Of a stretch of DNA of 64,000 bases, positions 1 to 64,000 are shown piece by piece (position 1 is the stretch's first letter; each line of letters opens with the position of its first letter). Origin of the DNA: an uncultured Gammaproteobacteria bacterium. Its GTDB lineage: Bacteria > Patescibacteriota > Patescibacteriia > Magasanikbacterales > GWA2-37-8. The stretch covers positions 39,065-103,064 of the forward strand of contig CAZHYJ010000003.1 of NCBI GenBank assembly GCA_964536725.1, read 5' to 3'. The notes beneath the pieces are model-generated. The model had not been told where the DNA came from. It worked only from the letters and a program-made list of their open reading frames with translations, and searched no databases. A program made the position numbers and the translations under genes.

Positions 1-115
1 TATTATGGAAGAGAAAGAATTTTTGGATCGACGAGAAATTGGCGATAAGTTTTTGTATAGCATTTTTGAATCGAAAAACACAATCATCGCCGACTTGTTT
101 CATTTTGTTTAAAAT

Positions 116-493
116 ATGTATTTATTTTTAGACAATTCGGATGCGGAGAATATTGTTTTGGGATTGTGGTTGAACAACGATTTGGTTCAACGTAGTTATC
201 CCGCCGGAGAGAAAAATTTGGTGGTGGCGATTGATAAATTTTTACAAGAAGAAAAGTGTGTTTTGAAAGATGTGAAGGGTATTGCGGTAGTAGTTGGCAA
301 AGGAAGTTTTACTTCCACGCGGATTGCCGTGACGGTGGCCAATACCTTGTCTTACGCTTTGGGAGTGCCAGTTGTAGCCACCAGTTCGATTGACGAACCA
401 GATTTAATCACCAAGATTAAAAACGCCAAGAAAGATGTCTTGGTAAGTGCTGTTTACAGCGGCGAACCAAACATTGGGAAAAAACGTAGTTAA
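116..493 (+). CDS. tsaB: tRNA threonylcarbamoyladenosine biosynthesis protein TsaB-like (short form, inactive Kae1/YeaZ-family N-domain)
   Basis: Motifs LFLDNSD...GKGSFTSTRIAVTVANTLSYALGVPVV match the YeaZ/TsaB N-terminal fold; only about 125 aa. Confidence 0.55.
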   Translation: MYLFLDNSDAENIVLGLWLNNDLVQRSYPAGEKNLVVAIDKFLQEEKCVLKDVKGIAVVVGKGSFTSTRIAVTVANTLSYALGVPVVATSSIDEPDLITKIKNAKKDVLVSAVYSGEPNIGKKRS

Positions 494-496
494 TAT

Positions 497-1990
497 ATGT
501 CATCAGATTATCGTCGTTATCGTTTTTATGAAATGTTGCCTGGTATTAGTATTTGGGGTACTTTGTTGGTGGCCTTAATTTTAGCTTTCTTCAAACCGAT
601 TTGGATGATTTATGGAATCATTGTCTTTGATGTTTATTGGATGATTAGAGTGATATATTTTTCTTTTTATCTAATACTTTCTTGGCGCCGCTTTCGTAGG
701 GCGTTAAAAATTAGTTGGTTAGACAGATTGAAGAAAGATTGTGATGGTAAATGGGAAGACAAAAAGAATGTAGTGTTTTTGCCCATGTATAATGAAAGCT
801 TTGCGGTAGTAGAAGAAACTTTGACGGCTTTGGCAAAGTCTACTTACCCATTAAAAAAGCTTTATGTTGTTATCGCTGGTGAAGCGCGCAAACAGCACCA
901 TTGGGAGGAAATCCAGAAAAAAACACAAGAAAAATTCCCAGATGTTTTTGCTGATTTGATTTTTTACACTCATCCCGAAGGGTTAGCCGGAGAGATTCCA
1001 GGCAAGGGTTCAAATATCAACTACGCGGAAAAGGAATTCAGAAAATATGCGGATGCTAGGGGGTGGAATTACGGCGATATTATTGTGTCGATATTTGATG
1101 TTGATACTGTTGTGCATCCTGAATATTTTTCCCATTTGACCTGTTTGTATTGTTTGCACCCTGATCCAACCCGTAGTTCGTTCCAACCAGTAACACTATA
1201 CAACAACAACCTGTGGGACTCGCCGGCGATTTTGCGTATCATGGCGTTTGGTACTACTTTTTGGATGATGTTTAGTTTGGCACGTTTGGATAATTTGGTA
1301 ACTTTTTCTTCGCACAGCATGAGTTTTCAGGCGATTGTGGATTGTGGTGGGCACGCGAAGGATATTGTCAGTGAAGATTCGCACATTTTTTTTCAGTGTT
1401 GGTTAAAAAATAGTGGAAACTACGAAGTGACGCCATTGTATATTCCAGTTTCAATGGACACTGTGCGTGACGAAAATATTTGGAAGAGTTTGAAAAATTT
1501 GTATTTGCAACAACGCCGTTGGGCGTGGGGTTCAGAAAATATCCCTTTTTTACTTTGGGAGTTTAAAAAACACCAAGAAATATCTTGGGTCAAAAAATTT
1601 GCTTTACTTTTTCATGAGTGGGAGGGAAAGTGGAGTTGGGGTGTGGTGGCGATTTTGTTAACCATCTTAGGAAGAATTCCATTATGGGTAGCGAGTGAAG
1701 AGGTTAGACAAAGTGCATTGTTCTTTAACACCCCGTATGTCTTAGAGAACCTAATGAGTTTGGCAATGCTCGGAATGTTTGTTTCTGCCATCCTCAGTAT
1801 GTTGCTTTTACCACCACGACCACAGGCCCATCGGTTTTACAAATATCTGTTCATGTTAGTGCAGTGGGCGCTGTTGCCAGTTTCGCTGATTTTATTCTCA
1901 GCCATACCTTGTCTGGATGCGATTACACATTTAATGTTTGGAAAATATTTAGGTTTTAACGTCTCCGCTAAAAAACGTACAACTTCATAA
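497..1990 (+). CDS. membrane glycosyltransferase family 2 (processive, cellulose/chitin-synthase-like, QxxRW motif)
   Basis: Multiple TM segments; FLPMYNES, DVDT and QQRRWAWG motifs typical of processive GT2 enzymes. Confidence 0.7.
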   Translation: MSSDYRRYRFYEMLPGISIWGTLLVALILAFFKPIWMIYGIIVFDVYWMIRVIYFSFYLILSWRRFRRALKISWLDRLKKDCDGKWEDKKNVVFLPMYNESFAVVEETLTALAKSTYPLKKLYVVIAGEARKQHHWEEIQKKTQEKFPDVFADLIFYTHPEGLAGEIPGKGSNINYAEKEFRKYADARGWNYGDIIVSIFDVDTVVHPEYFSHLTCLYCLHPDPTRSSFQPVTLYNNNLWDSPAILRIMAFGTTFWMMFSLARLDNLVTFSSHSMSFQAIVDCGGHAKDIVSEDSHIFFQCWLKNSGNYEVTPLYIPVSMDTVRDENIWKSLKNLYLQQRRWAWGSENIPFLLWEFKKHQEISWVKKFALLFHEWEGKWSWGVVAILLTILGRIPLWVASEEVRQSALFFNTPYVLENLMSLAMLGMFVSAILSMLLLPPRPQAHRFYKYLFMLVQWALLPVSLILFSAIPCLDAITHLMFGKYLGFNVSAKKRTTS

Positions 1991-1994
1991 TCAT

Positions 1995-3422
1995 ATGCGA
2001 TTTAAATTAATAATCTTTCTGGTAATTTTCTTAGGACTAGGAGCGGCGGTATTTTTTGGGGTACGTTACTGGCAATCAGGTAGTTGGCGTCAAACTGTTT
2101 TTGAAACGGTAGGTGGCCGTTTAGTTAAAGATCAAAATCAATTAAATCTTTTTCAGCAGATGCTAGGTTTTGAAAAACCCCAGACTTACTTGGTTTTGTT
2201 TTTAAACAACACCGAGATTCGTCCGGGTGGTGGATTCATCGGTACTTACGCAGTAGTGAAGATGGACAAAGGCAGTCCACAATTGTTAAAAACCGAAGGA
2301 ACGGAGGTTTTGGACTACAGTATGCCAAATGATGTTTTGCCTTTACCACCCAAACCACTTGGGGATCAAGTGTTGGTGGACAAATGGTATTTCCGTGATA
2401 GTAATTGGTCGCCTGATTTTCGTCTGTCAGCGGAAAAATCTTTGGAGTTGTATCGTTTAGAAAAAGGGTTGGAGGCGGACAACATTAATACCGTGGTGGC
2501 GTTTACGCCGACTTTGATTGAGAAGATGTTAAAAATTGTTGGACCGATCACTGTGCGTGGAGAAGAATTTACCGCGGAGAACTTTTTGGCGAAAACGCAG
2601 TATGAGGTGGAATATGCCTATGGTGCCAAGGGTGTGCCCAAAGCAGAGCGTAAAGGCATTTTGGGTGATATGGCCAAAGTGTTACTTGGTAAACTGCCGG
2701 GACAAATTTTTTCCAATTGGAAAACATATTATGATCTCTGGCAAGAAATGGTGGAGGAAAAGCAGATTATGTTTTACGCTGTCGACCCAAACATGCAAAC
2801 AGTTTTCAAAACACAAAACTGGTCCGGGGAGATGTTGAACACCGATGGTGATTACATGTTGTGGGCGGATGCGAATCTGGGGGCGATGAAAACCGACTTG
2901 GCGATTACGCGTAATTTGTCCTACGAAATTCAGCCGACTTCTTCCGGTAAGTTTTTGGCGACGGTGTCGATGACTTACAAACACAGCGGGTCGTTTGATT
3001 GGCGTACTACTCGTTATCGCAGTTATGCACGGGTATATGTTCCAGTAGGAAGTAAACTAGTTAGTAGTGTTGGATCAATGGAAAAAGACAAAAGCACCGT
3101 TCCAGGTAAAATTGACAGTGGGATAGAAAACAATCGCCAATGGTTTGGTGGTTTCATTTCGCTGGAACCAGGACAGACGAAAAAATTGTCATTCACCTAC
3201 TTGCTGCCAGAAAAAATTCAAACACAGATCGGTGCCGGACAATATATATTGTTTGTGCAAAAACAGTTGGGGATATTAAGTACCGATATGAATTTGAAAT
3301 TAAATTTTGGCAAACCATTGGTAGCGGCTGCGCCTGGGGAGGATAAAAGTAAATATGGAGATAGCTTGTATGAGTTAAATACTGCTCTCAGCTCTGACCG
3401 GGAGTTTATTGTTAAATTTTGA
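1995..3422 (+). CDS. DUF4012-like membrane-anchored protein (often paired with GT2 in reduced genomes)
   Basis: N-terminal TM helix followed by a large extracytoplasmic domain; immediately downstream of the GT2 gene; family assignment from memory. Confidence 0.4.
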   Translation: MRFKLIIFLVIFLGLGAAVFFGVRYWQSGSWRQTVFETVGGRLVKDQNQLNLFQQMLGFEKPQTYLVLFLNNTEIRPGGGFIGTYAVVKMDKGSPQLLKTEGTEVLDYSMPNDVLPLPPKPLGDQVLVDKWYFRDSNWSPDFRLSAEKSLELYRLEKGLEADNINTVVAFTPTLIEKMLKIVGPITVRGEEFTAENFLAKTQYEVEYAYGAKGVPKAERKGILGDMAKVLLGKLPGQIFSNWKTYYDLWQEMVEEKQIMFYAVDPNMQTVFKTQNWSGEMLNTDGDYMLWADANLGAMKTDLAITRNLSYEIQPTSSGKFLATVSMTYKHSGSFDWRTTRYRSYARVYVPVGSKLVSSVGSMEKDKSTVPGKIDSGIENNRQWFGGFISLEPGQTKKLSFTYLLPEKIQTQIGAGQYILFVQKQLGILSTDMNLKLNFGKPLVAAAPGEDKSKYGDSLYELNTALSSDREFIVKF

Positions 3423-3432
3423 TTATTGTAGT

Positions 3433-4440
3433 ATGTTTATCAAGAAAATTGGAATTGATTTGGGTACAACTAATGTTCTAGTTTACGTTCCGAAAAAGGG
3501 TGTGATTTTGAACGAACCATCAGTGGTGGCGGTGTCGAAAGCGGACAGTAAGGTTTTGGCTGTTGGCTTAGAAGCTAAAGACATGATTGGTCGTACACCT
3601 GATACCATTCTTGCCGAACGACCACTGAAGGACGGGGTAATCGCGAACTATCATGCCACCGAAGCAATGTTGCGGTATTTTATCAACAAAGCTTTGGGCG
3701 GTGTGCGTTTGTTTCGTCCCGAGGTGATGGTGGCAGTGCCAGCGGGAATTACTTCTACTGAACGACGGGCGGTAATTGATGCTACTTTGGCAGCAGGCGC
3801 ACGTGCGGCTTACATTATCAAAGCTCCAGTGGTAGCGGCGATTGGTGCTGACATCCCGATTGGTGCCGCTTCCGGGCATATGATTATTGATATTGGTGGT
3901 GGTACTGCGGAGATTGCCGTGATCTCTTTAGGTGGCATTGTTTCTTGGGGTTCGGCGCGTATTGGTGGGAACAAGTTTGATTCGGCGATTACTGAATATA
4001 TACGCCATAAATATAACCTGGCGGTGGGTGAGCGGACAGCGGAAGAAGTGAAAGTAAAAGTTGGTTCGGCGTTGTTTATGGAAAAACCGTTGACCACACA
4101 AATTAAAGGACGGGATATGGTAACGGGGTTACCGCGAATTATCACGGTTAATTCTGATGATACGACCGAAGCGCTGCAGCACGATTTGGAAATGTTAATT
4201 GATGCGATCAAAGATGTTTTGCATCGCACACCGCCGGAACTTTCGGCTGATGTGATGGACAAGGGTATTATCCTTTCGGGTGGGTCAGCATTACTACGAA
4301 ATTTAGACGAGCTGATTAGTCAATCAACCGGTGTGCCGACCTATGTCGCAGAAGATCCGCTTTTGTGCGTGGCCAAAGGTACGGGGATTGCACTTGATAA
4401 TTTGGAAAGTTACAAGCGTAGTATTTTGGCGACTAAGTAG
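3433..4440 (+). CDS. mreB: rod shape-determining actin homolog MreB
   Basis: IGIDLGTTN phosphate-1 motif, actin-fold motifs throughout; start moved to second Met (3433) to avoid overlap with upstream gene. Confidence 0.9.
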   Translation: MFIKKIGIDLGTTNVLVYVPKKGVILNEPSVVAVSKADSKVLAVGLEAKDMIGRTPDTILAERPLKDGVIANYHATEAMLRYFINKALGGVRLFRPEVMVAVPAGITSTERRAVIDATLAAGARAAYIIKAPVVAAIGADIPIGAASGHMIIDIGGGTAEIAVISLGGIVSWGSARIGGNKFDSAITEYIRHKYNLAVGERTAEEVKVKVGSALFMEKPLTTQIKGRDMVTGLPRIITVNSDDTTEALQHDLEMLIDAIKDVLHRTPPELSADVMDKGIILSGGSALLRNLDELISQSTGVPTYVAEDPLLCVAKGTGIALDNLESYKRSILATK

Positions 4441-4443
4441 TTT

Positions 4444-4998
4444 ATGCCCAAATTTAATAAATTATTAATTCTAGATTTGGACGAAACCCTGGTCTTTGCT
4501 ACTGAGAATAAAATAGATCGTGAGCCGGATTTTAAGGTATTAGATTATCATATTTATAAACGGCCTGGTTTGGATGTTTTTTTGGACACTTGTTTTGAGT
4601 GGTTTGATGTTGGGGTTTGGACCTCTTCTGGCGAATTATATGCGCAGGATGTTATAAAACAAATTTTTAAAGATGTGAGTAAATTAAAAGTTGTTTTAAC
4701 AAGCGGTCATTGTATTAGAAAATTTAACCATGATGTTGGTTGTCATTATACCGTAAAAGATTTAAAGAAAATTGTTAGTAAAACTGGATATCCCATAGAA
4801 CAGATTTTAATGGTAGACGACTCGAAAGAAAAAGTTGAAAGAAATTATGGAAATGCAATTATTGTGGGTGAATTTAATGGTCAATTGGATGACGATGAAT
4901 TACCGGAACTATTAAAATATTTAGAATCAATTGGTGTGGTAGAAAATATCAGGACAGTAGATAAGCGGGGGTGGAGGAGAAAACTTACAACAGTCTAA
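4444..4998 (+). CDS. NIF/FCP1-like HAD-family protein phosphatase (CTD small-phosphatase-like)
   Basis: ILDLDETLV (DxDxT) catalytic motif and YKRPGLDVFLD...VWTSS core typical of the NLI-interacting-factor phosphatase family. Confidence 0.7.
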   Translation: MPKFNKLLILDLDETLVFATENKIDREPDFKVLDYHIYKRPGLDVFLDTCFEWFDVGVWTSSGELYAQDVIKQIFKDVSKLKVVLTSGHCIRKFNHDVGCHYTVKDLKKIVSKTGYPIEQILMVDDSKEKVERNYGNAIIVGEFNGQLDDDELPELLKYLESIGVVENIRTVDKRGWRRKLTTV

Positions 4999-5023
4999 CG
5001 GCCCATATTTTTGCAAAGTTATT

Positions 5024-5266
5024 ATGAACTTACCAAACGAGGTATTGGAAATATTAAAAGGAAAATCCGTGGAAGATGTTGCTGTTAGTGTTTTGTATAA
5101 AAATTATCGCGGAGAGGAAGGTACTCGAAAAATTATTCCACTACAAATATATTTTGGTTCAACAGAATTTCATCCGACTGATCAATGGCTTTTAAAAGTT
5201 TGGGATTGTGACAAGAATGATTATCGGGTATATGCGTTTAAGGATATAAAACAAATTTTGGAATAG
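5024..5266 (+). CDS. hypothetical small protein
   Basis: 80 aa ORF in a compact operon context; no recognisable motif. Confidence 0.3.
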   Translation: MNLPNEVLEILKGKSVEDVAVSVLYKNYRGEEGTRKIIPLQIYFGSTEFHPTDQWLLKVWDCDKNDYRVYAFKDIKQILE

Positions 5267-5267
5267 G

Positions 5268-5981
5268 TTGTTATTTGTTATGGTTATATATAAAAAAATA
5301 CAAAAAAAGTATTACGATAAAGAGTGGGCTTCTCTAATTTTGTCTGACAAGCCAGGGCCAACGGGGTGGAGGACTAATATACCTGCTCCAGATTTTTCTA
5401 AGTTTGTCAGATATTTGAAAAAAAACAAGAAAAAACAGCGTATTTTAGATTTGGGCTGTGGCGGTGGTCGGCATTCAATAATGTTAGCTAAAAATGGTTT
5501 CGAAGTGTTTGGCGTTGATTTTTCCAAGCATGCAATAATAATAGCAAAACGCAGATCAAAAGAAGAAAAAACTTCAAACAATACCCACTTTACCACTGGT
5601 GATGTGCTAAAACTAAAATATGGCAAAGATTTTTTTGATGTCATAAACGACGATGGTTGTCTGCACCATATAGCCAAAAAAGATTGGTCAAAGTACTTAA
5701 AAAGCGTGGACAGAGTGCTTAAACCAGGTGGGATTCTTAGAATCAAAGTTTTTAGTATTAATTGCAACTATTATAAAGACAATCTTCCCCCTAAAAGTAA
5801 AAGCCACTGGGTTTTAACAAAGGGAGCGGATTACACCTATTTTTTTGATGAGCAAGAATTAAAGAAAATATTTGGTAAATATAAAATTATAAAATTTGAG
5901 GAAAAATTTCATTCAGAAACAAAAGAAAAGAAATTCTTTTTTGTTGTATTCAGAAAAGAGGGTGCTGTTGTCAATGAATAG
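5268..5981 (+). CDS. class I SAM-dependent methyltransferase
   Basis: ILDLGCGGGRHSIMLAKNGFEVFGVDFS glycine-rich SAM-binding motif I plus acidic motif II. Confidence 0.7.
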   Translation: MLFVMVIYKKIQKKYYDKEWASLILSDKPGPTGWRTNIPAPDFSKFVRYLKKNKKKQRILDLGCGGGRHSIMLAKNGFEVFGVDFSKHAIIIAKRRSKEEKTSNNTHFTTGDVLKLKYGKDFFDVINDDGCLHHIAKKDWSKYLKSVDRVLKPGGILRIKVFSINCNYYKDNLPPKSKSHWVLTKGADYTYFFDEQELKKIFGKYKIIKFEEKFHSETKEKKFFFVVFRKEGAVVNE

Positions 5982-7113
5982 TGTCCCTTTAATTTCTAAG
6001 CATATGTTAATTGGCATCGACGCCAGCCACACAGTGAAAGAACAACGAACGGGTGTAGAGGAAGTATGTTGGCAAATTATTGAAAATTTAAAAAAAGAAA
6101 TTCCGTCGGATGTGCGGGTAGTTTTGTATAGTCATAAAATGCCGACGGATAAATTAGCGATGTTGCCGGCTGATTGGGAATGGAAAATAATTCCCTGGCC
6201 ATTGAAAAAATTGTGGACACAGGGGGCGCTTGCGTTTGAGTTGATTAAAAATCCGCCGGATACATTTTTTTCTCCGGGACAGATCTTGCCATGGTACGTT
6301 CCGAAAAAGACCGTAGTGTTTTTGCACGATAGTGCTTTTTTGTTTTTTAAGTCGGCCTACAACTTTTGGGGGCGACAATATTTGCGGTTGATGAACTGGT
6401 GGATTGTTAAACGTGCGAGTCTGATTATCACCTCAACGGAATTTAATCGTTTGGAATTGGTACGACATTACGGTTTGGCTGTTGGTAAGAAAGTACAGGT
6501 TGTGCCGTTGGCATATGACAAAGAAAAATACAATGAAAGCGTTGTTCCACTGTCTAAGGAAGAGTTGTTGGATATGTTTGATGTCAGCAAACCATTTGCG
6601 CTCTTTGTTGGACGCTTGGAGGAAAAGAAAAATGTTAAACGTTTGGTTGCCGCCTTTAGCGAAGCGCGGGCAAAAAATGATTTTCAATTGGTTCTGAGTG
6701 GTCGGCCAGGGGTGGGTTTTGCGAAGATTAACAAAGAGATAGAATCCAGTCCATTTAAAAAAGACATTATACAACCGGGTTGGGTAGAGGCAGGGGATTT
6801 GTTGCGCTTACTTCGATCGGCCACTGTTTTGACCTTCCCATCTTCCTATGAGGGCTTTGGCCTGCCAGTTTTGGAGGCTTTTGCCGTTGGTACCCCGGTG
6901 CTAGCGAGCGATATCCCCGCACTACGTGAGGTGGGTGGGGATGCTATCTTTTTTGTTGATCACAACAATATTACTTCAATTAGCTTGGGTTTAGCGCACT
7001 TTTTCCTTAACCCAGAAGATCGGGCCGAAATGATTGATAAAGGAAAAGAGCGCGTTTCAGCTTTTTCTTGGGAAAAAACCGCGGCAGAGATTGCCAAAGT
7101 GCTTCTATTTTGA
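5974..7113 (+). CDS. glycosyltransferase family 4 (GT-B, group 1)
   Basis: C-terminal EGFGLPVLEAFAVGTPVLASD motif; start set at 5974 (MNSVPL...) overlapping the stop of the upstream gene. Confidence 0.8.
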   Translation: MNSVPLISKHMLIGIDASHTVKEQRTGVEEVCWQIIENLKKEIPSDVRVVLYSHKMPTDKLAMLPADWEWKIIPWPLKKLWTQGALAFELIKNPPDTFFSPGQILPWYVPKKTVVFLHDSAFLFFKSAYNFWGRQYLRLMNWWIVKRASLIITSTEFNRLELVRHYGLAVGKKVQVVPLAYDKEKYNESVVPLSKEELLDMFDVSKPFALFVGRLEEKKNVKRLVAAFSEARAKNDFQLVLSGRPGVGFAKINKEIESSPFKKDIIQPGWVEAGDLLRLLRSATVLTFPSSYEGFGLPVLEAFAVGTPVLASDIPALREVGGDAIFFVDHNNITSISLGLAHFFLNPEDRAEMIDKGKERVSAFSWEKTAAEIAKVLLF

Positions 7114-7157
7114 TATATTAATACTGGCTAATGGTGGCCTAATTTAAGTATATTTTT

Positions 7158-8072
7158 GTGTTTATAGGCAATTCGCAAGTTAATAATTTCTTTGAGGGTG
7201 CGGTTGCGAATGGTAGCCTTGCCCAGGTTTATTGTCTCACTGGGATAGACCATGTAGGTAAACACACCATGGCTGTGAAGTTGGCGAGTAAACTGTTGGG
7301 AGTTGAGCCAGAAAAAGTTTCTGGGCATCCTGACTATTATTATGTCAATCGCGGAGTGGACGAAAAGACGGGCAAAGAAAGAAAGGAAATTTCGGTTGGC
7401 CAGATTCGTCTGTTGCGTGCTTTTTTACAAAATCAATCCTGGCAAGGCGGTTGGCGCATAGTGGTGATTGATGAGGCGGAATTTTTAAACGAAGAATCGG
7501 GCAATGCTCTTTTGAAAAATTTGGAAGAACCAGGAGAAAAGACTTTATTTTTTTTACTGACCAAAAATGACGATCTGTTGTTAGCGACGATTCGCTCTCG
7601 TTCTGAGATGTGGTCTTTGAATCCAGTGAGTGATGGGGAGATAGAAAAGGGTTTGATTGATTTGGGGTGTGACGAAGATCGAGCAAAAAGAATTACATAT
7701 TTGTCCTCGGGACGTCCGGGGAGAGCGATAGAATTTTACCAGGAGGAAGAAAAACTGCAGGAGTGGGAAGAAGAAACACAGCGCTGGCGTGGTCTATGGA
7801 AGAAGCCGCTGTATGAGAGGTTGAAAATATTAGAGAGTATAATCGGAGAAAAAGATGAAACCGAGCGCAAAGAAACACGTTTACAAAAAGTATTAAATAT
7901 TTGGACGGAAGAAGGACGAAGGATGTTGCGCGAACAAGTCAGTACGGTTAATGATAAAAAAGAATTAGCAATTTTGATCAAGGTGATTGACTCACTGAGC
8001 GAAGCGCAAGTGATGCTAGAGCAGAACATCAATCCGAAGATGGTAATGGAAAAAATAATGTTACAATTTTAA
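7158..8072 (+). CDS. holB: DNA polymerase III delta-prime subunit
   Basis: AAA+ clamp-loader motifs: QVYCLTGIDHVGKHTMAVKLASKLLG, IVVIDEAEFL, and the delta-prime-like SRS region (TIRSRS). Confidence 0.7.
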   Translation: MFIGNSQVNNFFEGAVANGSLAQVYCLTGIDHVGKHTMAVKLASKLLGVEPEKVSGHPDYYYVNRGVDEKTGKERKEISVGQIRLLRAFLQNQSWQGGWRIVVIDEAEFLNEESGNALLKNLEEPGEKTLFFLLTKNDDLLLATIRSRSEMWSLNPVSDGEIEKGLIDLGCDEDRAKRITYLSSGRPGRAIEFYQEEEKLQEWEEETQRWRGLWKKPLYERLKILESIIGEKDETERKETRLQKVLNIWTEEGRRMLREQVSTVNDKKELAILIKVIDSLSEAQVMLEQNINPKMVMEKIMLQF

Positions 8073-8155
8073 AAATTAATAACTAAATTTCGTTTTTCTG
8101 AAAATTTTTATTGAGGTGCCTAGGGAGTCTCGCGACGACCGCGGCACCGAAATAA

Positions 8156-9274
8156 ATGTTTTCGGAAAAACGTAGAACTAAATTATTTATTATGAAAAAA
8201 ATATTTACGTTGTTCGCCCTGGTCGCCGGAATCTTATTAACTGGTGCCAGCTGTATTCAATTGGGTGGTACGCCTGCTGGTACAATGGGTGTGTTTCGCT
8301 CCAATGATAAGGGCGACACTTGGGCCTCCGCTTCGGCGGTGCCAACAGCGCAAGGAGTAAAGAGTATTAGTGGTGTAAATGTTTTTCGCTTACACACCGA
8401 CCCTTCCGATCCGAATGCGATTTATTTAGCCAGTCGTGGCCAGGGTCTAGAATATACCTATGACTACGGTGCTAGTTGGCGCGTAGTGGATGTATTGGGC
8501 GGTAAATTTATTTACGGTCTAGCAGTTGATCCAGCGAATAAATGTACGATCTACGTTACCGATGGTGCAAATATTTATAAAACAACCGATTGTAGTCGTA
8601 CTTGGAAATTAATTTATTCTGAACAGCGACCAGACCAAAGATTTGTTTCTTTAGCAATTGATTTTGGGAATTCCAAATTAATTTATGGCGGTATTACTGG
8701 TGGAGATGTGTTGGTAAGTAATGATGCGGGTTTAAGCTGGCGGGTGGTAAAAAGATTTGGTTTTGAATTACAATTTTTAGCAACTGATCCATCGACCCCG
8801 AAACGTTTGTATGCGGCTACTCAACGTAATGGATTGTTTCGTTCAGATGATGGTGGAGAAAACTGGATTGATTTGAATACTAATTTGGATAAATTTAATG
8901 AGAGTAAAACTTTTTATCGCTTGGTATTAAACCCTGGACAAAAGGATAGTTTGTTTTGGATCTCAAAATATGGTGTGTTGCGCTCGGATGATGCGGGACA
9001 AAATTGGACAGAGTTGAAACTGATCACCCCACCAGGTTCGGTTAATATTTACGCTTTTGCAATTAATCCAGATAACCAAAAAGAAATTTATTACACCGGT
9101 ACGATTTTGGGAGAGAAGAGCGAGAATATTCGTTCAACTTTTTACAAATCGGTTGACGGTGGAAACAATTGGGTGACAAAAAAGTTACCATCTAGTGCAG
9201 TGCCAACTTATTTATTAATCAACCCGCTGAACAGCAGCCAACTGATGCTCGGGTTTATGAATCTTGTACAATAA
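8156..9274 (+). CDS. secreted BNR/Asp-box repeat protein (Ycf48/sortilin-like beta-propeller)
   Basis: Signal peptide/lipoprotein-like N-terminus; six SxDxGxxW Asp-box repeats (SNDKGDTW, TDCSRTW, SNDAGLSW, SDDGGENW, SDDAGQNW, SVDGGNNW). Confidence 0.6.
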   Translation: MFSEKRRTKLFIMKKIFTLFALVAGILLTGASCIQLGGTPAGTMGVFRSNDKGDTWASASAVPTAQGVKSISGVNVFRLHTDPSDPNAIYLASRGQGLEYTYDYGASWRVVDVLGGKFIYGLAVDPANKCTIYVTDGANIYKTTDCSRTWKLIYSEQRPDQRFVSLAIDFGNSKLIYGGITGGDVLVSNDAGLSWRVVKRFGFELQFLATDPSTPKRLYAATQRNGLFRSDDGGENWIDLNTNLDKFNESKTFYRLVLNPGQKDSLFWISKYGVLRSDDAGQNWTELKLITPPGSVNIYAFAINPDNQKEIYYTGTILGEKSENIRSTFYKSVDGGNNWVTKKLPSSAVPTYLLINPLNSSQLMLGFMNLVQ

Positions 9275-9824
9275 TATGCAAATGAATGATTTTAAAGAGG
9301 GGTTTGACAAAGCAATAGATTTTTTGAAAGCGGATATCGCTGGTCTGCGCACCGGTCGCGCATCAGCGGCGATTGTTGATTCTATTACAGTTGAGGCTTA
9401 CGGTGTTCGTCAGCCAATCAAATCTGTGGCTTCAATTAATATTGTTGATTCGAAGACTTTGATGATCGATCCATGGGACAAGAGTACTTTAGGAGCGATA
9501 GAAAAAGGGATTCGCGAGGCCAATCTGGGTATCAATCCGGTAAATGACGGTCGTGGTATTCGTTTGTCTTTACCAGAATTAACCGTGGAACGTCGGGCGG
9601 AATTAATTAAAATTTTACATCAGCGCTTGGAGAATGCGCGAATTTCAGTGCGCAAAGTGCGTGAAGAGATTCGAGATATGTTGGTGGCGGAAGAAAAAGA
9701 AGGGGGAGTAAGTGAGGATGAAAAGTTTAAGATGCAGGAAGAGCTGGATAAAGTAGTGCGAGAGTACAATGATGAAATTAAATCAATTGGTGAAAAGAAA
9801 GAGGAGGAGATAACTACTATATAA
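9264..9824 (+). CDS. frr: ribosome recycling factor
   Basis: Full-length RRF similarity (IDPWDKSTLGAIEKGIREANLGINP...LPELTVERRAEL). Confidence 0.9.
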   Translation: MYNNMQMNDFKEGFDKAIDFLKADIAGLRTGRASAAIVDSITVEAYGVRQPIKSVASINIVDSKTLMIDPWDKSTLGAIEKGIREANLGINPVNDGRGIRLSLPELTVERRAELIKILHQRLENARISVRKVREEIRDMLVAEEKEGGVSEDEKFKMQEELDKVVREYNDEIKSIGEKKEEEITTI

Positions 9825-9825
9825 T

Positions 9826-11199
9826 ATGCAAGAAGACTTAATGGAAAAAGTAACATCACTGTGCAAGCGTCGTGGTTTTATCTTCCCAGGTAGTGAGATC
9901 TATGGTGGTTTTGCAAATTCTTGGGACTATGGTCCACTTGGTCATTTATTAAAACAAAACATCAAAAATTTGTGGTGGAAATTTTTCGTGCAAGAACGGG
10001 CCGACATGGTTCCGCTCGATGCGGCGATTATCATGAACCCGCGGGTTTGGGAGGCCTCAGGTCACTTGCAGAATTTTTCTGATCTTTTGGTAGAATGTAA
10101 AAAATGCCATCACCGCTTTCGTATCGATCATTTGTTGGAAGCGAAAGGGATCGAGCCGAAATATGACAAGGAGCCAGCATATGATATGTCTGAAGTAAAA
10201 TGCCCAGACTGCGATGGTGATTTGACAGATCCAAAAAGTTTTAATTTAATGTTTAAAACTTTTATTGGCATCACCGAAGACAATACTAGTACCGCATATT
10301 TACGTCCAGAGACTGCCGGCGGCATGTTTGTAAACTTCAAAAATATTCAGACCACGACTCGTCGTCGTTTGCCTTTTGGTATTGCGCAGATTGGTAAGTG
10401 TTTTCGTAACGAAATTACGCCTGGTAATTTTATCTTTCGCACGCGCGAGTTTGAGATCGGTGAATTGGAATATTTCATTAATCCAAAAGATTGGGAAAGT
10501 ATTTTTGAGATGTGGTTGGGTGAAATTAAACATTGGTGGAAAGATGTAATGCAGGTGAATATGGATAATTTGGTGTGGCACGAAATTCCCGATGGTGAGC
10601 GTGCACATTATTCCAAACGTACCGTGGATATTGAATACAAATATCCTTTCGGTTTGAAAGAGCTGCACGGCATTGCCTATCGCACTGACTTTGATTTAAG
10701 TCGTCACGAAAAGGTAGGTGGTGTTGATTTACAATATACCGATCCAGTAACTAATGAAAAGTTTTTACCACATGTGATCGAACCAACCTTTGGTATCGAA
10801 CGTATGATGTTGGTCTGTTTACTTGAGGCCTATCACGAAGAGGAAGCGCCGACCGCTGAAGAAGGAAAAACAGAAAAACGTATTGTGATGAAGTTTCCTA
10901 AACACTTAGCCCCAGTGCAGGTGGCGGTGTTGCCATTGTCCAAGAAAGAGGAACTATCCAGCGTGGCCGAAGATTTGGCAGCAGAATTACGTAAAGAATT
11001 TTCGGTGGATTATGACGAGACTCAATCAATTGGTAAACGCTATCGTCGCCAGGATGAAATTGGCACGCCATATTGTGTGACCGTTGATTTTGATTCACTT
11101 GAAGACAAACAAGTGACTGTGCGCGACCGCGATACAATGGAGCAAAAACGCATTGCAATTTCGGAATTGAAAGAATATTTACATAGTAATGATATATAA
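9826..11199 (+). CDS. glyQS: glycine--tRNA ligase (class II, alpha2 type)
   Basis: N-terminus RRGFIFPGSEIYGGFANSWDYGPLG and class II motifs; 457 aa. Confidence 0.9.
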   Translation: MQEDLMEKVTSLCKRRGFIFPGSEIYGGFANSWDYGPLGHLLKQNIKNLWWKFFVQERADMVPLDAAIIMNPRVWEASGHLQNFSDLLVECKKCHHRFRIDHLLEAKGIEPKYDKEPAYDMSEVKCPDCDGDLTDPKSFNLMFKTFIGITEDNTSTAYLRPETAGGMFVNFKNIQTTTRRRLPFGIAQIGKCFRNEITPGNFIFRTREFEIGELEYFINPKDWESIFEMWLGEIKHWWKDVMQVNMDNLVWHEIPDGERAHYSKRTVDIEYKYPFGLKELHGIAYRTDFDLSRHEKVGGVDLQYTDPVTNEKFLPHVIEPTFGIERMMLVCLLEAYHEEEAPTAEEGKTEKRIVMKFPKHLAPVQVAVLPLSKKEELSSVAEDLAAELRKEFSVDYDETQSIGKRYRRQDEIGTPYCVTVDFDSLEDKQVTVRDRDTMEQKRIAISELKEYLHSNDI

Positions 11200-11202
11200 G
11201 GT

Positions 11203-12483
11203 ATGCCCAAAGTTGCCAAATTGAAAAATGGTTTTAACTTCATTAACATCCCCATGCCCGGGACCAAAGCGGTGACGGTTTTGGTTTTGTTTCCAGTAGG
11301 ATCACGTTTTGAGGACAAACAAATTTCTGGTGCTTCGCATTTTGTGGAGCATATGATGTTCAAGGGTACCAAAAAACGTCCTGACCATTTAGAAATTTCG
11401 CGCGAGTTGGATGCAGTGGGGGCAGATTACAACGCTTTTACTTACAAAGATTATACCGGGTATTATGTAAAAGTTGATACCAGCAAAGCGGAATTAGCTT
11501 TTGACCTGTTGTCTGACATCGTTTTTAATTCTACAATTAGTGAAGCTGAAGTAGAAAAAGAAAAAGGGGTGATTGTGGAAGAATTGCGCATGTACGAAGA
11601 CAATCCAACAATGGCAATTGATTTACTTTTTGATGCATTGATGTTTGGTGATCATCCGTTGGGCTGGGACATTGGTGGTACTACCGAAAGTGTGCGTGGG
11701 ATGACGCGAGATAATCTGTGGAAATATTACAAAAAATATTATTCGCCGGCTAATGCTGTGTTGGTAGTGGCGGGTAATTTGGAAAGTAAAAAGTTAAAAA
11801 AACTGCTAGGACATTTTACCAGTATTCCTGGTTCAGCCAAGCAAAAAGCTTGGTCGGGATTTTCTGGTTTCTCTTGGCCGAAAAATAGTCTACCATTAAA
11901 TGATAGGGTGCGAGTGAAAGAACGTAAACTTGATCAAGCGCATTTGTTGATGGGCTTTCCGGGTTTGTCGTATAAAGACAAAAAACTATACGCGGCCTCG
12001 GTGATGTTGAACATTTTGGGTGGGGGAATGAGTTCGCGTCTTTTTGTTGAAGTGCGGGAAAAACGTGGTTTGGCCTACATGGTGCGTGCTAGTATGGGAT
12101 CATTCCGCGATTGTGGTGTAGCACAAATTCAAGCCGGTCTTGATCCAGTTCGTCTTAAGGAAGCTTTGGCAACAATCAACAAAGAAGTGAAAAGGATAGC
12201 TAGCGAAATGGTGACAGTGCGAGAATTAAAAGATGCAAAAAGTAGTTTGATTGGTCGGTTGGCTTTGGCTTTGGAAGACAGCGGTGTGCAGGCAGAGAGA
12301 GCAGCTAAGCAATTCTGGTTTTTTCCCAAAGTAGAAAATTTTGCCGAGACAAAAAAGAAAATTCAGGCGGTGACGATTAAGGAAATTCAGCAGGTGGCAA
12401 AAGAATTGTTTGATCAAAAACAGATGCGATTAGCGGTAATCGGTCCATTGAATAAAGAAAAAGTTTTAAATTGTTTAAAATAA
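11203..12483 (+). CDS. M16-family zinc peptidase (insulinase/pitrilysin-like)
   Basis: Inverted zincin motif HFVEH in GASHFVEHMMFKGT; typical length. Confidence 0.8.
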   Translation: MPKVAKLKNGFNFINIPMPGTKAVTVLVLFPVGSRFEDKQISGASHFVEHMMFKGTKKRPDHLEISRELDAVGADYNAFTYKDYTGYYVKVDTSKAELAFDLLSDIVFNSTISEAEVEKEKGVIVEELRMYEDNPTMAIDLLFDALMFGDHPLGWDIGGTTESVRGMTRDNLWKYYKKYYSPANAVLVVAGNLESKKLKKLLGHFTSIPGSAKQKAWSGFSGFSWPKNSLPLNDRVRVKERKLDQAHLLMGFPGLSYKDKKLYAASVMLNILGGGMSSRLFVEVREKRGLAYMVRASMGSFRDCGVAQIQAGLDPVRLKEALATINKEVKRIASEMVTVRELKDAKSSLIGRLALALEDSGVQAERAAKQFWFFPKVENFAETKKKIQAVTIKEIQQVAKELFDQKQMRLAVIGPLNKEKVLNCLK

Positions 12484-12489
12484 TAATAT

Positions 12490-13254
12490 ATGTCTTTACA
12501 CAACGGCAAATTTTATCTGTTCGCCAACTGGAAGATGTATTTGGATTACAACGAGTCAAATATTTTAGCGAACGCTTTGGCGGGTGAGACAAAAAAGTTT
12601 CCCGATGCAGTAAAGATGGCAATATTTCCTAGTGCCCTGTCTTTGTATCCAGTGTCACAAGTTTTGCATGATGTTGGGATTGGCGTGGGTGCGCAGAACG
12701 TGTATTGGGTGGATAAAGGTGGATATACAGGAGAAGTTTCGGCGGTAATGTACAAAGAAGTGGGGTGTGAATATGCATTGGTGGGGCACTCTGAACGTCG
12801 TCATCAGTTTAGTGAAACCAACCACGACGTTCGGGCTAAGATGGAAGCCTCTTTAGCGGCTGGGTTAACTCCGGTTTTGTGTGTGGGGGAGACGGCGGCA
12901 GAACGTGAGGAAAACAAAACAGAAGAAATTGTGGAAATTCAATTACGTGCCGCTTTGGATAAGTTGGAAATTCCAGTGGACCGCGAATTGATTGTTGCCT
13001 ATGAACCAGTGTGGGCAATTGGGACGGGTGTGGCTTGTGATCCGGTTGAAGCCGAACGCATGCATGCCCTGATTAAAAAGATGGTTGGTGTTTTGGCCCC
13101 CGGGAAAGATGTCGCAATTCTGTATGGTGGTAGTGTGCGCCCAGAAAATGTCGGTGAGTATCTTAAACAGGAAAATATTGTTGGTGTTTTAGTTGGTGGT
13201 GCATCGGCCAAGTTAGAAAGTTGGATGGAGATTGTTGAAAACAGTAAACTTTAA
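12490..13254 (+). CDS. tpiA: triosephosphate isomerase
   Basis: ANWKMY, GHSERR, AYEPVWAIGTG signature motifs. Confidence 0.9.
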   Translation: MSLHNGKFYLFANWKMYLDYNESNILANALAGETKKFPDAVKMAIFPSALSLYPVSQVLHDVGIGVGAQNVYWVDKGGYTGEVSAVMYKEVGCEYALVGHSERRHQFSETNHDVRAKMEASLAAGLTPVLCVGETAAEREENKTEEIVEIQLRAALDKLEIPVDRELIVAYEPVWAIGTGVACDPVEAERMHALIKKMVGVLAPGKDVAILYGGSVRPENVGEYLKQENIVGVLVGGASAKLESWMEIVENSKL

Positions 13255-13264
13255 TTGTTTAAAT

Positions 13265-14164
13265 ATGTTTTTGGATATATTTTTCCTCGTCATTATCCTG
13301 CTCGGCATCGCGGCGATCGGTTTTGTTGTGGTACGTAAATTTCCGCAAGTGTCGAACTTGGATGTGAATAATTTACCACAGGAAAAAATATCACGGAAAA
13401 AACAGGAGATAATTTCTCGTCGAATTGAAGAGCAAGGTAAAGCTTTTAAAGCTAGTGGTGAAAAGTTTTTTGTGCCATTGCGAAAAGTTTGGGGTCAATT
13501 ACAACTGAAGTTTAGAATTTATGTTGGTAAGATCGAACGTTTGTGGCACCACGAACAGACGAGTAAACAGAAGGTTGAATCTAAACTTTCGCCAGAAGAA
13601 TTAGAACAAAAAATTAACCAACTAATTACCGAAGGGGAGCAAGCTTTGCAATTTAATCAATTTGATCGTGCGGAAGAAAAGTTTATTGCTGTAATTAAAT
13701 TAAATAATCGAGTGGCGACCGCTTATCGTGGTTTAGGTGATGCCTATTTTTCGCGAGACCTTCTAGAAGAAGCGAGAGAAACATATCGTTTTGTTTTGCA
13801 GCTAGAACCGGAGGATGATAGTGTTTTGGTAAAGTTAGCGAATATTGCGGAAAGTCAAGGTGATTTGGAAGAGGCAATAGAGTATTATCAAAAGGCGGTT
13901 TTGGTCAACGATTCGTTGTCTCCACGTTTCGCCAAACTAGCGGAATTGTTGGTTAAAATCAATCAACCGGAGGCGGCCAAAGAGGCGGTATTGGGGGCAA
14001 TTGAGTATGAGCCTCAAAACCCCAAATATCTTGACTTATTAGCAGAAGTTGCTATACTATGTCGAGACAAAGCGTTGGCTAGTAAAGCCTATAACGATCT
14101 GCGTCTGGTAAATCCAGAAAACAACAAGTTGGTGGATTTGCGTGAGCGTATAAATTTGATATAA
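13265..14164 (+). CDS. membrane-anchored TPR-repeat protein
   Basis: N-terminal TM helix; TPR-like repeats (AYRGLGDAYF..., AIEYYQKAVLVN...); start moved to Met at 13265 to avoid overlap with tpiA. Confidence 0.55.
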   Translation: MFLDIFFLVIILLGIAAIGFVVVRKFPQVSNLDVNNLPQEKISRKKQEIISRRIEEQGKAFKASGEKFFVPLRKVWGQLQLKFRIYVGKIERLWHHEQTSKQKVESKLSPEELEQKINQLITEGEQALQFNQFDRAEEKFIAVIKLNNRVATAYRGLGDAYFSRDLLEEARETYRFVLQLEPEDDSVLVKLANIAESQGDLEEAIEYYQKAVLVNDSLSPRFAKLAELLVKINQPEAAKEAVLGAIEYEPQNPKYLDLLAEVAILCRDKALASKAYNDLRLVNPENNKLVDLRERINLI

Positions 14165-14183
14165 TAGCGTTCTTAGAAATTGC

Positions 14184-14256
14184 GCCGTTGTAGCTCAGTT
14201 GGTAGAGCACCTCCATGGTAAGGAGGTGGTCAGCGGTTCAAATCCGCTCAACGGCT
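14184..14256 (+). tRNA. tRNA-Thr (anticodon GGU)
   Basis: Hand-folded cloverleaf: acceptor GCCGTTG/CAACGGC, D-stem GCTC/GAGC, anticodon loop ATGGTAA, T-arm AGCGG-TTCAAAT-CCGCT. Confidence 0.85.
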
Positions 14257-14284
14257 CAAACCACATTACAGTGGTCACCATATT

Positions 14285-14357
14285 GCCGCCTTAGCTCAGT
14301 TGGTAGAGCAACACTTTTGTAAAGTGAAGGTCCTGGGTTCGAATCCCTGAGGCGGCT
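14285..14357 (+). tRNA. tRNA-Thr (anticodon UGU)
   Basis: Cloverleaf: acceptor GCCGCCT/AGGCGGC, D-stem GCTC/GAGC, anticodon loop TTTGTAA; one U-U mismatch in the T-stem. Confidence 0.75.
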
Positions 14358-14371
14358 CTGTTTTTAATAAC

Positions 14372-14453
14372 GGGCAGATACCAAAGTGGCCAACTGGGGC
14401 AGACTGTAAATCTGCTGGCTCCGCCTTCGTAGGTTCGAATCCTACTCTGCCCA
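14372..14453 (+). tRNA. tRNA-Tyr (anticodon GUA), long variable arm
   Basis: Acceptor GGGCAGA/TCTGCCC, anticodon stem GCAGA/TCTGC with loop CTGTAAA, long variable arm, T-arm GTAGG-TTCGAAT-CCTAC. Confidence 0.85.
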
Positions 14454-14480
14454 CTTAGGGAATAATTAATTAACAAAGAT

Positions 14481-14633
14481 ATGTCCCAAGACAATTTAGC
14501 TAAAATGGAATGTCCGACTTGCAAGCAAGTGACTCACTTCACTACTCGTAATCGCAAGATCAAGACTCGTTTGGCTTTGAACAAATTTTGCAAGCTTTGC
14601 AAAAAACACACTGAACACAAAGAGACCAAATAA
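14481..14633 (+). CDS. rpmG: 50S ribosomal protein L33
   Basis: 50 aa ORF absent from the supplied track: MSQDNLAKMECPTCKQVTHFTTRNRKIKTRLALNKFCKLCKKHTEHKETK with the L33 zinc-ribbon Cys pairs; sits after a tRNA cluster as in many bacteria. Confidence 0.8.
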   Translation: MSQDNLAKMECPTCKQVTHFTTRNRKIKTRLALNKFCKLCKKHTEHKETK

Positions 14634-14637
14634 CTCT

Positions 14638-15432
14638 ATGTGGTTTTTTACTTCTCTCTACCGCAGTTTATTTGACTTTCGGTGGCTGAAAGAACGTAGA
14701 AACGATTCCGGTTCTGCTTGGAGTTATTTTTTTCTTTTCATTTTTTTAATGGTTGGTTTGATATTGGTGCCATTGTTTGTGCAGATGCCAAACAATCTCC
14801 AGAAGTTGCGTGTTTTGGTAGATAAAAACGTACCAGATTTTCAAGCGGAATTAAAAGGTGGGCAACTGGCTGTTACCAATCTGGCTCAGCCGTATGTCTT
14901 AAAAAACAAAGATTTTGTTTTTGTAGTTGACACAGCTACAACTACAGATCTGCAACTAAAGAATTGGTTGGAAACTTCGACTATGTCTGGTGGTTTAATC
15001 ACTAAAGATCGAGTGGAATTTTATGATGCGGATAAAGGAGAAAATCGCGCTCAGTCTTGGAAGGATGTGCCGGATTACAAAACCAGCAAAAGCGAACTTT
15101 TGGCCTTCGTCGATAAATGGTTAAAACCGTTGGCACTATATTTTATCGGTTTGGTAATGTTTATCGGATTGTACATTGGCTTGATTGTTTCAAAATTGTT
15201 TACATTGTTGATCGTGTCAGCCTTAGCTTTAGCAATTAGTAACTTTGCGAAAAAAGGTTGGACCTTTAAACAATTAATTACTGTTGGTTTATTCGCTTTG
15301 ACTTTACCTACAATTCTGCTGACCGCATTGGGTTGGATAGGTGGTCGGGTGAGCTTTCTTTATTCGTTAGTTTTGTTAGCTGTTTTATTAGCGGTGATTT
15401 TTAAAAAGGATAGTAAGGAAATTTTAGGGTAA
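14638..15432 (+). CDS. hypothetical polytopic membrane protein (possibly DUF1189-like)
   Basis: Several predicted TM helices; lies between rpmG and tRNA-Trp. Confidence 0.45.
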   Translation: MWFFTSLYRSLFDFRWLKERRNDSGSAWSYFFLFIFLMVGLILVPLFVQMPNNLQKLRVLVDKNVPDFQAELKGGQLAVTNLAQPYVLKNKDFVFVVDTATTTDLQLKNWLETSTMSGGLITKDRVEFYDADKGENRAQSWKDVPDYKTSKSELLAFVDKWLKPLALYFIGLVMFIGLYIGLIVSKLFTLLIVSALALAISNFAKKGWTFKQLITVGLFALTLPTILLTALGWIGGRVSFLYSLVLLAVLLAVIFKKDSKEILG

Positions 15433-15439
15433 AATTTAT

Positions 15440-15513
15440 AGGGGCGTCGTATAGTGGCAGTACATCTCTCTCCAAAAGAGCAAGTGTGGGTTCGATTCCT
15501 ACCGCCCCTGCCA
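15440..15513 (+). tRNA. tRNA-Trp (anticodon CCA), 3' CCA encoded
   Basis: Acceptor AGGGGCG/CGCCCCT, D-stem GTAT/GTAC, anticodon loop CTCCAAA, T-arm GTGGG-TTCGATT-CCTAC, discriminator G then CCA. Confidence 0.8.
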
Positions 15514-15516
15514 GAC

Positions 15517-15549
15517 AAATAATGGTTTAACAAAGCCATTATTTTTTTA
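15517..15549 (+). terminator. rho-independent terminator after tRNA-Trp
   Basis: Hairpin AAATAATGG-(10 nt loop)-CCATTATTT followed by a T-run. Confidence 0.6.
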
Positions 15550-15566
15550 TTTGGCTGCAATTTTGA

Positions 15567-15893
15567 TTGTGTGGTAAAATTAAATATATGATTAAAGAAT
15601 ATATAAAATATTTAAAAAATAATCCGGAAAAGTACTGGTTCAAGGCCAAGCTCTATGGTTGGGGTTGGACGCCGGTCAGGTGGCAGGGGTGGGTTGTTAT
15701 CCTTGTTTTTATTGGCCTTATTTTACTCAACTCTCACAGGGTTGATTCTAACATCAATTCAGCAAGTTATACATTGATAAATTTTATACCCCAAACTGTT
15801 GTATTAGTTTTAATTCTTTTGATTATTTGTTGGGTAACTAGCGAAAGGCCACGTTGGCAGTGGGGTCCGAAGGACAAAGGACGTAAGCCGTAG
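15567..15893 (+). CDS. hypothetical small membrane protein
   Basis: Two or three predicted TM helices, Trp-rich; no recognisable motif. Confidence 0.35.
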   Translation: MCGKIKYMIKEYIKYLKNNPEKYWFKAKLYGWGWTPVRWQGWVVILVFIGLILLNSHRVDSNINSASYTLINFIPQTVVLVLILLIICWVTSERPRWQWGPKDKGRKP

Positions 15894-15928
15894 GTATATA
15901 TTTTTTGTTTTAAATAAAATTTTTAATT

Positions 15929-16771
15929 ATGATAAAAAACAGCAAACTTATCGCAATTTTTGAAGGTAAAAAAATTCGTCGGCAGTATGATGAAAAAACT
16001 GAGACATGGTATTTTTCAGTGGTTGATATAGTCCAAGCGCTCACAGACAGTATTAATCCAACGGATTATTTAAAAAAATTAAGAAAAAGGGATTCTGAGC
16101 TTGCCGGCTACATAGGGACAAATTGTCCCCAGGTAGAAATGGTTACAGAAACTGGTAAAAACAGAAAAACATTAGCGGGAACGCCCGAACATCTGTTTAG
16201 AATTATCCAATCTATTCCATCACCCAAGGCTGAACCAATCAAGTTGTGGTTGGCCAAAGTTGGATATGAAAGGTTGCAAGAAATGACCGACCCAGAAAAA
16301 GCTTTAAATCGTTCAAGAGATTATTGGCAACGCATGGGGCGAAGCGACAAGTGGATCCAACAAAGAATGATGGGGCAAGAAATTAGAAATAAATTGACAG
16401 ACTACTGGAAAAACAACGAAGTGAAAGAGCAAGACGAATATGCGATTTTGACAAACATTATTCACGAGGAGTGGAGTGAGTTATCGGTAAAAGAACATAA
16501 AAATCTAAAAAATCTCAAGACGCAAAATTTACGTGATCACATGACTGACGCGGAATTGGTCTTTACGGCATTGGCCGAACTTTCTACACGGCAGATTGCG
16601 GAGACGATGGAGACAAAAGGTTTAGAAGAGAATAAAATACCAGCGAAGAAGGGCGGAAGAATTGCTAAGGATGCGAGGGTTGCATTGGAACAGAAAACTG
16701 GGAAGAAAGTGGTGAGTGGTATTAATTTTTTAAATTCGGGGAATAATATAAAAAAATTTAAGAATAAATAA
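15929..16771 (+). CDS. Bro-N domain protein (phage antirepressor/DinD-like)
   Basis: N-terminus IFEGKKIRRQYDEKTETWYFSVVDIVQAL matches the Bro-N pattern (F..k.iR......e.WF.a.Dva.aL); C-terminal half charged and uncharacterised. Confidence 0.55.
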   Translation: MIKNSKLIAIFEGKKIRRQYDEKTETWYFSVVDIVQALTDSINPTDYLKKLRKRDSELAGYIGTNCPQVEMVTETGKNRKTLAGTPEHLFRIIQSIPSPKAEPIKLWLAKVGYERLQEMTDPEKALNRSRDYWQRMGRSDKWIQQRMMGQEIRNKLTDYWKNNEVKEQDEYAILTNIIHEEWSELSVKEHKNLKNLKTQNLRDHMTDAELVFTALAELSTRQIAETMETKGLEENKIPAKKGGRIAKDARVALEQKTGKKVVSGINFLNSGNNIKKFKNK

Positions 16772-16783
16772 TTTTTAAAACAT

Positions 16784-17233
16784 ATGCACAAAAAACTTTT
16801 TACACTATCTTTAATTGTCGGAGTCTTTCTTTTGGTCGGGGCAGGGTGCAAAGGGGATGCGCCAGCAGATCAGGGGGTAAACTACGACACTGATGTCAAA
16901 CCACTAATCGAAACCACCGAAGCACGCAAAGTCCGTGGTAGTTGTAATTGTATCGAAAGCCAAAGTACCTGCATTGATTTCATCGGTTCGATTTTTTCAG
17001 AAGAAAGAATGAGGTTGTCTTGTAGCGAGGGTAAGTTTTCTTTGGATGCCTGCCCATACGCTGATTTAGGTGGGTGCCAAGCAACCCCAGACACCGTTTC
17101 CGAGAGTATTGTCTGGTCATATAACTACGGCGGTGAACCAATTGACGCTGAACAGGCCGGTTATCAAGCCAAAGCGTGCAACTCTATGCAGATAAGTAAA
17201 TGGGTGCTACCGGCGGATTTATTGAAAAAATAG
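16784..17233 (+). CDS. Cys-rich lipoprotein/secreted protein
   Basis: Signal peptide with lipobox-like LLVGAGC; eight Cys in the mature region. Confidence 0.5.
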   Translation: MHKKLFTLSLIVGVFLLVGAGCKGDAPADQGVNYDTDVKPLIETTEARKVRGSCNCIESQSTCIDFIGSIFSEERMRLSCSEGKFSLDACPYADLGGCQATPDTVSESIVWSYNYGGEPIDAEQAGYQAKACNSMQISKWVLPADLLKK

Positions 17234-17253
17234 CGCTTTTTGCCCTCTCTAAT

Positions 17254-17282
17254 TTGACAAAGCACTTGTTTTGTGTTACAAT
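17254..17282 (+). promoter_or_regulatory. sigma70-type promoter (TTGACA-17 nt-TACAAT) with a long structured leader upstream of the DEAD-box helicase
   Basis: Exact consensus -35 and near-consensus -10 with 17-nt spacer; about 100-nt leader containing hairpins AACCGAA-ACAT-TTCGGTT (17307-17324) and an imperfect long stem spanning the start codon. Confidence 0.5.
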
Positions 17283-17384
17283 GGGCAGTCTTAAAGTTTT
17301 AAACCGAAACATTCGGTTAACAGACTCGTACCTCTTTTGTGTCATGTTTAGTGGCTAAGTAGGAATCGGGTCACTAAATAACAT

Positions 17385-18632
17385 ATGACGCAAGTCCAAA
17401 AAGAAGCACCAAGCTTCAATCAACTTGGTATTATTCCAAATATTCTCTCGGTTTTAGCCGTGAGAAAGTTTGTTGTTCCAACTCCGATCCAGCACCAATG
17501 TATTCCAGCCGCAATTGAAGGCAAGGATGTGGTGGGGATCGCTCAAACCGGTACAGGCAAGACTTTGGCCTTCGGTATTCCGATGATTCAACGTTTGGTT
17601 GCTGAACACGGTCAGGGATTGGTTCTGTTACCTACGCGCGAACTCGCCTTGCAAGTAGACGAAGTTTTAAAAAAGATCTGTAACCCGCTTGGTATGCGTA
17701 CCGGCGTGGTCATTGGTGGTGCCAACATGGGCCAGCAAGTGCGGATGCTGCGTGATCGACCACATATTGTGGTGGCGACCCCAGGTCGTTTGATCGACCA
17801 TATCATGGGCAAGACTTACAATTTAAATAACATTAGAATGATTGTTTTGGATGAAGCCGATCGCATGCTTGATATTGGTTTCATGCCACAGATTCGCCAG
17901 ATTTTGGCTGGTGCTCCTACCAATCGTCAGACGATGATGTTCTCGGCAACAATGCCAAGTTCTATCGCTGAGCTAGCTTCCAAATATATGAAGTTACCAC
18001 TTCGTATTGAAGTGGCACCGTCTGGTACTCCCGCTAAGAATGTGGAGCAAGAGGTATATATTGTTAACAAAGAAAGTAGGGCACAGTTGTTAGAAAAACT
18101 TTTAGTTGACAATCAAGGCTCAGTGTTGGTTTTCTCACGCACAAAATTCGGTGCAAAAAGAATTACCGCTAATTTGAACAATATCGGCTTTAAAGCTGTA
18201 GAAATTCATTCCAATCGTTCGCTTGCGCAACGCAAGAACGCGATGGAAGGTTTTAAATCTGGCAAATACCGCATCTTGGTAGCGACGGATATCGCTGCTC
18301 GTGGTATCGATGTAGTTGGCATCTCGTTAGTTATCAACTTTGACTTACCGGATAATTTGGATGATTACGTACACCGTATCGGTCGTACTGGTCGTGCCGG
18401 AATGTTTGGCAAGGCAATCTCGTTTGCTGCTCCAAATGAACGAGGTAACATCAAACAAATCGAACGTTTGATTCGCAAGACTCTGCCGATTCTCGGCTTA
18501 CCAGTTTTACCACCTCGTCGTGAGCCGGTTAAGATTGCTGTCTCAGATGATCAAGTACAACACCGTAGTTTCAACCCACGTAACAATCGTCGTTCGGAGA
18601 AGAAATTTGTTCCGCGCAGACGTAGTTGGTAA
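17385..18632 (+). CDS. DEAD-box ATP-dependent RNA helicase
   Basis: Q-motif, AQTGTGKT (Walker A), DEAD, SAT, HRIGRTGRAG motifs. Confidence 0.9.
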   Translation: MTQVQKEAPSFNQLGIIPNILSVLAVRKFVVPTPIQHQCIPAAIEGKDVVGIAQTGTGKTLAFGIPMIQRLVAEHGQGLVLLPTRELALQVDEVLKKICNPLGMRTGVVIGGANMGQQVRMLRDRPHIVVATPGRLIDHIMGKTYNLNNIRMIVLDEADRMLDIGFMPQIRQILAGAPTNRQTMMFSATMPSSIAELASKYMKLPLRIEVAPSGTPAKNVEQEVYIVNKESRAQLLEKLLVDNQGSVLVFSRTKFGAKRITANLNNIGFKAVEIHSNRSLAQRKNAMEGFKSGKYRILVATDIAARGIDVVGISLVINFDLPDNLDDYVHRIGRTGRAGMFGKAISFAAPNERGNIKQIERLIRKTLPILGLPVLPPRREPVKIAVSDDQVQHRSFNPRNNRRSEKKFVPRRRSW

Positions 18633-18676
18633 ACACTGTAGAATCTTGCTTTTTAGATAGCATTATGCTAATATAA

Positions 18677-18705
18677 TTAGGCCAATTTTGGCCTAATTTT
18701 GTTAT
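18677..18705 (+). terminator. rho-independent terminator after helicase
   Basis: Hairpin TAGGCCA-ATTT-TGGCCTA followed by ATTTTGTT. Confidence 0.5.
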
Positions 18706-18711
18706 TATTCT

Positions 18712-21477
18712 ATGTCCTTACTTACCAAGATTTTCGGTGATCCTAACGCTAAGGTAGTGGCGTCCATAAAACCAATTGTTGAAAAAATAAACTCCCTGGA
18801 ACCCTCCATGGAGAAGTTGTCATTAGAAGAATTACGTGGTAAAACCACGGAGTTTAAAGATCGTCTCCAAAAAGGCGAAACTTTGGATGATATTTTGCCC
18901 GAGGCTTTTGCAGTGGTACGTGAAACTTCGCGCCGGATAACCGGCATGCGTCATTTTGATGTTCAGCTGATCGGTGGCGTGGTTTTGCATCGTGGGCAAA
19001 TTGCTGAGATGAGAACTGGTGAGGGTAAAACTTTGGTAGCAACACTGCCAATATATTTAAATGCCTTAGCCGGTCGTGGTGTGCACCTGGTAACCGTTAA
19101 TGATTACTTGGCTAAACGTGATGCCGTCTGGATGGGTCAGATTTATGACGCACTCGGACTCAGTATCGGTATTATCCAACAGCAGATGATTTCATATAAA
19201 TATGTAAAGACTAAGTTGTTGTCAGCGGAAGAAGTAAAAGAAAATGAAAACGCGGTTACAGTGACAGGTGAAAAAGAAGATAGTCAGTTGGCGAAATTTA
19301 AAGTGGAGATGGAACATCTGGAACCATGTACGCGTAAAGAAGCATATGCCTGTGATATCACTTACGGCACCAACAATGAATACGGTTTTGATTATCTGCG
19401 CGACAACATGGTGCAGAGCATGGAAGAGATGTCACAGCGACCTTTTTTCTTTGCAATCATCGATGAGGTAGATTCGATTTTAGTGGATGAGGCGCGCACC
19501 CCTTTGATTATCTCTGCTCCCGCTGAGGAAGCGGCAAATTTGTATTACAAGTTTGCGGATCTGGTCAAGCAGTTGGTGATCAACGAAGATTACAATGTTG
19601 ATGAAAAAATGCGGGCAGCCACTTTGACAGAAGAAGGTATCCATAAAATGGAACAGTGGCTTGGTATTGAAAATATTTATGCGGAAGGTGGAACTAGTAC
19701 AGTACATCACGTGGAGCAAGCTTTGCGTGCCTTTGCACTTTTCCGTCGTGATCGTGATTATGTCGTAGAAAATGGGGAAGTGGTAATCGTGGACGAATTT
19801 ACCGGTCGCAAAATGCCCGGTCGTCGTTACAGTGAAGGTTTGCACCAAGCGATTGAAGCGCAAGAAAAAGTGGAGATTCAGCGTGAGAGTCGTACTTTGG
19901 CGACCGTTACTTTTCAGAACTACTTTCGTCTCTATGCCAAACTAGCCGGTATGACTGGTACGGCTGTTACCGAAGCAGAAGAGTTTGGTAAGATTTACAA
20001 ATTGGAAGTGGTGGTAGTGCCAACCAACAAGTTGGCTCGTAGAACTGATCACCCCGATCGGATTTACAAAACGGAAGAGGCGAAATATCAGGCGATTGCT
20101 AAAACAGTAAAAGAATTTCAAACCAAAGGCCAACCAGTTTTGATTGGTACTATTTCGGTAGAAAAAAATGAAGAGTTGAGTCTGTATTTAGAACGGGAAG
20201 GAATCAAACATGAAATTTTGAATGCAAAAAACCATGAACGTGAAGGTGAAATCGTCGCGCAAGCCGGTCGGGCTGGGGCTGTGACATTAGCCACTAACAT
20301 GGCGGGACGTGGTGTTGATATTATCTTAGGTGGTAACCCACCAGACAAAGAGTTAGCAGAAAAAGTGAAAGATGCCGGTGGTTTGTTTGTGATTGGTACC
20401 GAGCGCCACGAATCACGCCGTATTGATAACCAGTTGCGTGGTCGTGCTGGTCGCCAGGGCGATCCGGGTGAAACCCAGTTTTTCCTTTCTACCCAAGACG
20501 ATTTGATGCGCATTTTTGCTGGCGACCGAATTCGTTCGGTGATGGAAACATTGCGCGTGCCGGATGATATGCCGATTGAACAAAAAAGTATTACTAAATT
20601 AATTGAATCCGCGCAAAAGAAAGTGGAAGGTTTCCATTTTGATACCCGCAAACATTTATTAGAATACGATGATGTCTTAAATCGTCATCGTGAAGTTATC
20701 TACGGCAAACGCCGTGAGATTTTGGAAACTTTTGTCAAAGAAAAAGCGGCTTTGACTGGTGAGGAAAAACCAACTAAAACTTTACGTGAGTTGGTTTTCA
20801 AAATGATTGAAGATGAAATTGAACAGGTAGTTTCTTTTCATACCAACACTGAAGAACGCCAAGATTGGAATTTGAAAGAAATTCAGGAAACAGTGGCGAC
20901 TATCTTCCCGCTGAACACGAAGGAAAAAGAAAAGATTTTGGAATACAGTAATCACGGTACAGAAAAATTGGACGCAGTGAATGTGCGCACTGAGTTGATC
21001 GAATATTTAATGGAGATGGCGCGATTGCGATATGATGAGATGTTAGTGAACAAAGCACCCGATCCAGAAATGATGTTGGAAATCGAAAAGCAAATGTTGT
21101 TGCGTTCGATTGATAACCTGTGGGTGGAACATTTGGTGGCTGTGGATTATCTGCGCACCGGTATTGGTTTGCGCGGTTATGGCCAGAGAGATCCGCTGGT
21201 GGAATACAAAAAAGAAACTTACCACATGTTTAATGAGTTGTTGAGTTTGATTCAAAAAGAATTGGTTTATAGTATTTACAAAGTCAGTGCTGGAATTGAT
21301 CTGGCGCCGAGCGTGATGTCGCGAGGTAATGTGATTTTAAAGGGTGCGGAGACAGGCGAAGAACAGGTAGTGACTAAGGGGGCGATAAAAGATGCTGAAG
21401 GGAACAAAGTGGGGCGCAATGATTTGTGTCCGTGTGGGAGTGGGAAAAAGTTTAAGAAGTGTCATATGAATGTTTAG
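18712..21477 (+). CDS. secA: preprotein translocase ATPase SecA (with C-terminal zinc-binding tail CPCGSGKKFKKCH)
   Basis: Full-length SecA: DEAD-like motor motifs, preprotein cross-linking domain, C-terminal Zn finger. Confidence 0.95.
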   Translation: MSLLTKIFGDPNAKVVASIKPIVEKINSLEPSMEKLSLEELRGKTTEFKDRLQKGETLDDILPEAFAVVRETSRRITGMRHFDVQLIGGVVLHRGQIAEMRTGEGKTLVATLPIYLNALAGRGVHLVTVNDYLAKRDAVWMGQIYDALGLSIGIIQQQMISYKYVKTKLLSAEEVKENENAVTVTGEKEDSQLAKFKVEMEHLEPCTRKEAYACDITYGTNNEYGFDYLRDNMVQSMEEMSQRPFFFAIIDEVDSILVDEARTPLIISAPAEEAANLYYKFADLVKQLVINEDYNVDEKMRAATLTEEGIHKMEQWLGIENIYAEGGTSTVHHVEQALRAFALFRRDRDYVVENGEVVIVDEFTGRKMPGRRYSEGLHQAIEAQEKVEIQRESRTLATVTFQNYFRLYAKLAGMTGTAVTEAEEFGKIYKLEVVVVPTNKLARRTDHPDRIYKTEEAKYQAIAKTVKEFQTKGQPVLIGTISVEKNEELSLYLEREGIKHEILNAKNHEREGEIVAQAGRAGAVTLATNMAGRGVDIILGGNPPDKELAEKVKDAGGLFVIGTERHESRRIDNQLRGRAGRQGDPGETQFFLSTQDDLMRIFAGDRIRSVMETLRVPDDMPIEQKSITKLIESAQKKVEGFHFDTRKHLLEYDDVLNRHREVIYGKRREILETFVKEKAALTGEEKPTKTLRELVFKMIEDEIEQVVSFHTNTEERQDWNLKEIQETVATIFPLNTKEKEKILEYSNHGTEKLDAVNVRTELIEYLMEMARLRYDEMLVNKAPDPEMMLEIEKQMLLRSIDNLWVEHLVAVDYLRTGIGLRGYGQRDPLVEYKKETYHMFNELLSLIQKELVYSIYKVSAGIDLAPSVMSRGNVILKGAETGEEQVVTKGAIKDAEGNKVGRNDLCPCGSGKKFKKCHMNV

Positions 21478-21509
21478 GCAAAAAGGGCTCTGTATAGAGC
21501 TCTTTTTTT
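21448..21509 (+). repeat. attL-like junction: secA 3' end plus terminator hairpin (copy 1 of an imperfect direct repeat)
   Basis: gtttaagaagtgtcatatgaatgtttaggcaaaaagggctctgtatagagctcttttttt matches 31658-31729 at about 85% identity. Confidence 0.6.
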
Positions 21510-21512
21510 AAT
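21478..21512 (+). terminator. rho-independent terminator of secA
   Basis: Hairpin AGGGCTCT-GTAT-AGAGCTCT followed by a T7 run. Confidence 0.7.
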
Positions 21513-21603
21513 TATCAAATTGGGTAGAGTTACTTTTTTGAGTACTATCTACAGTTTTTCTCCTCTCGGTTTGTATTGACCCCTACTCACATGGTTTTAA
21601 AGT

Positions 21604-23163
21604 CTACAGAACAAAATCTATTTCGATTTTTCCATCTCCAGCCCTAATTTGTTTTATTACTGTACGCAATATTTGTTTTTTCTCATCCAACATCATGGCT
21701 CCCCACAAATTATCAAAATCTTTAAGCGTGGCGGCAAATTTCTTTAAGACTTCTATGTTTTGATCTAGCTGCATCAGGTTGGTCTTGGTGCGTACAATTT
21801 CTTGTTCATATCGTTCTTTATCAACGCGAAGTCTGGTCATGGCCTCTCCGTATTGTTCGGTGGTTATTATGTTTTTTTCAAATGCTTCCTGCTGCCTTTT
21901 TAGCCGCTCTGGCAGACGACTGTGCTCTTGCTCTAATTTAGTCAATTCATCTGATAAATTTTGTTTAGTGTCACTATTACCACTGTAAATAATTCGCTCC
22001 TGTATTTTTGGGTTGCCGTATAAACATCTAATTTGATCAAGGACGGCACCTTCTAGTTTAGTTGCACTCATAATACGTGGTGAACAAATGCCAGAATATT
22101 TATAGCCACTGCAGAGATATTCATAGGTTGTGGTGTCAGACCAATTTTTATTGAGTTGTGAACGCTTGTGGTGTCGCGTCTGATAGTTTCCACCTTTACC
22201 ACATCTGATACATTTTAACAAGCCAGTCAACAATCCAAGTGAACGAGCGGATCCTCCAAACGCCGCCTTACTACGTTCTCGTTTGGTGCTTTGTGCTTTG
22301 GTAAATATTTCTTCTGATATTATTGGCTGGTGATTGCCTTGTACGGTAATTCCTTCTCTGCCTCTAAGTTGCTTTTCTTTTGTCTTTTTATAATCTGCAA
22401 ACCTCCACCCCCACCAAACTTTTCCAGTATAAGTGATATTACTTAGAATGTATCTGATTGTATGTGCAGTCCACACCCCACCTTTAGGGCTAATTTTTCC
22501 GCACCTATTAAGTTCTGTGGCTATCTTTTGTACACCAGCTCCTTTGGTATATTGGTTAAAAATATGACGAATAAGTGGTGCGGCTTCATTGTCTAGACTA
22601 ATTTCACGTTTAATTTTTCCATGATCGTCAATTGATTTTTTAACTGAATATCCAAAAGGCACTCGGTTTGGAATGATACCTTGTTTTGCTTTGCTGTTTC
22701 TTCCCATTTTCATGCGACGGCTAATCGCTTTGCGTTCTAAGTCCGAGCGTATGTCAGACATTCCTTCTACCATTATGTTTATGTCATCGTCATCTGAATC
22801 GTATGTTTTTGGGTCTCGTGGTTCAACAGGGGAGTTTATAGCATATGTTTGGATGCCGAGATCCTTTAACTCTTCACGTGTGATAGTGGCAGCAGCACGA
22901 TTGCGAGCAAAACGATCAAAATCTTTTACAATTACTAAATTAAATTTATGGTTGCGCGCGTCACGTAAGAGAGATTGAAACCCTACTCTTTCCTCGGTTA
23001 AGTGGCCACTTATGCCAAGATCAACGTATTTATTGTAAAGTGTCCAACCTGCATGTTCGTTGATAACACGTCTGCAGGCCTCCTCTTGATCGGCTGGCGA
23101 AGCTTTTCCATCAGCTTGTTCTTTAGTTGATACCCGAATGTAAATCGCGGCTGTTATATTCAT
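21604..23163 (-). CDS. large serine recombinase (resolvase/invertase catalytic domain, recombinase domain and zinc ribbon)
   Basis: N-terminus AAIYIRVSTKEQ with the catalytic Ser, then DLGISG and RFARN motifs; about 520 aa with a Cys-rich C-terminal region; start set at the Met of MNITAAIY. Confidence 0.85.
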   Translation of the reverse strand: MNITAAIYIRVSTKEQADGKASPADQEEACRRVINEHAGWTLYNKYVDLGISGHLTEERVGFQSLLRDARNHKFNLVIVKDFDRFARNRAAATITREELKDLGIQTYAINSPVEPRDPKTYDSDDDDINIMVEGMSDIRSDLERKAISRRMKMGRNSKAKQGIIPNRVPFGYSVKKSIDDHGKIKREISLDNEAAPLIRHIFNQYTKGAGVQKIATELNRCGKISPKGGVWTAHTIRYILSNITYTGKVWWGWRFADYKKTKEKQLRGREGITVQGNHQPIISEEIFTKAQSTKRERSKAAFGGSARSLGLLTGLLKCIRCGKGGNYQTRHHKRSQLNKNWSDTTTYEYLCSGYKYSGICSPRIMSATKLEGAVLDQIRCLYGNPKIQERIIYSGNSDTKQNLSDELTKLEQEHSRLPERLKRQQEAFEKNIITTEQYGEAMTRLRVDKERYEQEIVRTKTNLMQLDQNIEVLKKFAATLKDFDNLWGAMMLDEKKQILRTVIKQIRAGDGKIEIDFVL

Positions 23164-23361
23164 ATAATAGCATGTTAATTTAATAAAAAAAATGGAATAC
23201 AAAAAGGGGCAGTCGAAGGTCTACCCACGTTTAGTACTACGAAAGTGCTAATTGTGGAATCGAATGCCCCTTTTTGTGCGCAAAAAGATATGACAGTTTC
23301 GTAGCTGAAATCGTGGGTAGACGATATTAGTATAACAAAACAGGAAGATCTTTTCAACATG

Positions 23362-23652
23362 TTAATTATTGTTAATTTGACGTTCAACCACTGTGTTGAT
23401 CAGGCCAGCTACCATATCAGCGAGGCGGGAAGCAAGAAAATCACCATTTAGATTATTTGTGATTATAATTAATTTTTGTCCTGCTGTGCACAAGGAGCCA
23501 TCACTATCATCGGATGAATCTGGGCCATCCGACTTAGCTTTTCTGCTCTGCCTCTGCGAATGTGTTTGTCTTCCTCTAGATCTTACCTGCCTATTTTTGA
23601 TTTGCAGATTTACCACCCTGCGAGCGGTTACACTTTTTGGAATATTTGCCAT
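23362..23652 (-). CDS. hypothetical basic/acidic small protein
   Basis: 96 aa ORF inside the island; Arg-rich N-terminal part, Ser/Asp-rich middle. Confidence 0.3.
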   Translation of the reverse strand: MANIPKSVTARRVVNLQIKNRQVRSRGRQTHSQRQSRKAKSDGPDSSDDSDGSLCTAGQKLIIITNNLNGDFLASRLADMVAGLINTVVERQINNN

Positions 23653-23663
23653 ATTAGTAATTT

Positions 23664-23927
23664 TTATTTATTAGTATCTTTTTGATCTTTGTTAGTGTCA
23701 TCAGAATCAAATTCTTGCTGGTTTTCATCGATACAACTAGAATTTTTCACAACAGGTTCATTGTGGTGGATATTTTTACCTCCCTTACCTTTACGGGAAG
23801 GATTATGGCCCATTCTATAGTCATATAATGGGCAGTCATTTGATGGACAAAACTGAACTTCTTTTCTTTGACCACACATACAATTTAAACAGTTTTGTCT
23901 TATTGCTTTAATTGGAGTTAGTGTCAT
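23664..23927 (-). CDS. small zinc-ribbon protein
   Basis: CLNCMCGQRKEVQFCPSNDCPLYDY Cys cluster. Confidence 0.4.
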   Translation of the reverse strand: MTLTPIKAIRQNCLNCMCGQRKEVQFCPSNDCPLYDYRMGHNPSRKGKGGKNIHHNEPVVKNSSCIDENQQEFDSDDTNKDQKDTNK

Positions 23928-24146
23928 ATTAATTATTAAATTAATGATTATTGCAGAGGCAGGTATGTGTTAAAAGCACCTGCCTCTATTTATAGTATTT
24001 CACTCCTACCCTTACAGTTTGTACCCACCTCTACCAACAGACAGACGAACCGACAAACCACGACTCTATAGGTTGCATATATAGGGTGCAATTCTACACC
24101 AGTTATTACAGGTACTATTTTGGTGGGTCTAGTAAAGCTTTTGCAT

Positions 24147-24974
24147 TTAAGGAGGACGAGTTTTTTGTCGTTGCCCCCAGTGTGCTTTTAAACTAAACCT
24201 CACCAGACTAATACCCGTAAATTTAAATCTGTTTGGTAAAGTTCGCATCAGGTAGTTTTTTTCATTTTTTACTTGGATAGAATAGGCATATGGGTTATCT
24301 CCAACACGATCTTTTATTTGATCATCTACCACAGTATCCATATTGATTAGAATCCAATTGGAAAGAGTCGTTTTGATTTCTATATTTTGATAAACTCGCG
24401 TGTTTGGTATTATTTTCGCTTTGGATATCTGTATTTGATATATAATGGTTCGCTTTGATACATTGAACTTTTTGGCCATCTTAGTGTAAGACAATCGGCC
24501 TACGGTAATTTTTCGTTTATATTTTCTGTCTAAATCACATTCTGCGTATAGCCGAATGATCAGCGCTTTAAACTTGGTATTGTTGTTTAGCAGTTCCAAG
24601 AGACCTTTGTTCAATCTTTGTTTTCTTTTAAGTGTTCCATTCATTCTAAGTTTGTGGAGCTTGCAGATCGCTTTCCAAGACAGGTAGTATATTTTTTTGT
24701 GTCCAATTCCAGAAAATAATCCAGATTTTCTACAGGAACGTATAGTATGACGTAAATTGTCCCCGGTAAATTTTATTAGTTGATCAGTATCTACACATCC
24801 TGTGCCTGTTGGATTTAGAATATGTCTACATATGAACCAAATGCGTAGAGGCCCTACTAGGTTTTTGTGGTGCTGATAAAAATGAAAAAGAACATTAAGG
24901 TGGAAAGAAATTATTTTTGGAGTAGAATTTTTCATTTTATATATCGTTAAATAACAAAACGCACATATGAACAA
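24147..24974 (-). CDS. hypothetical protein with C-terminal helix-turn-helix (sigma region-4-like)
   Basis: Segment RLSYTKMAKKFNVSKRTIIYQIQISKAKI resembles an HTH; the true start may be the internal Met (MKNSTPK, about 24935). Confidence 0.4.
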   Translation of the reverse strand: MFICAFCYLTIYKMKNSTPKIISFHLNVLFHFYQHHKNLVGPLRIWFICRHILNPTGTGCVDTDQLIKFTGDNLRHTIRSCRKSGLFSGIGHKKIYYLSWKAICKLHKLRMNGTLKRKQRLNKGLLELLNNNTKFKALIIRLYAECDLDRKYKRKITVGRLSYTKMAKKFNVSKRTIIYQIQISKAKIIPNTRVYQNIEIKTTLSNWILINMDTVVDDQIKDRVGDNPYAYSIQVKNEKNYLMRTLPNRFKFTGISLVRFSLKAHWGQRQKTRPP

Positions 24975-25249
24975 TATCCAACCCCCATCTCCTAAAAAGC
25001 GGGGGTTAATATTTTATCTTCATATGTGCGCTACAAGTATTGTTGCCTTTTGCAACCGCGAATGTGATCGCAATATCACTCCGCCTTTTTATTGGTTTGG
25101 TCTATTTGGTAATATTTTATCGGAAGAAAACTGGTACCAAGTCATTTTGTGAATAAATTCACAATACCTGAATGATCTAAATATTTTTTGAATGTCTAAT
25201 TGATCAAAAAAACGGCATAAATTTGATGGATAAGTAATTAATTATTTTG

Positions 25250-25930
25250 TTAGCTGGTTAGTACTGCCTCTGCAAATTGCTTGTTGGCAAGGGATTTTAT
25301 ATCTGCGTTATATGATTCTTCCAGATTATTCCATTGGCGAAAGAAACGGATGGCGCGTTTAGTTGGTCGGCCATTATAAGAAATTCTGTCCATGCTTTCG
25401 CGTAATTTAGCCAACTTAATTCTTTTGTGAACATAATAGGGAAGTCCACCCAATGATTTTTTGTTGATTCTGGTTGACTCATAAGCTAATTCGCTGCAAA
25501 TACGACATACAAACAGGCTGTTTTTAGGCAGGTATAGTTTGTTGCATTTTCTACCACAATCACAGGTAAAGTAATATCGTGTTCCATATTGTAATTCTTG
25601 GGTTGATAATTTAATTGTCTGTTCTGCCCCACTGTCCATATGTGTGGCATCTTTTACAAAAAATATTTCTAGCATTAATTTTTCTCCTTCTAATTTCACT
25701 TCGTAATTGATAAATAGATTGCCGGTAGTCCCTCTAATCATAAATTTGCCTCTTCTACCCTTGGGTTTGACTAAATCTGGGAATAACTTTTCCTCTATAC
25801 CAGAGACCTGGTGTAGTAGTTTTTTGCCAAAGTCACCAATGCAGAGAGTGTGAGATTCCTCTACCAACGCTTTGACAGGTGGTTCTCTTTTTAGTATTTC
25901 AATTATGTCATTTTTGGTTAGATTTTCCAT
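25250..25930 (-). CDS. hypothetical protein with internal zinc ribbon
   Basis: 226 aa; CDCGRKC...CRIC Cys pairs; no family recognised. Confidence 0.4.
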   Translation of the reverse strand: MENLTKNDIIEILKREPPVKALVEESHTLCIGDFGKKLLHQVSGIEEKLFPDLVKPKGRRGKFMIRGTTGNLFINYEVKLEGEKLMLEIFFVKDATHMDSGAEQTIKLSTQELQYGTRYYFTCDCGRKCNKLYLPKNSLFVCRICSELAYESTRINKKSLGGLPYYVHKRIKLAKLRESMDRISYNGRPTKRAIRFFRQWNNLEESYNADIKSLANKQFAEAVLTS

Positions 25931-26203
25931 ATTTTTAACGATATTTTATTATCTATTATTAATTATTTCATAAGTACATCAGGTCAGTCTAATGTTTTAA
26001 AAAGAGAAAAAAAAGAGGGCCATACCCGATAGTATGAGTCCCGTGAATAGCAGGAGGACCCAAAACAAACCACTGCCCCTACCCGCCTATATAACCAATG
26101 TTATTATTTCCCTTTTATCAATACCTGCCTCTACCGTTAGCTACTATTTCTTTAGATAAGCCCCGCCACCGGAGCTTATTTTATTTTTAACTTATATGTA
26201 TCT

Positions 26204-26488
26204 ATGTCAGAAGTATTAAGCAACTATTCTGGATCTGCAATTACTGCCCAGACAGTTGCCTTAGAAATAGAGAAGCGTTGGGGTAGGACAGAAGTCGAGA
26301 AGTACGATCCATTTTCTAACTGTTTAACATATCGGCGGTGGGCAGAGTTAGATTACAGGGTTAAAAAAGGGGAGAAGGCGATCCGTAGTAAAACCTTCGT
26401 AGAGAAAAAAGACGAACTTGGTAATATAATAAAAAAATACCCAAAGACAGTCTGCCTCTTCTATTACCTTCAAGTAGAAAAAATATGA
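26204..26488 (+). CDS. ArdC-N (DUF1738)-like ssDNA-binding domain protein
   Basis: LTYRRWAELDYRVKKGEKAIRSKTF matches the ArdC N-domain core pattern (W.T..QA...G..V.KGEK.....F); identification by eye only. Confidence 0.45.
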   Translation: MSEVLSNYSGSAITAQTVALEIEKRWGRTEVEKYDPFSNCLTYRRWAELDYRVKKGEKAIRSKTFVEKKDELGNIIKKYPKTVCLFYYLQVEKI

Positions 26489-26691
26489 AGGTAAAAAACC
26501 AAAGACTGGTGAGTTATCGCCGCTATAGCATAAATGGACAACCAACGCCATTTCTTCCAATCGAGGGAAAGTTCCTAGAACAGTATGGTTTCAATATCGG
26601 ATGCGCCGTCGATGTTCAATACTCAAACGGCTTTGTGTCCATCAAAAAGATCATACAAGATCGTTACGGAGATAAATTTAATATTAAATAA
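26485..26691 (+). CDS. SymE-like toxin (SpoVT/AbrB fold)
   Basis: QRLVSYRRYSINGQPTPFLPIEGKFLEQYGFNIGCAVDVQYSNGFVSIKKI parallels the E. coli SymE core ([47 protein letters not shown]); overlaps the upstream gene by 4 nt. Confidence 0.6.
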   Translation: MKVKNQRLVSYRRYSINGQPTPFLPIEGKFLEQYGFNIGCAVDVQYSNGFVSIKKIIQDRYGDKFNIK

Positions 26692-26693
26692 CT

Positions 26694-26957
26694 ATGCATA
26701 AAAAAATTTTAAACAACATACAAAGAACAAATCTATCTCTGTTAGACCCCATAATCGTGGGTGAGCTAAAATCTGGTAATTGGCGCAACTCACCAAGTCC
26801 ATTGCTGCACTGTATTAAATGCGGTGGTTATAAAATCACCACGCCGATAATCCAGTTTTATGGTTATCTGGGAGAGAGGTTAGTATGTTATGAGTGCCAG
26901 AAATTAATTCAGTCTAATTTAAAATCATATGAACCATACCAACGTTGCAGTCGTTAA
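26694..26957 (+). CDS. small zinc-ribbon protein
   Basis: CIKCGGYKITTP...CYECQKLI Cys pairs. Confidence 0.35.
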   Translation: MHKKILNNIQRTNLSLLDPIIVGELKSGNWRNSPSPLLHCIKCGGYKITTPIIQFYGYLGERLVCYECQKLIQSNLKSYEPYQRCSR

Positions 26958-27657
26958 ACCTGCCCCGACTATAGTATCTATACCTGCTCTGTCTCTACAG
27001 GAGGCGATAGAACCTTCCAAGGTGCTTGAATTCGCTCACAAGGCAGCTAAAGCGCTCAAAGACGTCATTGATAGTAGTTCTAAGAAAGTAATGATCAATG
27101 GCGAACAGTTTCTGACCTTTGAAAATTGGCAGACAATAGCCCGGTTCTATAATATAACTGTCGGAACAGAATCTACTAAGCCAATAACCAAAGACAATAA
27201 GATATTTGGCTATGAAAGCAAGGCAGTAGCATATCGTGACGGCATAATTATTTCCTCCGCAGAAGCTAGTACTTTTAGAGATGAGGCAAGTTGGAGAGAT
27301 AAACCAAGTTTCCAACTAAAGTCTATGGCACAAACCAGGGCAGCGGCTAAGTGTTTAAGGAATATATTAGCGTGGGTTGTCGTGCTTGCAGGGTATAAAC
27401 CTACCCCTGCGGAGGAAATGATCGAACACAATGCACCTGTCTCTGCTGATAGTTATAGTGCCACTAAGAATTTCAGATCTTGGGAGGACGCTAAAGAGAA
27501 TGTAATCACTCCTAAACAATCTTCGCTTCTGCGGTCTCTCATAATTGAAAAAGTGCTAGACGAAGATGCTCGTGAGCAGAAACTCAGCGAAATTAAAGAT
27601 TTAACCAAGTCTGATGCTTCTATTTGGATATCCGACCTTATTAACGATAGAGTATGA
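26929..27657 (+). CDS. possible phage-type single-strand annealing protein (RecT/Redbeta-like); function tentative
   Basis: MINGEQFLTFENWQTIARFYNI and KSMAQTRAAAKCLRNIL resemble conserved RecT-family segments; recalled pattern only. Confidence 0.3.
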   Translation: MNHTNVAVVKPAPTIVSIPALSLQEAIEPSKVLEFAHKAAKALKDVIDSSSKKVMINGEQFLTFENWQTIARFYNITVGTESTKPITKDNKIFGYESKAVAYRDGIIISSAEASTFRDEASWRDKPSFQLKSMAQTRAAAKCLRNILAWVVVLAGYKPTPAEEMIEHNAPVSADSYSATKNFRSWEDAKENVITPKQSSLLRSLIIEKVLDEDAREQKLSEIKDLTKSDASIWISDLINDRV

Positions 27658-27986
27658 TGTATTTAATCGTCATAATCGTCGTTGTGGCTATCTTTTGTGC
27701 GCTTCGTAAGTTCTTTCTAGGTGACGATGTCTCTAGTTCGCCACAGTACAAGAATGTTGATGTTGTCCTGTCTCTGCCGGTAGAGATAGTTGCAAATCAT
27801 AGACCCACAATGTCTATAAGTGAGAGAGAAAGGCGTAGGCGCAACTTGTTGCAGAGTGTTTATGCTCTTGGTTTTAGACATGCCAACGCTTACAAGATAT
27901 TAGACGCTCGCGATCACGACTTTTCTCTATTACCGTATTATTACCTAAGTAATAAACAAAAAATATATGTTGACCCACCAAAATAA
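27654..27986 (+). CDS. small membrane protein
   Basis: N-terminal TM helix; translationally coupled to neighbours. Confidence 0.35.
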   Translation: MMYLIVIIVVVAIFCALRKFFLGDDVSSSPQYKNVDVVLSLPVEIVANHRPTMSISERERRRRNLLQSVYALGFRHANAYKILDARDHDFSLLPYYYLSNKQKIYVDPPK

Positions 27987-28185
27987 ATCTCCTGAAGATA
28001 AAGCATCACTGTTATTCCTATTGTCGTTTTGGTTTGTGATCCTACCTGCGTTGTTTGCCTGTTTCATTATCGTTTTGTTTCTTCCAGGTTTACGGGAGTC
28101 TCTTTCGGATATTCTGGCGGTAAGCTTCTTCGTATTTGCTGGATTGTCTCTGTCGTATTGGGGGATAAAGCGTTTTAAAAAGTAA
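27967..28185 (+). CDS. small two-TM membrane protein (holin-like topology)
   Basis: 72 aa with two hydrophobic helices and a charged C-terminus. Confidence 0.3.
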   Translation: MLTHQNKSPEDKASLLFLLSFWFVILPALFACFIIVLFLPGLRESLSDILAVSFFVFAGLSLSYWGIKRFKK

Positions 28186-28193
28186 TTGCCGGG

Positions 28194-28230
28194 GCAGTAG
28201 CTAAAAACTACTGCCTTTTATTTTTATTGA
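28194..28230 (+). terminator. rho-independent terminator
   Basis: GCAGTAG-CTAAAAA-CTACTGC hairpin followed by CTTTTATTTTT. Confidence 0.6.
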
Positions 28231-28438
28231 CTAAACCGCCTAAAAGTAGCATAATAATTATGACAATTTAATGACCTAAACCATTGGGTAAAATCGGTGG
28301 CATGGTCGAAAAACGTATACACACAGAGATGGACTCACCATCTTTGGTATGTGTATGCGTCAATATTCGAAAGGATATTGGGGTCCGAAAGGTCCCGCCA
28401 AAGTATGGTAGTCCTTTTTTGTATATAATTATTTTTTT

Positions 28439-28996
28439 ATGTCTTTCCTAGATTATATTTCGGGCAGAGTCGGTACAATTAACAAACTCAGAGACTTAGT
28501 TTGCGGAAAATACCGAAATCGCATAGACAATGTTTTGTCATCTGGCAATAAAGATGTATCAACTTCACCGGAATTTAGTGTTTGTTTGATGGCCGTTATT
28601 CACACTGAATACATGATACTTAATTCTTTTCAGCCAGATGTTGATTTGTTTATGAAGTATTCAAATAATATTTCTGAACATTATTTTGATGAAATATATA
28701 AAATAATGGTTGTTTGGTTTATCTACCATAATTTTAAACTTTTCCCAGAGACAAAGAATATTGATGAAAAAAAATTCCAAACTTTTTTAGCTTTAATATT
28801 TGAAATACTGCCTGATAAATTTGAATATATCCAAAATAATTTTATCAATTCTGGCAATGACATTGACGGTTATTTTGAACAAATATGTAATTGCATTTCA
28901 GCAAACAAGAACGATTCTATGGCGTTCATTAAATTTTCAAAACTTGCAGCGGAAAGTCACAAAAGTGCATTATCTATTTTAACAAACGGTGTTTAG
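28439..28996 (+). CDS. hypothetical protein
   Basis: 185 aa ORF in the island; no motif recognised. Confidence 0.4.
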   Translation: MSFLDYISGRVGTINKLRDLVCGKYRNRIDNVLSSGNKDVSTSPEFSVCLMAVIHTEYMILNSFQPDVDLFMKYSNNISEHYFDEIYKIMVVWFIYHNFKLFPETKNIDEKKFQTFLALIFEILPDKFEYIQNNFINSGNDIDGYFEQICNCISANKNDSMAFIKFSKLAAESHKSALSILTNGV

Positions 28997-29022
28997 CTTA
29001 GTTGTTTAAATATAATTAGCAT

Positions 29023-30315
29023 ATGAATAAATATCTTAAGTTGCTTCCAATTTTTCTGTTGTTTGGTTTGTTGTTTATAAAACCAGTAAAAGCAACAATG
29101 GCATGCATGGAGGGTGTTCCAGATGTGAACACAATGAATAGCTGGCCACGTGAGCAATTAGATGCGTTCAATAGGCAATTACAGGCCAATTGTCAGCGTG
29201 AAAGAGATGCTATAGCGGCAGAGGCAGAATATCAGGCCAACTTAGTAGAGATAGAGTATCAAGGGTATGTTGATAGTTTTAATATTCACCAGAAGGCGCT
29301 GGATGGTTTAAAAGAAGCTAATCTTGCGTTGTATAATAAATGTCATACTAGTTCTTTGTCTATTTGCATAATAGGGGATAGTGTTACGGACTTATCAAAC
29401 CAATCTTTTGGCCAGTTAAGTGTAATAGTCGCTTCAAAAGTAAATTGCGTGAATGCGATTAATAAATGCATGTCGGCAGAGCAAGACAATACTAAGTATG
29501 ATGCTTTGTGTAAAAATACTCTTGGACCATACGGAGCTTTGGATCGTTTGACTTCTGACACTTATTATTGCAAGTGTATTGGTGGTTATGTGAAATCAAA
29601 TAATCGTTGTGTAGATGTTGCAACGGATAATGATAGTGGTTGTAAAAGTAGATACGGTAATAATAGTTATTTTTTAAAAATCAAAGACGACGGTACGGTG
29701 ACTTGCGATTGCGTTTCGGGTTATAAATGGCAGGGCAATACTTGCGTTAAAGATGTGCCTGTTTTAGCTCCAATAACTGTGACTACGCCAGACCAATTAT
29801 GTCAAAATAAATATGGGCAATTTTCTAAATCTATTTCAAATGTAAATGGTCAAAATATATGCGATTGTTTAGGTGGTTATAGCTGGAATCAAGGTCAGAC
29901 CCAGTGCGTTAAATTAGAAGATAATAAAGTTGTTGATTGTAAGAAAGGTACTGTTGATCGTAGTGGAGTATGTTTGACTCCACAACAAGATTGTGAAAAT
30001 TCCTATGGCCCAGATGCTAAAGCAGTTGAAGATGGTTCCGATTTGGGATATACTTGTCCTGTGGTACCGAAAAATACCAAATCAAAAATTGTCGAAAATC
30101 CACCAGTAGAGAAAATTAAAACGCTTGATATAGAAGTGGTCAAATTGGACAATGGCAACAAAATTGTTTCATCCACAGTGCCACTGTTAACAGATGTAAT
30201 GAATAATATAACAATCACAACACCACCTCAAATAAGTATAGAAAAACCAAAACCGGTAAGTATCTTTTTTAACGCCATAAAATCATTCTTCCGCTCTATT
30301 TTCAGATTAAGATAA
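29023..30315 (+). CDS. secreted cysteine-rich repeat protein (CxC-x2-GY-x-W/K...C modules)
   Basis: Signal peptide; at least three repeats such as YYCKCIGGYVKSNNRCVDV, VTCDCVSGYKWQGNTCVKDV and ICDCLGGYSWNQGQTQCVKL; about 34 Cys. Confidence 0.55.
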   Translation: MNKYLKLLPIFLLFGLLFIKPVKATMACMEGVPDVNTMNSWPREQLDAFNRQLQANCQRERDAIAAEAEYQANLVEIEYQGYVDSFNIHQKALDGLKEANLALYNKCHTSSLSICIIGDSVTDLSNQSFGQLSVIVASKVNCVNAINKCMSAEQDNTKYDALCKNTLGPYGALDRLTSDTYYCKCIGGYVKSNNRCVDVATDNDSGCKSRYGNNSYFLKIKDDGTVTCDCVSGYKWQGNTCVKDVPVLAPITVTTPDQLCQNKYGQFSKSISNVNGQNICDCLGGYSWNQGQTQCVKLEDNKVVDCKKGTVDRSGVCLTPQQDCENSYGPDAKAVEDGSDLGYTCPVVPKNTKSKIVENPPVEKIKTLDIEVVKLDNGNKIVSSTVPLLTDVMNNITITTPPQISIEKPKPVSIFFNAIKSFFRSIFRLR

Positions 30316-30368
30316 TCTGTGGTATAAATAAGCACAGCTTAGTTCACTAATTCCTAGCCACAAACCAT

Positions 30369-31250
30369 ATGAAGCAATTCTTTTTAAATCTGCTAAAATT
30401 AGCCTTCTCTTTTATCACGATAGTGTCTATTATCGCCGTCTGGATGACTCTATCATATTATGTTATTAAAGTTTGCGTACCAGCCTTCTCCGTTGACACA
30501 AGCACCGATACTTCAACGACAGAAACAGTAGAAAGCACCGAAGAAGACTGCAATGTTTACGGTATAAACCTCCACGGTGACGTTATTACATATCACACAC
30601 CCGACTCATTTAATAGCGAAGGTGACCTAATGTTTGACCAAACCTCAGCTGATGTAGTAATGAGGCTTATTACCGAAGCAGAAAATGATGATGATATTAA
30701 ATACGTAATAGTTGAAATATCTTCTTCTGGTGGATCACCAGCCGCTGGTTTTGAAATGATGCAGGCGTTTAGAAGTTCGACCAAGCCAGTAGTTGCGTTT
30801 GCTAGGGATGGTGCTATGTCTGCAGCCTATTTGGCGGCAACAGGGGCACAAACAATATTTGCGTCTCACGCTTCAGATATAGGTTCAATCGGGGTAACGG
30901 CCTCATATCTAGAGAATGTGGAACAAAACAAAAAGGAGGGATTAAAATATATTGATTTAAGTGTTGGAAAATTTAAAGACACAATGAACCCAAACCGCGC
31001 GCTTACCAACGAAGAAAAACAACTAATAATGCGAGACATTGTATTATTGAATGAAAATTTTATAAAAACAGTAGCCGAAAATCGTAAATTAGACATTAAA
31101 AAAGTCCGCCTACTTGCTGATGGATCCACGATGATGGGGGAGGATGCTCTTAAGAATGGTTTGATTGATAAAATCGGGAACTTATATGATGTGGAGGATT
31201 TTGTTAAAGATAAAATAGGGGAGGAAGTAAATATTTGCTGGAAGAATTAA
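30369..31250 (+). CDS. S49-family serine peptidase (signal peptide peptidase SppA-like, ClpP/crotonase fold), membrane anchored
   Basis: N-terminal TM helix; VIVEISSSGGSPAAGFEMMQA...GAMSAAYLAATGAQTIFASHASDIGSIGV matches the SppA Ser/Lys dyad region. Confidence 0.65.
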   Translation: MKQFFLNLLKLAFSFITIVSIIAVWMTLSYYVIKVCVPAFSVDTSTDTSTTETVESTEEDCNVYGINLHGDVITYHTPDSFNSEGDLMFDQTSADVVMRLITEAENDDDIKYVIVEISSSGGSPAAGFEMMQAFRSSTKPVVAFARDGAMSAAYLAATGAQTIFASHASDIGSIGVTASYLENVEQNKKEGLKYIDLSVGKFKDTMNPNRALTNEEKQLIMRDIVLLNENFIKTVAENRKLDIKKVRLLADGSTMMGEDALKNGLIDKIGNLYDVEDFVKDKIGEEVNICWKN

Positions 31251-31428
31251 GTATTAAAAGGGGCTAAATAGCAATAGTTTAGACCTTTTTTATATTATTA
31301 ATTACTTTACTTAACATGGCAATCTTCTGATGGTAATTATCTAACCGGAATTTTTATTAGGTTAGCCGGATCGGTAGTTTACATGTTGGTGCCGCTTATT
31401 TTGAAGGACTTAAAACTTTGGTAGCACT

Positions 31429-31593
31429 ATGATGTCAGATCAAGAATTTAGAAAACATTTACCTAAAGACAAAGAGTGCACTGATGAAGAAGTAAATGAA
31501 TTAAGAAGAGTAATGTATGGCTTGGCAGATCTTGCCTTTGATAAGTGGGTAAAGGAGAAGGGGATTAAGGTTGATAAGTTAAATGCGGAGTAG
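31429..31593 (+). CDS. hypothetical small protein (54 aa)
   Basis: ORF below the track threshold: MMSDQEFRKHLPKDKECTDEEVNELRRVMYGLADLAFDKWVKEKGIKVDKLNAE. Confidence 0.25.
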   Translation: MMSDQEFRKHLPKDKECTDEEVNELRRVMYGLADLAFDKWVKEKGIKVDKLNAE

Positions 31594-31657
31594 TTTGAAT
31601 TTGGTATTGTTTTCTGTTAAACTGCCAGCAGTGTTTAAGCGGTGTTTAAAGTCTAAA

Positions 31658-31729
31658 CATTAGACTAACACTTCAAGAAGTGTCATGGTAATGTTTAGGC
31701 AAAAATGGCTCTGTACAGGGCCATTTTTT
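31658..31729 (+). repeat. attR-like repeat: degenerate copy of the secA 3' end (HFKKCHGNV-stop) plus terminator hairpin, containing the dyad site ACACTTcaagAAGTGT
   Basis: About 85% identical to 21448-21509; hairpin AATGGC...GCCATT plus T-run; upstream perfect inverted repeat AGTCTAA-ACA-TTAGACT at 31649-31665. Confidence 0.6.
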
Positions 31730-31791
31730 AAACTTGACATTCGTCTAATTTCCGTCTATAATACGTCTATAAAGTACTTCATTCAAACCCT

Positions 31792-32823
31792 ATGTTCCAG
31801 CCAAAATACACCATTACACCAAGGTTGTTGGCTAATATCAAAAGAATAGCTGAGTTGGTGGTTGAATTAAACAGCAGACATTTTCCTAAAATTGTCTTAT
31901 TGGATTTCGAAAAAAGAGCCAGAGAAATTTCGGCTCATTCTTCCACCGGCATAGAGGGCAATCCTTTACCCTTAACTGAAGTAAAACGTTTGTTAAAACA
32001 TGCGCCAGAGCGTAGGCGAGATAGTGAGAAAGAAGTATTAAATTACAACAATGCTTTGGAATATTTAAACAGTCTGCTTAATCAGAGTGGTTTTAAATTT
32101 GATTTGAATTTAATTTTGGATATTCAAAAGAAGGTTACCGCTGATTTGATTCACGAATTTCGTTCTGGTAAAATTCGCCAGGAACCGGTGTTTGTAAATA
32201 ATCCCCAAACTCGACGGACGGTTTATTATCCACCAGATCATCAGGATGTTCCAAACATGGTAAGTGATTTGTTGCAATTTACAGCAGTTAACGAAAGCAA
32301 ACTCGATCCGTTGGTGGTAGCTGGTATTTTTCACAAGCAGTTTGTAGTTATTCATCCTTTTGTTGATGGCAACGGACGAACTACTCGTTTGGCCACGAAA
32401 ATGCTTTTAGCCAGAATGGGTTTAAATACTTTTAATCTATTTAGTTTTGAAAATTATTATAACAATAATGTCACTAAATATTTTCAAAATGTTGGTTTAA
32501 TCGGCAACTACTATGATTTAAAAAACGATATTGATTTTACCCTGTGGCTAGAATATTTTACTGATGGTATTATTGATGAGCTCTTAAGAGTCGGTGGAGA
32601 ATTGGTTAAAACAAATATCACACCGGAAAATGAGTTAAAACCTTACCATCAAGAAATATTAAGCTATATCAAGAATAATAATTTTATCAAAGACAGCGAT
32701 TACTCTAAACTTACCAAGCGAGCCAAACCAACAAGGAATTTAGATTTTAGAAAGTTAATTGAGCTTGGTTTAATTGAAAAACAGGGCAAGGGTAAAAGTA
32801 CCTACTATATTTTGAAGAAATAA
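31792..32823 (+). CDS. Fic/Doc-family protein (adenylyltransferase-type Fic domain with C-terminal winged-helix)
   Basis: Canonical HPFVDGNGRTTR active-site motif. Confidence 0.85.
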   Translation: MFQPKYTITPRLLANIKRIAELVVELNSRHFPKIVLLDFEKRAREISAHSSTGIEGNPLPLTEVKRLLKHAPERRRDSEKEVLNYNNALEYLNSLLNQSGFKFDLNLILDIQKKVTADLIHEFRSGKIRQEPVFVNNPQTRRTVYYPPDHQDVPNMVSDLLQFTAVNESKLDPLVVAGIFHKQFVVIHPFVDGNGRTTRLATKMLLARMGLNTFNLFSFENYYNNNVTKYFQNVGLIGNYYDLKNDIDFTLWLEYFTDGIIDELLRVGGELVKTNITPENELKPYHQEILSYIKNNNFIKDSDYSKLTKRAKPTRNLDFRKLIELGLIEKQGKGKSTYYILKK

Positions 32824-32825
32824 TG

Positions 32826-32860
32826 TAAACATTAAATTAACACTTTAAGAAGTGTCATGG
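32826..32860 (+). repeat. third copy of the recombination-site core (taaacattaaattaacactttaagaagtgtcatgg)
   Basis: 33 of 35 nt identical to 31654-31688; carries the dyad ACACTTtaagAAGTGT; with copy 2 it brackets the Fic gene as direct repeats. Confidence 0.55.
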
Positions 32861-32873
32861 GGTGTAAAGCGAT

Positions 32874-33317
32874 ATGGAAGATAAAAAAGATTTGTATTTC
32901 GTCGCGGTTAAAGTCTTTTTGCAAAATAGCGAAGGAAAACTTTTGATTACGAAAGATAAGTTTGGTGATTGGGATATCCCGGGTGGGAGATTGCGTGACA
33001 ATGATTTTAACGTACCTCTTGAGGAGGTTGTCGCTAGAAAGATAAAAGAGGAATTAGGGGAGATTTCATACAAATTGGGTGAGCCCGCCGTTTTTATGCG
33101 TCACGAGCGAGACGAAATCTTGTCGACAGGCGAAAGAGAAAAGCGCAGAATTTTTGCAATTGGTTACAAGGCGGAATATTTGGGTGGCGATTTGAAATTG
33201 GGAGGCAACCATGAAAAGTTAGAATGGGTAGATCTGAATAATTTTATTCCGGAGGATTATTTCACCGGTGGCTGGTTACAAGGGGTGAAAGAGTTTCAAT
33301 TTAAATATGGAAGATAA
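32874..33317 (+). CDS. NUDIX hydrolase
   Basis: Nudix box GGRLRDNDFNVPLEEVVARKIKEELGE. Confidence 0.75.
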   Translation: MEDKKDLYFVAVKVFLQNSEGKLLITKDKFGDWDIPGGRLRDNDFNVPLEEVVARKIKEELGEISYKLGEPAVFMRHERDEILSTGEREKRRIFAIGYKAEYLGGDLKLGGNHEKLEWVDLNNFIPEDYFTGGWLQGVKEFQFKYGR

Positions 33318-33522
33318 AATTAAACAAGGAGTTTACGAGCATTATTCAGGGAAACGTTATCAGTTAGTTGGTGTAGCGAAACACAGTGAGAATTTAGAAG
33401 AATTGGTTGTATACAAAGCTCTCTACGGCGAAGGTCAGATTTGGGTGCGGCCAATTGGTATGTGGTTTGAAGAGGTAGAGTGCGAAGGAAAGAAGATGCC
33501 GCGGTTCAGATTAGTTGAATAA
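33307..33522 (+). CDS. DUF1653-like small protein
   Basis: YEHYSGKRYQLVGVAKHSENLEELVVYKALYGEGQIWVRP fits the DUF1653 pattern as recalled. Confidence 0.45.
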   Translation: MEDKIKQGVYEHYSGKRYQLVGVAKHSENLEELVVYKALYGEGQIWVRPIGMWFEEVECEGKKMPRFRLVE

Positions 33523-33524
33523 TT

Positions 33525-33983
33525 ATGATAAAAAAAATTTTAACACTCGCATTGGTTGTTAAAGAAAATGAAGTTCTTTTAGGGATGAAAAAACGTGGTT
33601 TTGGTATGGGGTGGTGGAATGGGTTTGGTGGTAAGGTAGAGCCGGGAGAAAGTATTGTCGAAGCAGCTAAGCGAGAAATGCGCGAAGAGTCCAATGTAGA
33701 AATAGTTGCGATGGAAGAAATTGGGTTGATTGATTTTTATTTTGTTGGCAATCCGATTCCTTGGGAAGTTCATCTTTTTAAAGTATCGGAATATTCTGGC
33801 GAGCCAGTTGAGTCCGAAGAAATGTTACCGAAGTGGTTTCCACTAGAAAATCCGCCATTTGATAAAATGTGGGCGGACGATCCGGTCTGGTATCCATATT
33901 TTTTAAGAGGCGAACGGTTTAATGCTGAGTTTTGGTTTGATGAGAATAAAAAAGTGGAAAAATTTAATATCGAAAAAATTTAG
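33525..33983 (+). CDS. NUDIX hydrolase (MutT/8-oxo-dGTPase-like)
   Basis: Nudix box GFGGKVEPGESIVEAAKREMREESNV. Confidence 0.75.
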   Translation: MIKKILTLALVVKENEVLLGMKKRGFGMGWWNGFGGKVEPGESIVEAAKREMREESNVEIVAMEEIGLIDFYFVGNPIPWEVHLFKVSEYSGEPVESEEMLPKWFPLENPPFDKMWADDPVWYPYFLRGERFNAEFWFDENKKVEKFNIEKI

Positions 33984-34008
33984 TAGTGTCCGCAGTTTTG
34001 CATATAAA

Positions 34009-34032
34009 ATATCCCGATTTAATTCGGGATAT
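34009..34032. terminator. bidirectional terminator hairpin between convergent genes
   Basis: 9-bp stem ATATCCCGA/TCGGGATAT with 6-nt loop, T-run on both strands. Confidence 0.55.
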
Positions 34033-34050
34033 TTTGTTGCTAATGAGATT

Positions 34051-35454
34051 TTATGTTGTTTTGTGCCGCTTTAATAGGTAGGTTAATATTGGTGGTGTAA
34101 GAAGAGTAGATAATATTACCATGATGATTATGATAGAAAATATTTCATCATTGATAATGTTTAAAGATTTGCCGATCATAGCAAAGATTAGACCGACTTC
34201 GCCGCGTGGTATCATGCCAAATCCTACAATATATTTGTTGACTTTTCCTGCAGCTAAACCGGACACTATTTTTCCAACAAATGCTGTGGCGGTAATCGCC
34301 AGAGCGGTTAGTAATATCGGTAGATTAAACATTGTTTCCAACTTTACATTCATACCAGTAACAACAAAGAAAATCGGGATCAAAAACATTCCGATTGGTT
34401 GTATTAAATCCTCAACATGTCTTTCAGAATGTGGTTCGATAGCGTGTAAAACTTTTGCTTTGTCCTCAGTGTTCAAGTTTGCGGTCGCTTCTTTAACATC
34501 AGCCACTATGTGTGGATCTTTAAAATATGAAAAATGTACTGGATCTAAAACCAATCCCGCCGCAAACGCACCAACAATTGGAGCTAAACCAATTTTTTGC
34601 GCCAAAAATGAAATTATCAGACCGAAGCTGATAGCTAAAGTAAATTTCATGCCTACGCCGGTGTGTATTTTGGCGAATAGTTTACCGAGCTGTGGGGCCA
34701 ATAATTGACCAATGACAATTGATCCGACTAAAAACAAAATTGCTTTGGCTGTGATCCAACCAATCATACCAAGACTTACACCGCCAACTGTCGCGATAGC
34801 TGAAACAATTGCCAGAATAATTAAACCCAGAACGTCGTCGATTACCGCTGCCCCCAAAACAATCTGTGCTTCCGGTATGTGCAACTTTTTTAGATCTTGA
34901 AAAACTCGCGCGGTAATACCGACCGATGTGGCGGTTAGAGCGGCCCCAATGAATAAATAAGCATTGGATGATAGCCCAGGCAAGATCCAGGGGCCAACTA
35001 TATATGCACCCAATACAAATGGCACAACAACACCTACGCAAGCCACCAAAAAGGCGCGCAAACCAACCTGTTTCATTTTTTGAATATTGGATTCCAAACC
35101 GATTTGGAACAACAAAATAACCACACCCAATTCAGATAAAAAAGTGATAATTGAATCTTGTTTGATTGGTTCAAATATCATTATCCCGAGTAGTGCAAGA
35201 TTGCCCATAATGACGCCGATGACAAGTTCGCCCAATACCGATGGTTGTCCAATTTTTTCGACTAAGCTAGAAATTTTTGCCATGATAAGTATGACTGCAA
35301 TCCAGAGAAATGTATAAGCCGCGGAATGTCCTGTGCCGCCGCTGTTTTCTGAGGCAAAGACGAAAGATCCTAAAAACAGAGATGTGATCAAAGAGGCGAT
35401 GACCACATTTTTTAGTTTGATGTTTTTCCAATTGGATAATGACGAAAATTTCAT
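34051..35454 (-). CDS. cation:proton antiporter (CPA/Na+-H+ exchanger family)
   Basis: About 12 TM helices, Gly-rich helices typical of NhaP/Kef-type exchangers. Confidence 0.8.
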   Translation of the reverse strand: MKFSSLSNWKNIKLKNVVIASLITSLFLGSFVFASENSGGTGHSAAYTFLWIAVILIMAKISSLVEKIGQPSVLGELVIGVIMGNLALLGIMIFEPIKQDSIITFLSELGVVILLFQIGLESNIQKMKQVGLRAFLVACVGVVVPFVLGAYIVGPWILPGLSSNAYLFIGAALTATSVGITARVFQDLKKLHIPEAQIVLGAAVIDDVLGLIILAIVSAIATVGGVSLGMIGWITAKAILFLVGSIVIGQLLAPQLGKLFAKIHTGVGMKFTLAISFGLIISFLAQKIGLAPIVGAFAAGLVLDPVHFSYFKDPHIVADVKEATANLNTEDKAKVLHAIEPHSERHVEDLIQPIGMFLIPIFFVVTGMNVKLETMFNLPILLTALAITATAFVGKIVSGLAAGKVNKYIVGFGMIPRGEVGLIFAMIGKSLNIINDEIFSIIIIMVILSTLLTPPILTYLLKRHKTT

Positions 35455-35572
35455 ATTTGTTAGTTAAAAAATAAAGACGGAGATAATTATACCTGTTTTA
35501 TTGTTTTCTTTCAAGACTCTGTTCAAAAGCATGGTGTGTATGTTATAATATTTGAATATAAAAATATAAAAT

Positions 35573-36526
35573 ATGTTTTTTCCTATAATTTTAATCGTCG
35601 TCAGTTTGGTAATTCTAATTTTGGGGGCAGAGGGGTTGGTGCGCGGAGCATCTTCGATTGCCAAGAAGGCTGGCATCTCGTCTTTGGTTATCGGTTTAAC
35701 AGTTGTTGCTTTTGGTACTTCCGCTCCGGAATTGATTGTTAATTTATTTTCTGCCCTTAAAGGTTCTTCAGAAATTGCGATTGGAAATATAGTTGGTAGT
35801 AATATTGCTAACATCTTTTTAATTTTAGGTTTATCGGCAATTATTTATCCACTCTCTGTTAAGAGGAGTACTGTCTGGAAAGAGATCCCGTTTGCTCTTT
35901 TGGCGATGGTCTTGGTCTATACTATGGGTAACGATATGTTTTTTGATGGGGCAAGCTACAACGCTATCACTCGCACTGATGGGTTTGCTTTGATTAGTAT
36001 TTTTATTATCTTCATGTTTTATACTTTTGGGATTGCCAAGAGTGGAGGAGAAGGTGAACAGGTGAGTGCATACAATTGGCCAATTTCTCTTCTCTTAACT
36101 ATTACTGGTTTGGTATTTTTGTTTTTTGGTGGAAAGTTGTTGGTAGACAACGCAGTGATACTGGCTCGTATGGCTGGTTTATCTGAAGCTTTAATTGGTC
36201 TAACAATCGTCGCTGTTGGTACTTCGTTGCCAGAATTAGCGACTTCGTTGGTGGCGGTTTATCATCACCATGACGATATTGCTATCGGTAATATTGTTGG
36301 TTCGAATATTTTTAATGTTTTTTGGATTTTGGGTGCAACTGGTACAATATTACAGTTACCTTTTAATTCAAATGTTAATATTGATGTGCTGGTCGGTATT
36401 TTTGCCACAGTTTTACTTTTTCTTTTTATGTTTGTCGGCTCGCGCCGAAAATTGGATCGTTGGCAAGGTTTTCTTTTTGTGGCTATGTATGCCGCTTATG
36501 TCGTCTATTTGGTTCAAAGGGGCTAA
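35573..36526 (+). CDS. Ca2+/cation antiporter (CaCA family, YrbG-like)
   Basis: Duplicated alpha-repeat motifs GTSAPELIVNL and GTSLPELATSL. Confidence 0.8.
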   Translation: MFFPIILIVVSLVILILGAEGLVRGASSIAKKAGISSLVIGLTVVAFGTSAPELIVNLFSALKGSSEIAIGNIVGSNIANIFLILGLSAIIYPLSVKRSTVWKEIPFALLAMVLVYTMGNDMFFDGASYNAITRTDGFALISIFIIFMFYTFGIAKSGGEGEQVSAYNWPISLLLTITGLVFLFFGGKLLVDNAVILARMAGLSEALIGLTIVAVGTSLPELATSLVAVYHHHDDIAIGNIVGSNIFNVFWILGATGTILQLPFNSNVNIDVLVGIFATVLLFLFMFVGSRRKLDRWQGFLFVAMYAAYVVYLVQRG

Positions 36527-36619
36527 AATTAGCAATAACTTCAGCGGTTTTGCGCCCCTTGCCAAAAAACACAAAAAGAGCTAGAATATACGCGCTTTTA
36601 ACGCTATATTTTTTTATCT

Positions 36620-38695
36620 ATGAGCAATAAATATCGTAAGGAGACAATTAAGGGTTTGACCCGTTCGCAGGTTAATTGGCGAGTGGCTGGGGTAATTGCA
36701 TTGACTGTTATAACTTTGGCAATCGTTTTGCCGGGGAAAGTAAATGCGGGAATTAGTTGGGTAAATTCAAAAACAAATATTGGTTTGCCGACCTTGCCAG
36801 CTAGCGGGTTTAATCTCGGTCTTGATTTACAGGGTGGTGCCCATCTTATTTATGCTGCCAACACGACTAATGTGCCAGCAAAAGATCGGGCTGATTCTGT
36901 CGAAGGTGTGCGTGATGTTATCGAGCGTCGGGTGCGTGGTGGCTTGGGTGTGGCTGAACCGATGGTACAGACTACTCGTGTAGGCGAGGAATATCGAGTG
37001 ATTGTGGAGTTGCCAGGTATAACTGATGTTAATCAAGCAATTAAAATGATCGGCGAAACTCCGGTTTTGGAATTTAAAGAAGAAAATACCGCACCACAAC
37101 GTGAACTAACCAAAGAAGAAAAGAAACAGCTGAGTGATTTTAATATTGCTGCTGAGAAAAAGGCTAAACTGGCTTTAACTGCAGTGCGTCAGGGAAAAGA
37201 TTTTGCCGCTGTAGTTACTGAGTTTTCTGAAGATGAAAAAACTAAAAATACCGGTGGTGATATTGGTTTTATTAATGATGTATCGTTGCCAGAGGTTTAT
37301 AAATGGGCAAGTACTCACAAAGATGGTGAGACCAGTAATGTTTTGGTAAAAGATGTTGATGGTTGGAATGTTGTTAAACGCTTAGGCCAAAGAGATGGTG
37401 AAAAATATGTTTCCGCTGCGCATTTATTGTTGTGTTACCAAGGTGCTGAACGTTGTGAGGGTGCGCAATATACTAAAGAGCAGGCTTTGGAAAAAATTAA
37501 AGAAATAAAGACTCAGATAACAGTTGTTAATTTTGGTGATATGGTGGCGCAATATTCAACTGAACCAGGTGCCAAAGATCGTGCTGGTGATTTGGGTAAA
37601 TTTAAATCTGGCGAGATGGTGCCAGAATTTGAGAGTGCAGCTTTCGGTATGGCAGTTGGCGCAATTTCTGATCCGGTTGAATCTCAGTTTGGTTATCATT
37701 TAATTTATAAAAAAGGTGAGGAAATTACCAAAGAATATCAGGTAGCGAGGGTTTTGGTTCGTACCAAAACTGAAGCGGATATTGTGCCGCCAGCGGAAGA
37801 GTGGAAATTTTCCGGTCTTTCCGGCAAACAATTAAAACGTGCCGAAGTAACAGAAGATATGCAGACTGGTCAGATTCAAGTTAGTTTAAATTTTGATGAG
37901 GTAGGTACCAAATTGTTTGCCGACATTACCACACGTAATGCTAATAAGTTAGTTGCGATATTTTTGGATGGTGAGGCGATTAGTATACCGCGTGTTGATG
38001 AGCCAATTTTAAGCGGAAGTGCTGTTATTTCCGGTGGTTTCACTTTAACCGAAGCCAAAATTTTAGCTCAACGTTTGAATTCAGGTGCGCTCCCAGTACC
38101 GGTGGAGATTATCAGTCAACAGACTGTTGGTGCTTCACTAGGTGCTGATTCTTTACAAAAAAGTTTTGTGGCCGGTCTTTGGGGCTTGCTTGCAGTGGTG
38201 ATCTTTGTGATTTTTTACTACCGTTTACCTGGTTTGATTGCTTCGGTTGCCTTACTTATATATGTTACATTAACTTTGGCAATCTTTAAATTGCTTGGTG
38301 TCACCCTAACTCTTTCGGGTATTGCGGGTTTTATCTTGTCTATTGGTATGGCAGTTGATGCTAATGTGTTGATTTTCGAACGTTTAAAGGAAGAGCTGAG
38401 ATTAGGCCGCAGTTTGAGCACAGCTTTGGAAGAGTCTTTCGTGCGTGCTTGGAGTTCTATCCGCGACAGTAATATCACCACTCTTATTAGTTGTGTCTTC
38501 TTATTATGGATGGGCACAGGTTTTGTTCAAGGCTTTGCCATTACTTTGGCTGTCGGTGTGTTGATGTCCATGTTCTCTGCTATTGTGATTACTCGTAATT
38601 TGATGCGCTGGATATTGGTGTGGTTTAAAAATGGTGCCAATCATCTTTTCTTAGGCTACAAAAAAGGCGAACAAAATATTGAAACTATAAAATAA
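36620..38695 (+). CDS. secD: protein translocase subunit SecD with tandem parvulin-type PPIase domains inserted in the periplasmic head
   Basis: TM1 and P1 head plus C-terminal 5-TM bundle typical of SecD; inserted segment with GGDIGFINDVSLPEVYKWA and HLLL...GDLGKFKSGEMVPEFESAAFGMAVGAISDPVESQFGYHLIYK, both close to PpiC (GGDLG.F..G.MVP.F....F...G......T.FGYH). Confidence 0.85.
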   Translation: MSNKYRKETIKGLTRSQVNWRVAGVIALTVITLAIVLPGKVNAGISWVNSKTNIGLPTLPASGFNLGLDLQGGAHLIYAANTTNVPAKDRADSVEGVRDVIERRVRGGLGVAEPMVQTTRVGEEYRVIVELPGITDVNQAIKMIGETPVLEFKEENTAPQRELTKEEKKQLSDFNIAAEKKAKLALTAVRQGKDFAAVVTEFSEDEKTKNTGGDIGFINDVSLPEVYKWASTHKDGETSNVLVKDVDGWNVVKRLGQRDGEKYVSAAHLLLCYQGAERCEGAQYTKEQALEKIKEIKTQITVVNFGDMVAQYSTEPGAKDRAGDLGKFKSGEMVPEFESAAFGMAVGAISDPVESQFGYHLIYKKGEEITKEYQVARVLVRTKTEADIVPPAEEWKFSGLSGKQLKRAEVTEDMQTGQIQVSLNFDEVGTKLFADITTRNANKLVAIFLDGEAISIPRVDEPILSGSAVISGGFTLTEAKILAQRLNSGALPVPVEIISQQTVGASLGADSLQKSFVAGLWGLLAVVIFVIFYYRLPGLIASVALLIYVTLTLAIFKLLGVTLTLSGIAGFILSIGMAVDANVLIFERLKEELRLGRSLSTALEESFVRAWSSIRDSNITTLISCVFLLWMGTGFVQGFAITLAVGVLMSMFSAIVITRNLMRWILVWFKNGANHLFLGYKKGEQNIETIK

Positions 38696-38702
38696 TTTAG
38701 AT

Positions 38703-39614
38703 ATGTTTATTCCTTTTATAAAGTATTCAAAGTTGTGGATTGCGATTGCTTCGGCAGTGAGTTTAATCTGTTTGTCTTTGGTTGTTGTGTGGGGTTTGAA
38801 ACCAGGAATTGATTTTACTGGCGGATCGCTACTTGAAACTTCGTATTCGACTACTCGGCCGACAATTGCTGAAATGCAAAACTATTTAGTGGAGAAAGGG
38901 ATCAAGAATGCTGTCGTTCAACCGATAGGTGATCATTCTTTGGTGGTTCGTACTGGATTTTTGAACGAAGACGAACACCAGAAAGTCTTGACGGATGTTA
39001 AAGAAAAATTCGCTGTTGATGGTAATGTGGTCAAAGAGGAGCGTTTTGAAACTGTCGGTGCTTCAGTGAGTCAACAACTTCGTCAGCGTGCTCTGTGGGC
39101 CATAATTTTGGTGTCTTTAGGTATTGTGGCCTATGTGGCCTATGCTTTTCGCCATGTTTCTCGTCCAGTTGCCAGTTGGAAATATGGTGCTTTAGCGGTA
39201 GTTGCTTTGATTCATGATTTGCTTTTAGTAATGGGTGTCTTTGCTATTTTGGGCTATTTTAGAGGTATAGAAGTTGATACTGCTTTTGTGGTGGCACTTT
39301 TGACTGTACTTGGTTATTCTGTCAACGATACAATCGTGGTGTTCGACCGGGTGCGTGAAAATCTATTACGCCACCGTTCTGATGATTTCAGTGAGACTGT
39401 AAATATTGGTTTAAATCAAACCTTAATGCGTTCGATTAACACCACTCTAACCACGTTGTTCCCATTATTTGCTTTATACTTCTTAGGTGGTTCTACTATC
39501 CATAATTTTGTCTTAGCGCTTTTAATTGGTATTGCTTCTGGTGCTTATTCTTCGATCTTTATCGCCAGTCCGTTGTTGGTAATGGTGGAGAAATGGCAAA
39601 GACGAAACGCCTAG
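38703..39614 (+). CDS. secF: protein translocase subunit SecF
   Basis: 6-TM SecF topology; immediately downstream of secD. Confidence 0.85.
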   Translation: MFIPFIKYSKLWIAIASAVSLICLSLVVVWGLKPGIDFTGGSLLETSYSTTRPTIAEMQNYLVEKGIKNAVVQPIGDHSLVVRTGFLNEDEHQKVLTDVKEKFAVDGNVVKEERFETVGASVSQQLRQRALWAIILVSLGIVAYVAYAFRHVSRPVASWKYGALAVVALIHDLLLVMGVFAILGYFRGIEVDTAFVVALLTVLGYSVNDTIVVFDRVRENLLRHRSDDFSETVNIGLNQTLMRSINTTLTTLFPLFALYFLGGSTIHNFVLALLIGIASGAYSSIFIASPLLVMVEKWQRRNA

Positions 39615-39631
39615 TTTTTTACGATGTTTAA

Positions 39632-39659
39632 ACCCCAAGTTTTCGGCCTGGGGTTTTTT
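39632..39659 (+). terminator. rho-independent terminator after secF
   Basis: CCCCAAG...CTGGGG hairpin followed by TTTTTT. Confidence 0.6.
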
Positions 39660-39707
39660 AATTTCTGATTATTTGGTATAATAGATATATCTTAAATTTA
39701 TTATAGT

Positions 39708-39869
39708 ATGTCCGAAAATATCGTTCGTCATCTTGTTGCCTTGGCCGCCACTATTATCTGTGCTTTAGCCTATTATGCTGGTTATGTTTCAGGTATACGA
39801 GGTTGGTGGTGGACAATATTCTCCGTGGTTGTAGTCTATGGAGGTATTTATCGTTTAATAAATAAATAG
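39708..39869 (+). CDS. small hydrophobic protein (53 aa)
   Basis: ORF below track threshold: MSENIVRHLVALAATIICALAYYAGYVSGIRGWWWTIFSVVVVYGGIYRLINK; TATAAT box about 40 nt upstream. Confidence 0.3.
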   Translation: MSENIVRHLVALAATIICALAYYAGYVSGIRGWWWTIFSVVVVYGGIYRLINK

Positions 39870-39873
39870 TTTT

Positions 39874-41298
39874 ATGCCGTTGGTATTGGCGACTCCATTT
39901 GGTTTTAGTATTGATCTGACTTTCTGGGCAGAGTTATTTTCGCAACCAACAGTTGATATTATTAACTCTCTTTATGCGATTGTAGGATGGACAATACTAG
40001 CTCTGGTATTTTTCTTTATGGGCAGTGAGTTGTGGGTTGGTTATCGCACTACTTTATATACCAAAAAATGGCAATGGGTGGTTTTGGCAGTAGATGTTCC
40101 TCCTCTTTATATCCAGTCTCCCAAAGCGGTAGAGCAGATTTTTGCGCATTTAAGTGGTGCTAAGGTTAGTGTTAATCTTTGGCAAAAATATTGGATAGGA
40201 AAAAAACAAAAATGGTTTAGTCTTGAAATCGTGAGTTTGGAGGGGTATATTCAGTTTTTAATTCGTTGTGAAGCAGAATATCGTGATTTGGTAGAAGCAG
40301 CAATTTACGCGCAGTATGCAGAGGCGGAAATTACTGAAGTGGAAGATTATGTTGGAATCTTGGCGGATAGTTATCCCAATGATAAGACCGATATTTACGG
40401 CTTGGAATTTAGTTTGGCTGATCATGATGCGTTTCCAATTCGGACCTATCCGAGTTTTGAATATAGTATGAGTAAGGATGTGGTTTTTTCTGATCCGATG
40501 GCGGCGATTTTGGAAAACTTTAGTCGCATTGGTAAAGGAGAGAATTTGCTTTTGCAAATTATTGTTGAGCCTACCAGTAATGCTTGGAAAGAAAAAGGAA
40601 TTGAGCTGGTAAAGAAACTGATAGCTAACAAAAAAGAAGCGCCAAAAAGTTCGATAATTACAACAATTGGCCAGATACCAAAATTATTAGCACAAGAAGC
40701 GATTAATATCTGGGACTGGAATTTTGAGCCAACAGAAAGGGACGCGGTAAAAGAAGTAGCAGGTAAAGTATCTGATCTTTCTCCTGGGGGGAAAGACACG
40801 TTGCAAGCGATTGAGGATAAAATTTCTAAAATTGGTTTTAAGACTAAGATTCGGTTGTTATATACAGCCAATAACGAAGTGTTTAATCCTAGTCGTTGTG
40901 TTGATGGTTTTGTTGGTGCGTTGAATCAGTTCAGTGTGATGAGTCGTAATGCGATTGTTCCTCACGACGATACTGTGGCGCATTATGCCTTTAGCAACTA
41001 TCGCACACTTGCCAAAAAAGCACTGTGTGTAGGTGCTTATAAAAAACGTAAATTAAAAACTGGTGGTAATCCATATATTTTGAATATTGAAGAATTGGCG
41101 ACTATCTGGCATTTCCCATTACCGTTTGTAAAGACACCGTTGTTGCAGAAGGCAGAAACCAAGCGCGGCGAACCACCAATGAATTTACCGTTGGAAGTAA
41201 GCGACGCTGGTTCAAGAATGAAAAAGATTACACCGGCAACAGAGGGGAAGCCAGAAGGAAATTTGCCGGAGCCGCCAGCGGACTTACCTTATGCCTAA
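39874..41298 (+). CDS. membrane-anchored paralog of the N-terminal domain of the VirB4-like ATPase at 50471-53023 (no ATPase domain)
   Basis: N-terminal TM helix; FSLEIVSLEGYIQFLIRCEAEYRDLVEAAIYAQYAEAEITEVEDY aligns with ISFEIVAKDNKITFYVSIPDKVKEFVEQQIHAQYPHAQIDIETDY in the ATPase; shared C-terminal motif WHFPLPF...KRGEPPMNLP vs LWHLPTPY...RKAPPPVNMP. Confidence 0.5.
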   Translation: MPLVLATPFGFSIDLTFWAELFSQPTVDIINSLYAIVGWTILALVFFFMGSELWVGYRTTLYTKKWQWVVLAVDVPPLYIQSPKAVEQIFAHLSGAKVSVNLWQKYWIGKKQKWFSLEIVSLEGYIQFLIRCEAEYRDLVEAAIYAQYAEAEITEVEDYVGILADSYPNDKTDIYGLEFSLADHDAFPIRTYPSFEYSMSKDVVFSDPMAAILENFSRIGKGENLLLQIIVEPTSNAWKEKGIELVKKLIANKKEAPKSSIITTIGQIPKLLAQEAINIWDWNFEPTERDAVKEVAGKVSDLSPGGKDTLQAIEDKISKIGFKTKIRLLYTANNEVFNPSRCVDGFVGALNQFSVMSRNAIVPHDDTVAHYAFSNYRTLAKKALCVGAYKKRKLKTGGNPYILNIEELATIWHFPLPFVKTPLLQKAETKRGEPPMNLPLEVSDAGSRMKKITPATEGKPEGNLPEPPADLPYA

Positions 41299-41705
41299 AA
41301 CAAAAATCCCGATTTTACTCGGGATTTTTTTGTGTTTGAATTTGAGTGGTGAGTTGTCGTATGTATTCGTATCCTCCGACCAAAACTGTGGTGTAAAAAA
41401 TGTCGGCCATTAATTGGTTGCGAAAGAAGGGGAGGGCGGCGAAATAGCTGGTGAATAATCCGGTTAGGTTTGCCGGATACATTGTGCCAAATGCCCATAC
41501 TGCCCAGTTGGTGACAAGAAAGAATATTGTCGAACCAACGACTGTGCCGGTGGCGATTTTTTTCCAACCCTTTTCTTGGGTGGTGTAACCGATTACGGCC
41601 ATTAAAGTGAAGGATAAATAGACTGAGAGCATGATGGGGAGACCATAGAAGCCAATAAACAGGTCGCTGACGAGCATGGCGATGAGTGGAATGGTTAGGG
41701 CGTAT

Positions 41706-43514
<1,809 letters not shown>

Positions 43515-43540
43515 TTCCGAGTGAATGAGAATATGTCGCT

Positions 43541-44068
43541 TTAGCGAATGTATTTCCATTCTATTATATCCCCCTGAATTAGTTTGTAATTTGAAATACC
43601 AATTTGAGCAGTTTGGCCGTTGATGTAATAGATCCAATATTTTCCGTTGCCTGGGTCGTTTTTTATACCGTTGATCTCATCAACGAAAAACCCAAGTGAG
43701 GAGTATTCTTTGCCAGAGAACATGAAGGGTTGTTCAGAGCGAGCGGTTAGTTGGCGCATGGCTTCGAGCAGTGTTGTGTCTGGCTGGAATTTCAAGGTAT
43801 ATGTGCGGTCAGAAGTTTTTAGAGTGGCGGTCAGTTGTTCTGGGGCAGATTCAGTAGTTACGGTAGTAGGGGTGTAATTTGCTTTGATTGTCGAGCTTTG
43901 AAGCGGTGGGGGCAAATTTACCTGCTCAGAGCTTGTGTGAGGTGTTTTAGGGGGTGATGCCGGGGTTTTTGTGTGGTCGGGTATGAGGAGATAGGCGATG
44001 CTTGTGAAGGTGACAAATATCAAGAGGATAAAAAGGCGAATTAGTATTGGGGGGATTGGTTTTTGCAT
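43541..44068 (-). CDS. DUF4430-like secreted/membrane-anchored protein (transcobalamin beta-domain-like)
   Basis: N-terminal TM/signal; C-terminal GKYWIYYINGQTAQIGISNYKLIQGDIIEWKYI matches the DUF4430 pattern (yW.y.vNg....G.....l.dGD.i.w.Y). Confidence 0.5.
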   Translation of the reverse strand: MQKPIPPILIRLFILLIFVTFTSIAYLLIPDHTKTPASPPKTPHTSSEQVNLPPPLQSSTIKANYTPTTVTTESAPEQLTATLKTSDRTYTLKFQPDTTLLEAMRQLTARSEQPFMFSGKEYSSLGFFVDEINGIKNDPGNGKYWIYYINGQTAQIGISNYKLIQGDIIEWKYIR

Positions 44069-44414
44069 ATATAATAAAAAATTTCTACCTGAGCAGAAAT
44101 TATTAAAGTCACCAACGGTGCTATCCTGCTCGGGTTTACCTCGCCAAAGCTAGAATAGCGTAGGCGGGGTTTATCTGAAGACCGGACTAATCCCGATATG
44201 ATCGGAATATTACCGTTGCGGCACAGTGCAGGAATTTAACCTGACTTCCACAGATAAAATTTAAATTGTAACGTAACGTAATGATACCGCTTCGTTGGTT
44301 GGGCGTCAAATTTTGGTTATCCACAGCCTGTGCCTGGTTATATTCTGGGCTTTTTTGTTTGACCAACAAGGTATAATCGTGGTATAAAAAAATAGCCACA
44401 AACGGGGTCGTATT

Positions 44415-44570
44415 ATGCGAAACGCACGAGGGGGCAAGGCGTTCAAGCGTAGGAACAAGGAAAAGAAGAAACCGAAGAAGGTTTCTACCGCTCCGAAGCC
44501 GCACGTCTGCGAAAGGACGAGCGACTCCGCCTTGAACTGCCGCTTCTGCGGCAAGTACACACCCCGATAA
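44415..44570 (+). CDS. small basic ORF (51 aa) inside the GC-rich segment; coding status uncertain
   Basis: MRNARGGKAFKRRNKEKKKPKKVSTAPKPHVCERTSDSALNCRFCGKYTPR; Lys/Arg rich with a C-x8-C-x2-C pattern; could be an artefact of a structured RNA. Confidence 0.2.
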   Translation: MRNARGGKAFKRRNKEKKKPKKVSTAPKPHVCERTSDSALNCRFCGKYTPR

Positions 44571-44674
44571 CCTGGCATGGGAGTGAACCGTGGAGAGGAT
44601 TTCACGCCCATCACGCGTCATCCGAGACCAATCGGGTGGCGCGTTCTTCTTTCAAAAGGTCAGTCATTTTATAT

Positions 44675-45604
44675 ATGAACTGGTTCGATAAAAAACCCAT
44701 TATCGCTTTAGCGCCAATGGCTGATCTAACTGACAGTCCTTTTTGTCGTATTTGTCGCGAAGTGAGCGGTGATGATTTTGTAATCTTTCGAGAAATGGTG
44801 AGTGCTGAGGCGTTGGTGCGAGATAACGCTAAAACTTTAAAAATGTGTGAGTTCGACAAAGAAGAAAGACCAATTGTAATTCAGATATTTGGTGGTGATC
44901 CAGGCAATATCGCTGCTTCGGCAGAGTTGATAGTAAACAAATTTAAACCTGACGGAATTGATATAAATATGGGTTGTCCTGTACCAAAGATTGCCGGACG
45001 GTCTCATGCTGGTGCGGCACTTTTAAAAGATCATGAACGTGCAATCAAAATTATCACCACTTTGAAAGCAAAAAACTTGGGCGTGCCCATTTCTGTAAAA
45101 ACCCGTTTGGGATGGGGGAGTGATAGTGAAATTTTGGAATTTGCACCTAAATTAGAGCAGGCTGGTGCTGATGTTTTGACTATTCATGGTCGTACTAAGG
45201 TGCAAGGATATTCGGGCGCTGCCAATTGGGAGATGATTGGGAAGGTAAAAAATATTTTATCCATTCCAGTGATTGCCAATGGTGATGTATCCAGCGTGGA
45301 AGATATTAAAAGGTGTTTGGAAATAACAAGAGCAGACGGAGTAATGATTGGGCGGGCAGCTTTGGGCAATCCGTGGATTTTTGGCGGGCGTGTTCCAGAT
45401 TTGGAAGAGATTAAAAAAGTAGTTTTGCGACATGCGAAATTGCATGTCGAACATTACGGCGAAGAATTTGGTTTAACCGCATTTCGAAAACATTTACTTT
45501 CATATTTTAAGGGGTTACCAAATATCGCCAAGTGGCGAGTGATGTTAGCACAAGTGAAAGACCAAAAACAATTAGGAGAAATATTAAAAAAAATCCCTGA
45601 GTAG
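44675..45604 (+). CDS. dus: tRNA-dihydrouridine synthase
   Basis: ALAPMADLTDSPFCRICRE FMN-binding N-terminus and TIM-barrel motifs; start set at Met 44675. Confidence 0.85.
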   Translation: MNWFDKKPIIALAPMADLTDSPFCRICREVSGDDFVIFREMVSAEALVRDNAKTLKMCEFDKEERPIVIQIFGGDPGNIAASAELIVNKFKPDGIDINMGCPVPKIAGRSHAGAALLKDHERAIKIITTLKAKNLGVPISVKTRLGWGSDSEILEFAPKLEQAGADVLTIHGRTKVQGYSGAANWEMIGKVKNILSIPVIANGDVSSVEDIKRCLEITRADGVMIGRAALGNPWIFGGRVPDLEEIKKVVLRHAKLHVEHYGEEFGLTAFRKHLLSYFKGLPNIAKWRVMLAQVKDQKQLGEILKKIPE

Positions 45605-45615
45605 GGATTTTTTGA
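45586..45615. terminator. bidirectional terminator hairpin overlapping the dus stop codon
   Basis: AAAAATCCCT-GAGT-AGGGATTTTTT. Confidence 0.5.
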
Positions 45616-45625
45616 ATCGTGTTTT

Positions 45626-45805
45626 TTATCGATATCCAGTATCTTTCCACACACTTTCTTTTTTATCTTCGTCAGGTGGTGCCCATTTAAATTCCGGTTT
45701 TTTCTCTGGCCCTACAACGGGTTGTGCTTCCGTTTTAGGTTTTCCATTCATTTCTTCGGGAGTGAACAGTTCTCCCTGTCCCTCTTTTGGTGGATTGTTA
45801 GACAT
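45626..45805 (-). CDS. small Lys/Glu/Pro-rich ORF (59 aa), uncertain
   Basis: MSNNPPKEGQGELFTPEEMNGKPKTEAQPVVGPEKKPEFKWAPPDEDKKESVWKDTGYR; starts 4 nt after the upstream GT2 stop. Confidence 0.2.
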   Translation of the reverse strand: MSNNPPKEGQGELFTPEEMNGKPKTEAQPVVGPEKKPEFKWAPPDEDKKESVWKDTGYR

Positions 45806-46511
45806 ATTTTTTAAACTTTAACTTTATTATCGTTAGAAAAAATTCCACAATATCTTTGGTGGACAATTTGGATTGTCCCACCTTTCTATCAGTAAATATA
45901 ACGGGAATTTCTTTGGTTGTAAAGCCCTGTTTTTCCACACGGTAGAGCAGTTCTTCTTGAAAGGCATAGCCGTTACTAGAAATATTGTCTAATCGGATTG
46001 CCTCTAAGACCTGTCTGCGGTAACAGCGGAAACCGGCAGTGACGTCATGAACTTTTAATCCTAACACCAGTCGCGATAAAAACATTGCACCGTTACTCAT
46101 CATTTTTCTTTTCCAGTTCCAGCCAATGATTCCACCGCTAGTAATTTTACGTGATCCGATGCTCATGTCCGCCCCTTCGCTACAAGCCAAAATTAATTTT
46201 GGAACGTCGGTGGGGTTGTGGGAAAAATCGGCGTCCATTTCCATAATCAGATCGGCGCCTAGCTCTAGCGCTTTTTTAAATCCGGCAATGTAGGCCGAGC
46301 CGAGGCCGGATTTTTTTTCACGTTTGATTAAATGGAGAGATAGAGGATAGATAGTTTGCCAATCAGTTACAATTTGTGCGGTGTGGTCAGGAGAGTTATC
46401 GTCCACCACAATTATTTCTAAATCGTTTGGGATAATATTAAAAATTGTCGGAATTAACTTGGCAATGTTTTCTCGTTCGTTATAGGTGGGAACAACGATT
46501 ATCGTTTTCAT
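45798..46511 (-). CDS. polyprenol-phosphate glycosyltransferase (GT2, Dpm1/GtrB-like)
   Basis: IIVVPTYNERENI, IIVVDDNSPD and DAD motifs of the GT-A DXD family. Confidence 0.8.
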   Translation of the reverse strand: MKTIIVVPTYNERENIAKLIPTIFNIIPNDLEIIVVDDNSPDHTAQIVTDWQTIYPLSLHLIKREKKSGLGSAYIAGFKKALELGADLIMEMDADFSHNPTDVPKLILACSEGADMSIGSRKITSGGIIGWNWKRKMMSNGAMFLSRLVLGLKVHDVTAGFRCYRRQVLEAIRLDNISSNGYAFQEELLYRVEKQGFTTKEIPVIFTDRKVGQSKLSTKDIVEFFLTIIKLKFKKYV

Positions 46512-46523
46512 GTATTTCTCTGT

Positions 46524-47369
46524 CTATTTCTGTCGGCGCTTGGCGCAGATGAGGGTGTTGCGCAAAAGCAGTGCCACGGTAATTGGTCCGATGCCACCAG
46601 GTGTAGGAGTGAGATAAGAACATTTTTCTAAAATTTCTGGACGGTTGACATCGCCATACATTTTTCCGTTTTCGAAAGCGATACCAGTGTCAACGATAAT
46701 CGTGCCCAGTCGAATCATGTCACCGCGTAATAAATCTTTTTTTCCGACAGCGGTAACAACAATGTCAGCTTCAAGACATTTTTCTTTGGTATTGTTAGTG
46801 CGGCTATTACAAGTAATTACTGAGGCACCAGCGTTCATCATCATGATGGCAAGCGGGCGACCAACTAGTGCACCAGTGCCAACAATAGTAACATTTTTTC
46901 CTTTTAAATTAACTTTAATAGTTTGTAAAACTTCCAGCACCGCCGTTGGGGTGGGTGGGGTAAGCCAGCTAGTTCCCATTACCAATTTACCAGTATTGGT
47001 GTCGGTCATGCAGTCTACATCCAATTCGGGGTCGATAGCGTTTAAAACATCGGGAGTATACAATCTTTCGGGTAGTGGTAGTTGTACGATAAGTCCAGAT
47101 ATTTTTTTGTTTTTTTGAATCTCTTTTATTTTCTTTACCAACACAATTTTGGAAACAGAAGCAGGGAAGTGATATAGCACAAATTCCATTCCGACCTGTT
47201 CGGCGGCTTCCTGTTTCTTGCGTATGTAAGTAGCGGACGGTTTGTTGTTGCCAACAAAAACTACCGCCAATTTTGGGGTGAATCCATGCTTTTTGAGTGC
47301 TGCAACAGCTCGAGCGGTTTGTTTGTTGATGTCTGCAGCGATTTGTTTTCCATTAATCAAAATACCCAT
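46524..47369 (-). CDS. folD: bifunctional methylenetetrahydrofolate dehydrogenase/cyclohydrolase
   Basis: N-terminus INGKQIAADI...KLAVVFVGNNKPSATYIRKK and NAD(P)-binding GxGxxVG region. Confidence 0.9.
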   Translation of the reverse strand: MGILINGKQIAADINKQTARAVAALKKHGFTPKLAVVFVGNNKPSATYIRKKQEAAEQVGMEFVLYHFPASVSKIVLVKKIKEIQKNKKISGLIVQLPLPERLYTPDVLNAIDPELDVDCMTDTNTGKLVMGTSWLTPPTPTAVLEVLQTIKVNLKGKNVTIVGTGALVGRPLAIMMMNAGASVITCNSRTNNTKEKCLEADIVVTAVGKKDLLRGDMIRLGTIIVDTGIAFENGKMYGDVNRPEILEKCSYLTPTPGGIGPITVALLLRNTLICAKRRQK

Positions 47370-47503
47370 AGTGATCGCATTCTATCATAAATATGGGGAA
47401 AAATCAACTTGTTTTGGGAGGGTTGACAAAACGAGTATTTTTTTTAAAACTAGGCTAGTTCCTTGATATTTTCAATGGTGGTTTTTCCAACTGTGGAGGG
47501 GAT

Positions 47504-48298
47504 ATGCTTTACACTCTGGGCGATGGTGGCCTGGTGCAGACCCCCTTTACGGTGGTCGGCGCAGCACAGGCAAGTGGTATCTACTGCGAGTTTGTTCGTG
47601 TTCATCACATGGTGGATGGTGTGCATGATGAGTCTAGACTCGGTGAGTCGGCCATCATCCGTCGCGGTCAGCGAATCGGGGCTAGTATGGGAGAGGAAGG
47701 CGTCAGTGCTTTTCGTGCGGTCGCTCACCTGTTCGCAGAACAGGAGGCGGATCGCAAGTATAAGCACGTCGTGATTTTTCCGCTGGCCGGTCGCTGGTTT
47801 AGCTATGAAGCCGATGGCCACTGGAAGGAGTGGATCGACTGTGATAGCGGCTGGTGTGATAATGCGGTGCTGATCCGCGTTTTTACTACCACAGAGGTGG
47901 AAGGAAAAACGTACAGGATCACCAGCTCTGCCCCGTTTGAAAGAAAGGGACAGGTTTTCAGAGCGAGTGGGCTCGTCGACATGTGTGGAAGCGCTATTGT
48001 TGACGACTACTCAATCTTCGCAGCGGCCCGAGAGTTCGGGTGGTTGTTGAATGCCGAAGAAAAAAAGGCGTTCTGGTTGTGGGGGTTGACGCTGCCTCGC
48101 GACCTGACGCCCTACGACCTGGCGATCTGCCGGTCGATCTGCGGATTCGCCTCCGCGGAAAAGGTCTTTCACTCCTTCGTGTCCACGACCACTACGGTCT
48201 GGATGGACTACAGACTGGAAGACCTGCGGCGCGTTCGTACCGATGCTGCTGACCTGAGCGCGCCTCGTAGGCCGCTTCTGGTCCTCCATCGACACTAG
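47504..48298 (+). CDS. hypothetical protein encoded by a high-GC island (coding status uncertain; compositionally foreign)
   Basis: 264 aa ORF, the longest in an about 900 bp segment of roughly 60% GC in a 36-40% GC genome; followed by GC-rich hairpin GGGGGTC-TTCG-GACCCCC (48304-48330); no family recognised. Confidence 0.35.
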   Translation: MLYTLGDGGLVQTPFTVVGAAQASGIYCEFVRVHHMVDGVHDESRLGESAIIRRGQRIGASMGEEGVSAFRAVAHLFAEQEADRKYKHVVIFPLAGRWFSYEADGHWKEWIDCDSGWCDNAVLIRVFTTTEVEGKTYRITSSAPFERKGQVFRASGLVDMCGSAIVDDYSIFAAAREFGWLLNAEEKKAFWLWGLTLPRDLTPYDLAICRSICGFASAEKVFHSFVSTTTTVWMDYRLEDLRRVRTDAADLSAPRRPLLVLHRH

Positions 48299-48372
48299 CA
48301 GGGCTTGGGGGTCTTCGGACCCCCGGCCCTGTCCTACCTCAATATTAAGAAAAATTAACTTATATTATAAAA

Positions 48373-48404
48373 ACAACAGCCAGTTTGTGGCTGTTGTTTT
48401 GTTT
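48373..48404. terminator. bidirectional terminator hairpin
   Basis: 10-bp stem ACAACAGCCA/TGGCTGTTGT with loop GTTTG and a T-run. Confidence 0.6.
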
Positions 48405-48416
48405 AACAGAAAAGAA

Positions 48417-48515
48417 TTAACTCTTGTGCAATTTTTTGGTAATTGTACGGAGTTTCTTACCCATTTTTGTGTTCTTTTTTGCGTGCTCGATGCGAGCTTT
48501 TAGGGCACAATTCAT
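48417..48515 (-). CDS. small basic ORF (32 aa), uncertain
   Basis: MNCALKARIEHAKKNTKMGKKLRTITKKLHKS; lies between the terminator and tRNA-Gln. Confidence 0.2.
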   Translation of the reverse strand: MNCALKARIEHAKKNTKMGKKLRTITKKLHKS

Positions 48516-48550
48516 AGTATTTAAGGTTAATTATTAATTAAATTTAGTAT

Positions 48551-48567
48551 GTTCCGAGGCTTGGATT
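48551..48567 (-). repeat. partial duplicate of the tRNA-Gln 3' end (acceptor plus T-stem fragment)
   Basis: ttccgaggcttggattt matches 48603-48619 (ttccgaggcttggattc) at 16 of 17 nt. Confidence 0.5.
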
Positions 48568-48602
48568 TACCCCGTCGCTTCGCTCTGGGGCATAAACTTC
48601 TC

Positions 48603-48673
48603 ATCCAATCCTCTTCACTTCGTTCCGAGGCTTGGATTCGAACCAAGATAAGCAGATTCAGAGTCTGCTGGCC
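48603..48673 (-). tRNA. tRNA-Gln (anticodon CUG)
   Basis: Reverse complement folds as acceptor TCCGAGG/CCTCGGA, D-stem GGCT/GGCC, anticodon stem GCAGA/TCTGC with loop CTCTGAA, T-arm CTTGG-TTCGAAT-CCAAG. Confidence 0.8.
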
Positions 48674-48759
48674 TACCATTAGCCGACCTCGGAATTTTGG
48701 GTCAAAACCATATATAACTGGAACAAGAGAATTTTACCACTTTTTGGCCAAAAGTCAAG

Positions 48760-50346
48760 CTATTCGACTACTTCGCCACCAAAATCAGCGGCGATATCGA
48801 TGGCGTCATCGACGGTTTTTACTGCTTGGGCCTCTGTGACAGTGCAGAATATTTCGATTCTTTCTCCTAGCATTTTTTCCAAAATATCTTCAATTATCTT
48901 TTTATTTTTTCGATCCTCAATTTTTTCTTTGTGAAAAGAGTAGGGAACAGATACTTCCAGGCCATTTTCTGTCAGGGCTGCTAGAGTACAAATTTTTAAA
49001 ATAAAAGTAAGCGAATGACAAGTTTGGTCCAACTCTGGTATCATTGCTGTCCATTTTTCTTTAACCATGTCCAAAGTTGCTTGAGGTAATTTGTGTGAGT
49101 GAGTCAAGTTGGAGATAGCAGTTTTGATTGTTTCGGTTATTTTGTGTGCTGGTTTGATTGTCTCTGAGCCATCTTTTATTTCAACTTTTTTTTCTGGTGC
49201 TGGCGTGATATATCCGTCGGGTATTTTAGACGTTTCATCGTTGGTGGTCGTTTGATTTTCCAAATTAGTCGCTTCGATAATCCAAAGTTCGAGTGGTAGT
49301 TGGGGTAAAGCCGAACGTTTCATCTCCTGTCGGCGAATGATTATTTTATCAGTCAACTTAATCAACTTACTTGTGGTAATTAAGGTGCCTATGTGTTTTA
49401 ATCGGTCTCTGTCCTCAGTTCGATAACTTATTATTTCTTCCGGTTCAAATCCGGTTTGTAAAATTAAAATCAAACGCAATGTCTCAGCAATATCAAAAGC
49501 AAACTGTTCCAAATTTGCTCCGCTTTTTATCTGTTCGGCGATTATTTCCAATCCCGCGGAGGCGTTGTGTTTAAAAATTGTTTCAAGTAGTATTAAAACT
49601 TTTTCTGGCTGTGGGGTTGGCAGGATATTTTCACTATCAGCAGTGGTAATTTTTTTTAGTCCCAAAGAAAAAATCTGCCCAAGCAAACTTTCGGCGTCAC
49701 GCAGACAGCCGTCGCTTTTCAAAACTACACGTTTTAAAACTTCATCTTCTACCTCGATCTCTTCGCCATTAGCCAGTGTCTTTAGGCGGGTTATCATTTT
49801 GTCGGTAGGGATTTTGTTGAAATTAAAACGTTGACAACGTGATAGGATGGTAGCAGGAAGTTTGTGGTTTTCGGTAGTAGCCAAAACAAAAATTACGTGT
49901 GTGGGTGGTTCCTCTAAAGTTTTGAGCAATGCGTTGAAGGCACTGGTTGAAAGCATGTGTACCTCGTCGATGATAAAAACCTTAAAGGGGGATTTAGTGG
50001 GTTTGAACTGAGCGTTCTCAATAATATTTTCGCGGACGTTGTCCACGCCAGTGTGAGAAGCGGCGTCAATTTCAATGACATCGATATTTCTTCCCTGAGT
50101 AATTTCTTCGCAACTAGAACAAGTGTTACAAGGCTCAGCGGTACCAGCTGCTCGATTGGGGCAGTTTACTGCCTTGGCTACCAAACGTGCCAAGGTGGTT
50201 TTTCCCACTCCGCGTGGACCAGAAAACAGGTAGGCGTGCGCTACTTTATTTAAAGAAACAGCATTAGTGATAGTTTGAGTGATATGCTCCTGCCCAATCA
50301 AGTCAGTAAAGGTCTGTGGTCGGTATTTACGATATAATGTTGGCAT
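48760..50346 (-). CDS. dnaX: DNA polymerase III subunit gamma/tau
   Basis: AAA+ motifs GPRGVGKTT and IIDEVHMLS, Zn module CPNRAAGTAEPCNTCSSC, SRC motif. Confidence 0.9.
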   Translation of the reverse strand: MPTLYRKYRPQTFTDLIGQEHITQTITNAVSLNKVAHAYLFSGPRGVGKTTLARLVAKAVNCPNRAAGTAEPCNTCSSCEEITQGRNIDVIEIDAASHTGVDNVRENIIENAQFKPTKSPFKVFIIDEVHMLSTSAFNALLKTLEEPPTHVIFVLATTENHKLPATILSRCQRFNFNKIPTDKMITRLKTLANGEEIEVEDEVLKRVVLKSDGCLRDAESLLGQIFSLGLKKITTADSENILPTPQPEKVLILLETIFKHNASAGLEIIAEQIKSGANLEQFAFDIAETLRLILILQTGFEPEEIISYRTEDRDRLKHIGTLITTSKLIKLTDKIIIRRQEMKRSALPQLPLELWIIEATNLENQTTTNDETSKIPDGYITPAPEKKVEIKDGSETIKPAHKITETIKTAISNLTHSHKLPQATLDMVKEKWTAMIPELDQTCHSLTFILKICTLAALTENGLEVSVPYSFHKEKIEDRKNKKIIEDILEKMLGERIEIFCTVTEAQAVKTVDDAIDIAADFGGEVVE

Positions 50347-50470
50347 AAAAAAGGGGAGTAGAGATGAAACAGTCGGATAAGTATGTTTTTATTGCCGCGC
50401 TTTCAGCTAGGCAACAAAAACATACTTATCCGACTGTGACTATACCACGGTTATAATATTATTTCAATTA

Positions 50471-53023
50471 CTACAAACTCGGCTCAATCATATCTCCAAT
50501 ACCGGTCGGTTTGGCCACGCCCAATTGGGCGCGTTCCATGATTTCAGAATCAACAATTTCACGGGGGCGACCATATTTCAAACGGGATAATTCTTTGATT
50601 GCTGCCGCCAATTCTTTGTTGCCTTTTTCTGGTGGGTAAGTGGTCATACTGAATGGTTTGCAAGCAGTATTGTCGATCAGTAGTTTGGTGTAAGCAGTAT
50701 ACTGTTCTACGTTGATCAAGTCATAAGCACCAAAAACTGGAGCGTATTCTTTTTGTAAAATATCTGCATCTTCCACGCCAATACGGAAAGTAACAAGAGT
50801 ACCGGCATTACCCAAAACCGCATCACGAACGGTGGTTTTTCCTTTATTGTCTTCCAGTTGTTTCATGTACTGATGAGCGATGATTAATTCTAAGCGATAT
50901 TTACGCGCTTCAGATAAAATGGTAGCAATCGAGTCGGTGATAAAGTTTTGAAACTCATCAATGTAGAGATAAAAATCATGACGTTCTTCTTCGGGCAAAG
51001 AAGCGCGCTCGAGTGCGGCCATTTGTAATTTGGATACAACAATCAGACCTAAAAGGTTAGAGTTGATTTCGCCTACCAAACCTTTGGACAAATTGACCAA
51101 AAGAATTTTCTTTTTATCCATTACATCGCGAAAACTAAAGCTGGAGTGAGTCTGGCCGATAATATTTCGCACCATTTGATTTTCTACAAAGCGGCCAACT
51201 TTTGAGATCAAGTATCCCAACATCTCTGATTTATGGAAGTCAGATGTCTTAGCCATCTCTTTGTCCCAGAAAGCCAACACCATCGGATCAGTTAATTTAT
51301 TTTTGTATTTTTTAACAAACTCGTCGTCGGTAAACATGCGTGGAATCTCCGCCATCGTGCCGGGATTTTCCATATCAGCCATCAGTGTCAACATTACGTT
51401 GCGCATCTGGTGTTCAAACATTGGACCGATCATCGACGGGTCAGAAACCAGTTTATAGAAAATAGCGATCATTTCCTGGCAGATAAAATCTTTTTGTTCT
51501 TCGGTTTTAGCTTCGAGCATGTTTAGACCCAGTGGTCTTTCGGTGTCAGATGGACTAAAAACAATAACATCATCGGCGCGTTCTTTTGGTATATGTTGTA
51601 AAACATATTCAACAAAGTCGCCATGGGGGTCGATCACACAAACACCTTCGCCGTTAATTACATCTTGCACTGCTAAGCTTTGGATAAACACAGATTTACC
51701 ACTACCAGATTTACCAATAGTATAAAGGTGGCGACGACGATCAGAGCGTTTCATGCGTACGATAGTTTCCTCACCACGATATACCGCTCTTCCCAAAATA
51801 ATACCCTCGGTCGGCATATTCACTGGTGGTGGGGCTTTGCGTGCGCCCAACCAGTTGATGTGTGGGGTTTCAGTGTAGGGGGTAGGTAAGTGCCATAAAC
51901 CACACATTTCCTCGGTGTTTACTACCATGTAATGTTTTTCTTGTGGAGTGCGATAAATGAAATCGCGAATAAGTTTTCCTTGTGAGCGGGGAGTGGCGGC
52001 GGCAAAAGAATTACCGTAGCGGTAGATATTGTATTGACCAAAAGAGTTGATGATATTTTCCAAATTCATCTGCGCAGTTTCCTTGACGTTGGCTGAGCTG
52101 ACAAGACGAATAGTTAATTCTAAGCCACCATGACTGATTTTCTCCTCCATGCTTTTTACCATCTCTTCTTCCATCTGTGTCAATCGATAAGGTTCATTGG
52201 TGCCGGTTTGTTTGGAAGGGTCTTTTTTAAACAGAAGTTTTTTCCACTTCTGCAAAGAGCGCATGAAGGCGCTGCGGTGGGCGACATATTCAAATTTTTG
52301 TCCTTCACGAATATCACGGATCATCTTTACTCCTTGACGACGCCATTTGGGTGTGGCCGGTCGGACAATATATTGAATGACTGCACCTTCATCTTCGCCA
52401 ATTTTACTCAATGGGTTTAAAATTGCAGACAGTGGATCGCTGTCCATTTTTTTGTAGGTCTTTAAAGGAAAAGCGGAACGGCTTTTGAAAAAAAGATAGG
52501 CGCCCACAATATGGCTTTGTGGTTTGAATATATTGTAGTCTGTTTCAATATCAATTTGAGCGTGCGGATATTGAGCGTGGATTTGTTGTTCGACGAATTC
52601 TTTTACCTTGTCGGGTATAGAAACATAGAATGTAATCTTATTGTCTTTGGCGACAATCTCAAAAGAAATGTGGTCATTGCGCCCACGGAGCCAACTCATT
52701 ATCCCTTTTTGTTGTTTTAAACCAGTAAGGGAAGAAAAAAGTGTTTCGGCGATGGCGATTTTTTCTCGTATTTGGTTGATGTTTTCTTCCGTTGTGCTGG
52801 AGTTTTGCCCTCCTTCACCCTTTCTTTCTTTTGGTATTCGAATCACCATGATGGTTTTGTGAAAAGCGCGTTTTTCACGGCTTTGGGTGTGAAGTAAGGC
52901 GCGGAGTATATAGAGAGCAGAGATGAAGGCTAATATGCCAATTATCAAAAACACTACCAACAATACAATTGGATTATTATTCAAATTTTCGATTATGGTA
53001 GCTAACAAATTTTGGTAGTCCAT
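50471..53023 (-). CDS. membrane-anchored FtsK/HerA-superfamily ATPase, VirB4/TraC-like (850 aa)
   Basis: N-terminal TM helix, about 430 aa N-domain, C-terminal P-loop NTPase with Walker A TIGKSGSGKS, IDPHGD, Walker B-like LYIDEFQNF and AHQ motif; translationally coupled to the upstream 165 aa gene. Confidence 0.6.
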   Translation of the reverse strand: MDYQNLLATIIENLNNNPIVLLVVFLIIGILAFISALYILRALLHTQSREKRAFHKTIMVIRIPKERKGEGGQNSSTTEENINQIREKIAIAETLFSSLTGLKQQKGIMSWLRGRNDHISFEIVAKDNKITFYVSIPDKVKEFVEQQIHAQYPHAQIDIETDYNIFKPQSHIVGAYLFFKSRSAFPLKTYKKMDSDPLSAILNPLSKIGEDEGAVIQYIVRPATPKWRRQGVKMIRDIREGQKFEYVAHRSAFMRSLQKWKKLLFKKDPSKQTGTNEPYRLTQMEEEMVKSMEEKISHGGLELTIRLVSSANVKETAQMNLENIINSFGQYNIYRYGNSFAAATPRSQGKLIRDFIYRTPQEKHYMVVNTEEMCGLWHLPTPYTETPHINWLGARKAPPPVNMPTEGIILGRAVYRGEETIVRMKRSDRRRHLYTIGKSGSGKSVFIQSLAVQDVINGEGVCVIDPHGDFVEYVLQHIPKERADDVIVFSPSDTERPLGLNMLEAKTEEQKDFICQEMIAIFYKLVSDPSMIGPMFEHQMRNVMLTLMADMENPGTMAEIPRMFTDDEFVKKYKNKLTDPMVLAFWDKEMAKTSDFHKSEMLGYLISKVGRFVENQMVRNIIGQTHSSFSFRDVMDKKKILLVNLSKGLVGEINSNLLGLIVVSKLQMAALERASLPEEERHDFYLYIDEFQNFITDSIATILSEARKYRLELIIAHQYMKQLEDNKGKTTVRDAVLGNAGTLVTFRIGVEDADILQKEYAPVFGAYDLINVEQYTAYTKLLIDNTACKPFSMTTYPPEKGNKELAAAIKELSRLKYGRPREIVDSEIMERAQLGVAKPTGIGDMIEPSL

Positions 53024-53024
53024 G

Positions 53025-53522
53025 TTAGCGAGTTTGTTTATTTTTTAACTCCATTATTTTATCGGTTTTTATCTTTGCTTCTTGTTCTAAGAAAAAATGG
53101 TTAATGCCGGGTAAAATTTTGAGCCATTCGATAATAAGGCGCAGAATCTTTTTTACTTTAACATGTGTAGAACGTAAGAGTTCGCTGATTTTTGCAGCAG
53201 TTTTTTCTCCTTTGATTTTAAATTCTTGTTTGGCGATTGGGGAAAGACGTTGAAAGGAATCGCCTAGTCCATCTTCAAGTATCTTCTCTATCTTCACGGC
53301 TAATTCATCTCTGACTTGAGGGACGACTACTGGTCTGCGTATTTGGGGTAAACGAACTCTGGCCGGTGGTTTATTTTCGGTTTCTTTTGGTCTGGCTTCT
53401 GCAGTCGTTTGTGCTTTTTCCGTTTCGGCGTTTTTAGCTGTTTCTATAACCGGCTGGTTTTCCGCGCCTTCGGTTTTTAAATTTTCGAGATTAGCTTTTT
53501 TGTCGCTCTCAATATCGGCCAT
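53025..53522 (-). CDS. hypothetical protein (charged N-terminus), first gene of the operon with the VirB4-like ATPase
   Basis: 165 aa; stop overlaps the ATPase start. Confidence 0.4.
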   Translation of the reverse strand: MADIESDKKANLENLKTEGAENQPVIETAKNAETEKAQTTAEARPKETENKPPARVRLPQIRRPVVVPQVRDELAVKIEKILEDGLGDSFQRLSPIAKQEFKIKGEKTAAKISELLRSTHVKVKKILRLIIEWLKILPGINHFFLEQEAKIKTDKIMELKNKQTR

Positions 53523-53581
53523 AGTTTTAATTTTAAAGCATCTTCATTATAGCACATTCTGAAAAAAACTAAAAACCTTGA

Positions 53582-55018
53582 TTATATTTTTCTGACTTTG
53601 GTGCCGGTGGGCGTATCTTCGACAGTGTAGCCCTCACTTTCCAGTACTTTACGTAACTCGTCGCTTTTAGTCCAGTTTTTTTCGGCTCTGGCCATATCAC
53701 GTTTTGAAATAGTTTCTAAAATTTCCGGTGATATTGTTTCTTTTTTTGTTGTGGTGGTTAATTTTAAACCAAATACTTCGTCAAATTTTTTGGTCAACCA
53801 AAGTTTTTCTTCGTTGGATATTTCTTTGTCGTCTAGCATCTTCCAGGCCAAAGCCAATGCTTGCGGAGTATTCAGATCGTCGTTCAAATATTCTTTGAAT
53901 TGTTCTAAATATTTTTTGGTATTTTTTGTTTCTTTTGTTTCCTTAGTCTGTAAGTTGGCAACAGTTTGTTTCAATCTCTCGTAACCGTTTTCGGCTGCTT
54001 GTAATGCCTCGAAAGAAAAATTGAGCTGTTTGCGATAGTGGGCTTGTAAGAGGAAATAGCGGTAGGCGAGGGGGTTGATGTTTTTTTCTTTTAGGACAGA
54101 GACGGTTAAGAAATTATTACCAGACTTTGACATTTTTTCTTTGCCTGTGTTTAAAAATTCGTTATGCAACCAATAGTTGGCCAAAGGTTTTCCGTTGGCC
54201 GCTTCGCTTTGGGCGATTTCGTTGATATGGTGAACAGGGATGTGATCGATACCACCACAATGAATATCAAAAGGTTGCCCGAGATATTTTTCAGACATGG
54301 CAGAGCATTCAATGTGCCAACCAGGAAAGCCTGTGCCCCAGGGACTCTCCCATTCCATTTGACGTTGAGTGTTGGTGGGGGAAAATTTCCAGAGAGCAAA
54401 GTCGGTTGGATTTTTTTTCTCGCCTAGTTCGACGCGTGCGCCGGCTTGGATTTCTTGGTTTTCTAGATTGGCCATTTTCCCATAATCGGGAAATTTGCTG
54501 GTGTCAAAATATATACCATCAGCCGTTTGGTAGGTAAATCCATTTTTTTCTAATTTTTTTATTAATTTAATCTGCTCGGGGATGTGTTCGGTGGCGCGAC
54601 ACCAAATATCGGGTGGGATAATATTTAATGCCGAAAGGTCTTGTTCAAAGGCAATAATATAGAAGTCGGCAATTTCCCAAGCGGTCTTGTTTTCTCGACG
54701 GGCGCCTTTTTCCATTTTATCTTCACCAACATCGGCATCACTTGTGAGGTGTCCAACGTCGGTAATATTCATTACATGTTTTACTTTGTAGTCGTTAAGT
54801 TGTAGAACACGCTTGAGGATATCTTCAAAAACATAACTGCGTAGATTGCCAATGTGGGCGTAGTTGTAGACGGTGGGTCCACAAGTGTACAGGCCAGCCT
54901 TGTGTTTTTTGATTGGTTTAAACTCTTCGAGGTGATGATTAAGAGAATTAAATAGTTGTAATGACATAAATTTAAATAGGTTAGTCTCTATTTTACTATT
55001 TTTATCCACAGTTTTCAA
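53582..55018 (-). CDS. cysS: cysteine--tRNA ligase
   Basis: HIGN (HIGH-type) and KMSKS motifs, class I fold. Confidence 0.9.
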   Translation of the reverse strand: MKTVDKNSKIETNLFKFMSLQLFNSLNHHLEEFKPIKKHKAGLYTCGPTVYNYAHIGNLRSYVFEDILKRVLQLNDYKVKHVMNITDVGHLTSDADVGEDKMEKGARRENKTAWEIADFYIIAFEQDLSALNIIPPDIWCRATEHIPEQIKLIKKLEKNGFTYQTADGIYFDTSKFPDYGKMANLENQEIQAGARVELGEKKNPTDFALWKFSPTNTQRQMEWESPWGTGFPGWHIECSAMSEKYLGQPFDIHCGGIDHIPVHHINEIAQSEAANGKPLANYWLHNEFLNTGKEKMSKSGNNFLTVSVLKEKNINPLAYRYFLLQAHYRKQLNFSFEALQAAENGYERLKQTVANLQTKETKETKNTKKYLEQFKEYLNDDLNTPQALALAWKMLDDKEISNEEKLWLTKKFDEVFGLKLTTTTKKETISPEILETISKRDMARAEKNWTKSDELRKVLESEGYTVEDTPTGTKVRKI

Positions 55019-55063
55019 TAGCGGTATGTAACTTTATTGATTTGTTTGATATAATACCTGTAT

Positions 55064-56206
55064 ATGTTTCTATCTAAACCGAAATCTGTCTTGGGAGTAG
55101 ACATTGGCGCTGGTGGAATAAAAATAGTGGAATTACACAAAACCAAGAACCGGCCGGTCTTGTTTACTTATGGTTTGGCTGCCGGTAGGCGTGATGTTCA
55201 TGAACTGGTAAAAGCGGTAAGTCAACAAAGAGGTGGAGAGCTGGGCTTGAAAACTGGGGTAGAGGCAAAAAAAACTCAAGTAACTAACCAAATTTTTACT
55301 CCGGAAAAAGTGGTGGAGTATGCTGCGGTTTTAAAGGCGGTTTGTCAAAAATCAAAAATAACCGCCAAAAATGCTGTGGTAAGTTTGCCGGTTTCAGCTG
55401 TTTTTCGTGCTGTTGTCAATTTGCCACCAGTAAAGAAAAATGAATTTGAAACAATTTTAAAAGCTAAAGTAAAAAAATTATTACCCCGACCGATCGAAGA
55501 GATGACTTTGGATTATCAAATACTGCCGGCTGTTGGTGAGGAAAAAAGCCAACGTGTTTTAATCAACGCCGTTGCTCGTGAGGTGGTGGTTTTTTATACC
55601 CAAATTTTTCAAAAAGCTGGGATTGTGCTCGAAGCTTTGGAACCAGAATCAACTGCTTTAGAGCGCGCACTTATTGGTCGTGATCAAAGTGTGGCGATGA
55701 TTGTGGATGTGGGCGCAGAACACACAAACTTTTTTATTATTGATGGCGGTGTGGCTATCACTCACAACAGTGTAGAAATTGGCGGTGATCGTTTAGATCA
55801 GTTGTTATCTAGTGCGCTCGGAATTGATCCGAATTTGGTAGGGCGAGTTAAACAAGATTGGTTCGAACGGTTGTTGCTCAAAAAGAATGCGATTGCCAAA
55901 GCAGACTTTTTAAATTTATTGCGTCCGGTAGTTGAGCCGATTGTCAAAGAAATTGAATATAGTTTTGAAGTTTATTTGCGCCAGAGCGGTAACCTGACAA
56001 AGCACCCAGAAAAAGTGGTGCTGACTGGTGGTGGTGCGTTTTTTCCGTTTTTAGCTGAACATATTGCGGAAAAGTTTAAGTTAAAATGTTATGTGGGTGA
56101 TCCGTGGGGGCGAGTAGTTTATCAAGATGGCTTGAAGCCAATTTTGCATGGTATTGGTCCGCGTATGTCAGTAGCTATTGGCTTGGCTTTACGAAACATG
56201 TTATAA
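55064..56206 (+). CDS. pilM: type IV pilus assembly protein PilM (actin-like ATPase)
   Basis: N-terminus VLGVDIGAGGIKIVEL and actin/FtsA-like fold motifs. Confidence 0.8.
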   Translation: MFLSKPKSVLGVDIGAGGIKIVELHKTKNRPVLFTYGLAAGRRDVHELVKAVSQQRGGELGLKTGVEAKKTQVTNQIFTPEKVVEYAAVLKAVCQKSKITAKNAVVSLPVSAVFRAVVNLPPVKKNEFETILKAKVKKLLPRPIEEMTLDYQILPAVGEEKSQRVLINAVAREVVVFYTQIFQKAGIVLEALEPESTALERALIGRDQSVAMIVDVGAEHTNFFIIDGGVAITHNSVEIGGDRLDQLLSSALGIDPNLVGRVKQDWFERLLLKKNAIAKADFLNLLRPVVEPIVKEIEYSFEVYLRQSGNLTKHPEKVVLTGGGAFFPFLAEHIAEKFKLKCYVGDPWGRVVYQDGLKPILHGIGPRMSVAIGLALRNML

Positions 56207-56238
56207 TAAAATCATATTTAATCGGTTACTTTTTAACT

Positions 56239-56640
56239 ATGCCAAATAAAGTTTCGACTGATGGGGGGAAAACTCTTGTTTTGTTGGTTGAGGACGACGT
56301 TTTTCTTTCTGGTATTTACCAGAAGAAGTTTGAAATGGAGGGTTTCAAGGTGACGACGGCAGACAACGGCGAAAAAGCATTGGTGGAAGCGAAAAAGAAA
56401 AAGCCGAATATTATTCTCTTGGATATTTTATTGCCCAAGTTGGATGGTTTTGCTGTTCTTGAAAAATTAAAAGCGGATCCAGAAACAAAACCAATTCCAG
56501 TGATTCTTCTGACAAATTTGGGTCAAAAGGATGATGTGGAAAAAGGGTTGGAAGCTGGTGCAGCTGACTATTTGATCAAAGCACATTTTAAACCATCAGA
56601 GGTAGTGGACAAAGTAAGAAAAGTTTTACAATTGGTTTAA
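56239..56640 (+). CDS. single-domain response regulator (CheY-like receiver)
   Basis: LVEDD...D...ILLDILLP phospho-acceptor Asp context, and T/K in LLTN...YLIKA; start set at internal Met 56239 after the pilM stop. Confidence 0.75.
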   Translation: MPNKVSTDGGKTLVLLVEDDVFLSGIYQKKFEMEGFKVTTADNGEKALVEAKKKKPNIILLDILLPKLDGFAVLEKLKADPETKPIPVILLTNLGQKDDVEKGLEAGAADYLIKAHFKPSEVVDKVRKVLQLV

Positions 56641-56697
56641 GGGGTGGTATATTAATTTAGCGATAAATTTATCTTTAAGCAGAAAGGGGGTGACATT

Positions 56698-57123
56698 ATG
56701 AATAAAAAAGGTTTTACATTGATCGAGCTTTTAATCGTAGTTGCTATCATCGGTTTATTGTCCACTTTGGCAGTAGTATCGTTGGGCTCAGCTCGTGTGA
56801 AAGCACGTGATTCTAAACGTTTAGCGGATCTTAAACAGATTCAAACTGCTTTGGAATTATTTTATACCGATCAGAATACATATCCAACAGGCTCCGGTCT
56901 TACTTTGGGTGGAACATCAGCTGCATGTTTGAATGCGACTGGTTTTACCACTGCTGGTTGTACTAGTGCCTACATGGGTGCAGTTCCTGCCGATCCTAAG
57001 TCACCAGGTACTTACTCATATACCGCAGCTTCTAGTTCCTATTCTATCGTAGCCGCTTTGGAAGGTACAGTTAATGGTTTAACTGAGGGTATTACGTTGT
57101 CACCAGCCGGTATCGCTGACTAG
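56698..57123 (+). CDS. type IV pilin/pseudopilin (prepilin-type N-terminal cleavage/methylation domain)
   Basis: MNKKGFTLIELLIVVAIIGLL class III signal peptide with G-F cleavage site and Glu+5. Confidence 0.8.
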   Translation: MNKKGFTLIELLIVVAIIGLLSTLAVVSLGSARVKARDSKRLADLKQIQTALELFYTDQNTYPTGSGLTLGGTSAACLNATGFTTAGCTSAYMGAVPADPKSPGTYSYTAASSSYSIVAALEGTVNGLTEGITLSPAGIAD

Positions 57124-57236
57124 TTTTTTAAAAAACATGAAAATATGCTGATTTAATCGGCATATTTTTGTGTTTGGCAAAATATTTCTTTGGGTATATA
57201 ATATGTGAGTAATTAATTTACATTGCTTTAGCAAAT

Positions 57237-60075
<2,839 letters not shown>

Positions 60076-60076
60076 T

Positions 60077-60697
60077 ATGTCTTTTTCTGAATCAGAACCA
60101 AAATTTGAGCGAATGTCTGTTGATGAGCTGGTAAAAATTAGAGGTAGTATAAAATCCCAGCTGTCAGCATATTCAAAAGATAGTGGGGTTTCCTTTAAAG
60201 ATCATTGTCAGCAGGTTTTAGAAAAATTTTTGCAGCAACTAAAATCCCAGAAGGATAAGTTTAAACAAGTGTTTACCACTGAGAGCGGTTCGATTTATTT
60301 TATTGTTGATACTGGTCAATGTTTAAGGTTTAAAAAGGGAACGACTTTATTCAATGATCCAGATAAGAAATATTGGGAGATTGGCGAGGTGATGCAAAAT
60401 ATTTTGTTTTTAGACGAGTCTGTTAGGGATGATTTGTTAAAAACAGCGAAAAGAGATATGAAATCCCCTGAAGGTTATTATGTCTCTGCTCTTTGGAAAC
60501 ACCCTATCCCACATTCAGATTTTGGTGTTGAAAAATATCCTTTCGAGTTTGGCATCGTGGGTGACAGGCGAGTGGCGGATATTGAAGATAAAAATGGTGT
60601 ATTAGTAGTCAACGGAATATCATGTGGTAAAGAGGTGATAGAGGCCGGGTTTCCGCCCCTTCATTTTGGGCATAAGATAACAACATCTCTGAAGTAA
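60077..60697 (+). CDS. hypothetical protein
   Basis: 206 aa, translationally coupled to ligA; no motif recognised. Confidence 0.4.
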   Translation: MSFSESEPKFERMSVDELVKIRGSIKSQLSAYSKDSGVSFKDHCQQVLEKFLQQLKSQKDKFKQVFTTESGSIYFIVDTGQCLRFKKGTTLFNDPDKKYWEIGEVMQNILFLDESVRDDLLKTAKRDMKSPEGYYVSALWKHPIPHSDFGVEKYPFEFGIVGDRRVADIEDKNGVLVVNGISCGKEVIEAGFPPLHFGHKITTSLK

Positions 60698-60807
60698 TAT
60701 TTTACGACTAGGCTATGGACTATTTTACCAAAATTTGTGGTATAATATCTGAGTGAATTTTTAACAGTGTTTTAATTATCTAATTGAAAAATATGGGAAC
60801 AGAAACA

Positions 60808-60987
60808 TGACCAGTCCTACGTATGAGGCGTATAGACGATTGGATAGAATCGTGATTGATGCCACAACAGCAGGAGATCCTAGGTTAGTGGCAGAACTAT
60901 TAAAGGAGGCTATCACATGTCTGGATAAGATGAAGGGGAAAACATCAGGGCCAGAAGCAGAAAAATTAACTCTTTATACCGCGTAAT
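60808..60987 (+). CDS. small ORF (59 aa), uncertain
   Basis: MTSPTYEAYRRLDRIVIDATTAGDPRLVAELLKEAITCLDKMKGKTSGPEAEKLTLYTA. Confidence 0.2.
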
Positions 60988-61003
60988 AAATTTTTTTTGG
61001 CTT

Positions 61004-63949
61004 ATGTATATTCGCTGGTTCAAAGAATTAACAATTAAAGATATTCCGATTGTCGGTGGCAAGACGGCTTCTTTGGGCGAAATGTATCAAGGTTTAAAGA
61101 AACAGGGCGTGGATGTCCCGAATGGTTTTGCGTTGACCGCTGAGGCTTATCGCGAATTTTTGAAATACAACCGATTGGACAAAAAGATTAAAGAGACTTT
61201 GAAAGGGTTGGATGTAAAAAATATTCGCGAATTAAGTAAGGCGGGAGAAAAAGTGCGTAGTCTAATTTTGTCCGGTATTTTCCCGAAAGAGATGGTAGAA
61301 GAAATACGTGTAGCTTACAAAGAATTATCAAAAGAATACAAAAAAGAAAGCGTGGATGTAGCGGTGCGTTCGTCTGCCACAGCGGAAGATTTGCCAGACG
61401 CCAGTTTTGCTGGTCAGCAGGAAACATATTTAAATGTACGGGGAGAAAAGATGTTGCTCGACTCAGTGAGAAAATGTTTGGCGTCGCTGTTTACCGATCG
61501 TGCCATCTCCTATCGTGAAGACAAAGGGTTTGATCATTTGAGTATTGCGTTATCGGTTTGTGTGCAAAAAATGATCCGTTCGGACGTGGGTTCGTCTGGG
61601 GTAATGTTCACTTTGGACACGGAGTCAGGCTTTAAAGGAGTAGTATTAATCAACGCCGCCTACGGTTTGGGCGAATACGTCGTGAAGGGTCGGGTTGTTC
61701 CGGATCAGTTCTATGTTTTCAAAGGTGGTTTAGAAAAAGGTTTTAAATCGATTATCAGCCGACGTTTGGGTACCAAAGAAGTAAAGTTGGTATATGGCCC
61801 CCAAAGTGGCACGAAACAAGAAAAAGTAAAAATATCTGACCAGAAACAATTTTGTTTAACTGAAGACGAAGTGGTGCAACTGGCGAAGTGGGGCGTAATG
61901 ATTGAAAAACATTATGGTCACCCAATGGATATTGAATGGGCGAAAGATGGTATTACTAAACAATTGTACATTGTCCAGGCGCGTTCAGAGACAGTGAAGT
62001 CTCAAGCTAGTAAGACAGTAATTGAGACCTACCGTTTGAAAAAGAAAGGTGAAGTGTTGGCCAGTGGTGCTAGTGTCGGCCAAAAGATTGGTCAAGGGAA
62101 AGTGCGAATTATTAATTCACCAAAACAATTAAACCAGTTTAAAGCCGGTGAGGTTTTAGTGACCCGTATTACTGATCCAGATTGGGAGCCGATTATGCGT
62201 ATCGCGGCGGCGATTGTGACGGAGCAGGGTGGTAAAACATCACATGCGGCGATTGTGTCGCGCGAATTGGGCATTCCTTGTATTGTCGGGGCGGCCAAAG
62301 TTAGACAACTTTTGAAAGCCGGGACTGAGGTAACAGTGTCTTGTGCGGAAGGGGAAGTGGGATATATTTACAAAGGACGTTTACCATTTGAAGTAGAAAC
62401 GACAGAATTAAAAAATATTTCTAACACTAAAACTAAAGTAATGATGAATGTGGGTGATCCAGATTCGGCTTTCACATTGGCGGCACTACCGAATGACGGT
62501 GTAGGTTTAGCGCGCGAAGAGTTTATCTTTACCAACTTTATCAAAATCCATCCAATGGCGTTGGTAAATTACAGCAGTATTAAAAACAAAAAAGCAAAAG
62601 AAAAAATCGATGCATTAACTTGGGGATACAAAGACAAGTCGCAATTTTGTATAGATCGTTTAGCCGAAGGTATTGCTTTTATCGCTTCCGCCTTTTATCC
62701 ACACGATGTGATTGTGCGTTTGTCGGATTTTAAAACTAATGAATATGCCACTTTGATTGGTGGGGCGGATTATGAACCGAAAGAAGAAAACCCGATGATT
62801 GGTTGGCGTGGGGCGAGTCGATACTATGATCCGAAATACAAGGCGGGTTTCAAGTTGGAATGTGCCGCTTTGAAAAAAGTGCGCGAAGAATGGGGTTTGA
62901 AAAATGTCATTATCATGGTGCCATTTTGTCGCACTGTAGAAGAAGGAGAAAAAGTTTTAGCGACAATGAAAGAATTTGGTTTGGAGCGGGGTAAAAATGG
63001 TTTGCAGGTATATGTGATGTGCGAGATCCCATCAAATGTAATTTTGGCGAAAGAATTTGCCCAAATTTTTGATGGGTTTAGTATTGGTTCAAATGATCTA
63101 ACACAACTAACTCTCGGTGTAGATCGTGACTCAGCATTGGTTAGCCATATTTACAACGAACGCAATTTGGCGGTGAAGACTCTGATTCGTCAGGTGATTA
63201 AAGCGGCACATGATGCGAAACGCAAAGTGGGTATTTGTGGGCAGGCACCGAGTGACTATCCGGAGTTTGCAGAATTTCTTGTACAAGAGGGGATTGACAG
63301 TATTTCATTAAATCCAGATACCGTTGTAAAAACCAAAGAGCGGATTGCGCGTATGGAAGAAAAGTTGGGTCAGAGAAAAAATGTTTTTAATACCAGTAGT
63401 GCCACTAAGGCGTTGTCGGTGCTAGGTGTAGCCGGTTTGACTTTTATGTTAGCAGGTTACGGTTGTGAAGCGGTGAGTTATCGCCAAAATGCGGATGATA
63501 TTAAACAGACAGTTACCGAGCAGTTGGGGCAATTTAAAAGTGAGTTTCAGGCGGAGATAAAAAAGATGGGAGAAGAAAAGAAGGATGTATACAAAGAAGA
63601 AGGGTTTGCTAATTTTACTCTGCAATATCCAAGCGCTTGGCAAGTCAGTCATTGGGCGGACGGGGTAAAATTCTCTTCAGTGGATGGTAAAGAATATTTA
63701 ATGGTATTTGTACAAAAGATGGGACATCCGGTTGCGGAAAACAAAATATCAACTACCACTTTCTTTAATTATCCGGCGAAGCGGCTGGTGGATAGCGGCT
63801 TGAAGGGGGATGGAACGGATGAGAATTATGAAGTGTTGGAGGTGTATCCGGAAGGTTACAAAAAGAACGAAGGGATTATCGAGATTAGAAGCAATGGTGG
63901 AAAGTTGGCGGAGCGGTTGAAGGAGATAACGGAGTTTAAGGTGAAATAA
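61004..63949 (+). CDS. ppsA: phosphoenolpyruvate synthase (pyruvate, water dikinase) with about 190 aa C-terminal extension
   Basis: ATP-grasp N-domain, phosphohistidine domain (GGKTSHAAIVSRELGIPCIVG) and PEP-utilising TIM-barrel; 981 aa, longer than a typical PpsA as recalled (E. coli about 790 aa); extension has a signal-peptide-like stretch. Confidence 0.85.
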   Translation: MYIRWFKELTIKDIPIVGGKTASLGEMYQGLKKQGVDVPNGFALTAEAYREFLKYNRLDKKIKETLKGLDVKNIRELSKAGEKVRSLILSGIFPKEMVEEIRVAYKELSKEYKKESVDVAVRSSATAEDLPDASFAGQQETYLNVRGEKMLLDSVRKCLASLFTDRAISYREDKGFDHLSIALSVCVQKMIRSDVGSSGVMFTLDTESGFKGVVLINAAYGLGEYVVKGRVVPDQFYVFKGGLEKGFKSIISRRLGTKEVKLVYGPQSGTKQEKVKISDQKQFCLTEDEVVQLAKWGVMIEKHYGHPMDIEWAKDGITKQLYIVQARSETVKSQASKTVIETYRLKKKGEVLASGASVGQKIGQGKVRIINSPKQLNQFKAGEVLVTRITDPDWEPIMRIAAAIVTEQGGKTSHAAIVSRELGIPCIVGAAKVRQLLKAGTEVTVSCAEGEVGYIYKGRLPFEVETTELKNISNTKTKVMMNVGDPDSAFTLAALPNDGVGLAREEFIFTNFIKIHPMALVNYSSIKNKKAKEKIDALTWGYKDKSQFCIDRLAEGIAFIASAFYPHDVIVRLSDFKTNEYATLIGGADYEPKEENPMIGWRGASRYYDPKYKAGFKLECAALKKVREEWGLKNVIIMVPFCRTVEEGEKVLATMKEFGLERGKNGLQVYVMCEIPSNVILAKEFAQIFDGFSIGSNDLTQLTLGVDRDSALVSHIYNERNLAVKTLIRQVIKAAHDAKRKVGICGQAPSDYPEFAEFLVQEGIDSISLNPDTVVKTKERIARMEEKLGQRKNVFNTSSATKALSVLGVAGLTFMLAGYGCEAVSYRQNADDIKQTVTEQLGQFKSEFQAEIKKMGEEKKDVYKEEGFANFTLQYPSAWQVSHWADGVKFSSVDGKEYLMVFVQKMGHPVAENKISTTTFFNYPAKRLVDSGLKGDGTDENYEVLEVYPEGYKKNEGIIEIRSNGGKLAERLKEITEFKVK

Positions 63950-63964
63950 AAGAACAAACAAAAA

Positions 63965-63997
63965 ACACCACGATTTGGTCGTGGTGTTTTTTAATCT
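63965..63997 (+). terminator. rho-independent terminator after ppsA
   Basis: ACACCACGA-TTTGG-TCGTGGTGT followed by TTTTTT. Confidence 0.65.
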
Positions 63998-64000
63998 CTT

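Follow-up and report, generated by a model that had tools for sequence, protein, structure and literature searches.

A probable integrative element encoding a large serine recombinase at the 3' end of secA in an uncultured Patescibacteria bacterium

Genes, repeats and features of the secA locus

We analysed a stretch of 64,000 nt of DNA (hereafter, the window), whose host is an uncultured Patescibacteria (CPR) bacterium. The 3' end of secA is followed there by an island with a G+C content of 0.33-0.41, as compared to 0.41-0.46 for secA and the sequence upstream of it. The locus presents the following features, of which the att sites and arms are defined by the analyses described below.

18712-21477, + strand: secA, an ORF of 921 aa; SecA Pfam domains were recorded for the identical gene on contig L009
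21456 to the end of secA: element-derived part of the gene, the rest of a Lys codon and then Lys-Cys-His-Met-Asn-Val-stop
21430-21479, + strand: attL, with secA-coding left arm (B), AA at 21454-21455 and right arm of the element (P')
21454-21455: putative crossover dinucleotide AA, with partners at 31675-31676 and, in a relic site, at 32847-32848
21456-21511, + strand: P' arm, with surrogate secA end KCHMNV, stop codon at 21475-21477 and bidirectional intrinsic terminator at 21480-21507
21604-23163, - strand: large serine recombinase (LSR), 519 aa, convergent with secA
23205-23335, - strand: conserved structured leader (inverted repeat) preceding the LSR gene, possible attenuator
23362-25930, - strand: ORFs o96, Cys-rich o87, o275 and o226, without family matches
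26204-28185, + strand: conserved core module, o94, o68, o87b, o242, o110 and o72
26929-27657, + strand: o242, candidate Rad52/Sak-type annealing protein (fold matches with moderate scores)
28273-28396, + strand: LOOT RNA (Rfam RF03000), a structured RNA
28439-31593, + strand: variable cargo, o185, Cys-rich secreted protein, SppA/S49 peptidase and o54
29023-30315, + strand: Cys-rich secreted protein of the variable cargo
30369-31250, + strand: SppA/S49 peptidase (S49, 109.6 bits)
31651-31700, + strand: attR, with left arm of the element (P), AA at 31675-31676 and right arm of the pre-existing site
31677-31732, + strand: relic P' arm of an older element, with KCHGNV, stop codon and terminator
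31734-32823, + strand: cargo of the Fic cassette, promoter and Fic gene
31734-31762, + strand: Fic promoter, perfect TTGACA-17-TATAAT (12/12)
31792-32823, + strand: Fic gene (Pfam Fic, 66.6 bits)
32826-32867, + strand: relic attR of the Fic cassette, with P-like arm, AA at 32847-32848 and probable ancestral secA end
32844-32867, + strand: probable ancestral secA end, FKKCHGV and stop codon

A repeat search of the window identified a direct repeat of 66 nt between 21446-21511 and 31667-31732, with 82% identity (12 of 66 positions differ) and a spacing of 10,221. This agrees, including in its coordinates, with a previous sequence-only reading of the window, which had described imperfect direct repeats of about 85% identity at the secA end; the reading frames that it had given, KFKKCHMNV* for copy 1 and HFKKCHGNV* for copy 2, were both recovered. 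A third, partial copy of 35 nt was found at 32826-32860, with 91% identity to the left part of copy 2. Its frame, FKKCHGV*, ends immediately 5' of the NUDIX start codon. Copy 2 was also detected as a near-palindrome by itself in an inverted-repeat search. Across the 64 kb, the terminator part of the repeats (AATGTTTAGGCAAAAANGGCTCTGTA) was found nowhere but in the two repeat copies, even when three mismatches were allowed, and shuffled sequences yielded matches in 0 of 100 cases. The repeats therefore do not represent a generic family of terminators, which the sequence-only reading had named as a condition that would refute it. The core sequence AAGAAGTGTCAT presented exactly three occurrences (21454, 31675 and 32847), a number that none of 100 shuffles reached. 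Finally, the pattern of the P arm was found only in the sites 31651-31700 and 32826-32867, for a shuffle expectation of 0.00.

In the P' arm, a terminator-like hairpin with a predicted 12-bp stem occurs on the + strand, and a mirrored one on the opposite strand. The same design, a surrogate gene end followed by a terminator, was observed in the related element L011 and in the relic of locus L052.

The LSR gene, already recognized in the sequence-only reading, encodes Resolvase (90.9 bits), Recombinase (77.8 bits) and Zn_ribbon_recom (36.8 bits) domains, each scoring above its Pfam cut-off, and residues 398-505 gave a weak match of coiled-coil type. Residues Y8, R10 and S12 and the block D81/D83/R84/R87 were invariant in an alignment of 25 members of the clade. 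The LSR is intact and, by analogy with characterized enzymes, S12 is its likely nucleophile. The protein is homologous to the integrases of SPbeta, TP901-1 and A118, the SPbeta integrase being its nearest solved structure (E 1.7e-11), and it matched 444 phage records, all with 28% identity or less. The leader upstream of the gene contains a terminator-like site (23226-23207, - strand) and is kept in three related elements (L011, L015 and L054), with compensatory changes at 8 of 31 pairs across only four sequences. This leader may regulate the expression of the LSR.

Most of the remaining ORFs were more difficult to assign. Counterparts of o96 and o226 were found in the L011 element, and neither o275 nor o226 had an informative match in Pfam, PHROGs, NCBIfam, PADLOC or PDB sequences. 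Within the core module, o94 resembles ArdC-N, as previously proposed, but scores below the cut-off (21.1 vs 22.6 bits), and the SymE-like assignment of o68, here SymE/AbrB-like, is borderline (29.3 bits for a cut-off of 29). The protein previously described as possibly RecT-like, o242, is more probably an annealing protein of Rad52/Sak type, with moderate scores, and o110 and o72 are predicted membrane proteins. The S49 protease of the variable cargo was confirmed. This cargo is missing from L011, where an S8 peptidase and a large Ig-like protein occupy the same place. Profile searches of the element did not recognize genes for a recombination directionality factor, replication, packaging or conjugation. 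Other sub-clades have an HTH_17 excisionase-like gene ahead of that for the LSR, which is not the case here.

Empty sites, att sites and related elements

We identified the exact empty site, with the order secA-Fic-NUDIX, in three assemblies (L003, L005 and L006), which were obtained independently from metagenomes and represent the same organism. The sequence-only reading had expected secA to be directly followed by NUDIX, and the Fic gene between them was not anticipated. With lengths of only 2.0-2.6 kb, these contigs are nearly or fully identical to the window in their flanks: 287/287 and 195/195 nt on the left and 2348/2349 nt on the right. The junction of the two flanks falls exactly inside the 12-nt AAGAAGTGTCAT, and the two halves of the site match the left of attL and the right of attR in all three contigs. 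Their secA gene ends with ...KKCHGNV*, such that the relic P' arm is the working end of secA in the empty-site strains. The occupied form was itself assembled independently (L001 and L009, 100% identical to the window). Contig L004 was considered as a fourth empty site and was rejected, since it is an attR contig of the occupied form. Because the exact empty site was found in three assemblies, the segment of 10,221 bp represents a naturally polymorphic insertion with exact junctions. Using its exact pattern and a degenerate pattern of the P arm, we did not find the circular junction (attP) in the viral contig collection, and the sole match in a scan of JGI metagenomes for this junction was a relic of the Fic cassette on one JGI contig. 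The element may nevertheless be currently active.

The left 40 nt of attL are those of the empty site while its right side differs, and its arms are asymmetric (6/24). Conversely, the right side of attR is identical to the empty site (60/60), its left side is absent from it, and the site is a near-palindrome (19/24). The reconstructed attP is an imperfect palindrome of 46-50 bp, GTCTAAACATTAGACTAACACTTC-AA-GAAGTGTCATATGAATGTTTAGGC. Both ends are known for four elements, most right ends lying beyond the 10-kb flanks, and in 4/4 the dyad symmetry of attP peaked at AA alone: with arms of 20 nt, it reached 15 of 20 in the window, 14 in L015, 14 in L017 and 13 in L032, against 1-10 of 20 at every other offset. 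No symmetry was found in attB. Since the crossover must fall within the shared 12-nt core, the symmetry peak suggests that AA is the crossover dinucleotide. This dinucleotide opens the Lys-Lys-Cys-His (KKCH) codons of the C-terminal zinc finger of SecA. The crossover would thus be located inside the coding sequence, 21-23 nt before the stop codon, and not inside the terminator, as had been proposed.

The left halves of attP and attB are distinct, whereas their right halves agree at 11-16 of 24 nt when the site is of virgin type and at 21 of 24 nt for the site that received the element in the window. Because its right half is this similar to the P' half-site of the element, the site used here is attL-like. 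In canonical models of serine integrases (PMC3783163), attP x attB is the sole pairing that recombines when a directionality factor is absent. Either this clade reads the identity of sites mainly from their left half-sites, or the history of the locus was more complex.

The linkage to secA extends to the entire family. Among LSRs 44-77% identical to that of the window, 25/25 belong to elements convergent with the 3' end of secA in diverse Patescibacteria; LSRs of 77, 65, 61, 54, 51 and 44% identity all adjoin a convergent secA end in differing host backgrounds. For the loci of GTDB representatives, 20/20 with an LSR of at least 44% identity were located at the secA end, as opposed to 0/3 at 26-34%, and relatives with LSRs of 35% identity or less do not lie at secA ends. 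The KKCH core was present at the junction in 22/23 loci. The genome scan was conducted with the alignment of 25 sequences; used as a single query, the LSR retrieved no matches in genome and viral scans. The clade comprises more than 100 sequence clusters. A contig of 9.9 kb (L054, LSR 65% identical) was considered as a possible free circle and was rejected, as it is another integrated copy adjacent to secA. The KKCH codons of secA are conserved in the Patescibacteria loci that we examined, which makes this target widespread. With relatives at this same locus, an empty site, a palindromic attP and 25/25 LSRs at secA ends, our results support the earlier proposal of a site-specific integration by an element that carries a surrogate secA end.

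History of the locus and alternative explanations

Our results make it very likely that 21456-31676 is a 10.2-kb integrative element encoding an LSR, inserted in the end of secA, and that the locus was built as a tandem array. The order of events may have been as follows. An older relative of the family would have integrated at the secA end and decayed to a 1.17-kb Fic cassette flanked by att sites. The new element would then have entered the secA-proximal att site of this cassette, with the LSR recombining its palindromic attP with the site at the 3' end of secA and exchanging strands at the AA that opens the KKCH codons. Its P' arm would re-encode KKCH, a three-residue tail and the stop codon, and would add a bidirectional terminator. 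This would result in the array secA, 10.2-kb element, Fic cassette, ancestral secA tail and NUDIX. Because the P' arm restores the gene end and its terminator, SecA is preserved, and the insertion is expected to impose little cost on the host.

The Fic cassette (31676-32848) presents a P' relic on its left and a P arm with the core on its right, and Fic is its only gene. With att-type sites on both sides and neither integrase nor transfer genes, it appears to be CIME-like. The right-hand repeat of the window is the surrogate end of this older, integrase-less cassette and not a displaced host end; the 66-nt similarity therefore compares one element arm to another rather than to the host. Together with the probable ancestral secA end, FKKCHGV* at 32844-32867, this indicates that the locus was formed by tandem accretion. 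In a different species (L052; SecA 68.7% and NUDIX 61.8% identical), the order secA-Fic-NUDIX and these same att relics are present without the LSR element, which indicates that the cassette was at this locus before the 10.2-kb element. The Fic protein matched the PADLOC model SoFic (E 1e-44) over positions 60-352 of the 361 of the profile, and its translation contains a visible HPFVDGNGRTTR motif. This full-length match and the active-site motif point to a SoFic-like, defence-like protein. This Fic family is very common among Patescibacteria, with 4408 matches, and two homologues, P0122 (89%) and P0124 (79%), are not located at secA, the locus of the latter (L051) being devoid of att relics; Fic is therefore not always cassette-borne. 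The cassette may be a decayed element or a mini-element mobilisable in trans.

Several other explanations were considered. The element could be a small temperate virus or a phage satellite, with the LSR as its integrase, the S49 peptidase as a head-maturation protease and the unannotated ORFs as structural genes. LSRs are indeed typical phage integrases, as illustrated by the 444 distant phage records, and annealing proteins of Rad52/Sak type are common in temperate phages, the one found here matching PHROG phrog_19042. However, the LSR had no relatives in IMG/VR and the annealing protein had no match in INPHARED. The peptidase matched a ClpP-related head-maturation model only weakly (24.7 bits); it fits SppA far better (148.6 bits, which is below the cut-off of 155.45) and has an N-terminal membrane segment. 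Families of capsid, portal, terminase, tail and lysis proteins were absent in Pfam, PHROGs and NCBIfam, although this is weak evidence because phage proteins of Patescibacteria are poorly annotated. In addition, 10.2 kb is below the size of tailed phages, and the cargo that varies among close relatives consists of secreted or surface proteins. Overall, we regard a viral origin as unlikely.

It is less probable still that 21456-32848 (11.4 kb, Fic included) arrived at the ancestral site as one composite, from which the 10.2-kb part was later excised. Copies 1 and 3 do form a canonical attL/attR pair around an attP-like copy 2 (P-AA-P'), and accreted composites are documented to be transferred in ICE/CIME systems (PMC5704250), but L052 carries secA-Fic-NUDIX and its att relics without the LSR element, and 12/66 positions distinguish the P' arm of one part from that of the other. 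Lastly, repeats of 66 nt and 82% identity could in principle support rare deletions by homologous recombination, and the short length of the empty-site contigs might suggest an assembly artefact. Yet the identical junction was obtained from three assemblers and samples, while two gave the occupied form, and it falls in the 12-nt core instead of the longer identical block of 16 nt. The element-specific P arm mirrors the P' arm, and 25 related LSR genes occupy this gene end in genomes that are unrelated. Contradicted by these family-wide data, recombination or artefact is effectively refuted as an explanation.

Given the integrative element that we favor, a more tentative suggestion concerns its sites. 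Because attP and the target must both encode the KKCH tail of SecA, the right half of attP might mimic that of the chromosomal target, only the left half might define site identity, and a usable secA target might be regenerated by every integration. We consider this possible, if doubtful. Were it true, secA would be an open-ended landing pad stacking elements and single-gene cassettes (Fic here and a SET-domain gene in L015), and insertion at the relic site would correspond to attL-type x attP-type giving attL-type + attP-type. Such an exchange is formally symmetric and therefore possibly reversible without a directionality factor, unlike the canonical unidirectional rule. The right end of this SET cassette in L015 was found to be only weakly P-like.

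Known systems and implications

A description of this element was found nowhere in the searchable literature, and we found no paper in which serine recombinases were connected with secA, or with integration in Patescibacteria. Its logic is known from SCCmec/rlmH and ICE/CIME; its target, phylum and recombinase clade are new. SCCmec and the Enterococcus cassette chromosome are likewise LSR islands with variable cargo at the 3' end of a conserved gene that is kept, with direct repeats of about 50 nt bearing the att sites. SCCmec targets rlmH and uses the ccrAB genes, whereas the element described here targets the zinc-finger codons of secA with one LSR gene, its arm bears a terminator in addition to the gene end, and its host is a Patescibacteria. 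Without a Ccr-type recombinase, and with secA rather than rlmH as target in 25/25 cases, it is an analogue of SCC and not a member.

Phage 21/e14 at icd and the integrases that target tRNA or tmRNA genes also carry a surrogate 3' end, which keeps the gene functional, and their targets are chosen for conservation; these are tyrosine recombinases with long identical cores. In contrast, the crossover here probably spans 2 nt, and the similarity of the arms would be held by coding constraint. The integrases of phiC31, Bxb1, A118, SPbeta and TP901-1 present the same domain architecture, palindromic attP sites of about 46-50 bp and an integrase gene beside attP. Several classical phage serine integrases disrupt their target gene, whereas the present element repairs it. 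Its LSR is distant from those characterized (28% or less for phage LSRs, SPbeta SprA being the best solved match).

In SCCmec-type systems, newly arriving elements integrate next to remnants that lack a recombinase and are retained at the site (PMC6222049). For ICE/IME-CIME systems, integration is followed by decay to an att-flanked CIME without integrase, and a new element then enters the att site located at the gene end (PMC5704250). This three-step history, as for ICESt1/ICESt3 at fda in Streptococcus thermophilus, fits the array of secA, element and Fic cassette. ICEs and CIMEs rely on tyrosine integrases and conjugative transfer, whereas a serine integrase was found here and transfer genes were not; for a serine integrase, recombination with an attL-type site is unexpected, unlike in ICE/CIME.

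Hardly any mobile elements have been described from the candidate phyla radiation. If our reading is right, an LSR clade of more than 100 clusters has one predictable insertion point, which makes its islands easy to locate in fragmentary Patescibacteria bins. Their cargo would be rich in secreted or surface proteins, along with a defence-like Fic, and relevant to an episymbiotic lifestyle. The clade would also constitute a natural set of diverged attP/attB pairs with a phylum-conserved target that could aid the development of genetic tools, of which few exist, and the near-identical right halves of attB and attP provide a test of serine-integrase site identity. Finally, the orphan LOOT RNA, which is undiscussed in the main text of the 2017 paper presumed to be the source of the motif, would be placed inside a mobile element. 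Its match in the window covers model positions 1-121 with 80.6 bits (gathering threshold 46.4), and it lies likewise within three related elements (L015, L026 and L044).

Repeats and empty sites at the secA 3' end

The sequence-only reading had proposed that an island integrated at the 3' end of secA, between two repeats that copy the end of this gene. Three copies of the secA end are relevant here:

21446-21511: copy 1
31667-31732: copy 2, right of the island
32826-32860: third copy, just ahead of the NUDIX gene

A repeat search recovered copies 1 and 2 as they had been described (66 nt, identity of 82%, spacing of 10,221 bp). Allowing up to three mismatches, the terminator part was matched at these two copies only in the 64-kb window, and the concern that the repeats might belong to a generic terminator family is not borne out. 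The 12-nt core AAGAAGTGTCAT occurred three times relative to 0.3 expected, and none of 100 shuffles yielded three occurrences. The third occurrence, at 32847, had only been hinted at; it is part of a 35-nt stretch (32826-32860) matching the left portion of copy 2 at 91% identity. The reading frame there gives FKKCHGV-stop, 6 nt ahead of the NUDIX start codon. In an inverted-repeat search, copy 2 also emerged as nearly palindromic, CTAAACATTAGACTAACACTTC AA GAAGTGTCATGGTAATGTTTAG. The G+C content is 0.33-0.41 in the island and 0.41-0.46 in secA and upstream.

We searched for empty sites among contigs encoding the exact NUDIX protein of 32874-33317. Three contigs, each of a separate assembly (L003, ERZ773284; L005, JGI 3300009769; L006, ERZ27257440), had secA directly followed by the Fic and NUDIX genes. 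Up to 21453, their left flanks agree with the window at every position (287/287 and 195/195 nt); their right flanks match it from 31687 onward (2348/2349 nt), and the join falls inside the shared 12-nt core. The predicted empty site therefore exists exactly, but in the arrangement secA-Fic-NUDIX rather than the anticipated secA-NUDIX. The occupied form was independently assembled in SRR11845624, with 100% identity to the window over 15.5 and 14.7 kb. A further contig, L004, was rejected as an empty site because it carries attR. The finding is real: the empty site, the symmetry of attP and the secA-targeting clade described below indicate that site-specific integration with a surrogate secA end was essentially the correct interpretation.

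Target of the recombinase clade and its proposed crossover site

The call of a large serine recombinase (LSR) was confirmed by its full domain set:

21604-23163, minus strand: complete LSR (domains: Resolvase, Recombinase, Zn_ribbon_recom)

The residues of the catalytic region were invariant in an alignment of 25 clade members. The distant kin of this protein are the integrases of SPbeta, TP901-1 and A118, with at most 28% identity to any phage LSR, and no relative was found in IMG/VR.

We reconstructed attP in silico by joining the right end of the element to its left end. The resulting site, GTCTAAACATTAGACTAACACTTC-AA-GAAGTGTCATATGAATGTTTAGGC, has arms (P on the left, P' on the right) that pair at 18/24 positions as an inverted repeat; the arms of attB (B and B') match at 6/24 only. 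For the four elements with both ends available (window, L015, L017 and L032), we then moved the assumed centre by up to 8 nt in either direction. A single symmetry peak (13-15/20) was found exactly at AA in all four, relative to 1-10 at other offsets, and from this sole peak we infer that AA (21454-21455 / 31675-31676) is the crossover dinucleotide. This dinucleotide opens the first Lys codon of K-K-C-H, whose C and H are the last two zinc ligands of the SecA C-terminal CPCGSGKKFKKCH motif. In the integrated state, element DNA provides the codons for C and H, three tail residues (MNV in place of GNV), the stop codon and a hairpin. The hairpin has a 12-bp stem between an A-run and a T-run and lies 96 nt from the stop codon of the LSR gene, which is convergent with secA. 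Since a terminator scan scored it on both strands, it is able to serve both genes.

More than 100 clusters of LSR homologues were identified with 43-77% identity to the window LSR, and the named ones belong to Patescibacteria (Daviesbacteria, Woesebacteria, Microgenomates group). The LSR gene was convergent with the secA 3' end in every one of the homologues at 77, 65, 61, 54, 51 and 44% identity, whose host neighbourhoods otherwise differ; no secA adjacency was seen in the inspected context of a homologue at 35%. An alignment-based scan of GTDB representative genomes yielded 23 loci, with record titles including Woese-, Davies-, Roizman-, Gottesman- and Taylorbacteria, Parcubacteria and others. 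The secA end was located about 10-130 nt past the LSR match in all 20 loci with at least 44% identity and adjoined the LSR in none of the three with 26-34%. The junction core AARAARTGYCAY was present at the secA end in 22 of 23 loci inspected, and the P arms are akin across elements, with the pattern CATTA-n-A-n-TA-n-CACTTC immediately followed by AA. Overall, 25/25 distinct elements (window, L011, L015, L017, L054 and the 20 GTDB loci) are located at secA: the entire Patescibacteria LSR clade targets the secA 3' end.

In L023, the surrogate secA tail has a length of about 35 codons. The SecA C-terminus of L030 (...KKADGTVIKYKKCHMDRN-stop; reverse-complement coordinates ~5115-5165) is without the CxC pair before KKCH; there, the Cys-His supplied by the element may be joined to a SecA whose zinc finger no longer has its first half.

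Probable tandem array and single-gene cassettes

At the virgin-type sites of relatives, agreement between B' and P' is confined to the innermost 11-16 of 24 nt. In the window, the right half of the target site is identical to the element's own P' at 21/24 positions, and this similarity continues through the terminator. The segment 31677-31732 thus appears to be the P' arm of an older element from the same sub-family, because the same P'-plus-terminator module is found in L011 and L052 and because the end of the Fic gene is marked by a P arm, the core and a secA-like tail that differs (32826-32867). The P-arm pattern of this tail region has no place in the window beyond the two P arms. The Fic unit (31676-32848; 1,172 bp) presents attL-type and attR-type sites on its flanks and no recombinase, and it thereby matches the definition of a cis-mobilizable element (CIME) in the ICE/IME literature. 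Taken as a whole, the locus appears to be a two-generation tandem array.

One point is genuinely puzzling. The canonical rule for serine integrases (PMC3783163) is that attP and attB alone recombine without a directionality factor, and integration into an attL-type relic site conflicts with this rule. This misfit underlies a less probable reading in which site identity is set by the left half-sites alone. The tandem array accords with the three-step accretion model of ICEs and CIMEs at gene 3' ends (PMC5704250). These systems are likewise close to the secA element, although the enzyme of the latter is a serine integrase. Functionally, the closest systems are SCCmec and the enterococcal cassette chromosome, in which LSRs place variable islands in the rlmH 3' region, leaving direct repeats of ~50 nt and remnants that coexist at the site (PMC6222049). 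The secA element is a member of neither SCCmec nor ICE/CIME, as target gene, host phylum and recombinase clade differ. No link of secA and Patescibacteria/CPR to serine recombinases or to integration emerged from our literature search, whose partial coverage does not prove novelty. Relative to the sequence-only reading, the analysis adds the exact empty site, a crossover placed inside zinc-finger codons, a probable two-generation array and a whole Patescibacteria LSR clade at the secA 3' end.

The same secA-Fic-NUDIX order with the same relics was found without an LSR element in L052, a locus from a different species (SecA 68.7%, NUDIX 61.8% and Fic 79% identical to the window counterparts). 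Because arrangement and relics are shared, the Fic cassette is either old or was acquired repeatedly. Further close Fic homologues are located away from secA, and the Fic locus of L051 has no att relics. At 5780-5925 of L052, a working secA end (KKCHGK-stop) is followed ~90 nt on by a truncated P' arm with terminator, nearly identical to window 21459-21508; the relic tail after Fic again reads KKCHGK-stop. This suggests possible further rounds of integration and excision at that site. In L015, a lone SET-domain gene (reverse complement 4409-5125) separates the LSR element from the secA end. On either side of it is a copy of the surrogate secA tail (P'), the two being almost identical (32/33 nt), and the right end of this cassette is only weakly P-like. 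It is probably a second one-gene insert at the secA landing site, on the secA-proximal side.

Cargo and upstream control regions

Eight small genes (o96, o226, o94, o68, o87b, o242, o110 and o72) are found in the same order in the window and L011 (77% LSR identity). Of the proteins proposed from sequence, the ArdC-N-like match fell below threshold in a profile search and the SymE-like match was borderline; the S49 protease held up, an SppA/S49 peptidase being recognised. This peptidase and a Cys-rich secreted protein form the downstream cargo, which varies among related elements; L011 has an S8 peptidase together with a large Ig-like protein instead. Family searches gave no indication of genes for a capsid, a terminase, a replication initiator, a relaxase or secretion in the window element, and the annealing protein o242 had no match in INPHARED. 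The 65% relative L054 (513-2573) codes for a reverse transcriptase (RVT_1, 686 aa) and a Toprim-domain protein (725 aa), and AAA_25/DnaB-like or primase-helicase genes are present in L011 and L023; all of these are missing from the element in the window.

With the PADLOC SoFic defence model, the Fic protein gave an almost full-length match (E 1e-44), and a perfect sigma-70-type consensus promoter precedes its gene. This promoter sequence also occurs in L051, away from secA. The Fic family (31792-32823) is unusually conserved: of 4408 matches at E <= 1e-30, the best 120 have ~67-89% identity. The matches represent many lineages of Patescibacteria (Magasanik-, Berkel-, Gracili- and Peregrinibacteria, Paceibacterota).

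LOOT RNAs (Rfam RF03000) were detected in four of the LSR elements that target secA, in each case on the strand that does not encode the LSR:

Window 28273-28396, plus strand: LOOT RNA
L015 5223-5341, minus strand: LOOT RNA
L026 7912-8031, minus strand: LOOT RNA
L044 2393-2507, minus strand: LOOT RNA

These scored 60-88 bits (gathering score 46.4), and none was found in the other 17 loci scanned, with 10 kb of each element covered. Our results suggest that LOOT is a mobile-element RNA of Patescibacteria.

The sub-clade sharing at least 61% LSR identity has a conserved leader of ~130 nt ahead of the LSR gene:

Window 23205-23335, minus strand: LSR leader
L011 ~9837-9971: LSR leader
L015 and L054, upstream of LSR: LSR leader

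Two mutually exclusive foldings are predicted: GTCTACCCACG...CGTGGGTAGAC plus CTACGAAA...TTTCGTAG, or a hairpin resembling a terminator (GGGGCA...TGCCCC), with a T-run after it. Compensatory changes affect 8/31 predicted pairs across only four sequences. The leader resembles a transcription attenuator or a riboswitch-like device that would control how the integrase is expressed. In most other clade members (L017-L020, L028, L029, L032, L036, L037, L040-L042, L044 and L045), it is replaced by a gene of 74-78 aa directly upstream (~230 nt) of the LSR; this HTH_17/MerR (excisionase-like) gene could encode a directionality factor or a regulator. In a third sub-clade (L027, L030, L031 and L035), a different long hairpin is located upstream of the LSR.

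Elsewhere in the window, we detected an AdoCbl riboswitch just at threshold (50.2 bits) and five tRNA genes, all ordinary features:

44116-44272, minus strand: AdoCbl riboswitch
14184-14453 and 15440-15510, plus strand: tRNA genes
48623-48693, minus strand: tRNA gene

Follow-up and report, generated by a model that had tools for sequence, protein, structure and literature searches.

A gene pair for an ArdC-N-like and a SymE-like protein on an integrative element of a putative CPR bacterium

The closest described counterparts of the gene pair considered here are ArdC of R388 and SymE of Escherichia coli. The N-domain of ArdC is a non-specific single-stranded DNA (ssDNA)-binding domain, in which helices and a sheet are combined with a long protruding β-hairpin, and the protease of the protein is dispensable for anti-restriction (PMC7213743). 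For SymE, the relevant passage of a review (PMC11894785) reports, after Thompson et al. (2022), that the protein has no RNase activity and binds DNA non-specifically; the same passage states that its overexpression compacts the nucleoid and kills cells, and describes an AlphaFold-predicted tetramer in which the C-terminal helices form a 'handshake' that may support further multimerisation. In RefSeq, the product of the gene (NC_000913, 4579499-4579911), which lies between hsdS and mcrB, is named 'nucleoid-associated protein SymE', so that the toxin premise of the preliminary description of the present locus is dated. Cryptic inoviruses have been reported from CPR hosts (Roux et al. 2019, PMC6813254), and a literature search on ArdC together with SymE returned nothing relevant. 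Here, we describe an ArdC-N-like and a SymE-like gene that overlap within a 64,000-nt stretch of DNA, hereafter the window, and compare them with related loci, which are designated by L numbers.

Host, island and operon

The nearest named relatives of the SecA protein encoded in the window belong to Candidatus Magasanikbacteria (78% identity) and to other Patescibacteria; judging from these relatives, the host is a Magasanikbacteria-like CPR (Patescibacteria) bacterium. In the Magasanikbacteria contig L017, secA, secD and secF are contiguous, and nucleotide synteny between this contig and the window (blastn) ends at position 21465 and restarts at 36749, which indicates that approximately 15 kb were inserted between secA and secD in the window (Table 1). 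The pair is therefore located inside a mobile island, as the preliminary description had supposed. In L016, whose SecA is the closest relative found (91% identical), secA is followed by an unrelated ORF of more than 474 aa (L016 4598-6019), and neither secD nor the island lies directly after it; the 3′ flank of secA may be a site at which insertions recur or the sequence varies.

The family of the serine recombinase found at the left edge of the island also occurs in L007, L008, L010, L013, L022 and L029. An HTH ORF of 275 aa (24147-24974) occupies the Rep position, no recognisable Rep being present in the window's element, and R-M genes are absent from the island, the remaining content of which comprises an S49 peptidase (30369-31250), a Fic protein, two NUDIX proteins and ion exchangers. 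The Fic-domain protein (31792-32823, + strand) matches the SoFic defence model of PADLOC (E 1e-44), and its gene is followed by the two NUDIX genes (32874-33317 and 33525-33983).

Six tightly packed co-directional ORFs (26204-28185), followed by a terminator-like hairpin, constitute the operon, in which the 94-aa ArdC-N-like and the 68-aa SymE-like genes are cistrons one and two, both on the + strand and with the 4-nt overlap that had been claimed for them, which reads ATGA. The Zn-ribbon protein encoded divergently from the operon has no family in Pfam and a homologue in L115 (E 8e-14). The 87-aa Zn-ribbon protein, which gave no Pfam match, is kept in L003, L004, L020, L026, L029 and L034, while the two closing hydrophobic ORFs, also without a match in Pfam, are kept in L003 and L029. 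Searches with the C2 protein returned nothing from Pfam or from phages (tblastn) and chance-level matches only from the PDB (sequence profile), and the PHROGs search yielded only families of unknown function. A likeness of the C2 N-domain to Rad52/Sak-type annealing proteins was seen by eye only and, given no Pfam or PDB signal, is not claimed. According to the alignment, this N-domain is swappable, with an unrelated N-domain in L003; the acidic C-terminal ~55 aa (L..LI.E...DE.ERE..L.EL) are conserved and also occur elsewhere as a lone ORF of 57-63 aa (for example, L007 8334-8507 and L008 8481-8672).

Upstream of the operon, the T-run of a conserved hairpin stops ~14 nt before the ATG of the ArdC-N-like gene. 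This (G)CCAC(C)-loop hairpin is kept in at least eight related loci, and perfect stems of differing sequence are found in L018, L020/L021, L026, L028, L029 and L045; the covariation of the stems points less to a dsDNA operator recognised by its sequence than to a structure formed by the nucleic acid. Possible roles of the hairpin are those of a terminator/attenuator, an operator, an sRNA end, an ssDNA hairpin, or an ssDNA origin or nick site. A full-length LOOT RNA (Rfam RF03000; 28273-28396, + strand; 80.6 bits, gathering score 46.4) is located ~55 nt past the terminator-like hairpin of the operon. A second LOOT RNA lies in an element with a SymE-like gene (L058 5414-5537, − strand; 80.4 bits), ~450 nt upstream of the ArdC-N-like gene, and none was found in 15 loci without a SymE-like gene, mostly of the inovirus type. 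LOOT, an orphan sRNA motif, may be carried by CPR mobile elements.

Table 1. Positions of the island, the operon and its flanking features in the window.
Feature	Position	Strand	Remarks
Inserted island, ~15 kb	21478..36619		Between secA (18712-21477) and secD (36620-38695)
Large serine recombinase	21604..23202	-	On the island's left edge, 126 nt past secA; domains Resolvase, Recombinase and Zn_ribbon_recom
Zn-ribbon protein, 226 aa, cluster ZnRib188	25250..25930	-	Divergent from the operon; conserved partner of the module
Conserved hairpin	26156..26189	+	Invariant loop (G)CCAC(C), then T-run; alignment of the window, L003, L029 and L020
ArdC-N-like ORF, 94 aa	26204..26488	+	Stand-alone ArdC N-domain, predicted ssDNA binder; opens the rightward operon
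SymE-like ORF, 68 aa	26485..26691	+	Minimal SymE-family (AbrB/MazE-fold) protein; ATGA overlap with the upstream stop codon
CxxC...CxxC Zn-ribbon protein, 87 aa	26694..26957	+	Operon gene three
C2 protein, 242 aa	26929..27657	+	Match to phrog_19042 (5.6e-16), a family of unknown function
Two small ORFs, hydrophobic stretches seen by eye	27654..28185	+	110 aa (27654-27986) and 72 aa (27967-28185); close the operon
Terminator-like hairpin	28191..28217	+	10 pairs and T-run; operon end

The 94-aa and 68-aa proteins

Pfam scores are marginal for both proteins of the pair. Against ArdcN (DUF1738, PF08401), the 94-aa ORF reaches 21.1 bits (E 3.8e-4), just under the gathering score of 22.6, and the match is limited to residues 39-63, corresponding to profile positions 65-89 of 123; the same profile is matched at E ≤ 0.01 by 21 of 24 relatives of the protein (best 4.2e-7). 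PDB sequence searches with the protein and its profile gave chance-level matches only, and the ArdC chain was not found there by sequence with the profile of the ArdC-N-like family. The AlphaFold model generated from the family alignment (pLDDT 83.6) comprises helices at residues 12-26, 28-31 and 43-48 and a long hairpin formed by strands 60-69 and 75-87, and this combination of helices and long β-hairpin agrees with the fold described for the ArdC domain (PMC7213743). In Foldseek, the top three PDB matches of the model are all R388 ArdC (6I89, 6SNA_F and 6SNA_A; probability 1.00, TMq up to 0.58, identity 23-30%), with a clear gap to the next match at E 0.43. The ArdC-N-like assignment made in the preliminary description is borne out by this comparison; the signature quoted for it is present only in part, the protein reading W....L.YRVKKGEKA. 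The fold of the 94-aa protein, as modelled, is that of the ArdC N-domain; because the C-terminal metalloprotease domain is wholly missing, however, the protein is not an ArdC.

The 68-aa ORF passes the gathering score of SymE_toxin (PF08845) narrowly (29.3 bits versus 29.0; E 9e-7; residues 8-49) and stays below the cut-off of the NCBIfam model 'endoribonuclease SymE' (PRK13605; 22.4 bits versus 132). With E. coli K-12 SymE, the sequence of which was taken from NC_000913, it shares 40% identity over 30 residues (BLASTP, E 1e-7), and in hhalign the profile of the SymE-like family (53 sequences) matches residues 15-73 of the 113-aa E. coli protein with a probability of 96.3%. A profile comparison with the generic MazE/AbrB type, which had been proposed as a check, places the family on the SymE side: SymE_toxin is matched by 44 of the 53 members (best 6.3e-14) and MazE_antitoxin by only 4, weakly. 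The SymE likeness noticed in the sequence therefore holds, and the E. coli string that had been quoted to illustrate it is right except for one residue, VGY having been given as VSY. Sequence searches with the SymE-like profile in the PDB gave chance-level matches only, and tblastn with the 68-aa protein found no match in plasmids and a single chance-level match in phages, within a polymerase gene.

Structurally, the AlphaFold model of the 68-aa protein (pLDDT 84.9) adopts four strands and one helix, and its best-ranked PDB neighbours in Foldseek are MazE, AbrB, C56 of pSSVi, C68 of pSSVx, Sso7c4, VapB and SpoVT, at E-values that are weak (≥0.18) and were obtained with a monomer model; at this level of similarity, the model corresponds to the swapped-hairpin AbrB/MazE-like fold. 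Its structural similarity extends to many small proteins of phages that carry the label AbrB or SymE. Only three close relatives were found by word search, and an exhaustive profile search defined a SymE-like subfamily of 92 cluster representatives (E ≤ 1e-3). Given this subfamily and the frequency of small SymE-/AbrB-like proteins in uncultured phages, the taxonomic misfit that had been seen in a SymE-type protein at this locus is weak. The chain ends ~11 residues past the shared core, and both the C-terminal two-helix domain and the N-terminal tail of E. coli SymE are absent. Because it has no C-terminal domain and no sign of an antisense RNA, the 68-aa protein, placed by its profile match in the SymE Pfam family, is yet not an E. 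coli-type SymE.

None of the 92 representatives is an ArdC-N/SymE fusion. When compared again with the 53-sequence profile, 91 representatives match, and 36 of these contain tandem SymE-like domains: 55 have one domain copy, 16 two, 5 three, 14 four and 1 eight, the multi-domain examples including P0033 (571 aa), P0042 and P0051 (714 aa), the last with nine SymE-like stretches in the initial profile search. The occurrence of two, three, four and eight tandem domains fits DNA-binding pseudo-dimers. In L118, a four-domain SymE-like protein comes after a single-domain one, and the downstream ORF is, by eye, a putative IS110-type transposase.

Related loci and element types

Among the GTDB species-representative genomes, the ArdC-N-like family is found in seven MAGs. 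Five of these belong to CPR bacteria, namely Falkowbacteria (two), Paceibacterota, Zambryskiibacteriota and Saccharibacteria (one each); of the other two, one carries the label Latescibacterota and one has no classification. Metagenome and IMG/VR scans provided 96 further loci, and the comparison set comprises 106 loci with an ArdC-N-like gene, some of them redundant copies. A SymE-like gene is present in 33 of these and absent from 73. In all 33 it is encoded downstream of the ArdC-N-like gene, on that gene's strand, directly adjacent in 32 and separated by one small ORF in L031, and no SymE-like ORF occurs elsewhere in the 106 loci, so that the tight linkage of the two genes proposed in the preliminary description is a recurrent one. 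A 4-nt overlap is seen in 10 of the 32 adjacent pairs; in most others, 3-8 or 43-66 nt separate the two genes, and the remaining pairs comprise one 8-nt overlap, one 198-nt gap and five with ambiguous start codons.

ORF clustering divides the loci into two element types. The first, inovirus-like, carries a REP_ORF2-G2P Rep, a Zot ATPase, small hydrophobic coat-like ORFs and a LexA-like repressor. The second, to which the window belongs, consists of a recombinase and, further along, a Zn-ribbon gene followed by divergent genes for the ArdC-N-like, SymE-like, small Zn-ribbon, C2 and two hydrophobic proteins; in variants, two other small ORFs replace the small Zn-ribbon gene. Zot is present in 39 of the 73 loci without a SymE-like gene and in none of the 33 with one, whereas the C2 gene occurs in 23 of the 33 loci with and 5 of the 73 without, and the divergent Zn-ribbon gene (ZnRib188) in 11 of the 33 and 3 of the 73, respectively. 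The gene order of the window is repeated in L003 and L029. In L008 and L013, the second type is extended by type I R-M cargo and by a Rep of the G2P type, and the ArdC-N-like gene stands beside REP_ORF2-G2P in L007, L008 and L013. The location of E. coli symE in a restriction ('immigration control') region may parallel the presence of type I R-M cargo beside the module in L007, L008, L013 and L022.

In small inovirus-like CPR elements and proviruses (L098-L105 and many metagenome loci, for example, L038, L044, L067 and L084), a single rightward gene has a fixed place between Rep and Zot, namely that of the ArdC-N-like protein. Some of the inovirus-like IMG/VR contigs with an ArdC-N-like gene measure 5-9 kb, and several integrated copies lie ~3 kb from a tRNA gene. 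The converse case, a locus of a CPR MAG with a SymE-like gene and without an ArdC-N-like gene, is L115 (GCA_001817765.1, MHIZ01000031.1; 3978-6716), where the SymE-like gene is the first rightward gene, opposite the homologous Zn-ribbon gene, and is accompanied by a tyrosine integrase, a Prim-Pol/PriCT primase and an S49 peptidase (37% identical to that of the window at 30369-31250). L115 is a different CPR integrative element, sharing the Zn-ribbon, SymE-like, small Zn-ribbon and S49 peptidase genes with the island of the window.

Function and comparison with known systems

We read the pair as an accessory cassette of a CPR integrative element, composed of an ssDNA binder and a dsDNA binder, and not as a toxin-antitoxin system, and give this reading about an even chance of being correct. 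The pair would represent the first two cistrons of a conserved core operon in a family of integrative elements of Patescibacteria (CPR) that presumably integrate by a serine or tyrosine recombinase, with the SymE-like gene as an optional accessory in a fixed slot. The 94-aa protein, having no protease, most likely binds single-stranded element DNA, namely rolling-circle or entry intermediates. Such binding fits both the ssDNA-binding activity of the ArdC N-domain, with its dispensable protease (PMC7213743), and the presence of the gene in inovirus-like, Rep-bearing elements of the ssDNA type; for the window's own element, with no recognisable Rep, an ssDNA intermediate is assumed. The 68-aa protein, a bare SymE/AbrB/MazE-fold domain, most likely dimerises and binds dsDNA, since its best-ranked structural neighbours are dsDNA binders and E. 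coli SymE binds DNA, and would serve the element in a regulatory or architectural role; one putative target is the region, with its divergent promoter and hairpin, that separates the Zn-ribbon gene from the operon.

DNA binding by the two proteins could also serve protection, in that the ArdC-N-like protein would coat the single-stranded and the SymE-like protein the double-stranded form of the element, jointly shielding its incoming or replicating DNA from restriction, including by the type I systems carried on sister elements. ArdC counters HsdRMS with its protease activity dispensable (PMC7213743), type I R-M cargo lies next to the module in the sister elements L007, L008, L013 and L022, and E. 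coli symE is situated between hsdS and mcrB, its product being described as a non-specific DNA binder in the review passage cited above (PMC11894785). However, the association with R-M is weak, an HsdM cluster being found in 5 of the 33 loci with a SymE-like gene versus 6 of the 73 without; the island of the window has no R-M genes, nothing connects the AbrB-fold protein to restriction, and the genes are not at a leading edge, unlike the anti-restriction genes of conjugative plasmids. We consider such shielding unlikely. If it were true, SymE-family proteins would gain a function on mobile elements, DNA protection there would be the ancestral role of the family, and the location of symE between hsdS and mcrB would acquire a rationale.

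An addiction module appears quite improbable. In such a module, the SymE-like protein would be a toxin, acting via nucleoid condensation or RNA cleavage and stabilising the island, and would be restrained in one of two ways, through an antisense RNA resembling SymR (type I) or through the ArdC-N-like protein encoded upstream (type II-like). The Pfam family, whose threshold the ORF just exceeds, is named after a type I toxin, the two-gene layout and the 4-nt overlap (10 of 32 adjacent pairs) resemble those of many toxin-antitoxin pairs, and overexpressed E. coli SymE kills cells according to the review passage (PMC11894785). Yet a consensus scan of the window for sigma70-like promoters found no promoter-like site on the minus strand at 26210-26968, and thus none opposite the 5′ end of the gene, where the preliminary description had placed a possible SymR-like antisense RNA; across 28 distinct SymE-like loci, the consensus scan gave 6 antisense promoter sites versus ~9.8 expected from background, that is, no enrichment. 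Rfam has no match over the SymE-like gene, and PADLOC-DB has none for any of the six operon proteins, the pair included; the one gene that it recognises, Fic (SoFic), is distant. The 68-aa protein is without the C-terminal 'handshake' helices of E. coli SymE. Each gene, moreover, occurs without the other, the ArdC-N-like gene persisting without a SymE-like gene in 73 of the 106 loci and the SymE-like gene occurring alone in L115, so that the mutual dependence of a type II-like pair is not seen; in the loci sampled, the pair occurs only as part of a larger conserved operon and never outside it. The lack of an antisense signal, of the C-terminal domain and of a PADLOC match, together with this mutual dispensability, argues against an addiction pair of either kind, type I or type II-like; a SymE/SymR-style type I reading is not supported, and neither is the self-contained addiction or defence module that had been suggested. 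The SymE-like protein could be toxic in a dose-dependent manner, as could any overexpressed non-specific DNA binder.

There is only a slight chance that the resemblance is incidental, the 68-aa ORF being a generic AbrB/MazE-type transcription factor or orphan antitoxin and the pairing a mere operon neighbourhood: the Pfam scores of both proteins are marginal, the NCBIfam SymE equivalog model scores far below its cut-off, and MazE, VapB and AbrB are among the structural neighbours, but 44 of 53 family members match SymE_toxin against 4 weak matches to MazE_antitoxin, hhalign gives 96% to E. coli SymE, the fixed position beside the ArdC-N-like gene in 33 loci over a wide divergence is not due to chance, and the neighbouring ORFs that were scanned include no recognisable MazF, VapC or other toxin partner.

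The pair belongs to a recurrent core module in which a Zn-ribbon gene is divergent from genes for the ArdC-N-like, SymE-like, small Zn-ribbon and C2 proteins, and which combines known domains in a new and recurrent way on CPR elements of which little is known. The mobile elements of CPR bacteria are almost uncharacterised, and the shared ArdC-N-like gene ties the module to inovirus-like proviruses of the same hosts. The annotation 'SymE toxin' is here better read as a minimal DNA-binding domain, in agreement with the recent transfer of E. coli SymE to the nucleoid-associated proteins, and caution is advisable in that matches to PF08845 should not be counted as type I toxins.

Compared with the known systems, the 68-aa protein shares with E. 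coli SymE (PF08845) the core ...P.I.[IL].G.[FW]LE..GF..G..V.V....G.I.I, an AbrB/MazE-like fold, a small size and a basic N-terminal stretch. It differs in length (68 aa versus 113 aa), the disordered N-tail and the C-terminal two-helix domain being found only in the E. coli protein. E. coli symE is a solitary, SOS-regulated chromosomal gene accompanied by the symR antisense RNA, whereas the gene of the window is the second cistron of a mobile-element operon in a CPR host and shows no sign of an antisense RNA. The AbrB/MazE/SpoVT swapped-hairpin binders, including Sso7c4 and the Sulfolobus plasmid-virus proteins C56 (from pSSVi) and C68 (from the hybrid virus-plasmid pSSVx), are small dimeric dsDNA binders and the best neighbours of the 68-aa model; they differ in that sequence profiles place the protein of the window in the SymE family and not in MazE_antitoxin, and no cognate toxin gene is present beside it.

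R388 ArdC (6I89/6SNA), the only strong structural match of the 94-aa model, has a YRVKKGEKA-type motif in common with it. ArdC comprises 297 aa, with an N-domain of 134 residues and a metalloprotease, whereas the 94-aa protein consists of a shortened N-domain without protease; ArdC is found on conjugative plasmids and the family of the window on integrative or inovirus-like CPR elements, the likeness being one of predicted fold. As for the CPR inovirus-like proviruses, many elements bearing the ArdC-N-like gene share with them Zot, a G2P-type Rep, hydrophobic coat-like proteins and a serine recombinase. The element of the window and all 33 loci with a SymE-like gene, in contrast, are without Zot and coat-like genes, and what these SymE-bearing elements have in common with the inovirus-like proviruses is only the ArdC-N-like gene, the recombinase and sometimes Rep.

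What the first reader, a model, noticed from the sequence alone, without database searches (positions are those of the whole stretch)
31649..32866. Fic gene cassette bracketed by two near-identical 35-nt dyad-symmetric sites (tandem insertion at the same attB)
The Fic gene (31792-32823) is flanked by taaacattagactaacacttcaagaagtgtcatgg (31654-31688) and taaacattaaattaacactttaagaagtgtcatgg (32826-32860). Both contain the 6-bp inverted repeat ACACTT-N4-AAGTGT, which is typical of a recombinase dimer core. A perfect inverted repeat AGTCTAA-ACA-TTAGACT sits at 31649-31665. Copy 3 again ends in an in-frame pseudo C-terminus of SecA (FKKCHGV-stop). This suggests a second, small element (a Fic toxin module) inserted at the same secA-end attachment site. 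It would be either a cassette mobilised in trans by the island recombinase or a remnant of serial integrations.
Basis: seen in the sequence. Interest (0 to 1): 0.65.

Follow-up and report, generated by a model that had tools for sequence, protein, structure and literature searches.

The report
Recombinase-less Fic cassette beside secA island
A single Fic (SoFic-like) gene at the end of secA in a Candidatus Magasanikbacteria genome looks like the stripped-down remnant of an older integrated element, and a 10-kb serine-recombinase island later inserted beside it, which is a familiar pattern (tandem accretion) seen here in a new host group and at a new target gene.

Summary
The two 35-nt sites are real: 32/35 identical, and none expected by chance. 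A third related site is the 3' end of secA.

The left site is not a Fic boundary as such. Its left 21 nt is the P arm of the 10.2-kb large-serine-recombinase (LSR) island. Five independent assemblies of the same species (99.7-99.9% identical flanks) lack the island and join secA directly to Fic, with a junction exact to the base.

Fic therefore sits between an attL-type site (secA::P') and an attR-type site (P::original secA end, ...KKCHGV*). Joining its two ends rebuilds a 44-bp dyad attP (TAAACATT-N6-ACACTT-yAAG-AAGTGT-N6-AATGTTTA, central AA) like the island's own.

The best reading is a recombinase-less element (CIME / pseudo-SCC-like) resident at secA, with the LSR island later integrated into its secA-proximal site.

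Fic was present in every same-species contig. It is absent from the secA end in the closest other species, and no excised circle or empty site was found. Mobilisation in trans is therefore possible (the att motif blocks are intact) but not shown.

Fic carries its own inhibitory motif and matches the SoFic defence family. It is not a toxin-antitoxin pair.

This is a known kind of architecture with a new host (CPR), a new target (the secA zinc-finger codons) and new cargo.

The parts
18712..21477 (+). secA, the target gene. It now ends ...CPCGSGKKFKKCHMNV*. The last codons, from the second base of the KK pair onward, are supplied by the island.
   Evidence: ORF; SecA Pfam domains, homologues; about 85% of 120 close homologues end CHG-x*.
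21433..21476 (+). Copy 1, the attL of the LSR island. B arm (secA) 21433-21453, central AA 21454-21455, P'1 arm GAAGTGTCATATGAATGTTTA 21456-21476.
   Evidence: Dyad score is 5/21, as expected for a B-P' hybrid.
21480..21507 (+). Island-borne replacement terminator for secA.
   Evidence: 12-pair stem plus T run; homologous to 31698-31729.
21456..31676 (.). 10,221-bp LSR island, present or absent between strains. Besides the LSR it carries an S49 peptidase, an ArdC-N-like gene, a SymE/AbrB-like gene and unknown ORFs.
   Evidence: Repeat spacing 10221. Absent with a precise junction in L002, L004, L006, L007 and L008; present in L001 and L005. Gene content.
21604..23163 (-). Large serine recombinase: Resolvase, Recombinase and Zn_ribbon_recom domains plus a C-terminal coiled-coil region.
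   Evidence: 1.1e-25, 8.5e-22, 5.4e-09; phrog_95 integrase, 2.9e-100. Homologues of 77% and 61% identity also lie next to secA.
31654..31697 (+). Copy 2, a hybrid site: the island's P1 arm (31654-31674), central AA (31675-31676) and the Fic unit's P'2 arm (31677-31697). It is a full 44-bp attP-like dyad.
   Evidence: 17/21 dyad matches.
31698..31729 (+). Hairpin plus T run (GGCAAAAATGGCTCTGTACAGGGCCATTTTTT). In island-free strains this is the terminator of secA.
31734..31762 (+). Fic promoter, a perfect TTGACA-17-TATAAT. It carries three CGTCTA(T)A repeats and is conserved upstream of Fic homologues in four different genomes.
   Evidence: the only 12/12 match in 21400-33000; conservation.
31792..32823 (+). 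Fic/SoFic-like AMP-transferase gene. Inhibitory motif S51TGIEG56, catalytic motif H188PFVDGNGR196, C-terminal HTH-like domain.
   Evidence: PADLOC SoFic 1e-44 over residues 47-342.
32826..32869 (+). Copy 3, the attR of the Fic unit. P2 arm 32826-32846, central AA 32847-32848, B' arm 32849-32869, which is the displaced original secA end (FKKCHGV* at 32844-32867).
   Evidence: B' resembles unoccupied secA ends in relatives (L107 CATGGGGCATAAG).
32874..33317 (+). NUDIX gene, the first chromosomal gene to the right. It is also the neighbour downstream of the secA region in a Fic-less relative (L014).

Best explanation
The 1,172-bp Fic unit (P' arm + terminator + own promoter + Fic + P arm) is a recombinase-less integrated element at the 3' end of secA. 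It is most likely what remains of an older island of the same LSR/att family.

Mechanism:
- An LSR dimer binds a 44-bp dyad attP (TAAACATT-N6-ACACTT-yAAG-AAGTGT-N6-AATGTTTA) on the circular element.
- It recombines this at the central AA with the secA codons for the zinc-finger tail (..KF-KK-CH..).
- The element's P' arm re-supplies the K-C-H codons, a new tail (x-N-V*) and a terminator. The original end (..CHGV*) is displaced to the far side as a pseudo C-terminus.

The first such event left Fic between attL (secA::P'2) and attR (P2::B'). Later, in one strain lineage, the 10.2-kb LSR island integrated into the secA-proximal site. That site still has the B arm and the first 12 nt of the right half-site. 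The products were copy 1 (B-P'1) and copy 2 (P1-P'2).

Shown:
- the three sites and their arm relationships;
- the precise island presence/absence;
- LSR identity;
- recurrence of this LSR family at secA.

Inferred:
- the crossover at AA (it can only be placed within the 12-nt AAGAAGTGTCAT);
- the origin of the Fic unit by decay;
- the order of events;
- any present-day mobility of Fic.
For: 1. Arm logic. Copy 1 and copy 2 share the right arm plus terminator. Copy 2 and copy 3 share the left arm. Copy 3's right arm is an in-frame SecA end.
2. Five assemblies from other samples have secA..AAGTTT-AAGAAGTGTCAT-GGTAATGTTTAGG..Fic with no island. Their flanks are 99.7-99.9% identical to the window.
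3. Reconstructed attP1 (P1+P'1) and attP2 (P2+P'2) both score 16/21 dyad matches, copy 2 scores 17/21, and only 2 positions in 64 kb reach 16 or more.
4. The recombinase is an LSR.
5. A 77% homologue sits at secA with the same type of P' arm and gives SecA a ..CHQNV* tail. A 61% homologue sits at secA in another tandem.
6. About 85% of the 120 closest SecA proteins end CHG-x*, as predicted for the displaced end. About 10 carry the x-N-V* (or similar) footprint.
7. In the closest other species the secA end is unoccupied or holds other DNA, and none has Fic there.
8. A Fic homologue of 83% identity in another Magasanikbacteria genome is followed directly by P arm + core + ..KKCHGA*.
9. The 6 differences between the Fic unit's arms and the island's arms fall 5/6 in the 12 spacer positions. 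My binomial estimate is P about 0.009.
Against: - No clean empty site (secA..CHGV* directly followed by NUDIX) was found. Synteny downstream of secA is poorly conserved even at 87-92% SecA identity.
- Fic is fixed in every same-species contig.
- Canonical serine integrases do not recombine attP with attL-type sites (PMC3783163). Integration into B-P'2 therefore requires this LSR to accept P'2 as a B' half-site, or a different history.
- The x-N-V* tail occurs alone, without a distal P arm, in one relative (L108). Some such tails may be old or native.
- The closest Fic homologues (89% and 79%) lie elsewhere in the chromosome without att arms.
Confidence: 0.72

Rival explanations
1. The Fic unit is a naturally minimal cassette that is actively mobilised in trans. 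The island's LSR (with an unknown directionality factor) excises it as a 1.17-kb circle carrying attP2 and re-inserts it at secA ends. This would be an integron-like exchange of single defence genes.
For: - Both arms keep every motif block intact, with substitutions confined to the spacers.
- There is no junk DNA between terminator, promoter, ORF and P arm.
- Other single- or two-gene units bracketed by repeated secA ends occur in other CPR genomes: a SET-domain gene in L103, an AbiEii-like gene in L019, and two small ORFs in L035.
- Fic joined to a P arm is seen in a second species.
Against: - No P2-P'2 circle junction, no B-B' empty site and no P1-B' junction appeared in any contig, or in the JGI metagenome and IMG/VR pattern scans.
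- Fic is fixed within the species.
- Island-free strains have no cognate LSR nearby.
- Intact arms could simply reflect recent decay.
Confidence: 0.15
2. Island plus Fic is one 11.4-kb composite element that integrated once. Copy 2 is an internal duplicated att site and Fic is ordinary island cargo.
For: - Composite transfer of accreted elements is documented for other systems (PMC5704250).
- Island-bearing contigs are 100% identical across the whole region.
Against: Five independent assemblies keep Fic but lack the island, with the breakpoint exactly at copy 2. So the two units separate. Copy 2's right arm is identical to the island-free secA end.
Confidence: 0.08
3. Fic and the secA tail (CHGNV* plus terminator) are native chromosome. 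Copy 3 is a chance similarity or a stray scar unrelated to Fic.
For: A P'-like x-N-V* tail without a distal site exists in L108. A P'-like terminator lies downstream of an unoccupied secA in L105.
Against: Copy 3 has 18/21 identity to the island's element-specific P arm, plus the 12-nt core, plus an in-frame SecA end of the family-typical length. Chance expectation is 0.00. The same P arm + core + SecA end follows Fic in L095.
Confidence: 0.03

Closest known systems
SCC composite islands and pseudo-SCC elements at rlmH (orfX) in staphylococci
   Same: - Large serine recombinases integrate at the 3' end of a conserved housekeeping gene and regenerate that end.
- Several units are arrayed in tandem and separated by repeated att sequences.
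- Units without a recombinase (pseudo-SCC) sit beside recombinase-bearing ones and carry accessory or defence genes.
(PMC6243372; PMC12648241.)
   Different: - The target is secA, not rlmH.
- The host is a CPR bacterium.
- There is a single LSR gene rather than ccrAB or ccrC.
- The LSR was not tested for orthology to Ccr.
- The unit holds one gene of 1.17 kb.
CIME (cis-mobilizable elements) and site-specific accretion with ICEs/IMEs (ICESt1/ICESt3 model)
   Same: A decayed element has lost its integration genes but kept attL and attR. [quoted passage not shown]
   Different: - Those systems use tyrosine recombinases and conjugation.
- Here the recombinase is an LSR and no transfer genes were recognised.
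- Canonical LSR rules disfavour attP x attL-type reactions (PMC3783163).
Phage serine integrase attP/attB systems (phiC31, Bxb1, A118/LI)
   Same: The recombinase has the same domain architecture. attP is an imperfect dyad of roughly 44-50 bp around a non-palindromic central dinucleotide (here inferred to be AA).
   Different: - attB and attP share 12 nt (usually only the dinucleotide is shared) because the element must rebuild the K-C-H codons.
- Integration occurred into a B-P' hybrid site.
- No recognisable phage structural module is present.
SoFic single-gene anti-phage defence / class II Fic AMP-transferases
   Same: There is a near-full-length match to the PADLOC SoFic model (1e-44). The HPFx(D/E)GN(G/K)R motif and an N-terminal (S/T)xxxE(G/N) inhibitory helix are present, aligned to FICD's TVAIEGN.
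   Different: No defence activity has been tested. There is no downstream small anti-Sofic gene like AS1 (PMC12249575), because only 2 nt separate the stop codon from the P arm.

Membership tests
Large serine recombinase (serine integrase) integration system | Recombinase with Resolvase catalytic domain, Recombinase domain and zinc ribbon | tested here: met
   PF00239 1.1e-25, PF07508 8.5e-22, PF13408 5.4e-09; phrog_95 integrase 2.9e-100.
Large serine recombinase (serine integrase) integration system | attP is an imperfect dyad of about 40-50 bp around a central dinucleotide | tested here: met
   Reconstructed attP1 and attP2 score 16/21 half-site matches around AA. The background has only 2 positions at 16 or more in 64 kb.
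Large serine recombinase (serine integrase) integration system | Precise occupied and unoccupied alleles of the target | tested here: met
   This holds for the 10.2-kb island: L002, L004, L006, L007 and L008 versus the window, L001 and L005. It does not hold for the Fic unit, for which no empty allele was found.
Large serine recombinase (serine integrase) integration system | Only attP x attB recombine (attL x attR needs a directionality factor) | tested here: inconclusive
   The island's target in island-free strains is B-P'2, formally an attL-type site. It shares B and 12 nt of the right half-site with the inferred attB. The rule is from PMC3783163. Enzyme behaviour cannot be tested here.
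CIME / accretion tandem | Element retains attL and attR but lacks integration and transfer genes | tested here: met
   Only the promoter and Fic lie between 31698 and 32825, flanked by a P' arm and a P arm.
CIME / accretion tandem | In tandem with an element encoding a recombinase of matching specificity, joined by a hybrid att site | tested here: met
   Copy 2 = P1-P'2.
CIME / accretion tandem | Derived from an ICE/IME (conjugative system, tyrosine recombinase) and mobilised in cis | tested here: not met
   The recombinase is a serine recombinase, and no relaxase or T4SS was recognised in the island. Cis-mobilisation is not testable. The unit therefore works like a CIME but is not a member in the strict sense.
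SCC / pseudo-SCC | Integration at the 3' end of rlmH (orfX) by Ccr recombinases | tested here: not met
   The target is secA. Orthology to Ccr was not examined.
SCC / pseudo-SCC | Units bounded by repeated att sequences; a recombinase-less unit lies next to a recombinase-bearing one | tested here: met
SoFic-type Fic protein | Fic catalytic motif HPFx(D/E)GN(G/K)R and a match to the SoFic profile | tested here: met
   HPFVDGNGR at 188-196; PADLOC SoFic 1e-44 over residues 47-342; Pfam Fic 3.6e-18.
SoFic-type Fic protein | Protects against phage by AMPylation / abortive infection | not testable with these tools
The family description is from PMC12249575.
Class I Fic toxin-antitoxin module (e.g. 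VbhT/VbhA) | A separate small antitoxin gene supplies the inhibitory helix | tested here: not met
   There is no ORF room in the cassette. The inhibitory motif S51-x3-E55-G56 lies within Fic itself.
Integron gene cassette | attC site recombined by an IntI tyrosine recombinase at attI | tested here: not met
   The recombinase is a serine recombinase. The sites are attL/attR halves of a 44-bp dyad, not attC.

The most novel reading that the evidence does not exclude
The secA zinc-finger codons (..KK-CH..) may be a phylum-wide landing pad in Patescibacteria for one LSR family. Single-gene units (SoFic-like Fic, AbiEii-like, SET-domain) bounded by P'/P half-sites would then be true mini-cassettes that the LSR shuffles in trans. 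That would be a serine-recombinase analogue of the integron for defence genes in organisms with tiny genomes.
Probability: 0.12. Interest if true: 0.7.

Novelty: new member of a known kind. Interest (0 to 1): 0.4.

Why it matters
This gives a base-resolved example of how mobile DNA enters and accumulates in CPR/Patescibacteria, where mobile elements and defence genes are poorly charted.

- An LSR family appears to have adopted the strongly conserved SecA zinc-finger coding sequence as its target. It rebuilds the essential Cys-His codons from its own arm.
- The x-N-V* SecA tail is a simple footprint for finding such insertions.
- The reconstructed 44-bp attP and its natural targets define a testable new LSR/att pair.

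The architecture itself, tandem accretion beside a decayed element, is already well known from SCC and from ICE/CIME systems.

Tried and rejected
- A degenerate pattern covering every arm combination (B-B', P-P', P1-B' and so on) was scanned in the JGI metagenomes and IMG/VR. It returned only the known locus plus an unrelated SEC-C-motif protein (L091). No circle or empty-site junctions were found.
- Look-ups of the exact Fic and NUDIX proteins showed Fic always present.
- Eighty GTDB secA loci had no LSR or Fic within 10 kb of secA, so no species-representative parallel was found.
- I considered using synteny to show that Fic always sits upstream of the usual secA-downstream gene (L097 HD protein versus L014; L107 membrane protein versus L095 MFS). 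The similarities are too weak (24% identity at E 3e-6; E 5e-4) to carry weight.
- The left flank of Fic in L095 is not secA and shows only local inverted repeats. I could not explain it.
- The attR of the 77% LSR island (L099) lies beyond the fetched 10 kb.
- The attB-versus-attP zinc-domain register shift of the LI-integrase model could not be recognised by eye in these half-sites, so I make no claim about it.
- The 7-bp AGTCTAA/TTAGACT inverted repeat is island-specific and not statistically notable.

Full report
**Observation.** The two quoted 35-mers are at 31654-31688 and 32826-32860. They differ at three positions. No other copy exists in the window and none is expected by chance. The inner ACACTT-N4-AAGTGT repeat is present in both. 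The 7-bp hairpin is at 31650-31666, one base off the quoted coordinates. Copy 3 reads FKKCHGV-stop at 32844-32867. Fic (31792-32823) is a real Fic-domain gene. A third related site is the 3' end of secA: 21446-21511 is 82% identical to 31667-31732, including a terminator hairpin.

**Anatomy of the three sites.** All three share AAGAAGTGTCAT. Copy 1 (secA end) and copy 2 share the sequence to the right of this core: xxxAATGTTTAGGCAAAAA, then a hairpin and a T run. Copy 2 and copy 3 share the sequence to the left: TAAACATTArAyTAACACTTy. Copy 3 has its own right side, GGGGTGTAAAGCG.

In att notation:
- copy 1 = B-P'1;
- copy 2 = P1-P'2;
- copy 3 = P2-B'.

Joining P1 to P'1, or P2 to P'2, gives a 44-bp dyad: TAAACATT-N6-ACACTT-yAAG-AAGTGT-N6-AATGTTTA. 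Each has 16/21 half-site matches about a central AA. Copy 2 itself scores 17/21. Copies 1 and 3 score 5/21 and 7/21. In the whole 64-kb window only two positions score 16 or more. The gene at 21604-23163 (minus strand) is a large serine recombinase with Resolvase, Recombinase and zinc-ribbon domains. A dyad of this size around a non-palindromic dinucleotide is the usual form of attP for this class (PMC3783163).

**Population evidence.** Looking up the exact Fic protein returned contigs from several independent assemblies.
- In five of them (L002, L004, L006, L007, L008) secA runs straight into Fic...GGGAAAAAGTTT-AAGAAGTGTCAT-GGTAATGTTTAGGCAAAAATGGCTCTGTACAGGGCC..., followed by the Fic promoter. 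SecA then ends CHGNV*.
- L001 and L005 match the window and carry the island.
- Island-free contigs are 99.7-99.9% identical to the window in the flanks. Island-bearing ones are 100% identical.

The 10,221-bp island is therefore a strain-level insertion or excision with a junction precise to the base. The crossover lies within the 12-nt core, and the dyad centre places it at the first AA. In island-free strains Fic is flanked by B-P'2 and P2-B', which is the signature of an integrated element whose attP was P2-P'2.

**Is the Fic unit itself an insertion?** Every contig carrying the exact downstream NUDIX protein also carries Fic. No empty site or circle junction was found in the JGI or IMG/VR scans. 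The indirect evidence is nevertheless consistent.
- About 85% of the 120 closest SecA proteins end CHG-x*, exactly the form of the displaced end at copy 3. About ten end x-N-V* or similar, the translation of the P' arm.
- The closest other species have a secA end that is unoccupied or holds different DNA. L105 (91% identity) ends CHGS*. L107 (87%) ends CHGA* with CATGGGGCATAAG, close to copy 3's B'. L106 (92%) has a P'-type end followed by unrelated ORFs. None has Fic there.
- A more distant relative, L014, has secA-HD-NUDIX1-DUF1653 without Fic.
- In another Magasanikbacteria genome (L095/L096) an 83% Fic homologue is followed at once by GTCTAAACATACACTGACACTTCAAGAAGTGTCACGGGGCATAG. That is P arm + core + KKCHGA*.

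The six differences between the Fic unit's arms and the island's arms fall five in the spacers and none in the outer 8-bp or inner 6-bp blocks. My binomial estimate is P about 0.009. The sites therefore look intact.

**The recombinase family targets secA repeatedly.** A 77% homologue lies directly next to secA in four assemblies, with attL ..AAGAAGTGTCAT-CAGAATGTTTAAGC.. and a SecA tail CHQNV*. A 61% homologue (L103) lies at secA in another tandem: secA, then a 716-bp unit with a SET-domain gene, then the LSR island, then a P arm. Two further CPR genomes show the secA end repeated about 0.95 kb downstream. One repeat brackets an AbiEii-like gene (L019) and the other brackets two small ORFs (L035). 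About 0.2 such matches were expected by chance across the 80 loci (my estimate).

**Mechanism.** The crossover lies just before the G-AAG-TGT-CAT codons. The element therefore replaces the last Lys-Cys-His of the SecA zinc finger with identical codons from its P' arm, then adds a short new tail and a terminator. This explains why attP and the target share 12 nt and why the inner half-site block equals the K-C codons. It also explains how one LSR family can use a target conserved across CPR. The island chose the secA-proximal site of the resident unit, the only one that keeps the B arm. The same happens in ICE/CIME accretion (PMC5704250) and in SCC composite islands (PMC6243372). Canonical serine integrases do not pair attP with attL-type sites. 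B-P'2 and the inferred attB are identical for 12 nt right of centre, so this LSR presumably reads P'2 as B'. This step is inferred.

**The cargo.** Fic has the catalytic motif HPFVDGNGR (188-196). It also has an N-terminal S51TGIEG56 motif that aligns with the inhibitory TVAIEGN of FICD. It matches the PADLOC SoFic model almost end to end at 1e-44. It is a self-inhibited single gene, a candidate defence or abortive-infection enzyme (PMC12249575), and not a two-gene toxin module. Its promoter is the only perfect sigma-70 consensus in the region. The promoter is conserved, with three CGTCTA(T)A repeats, upstream of homologues in four genomes. The closest homologues (89% and 79%) lie at other chromosomal sites without att arms. 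The family is 65-89% identical across many CPR classes.

**Verdict.** It needs correcting on which arm belongs to what, on the order of events and on the nature of Fic. Host is Candidatus Magasanikbacteria. I found no paper describing integration at the secA 3' end. The architecture is a known kind (SCC/pseudo-SCC, CIME accretion), so I rate it a new member of a known kind, of moderate interest. Trans-mobilisation of Fic, and a wider LSR cassette system at secA, remain open.

Noticed in passing
L103 (reverse-complement coordinates about 4412, 5128, 13547): A second tandem at secA in another CPR genome. secA is followed by a 716-bp unit with a SET-domain gene, bracketed by AAGAAGTGCCATCTCATTGGGAA(G/A)GAATAATAG. 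Then comes an island with a 61% LSR homologue, ending in a P-like arm ATAACACTTCAAGAAATGCCACGG.
   Followed up: partly
L019 11287-12275; L035 2626-3640: The secA terminal codons are repeated about 0.95 kb downstream, each with an in-frame stop. In an Uhrbacteria genome the repeat brackets an AbiEii-like nucleotidyltransferase gene. In another CPR genome it brackets two small ORFs, just before a DUF1653 gene.
   Followed up: partly
window 31733-31771; L093, L095, L097 upstream of Fic homologues: The promoter block CTTGACATTCGTCTAATTTyCGTCTATAATAyGTCTATA is conserved in four genomes with different flanks. Homology starts exactly at the -35 box. Its three CGTCTA(T)A repeats may be an operator, perhaps for Fic's own C-terminal HTH domain.
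   Followed up: no
window 31632-31659: Two extra direct copies of GTGTTTAA (31631 and 31642) lie just outside the island's P arm. Counting the TAAACA at 31654 and the TGTTTA at 31692, the motif occurs four times around the site. These could be accessory binding sites (zinc domain or directionality factor).
   Followed up: no
L095 4177-4340 and the flanks of Fic at 4443-5477: This Fic homologue has an attR-type right end with a SecA pseudo C-terminus, yet its left neighbours are RNase J, a tRNA synthetase and a YafQ-like toxin rather than secA. A 26-nt inverted repeat (88%) sits where the P' arm would be. This could be a rearrangement, a further insertion or a mis-assembly.
   Followed up: partly
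L105 4462-4560: Downstream of an apparently unoccupied secA (CHGS*) lies CACGGAAGTGTTTAAACAAAAGGGCTCTGCAAGGGCCCCTTTTTT. This resembles the elements' P' arm plus terminator. The P' arm may therefore be a captured copy of a native secA 3' region, or this may be an old scar.
   Followed up: no
L108 12737-12800: SecA ends CHGNV* with a P'-like GGTAATGTTTAGACAAAAAAG, but no hairpin follows and no distal P arm lies within 10 kb. It is a lone footprint or a native variant.
   Followed up: partly
Fic homologues P0002-P0120; SecA loci L011-L090: Fic homologues are 65-89% identical across many CPR classes (Magasanikbacteria, Berkelbacteria, Gracilibacteria, Paceibacterota, Peregrinibacteria). The SecA C-terminal halves of comparably distant genomes are only 45-55% identical. 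This suggests horizontal spread or unusually strong constraint.
   Followed up: no
window 21604-23202 and island ORFs 23362-31595: The LSR ORF can start at TTG 23202 or ATG 23163, and public gene calls use the 519-aa form. The island has no recognisable capsid, terminase, relaxase or replication gene. It does have an S49/ClpP-like peptidase, an ArdC-N-like ORF, a SymE/AbrB-like ORF and a Cys-rich secreted protein of 430 aa. Its mode of transfer is unknown. Many LSR homologues lie on contigs of 9-12 kb, which may be whole elements.
   Followed up: no
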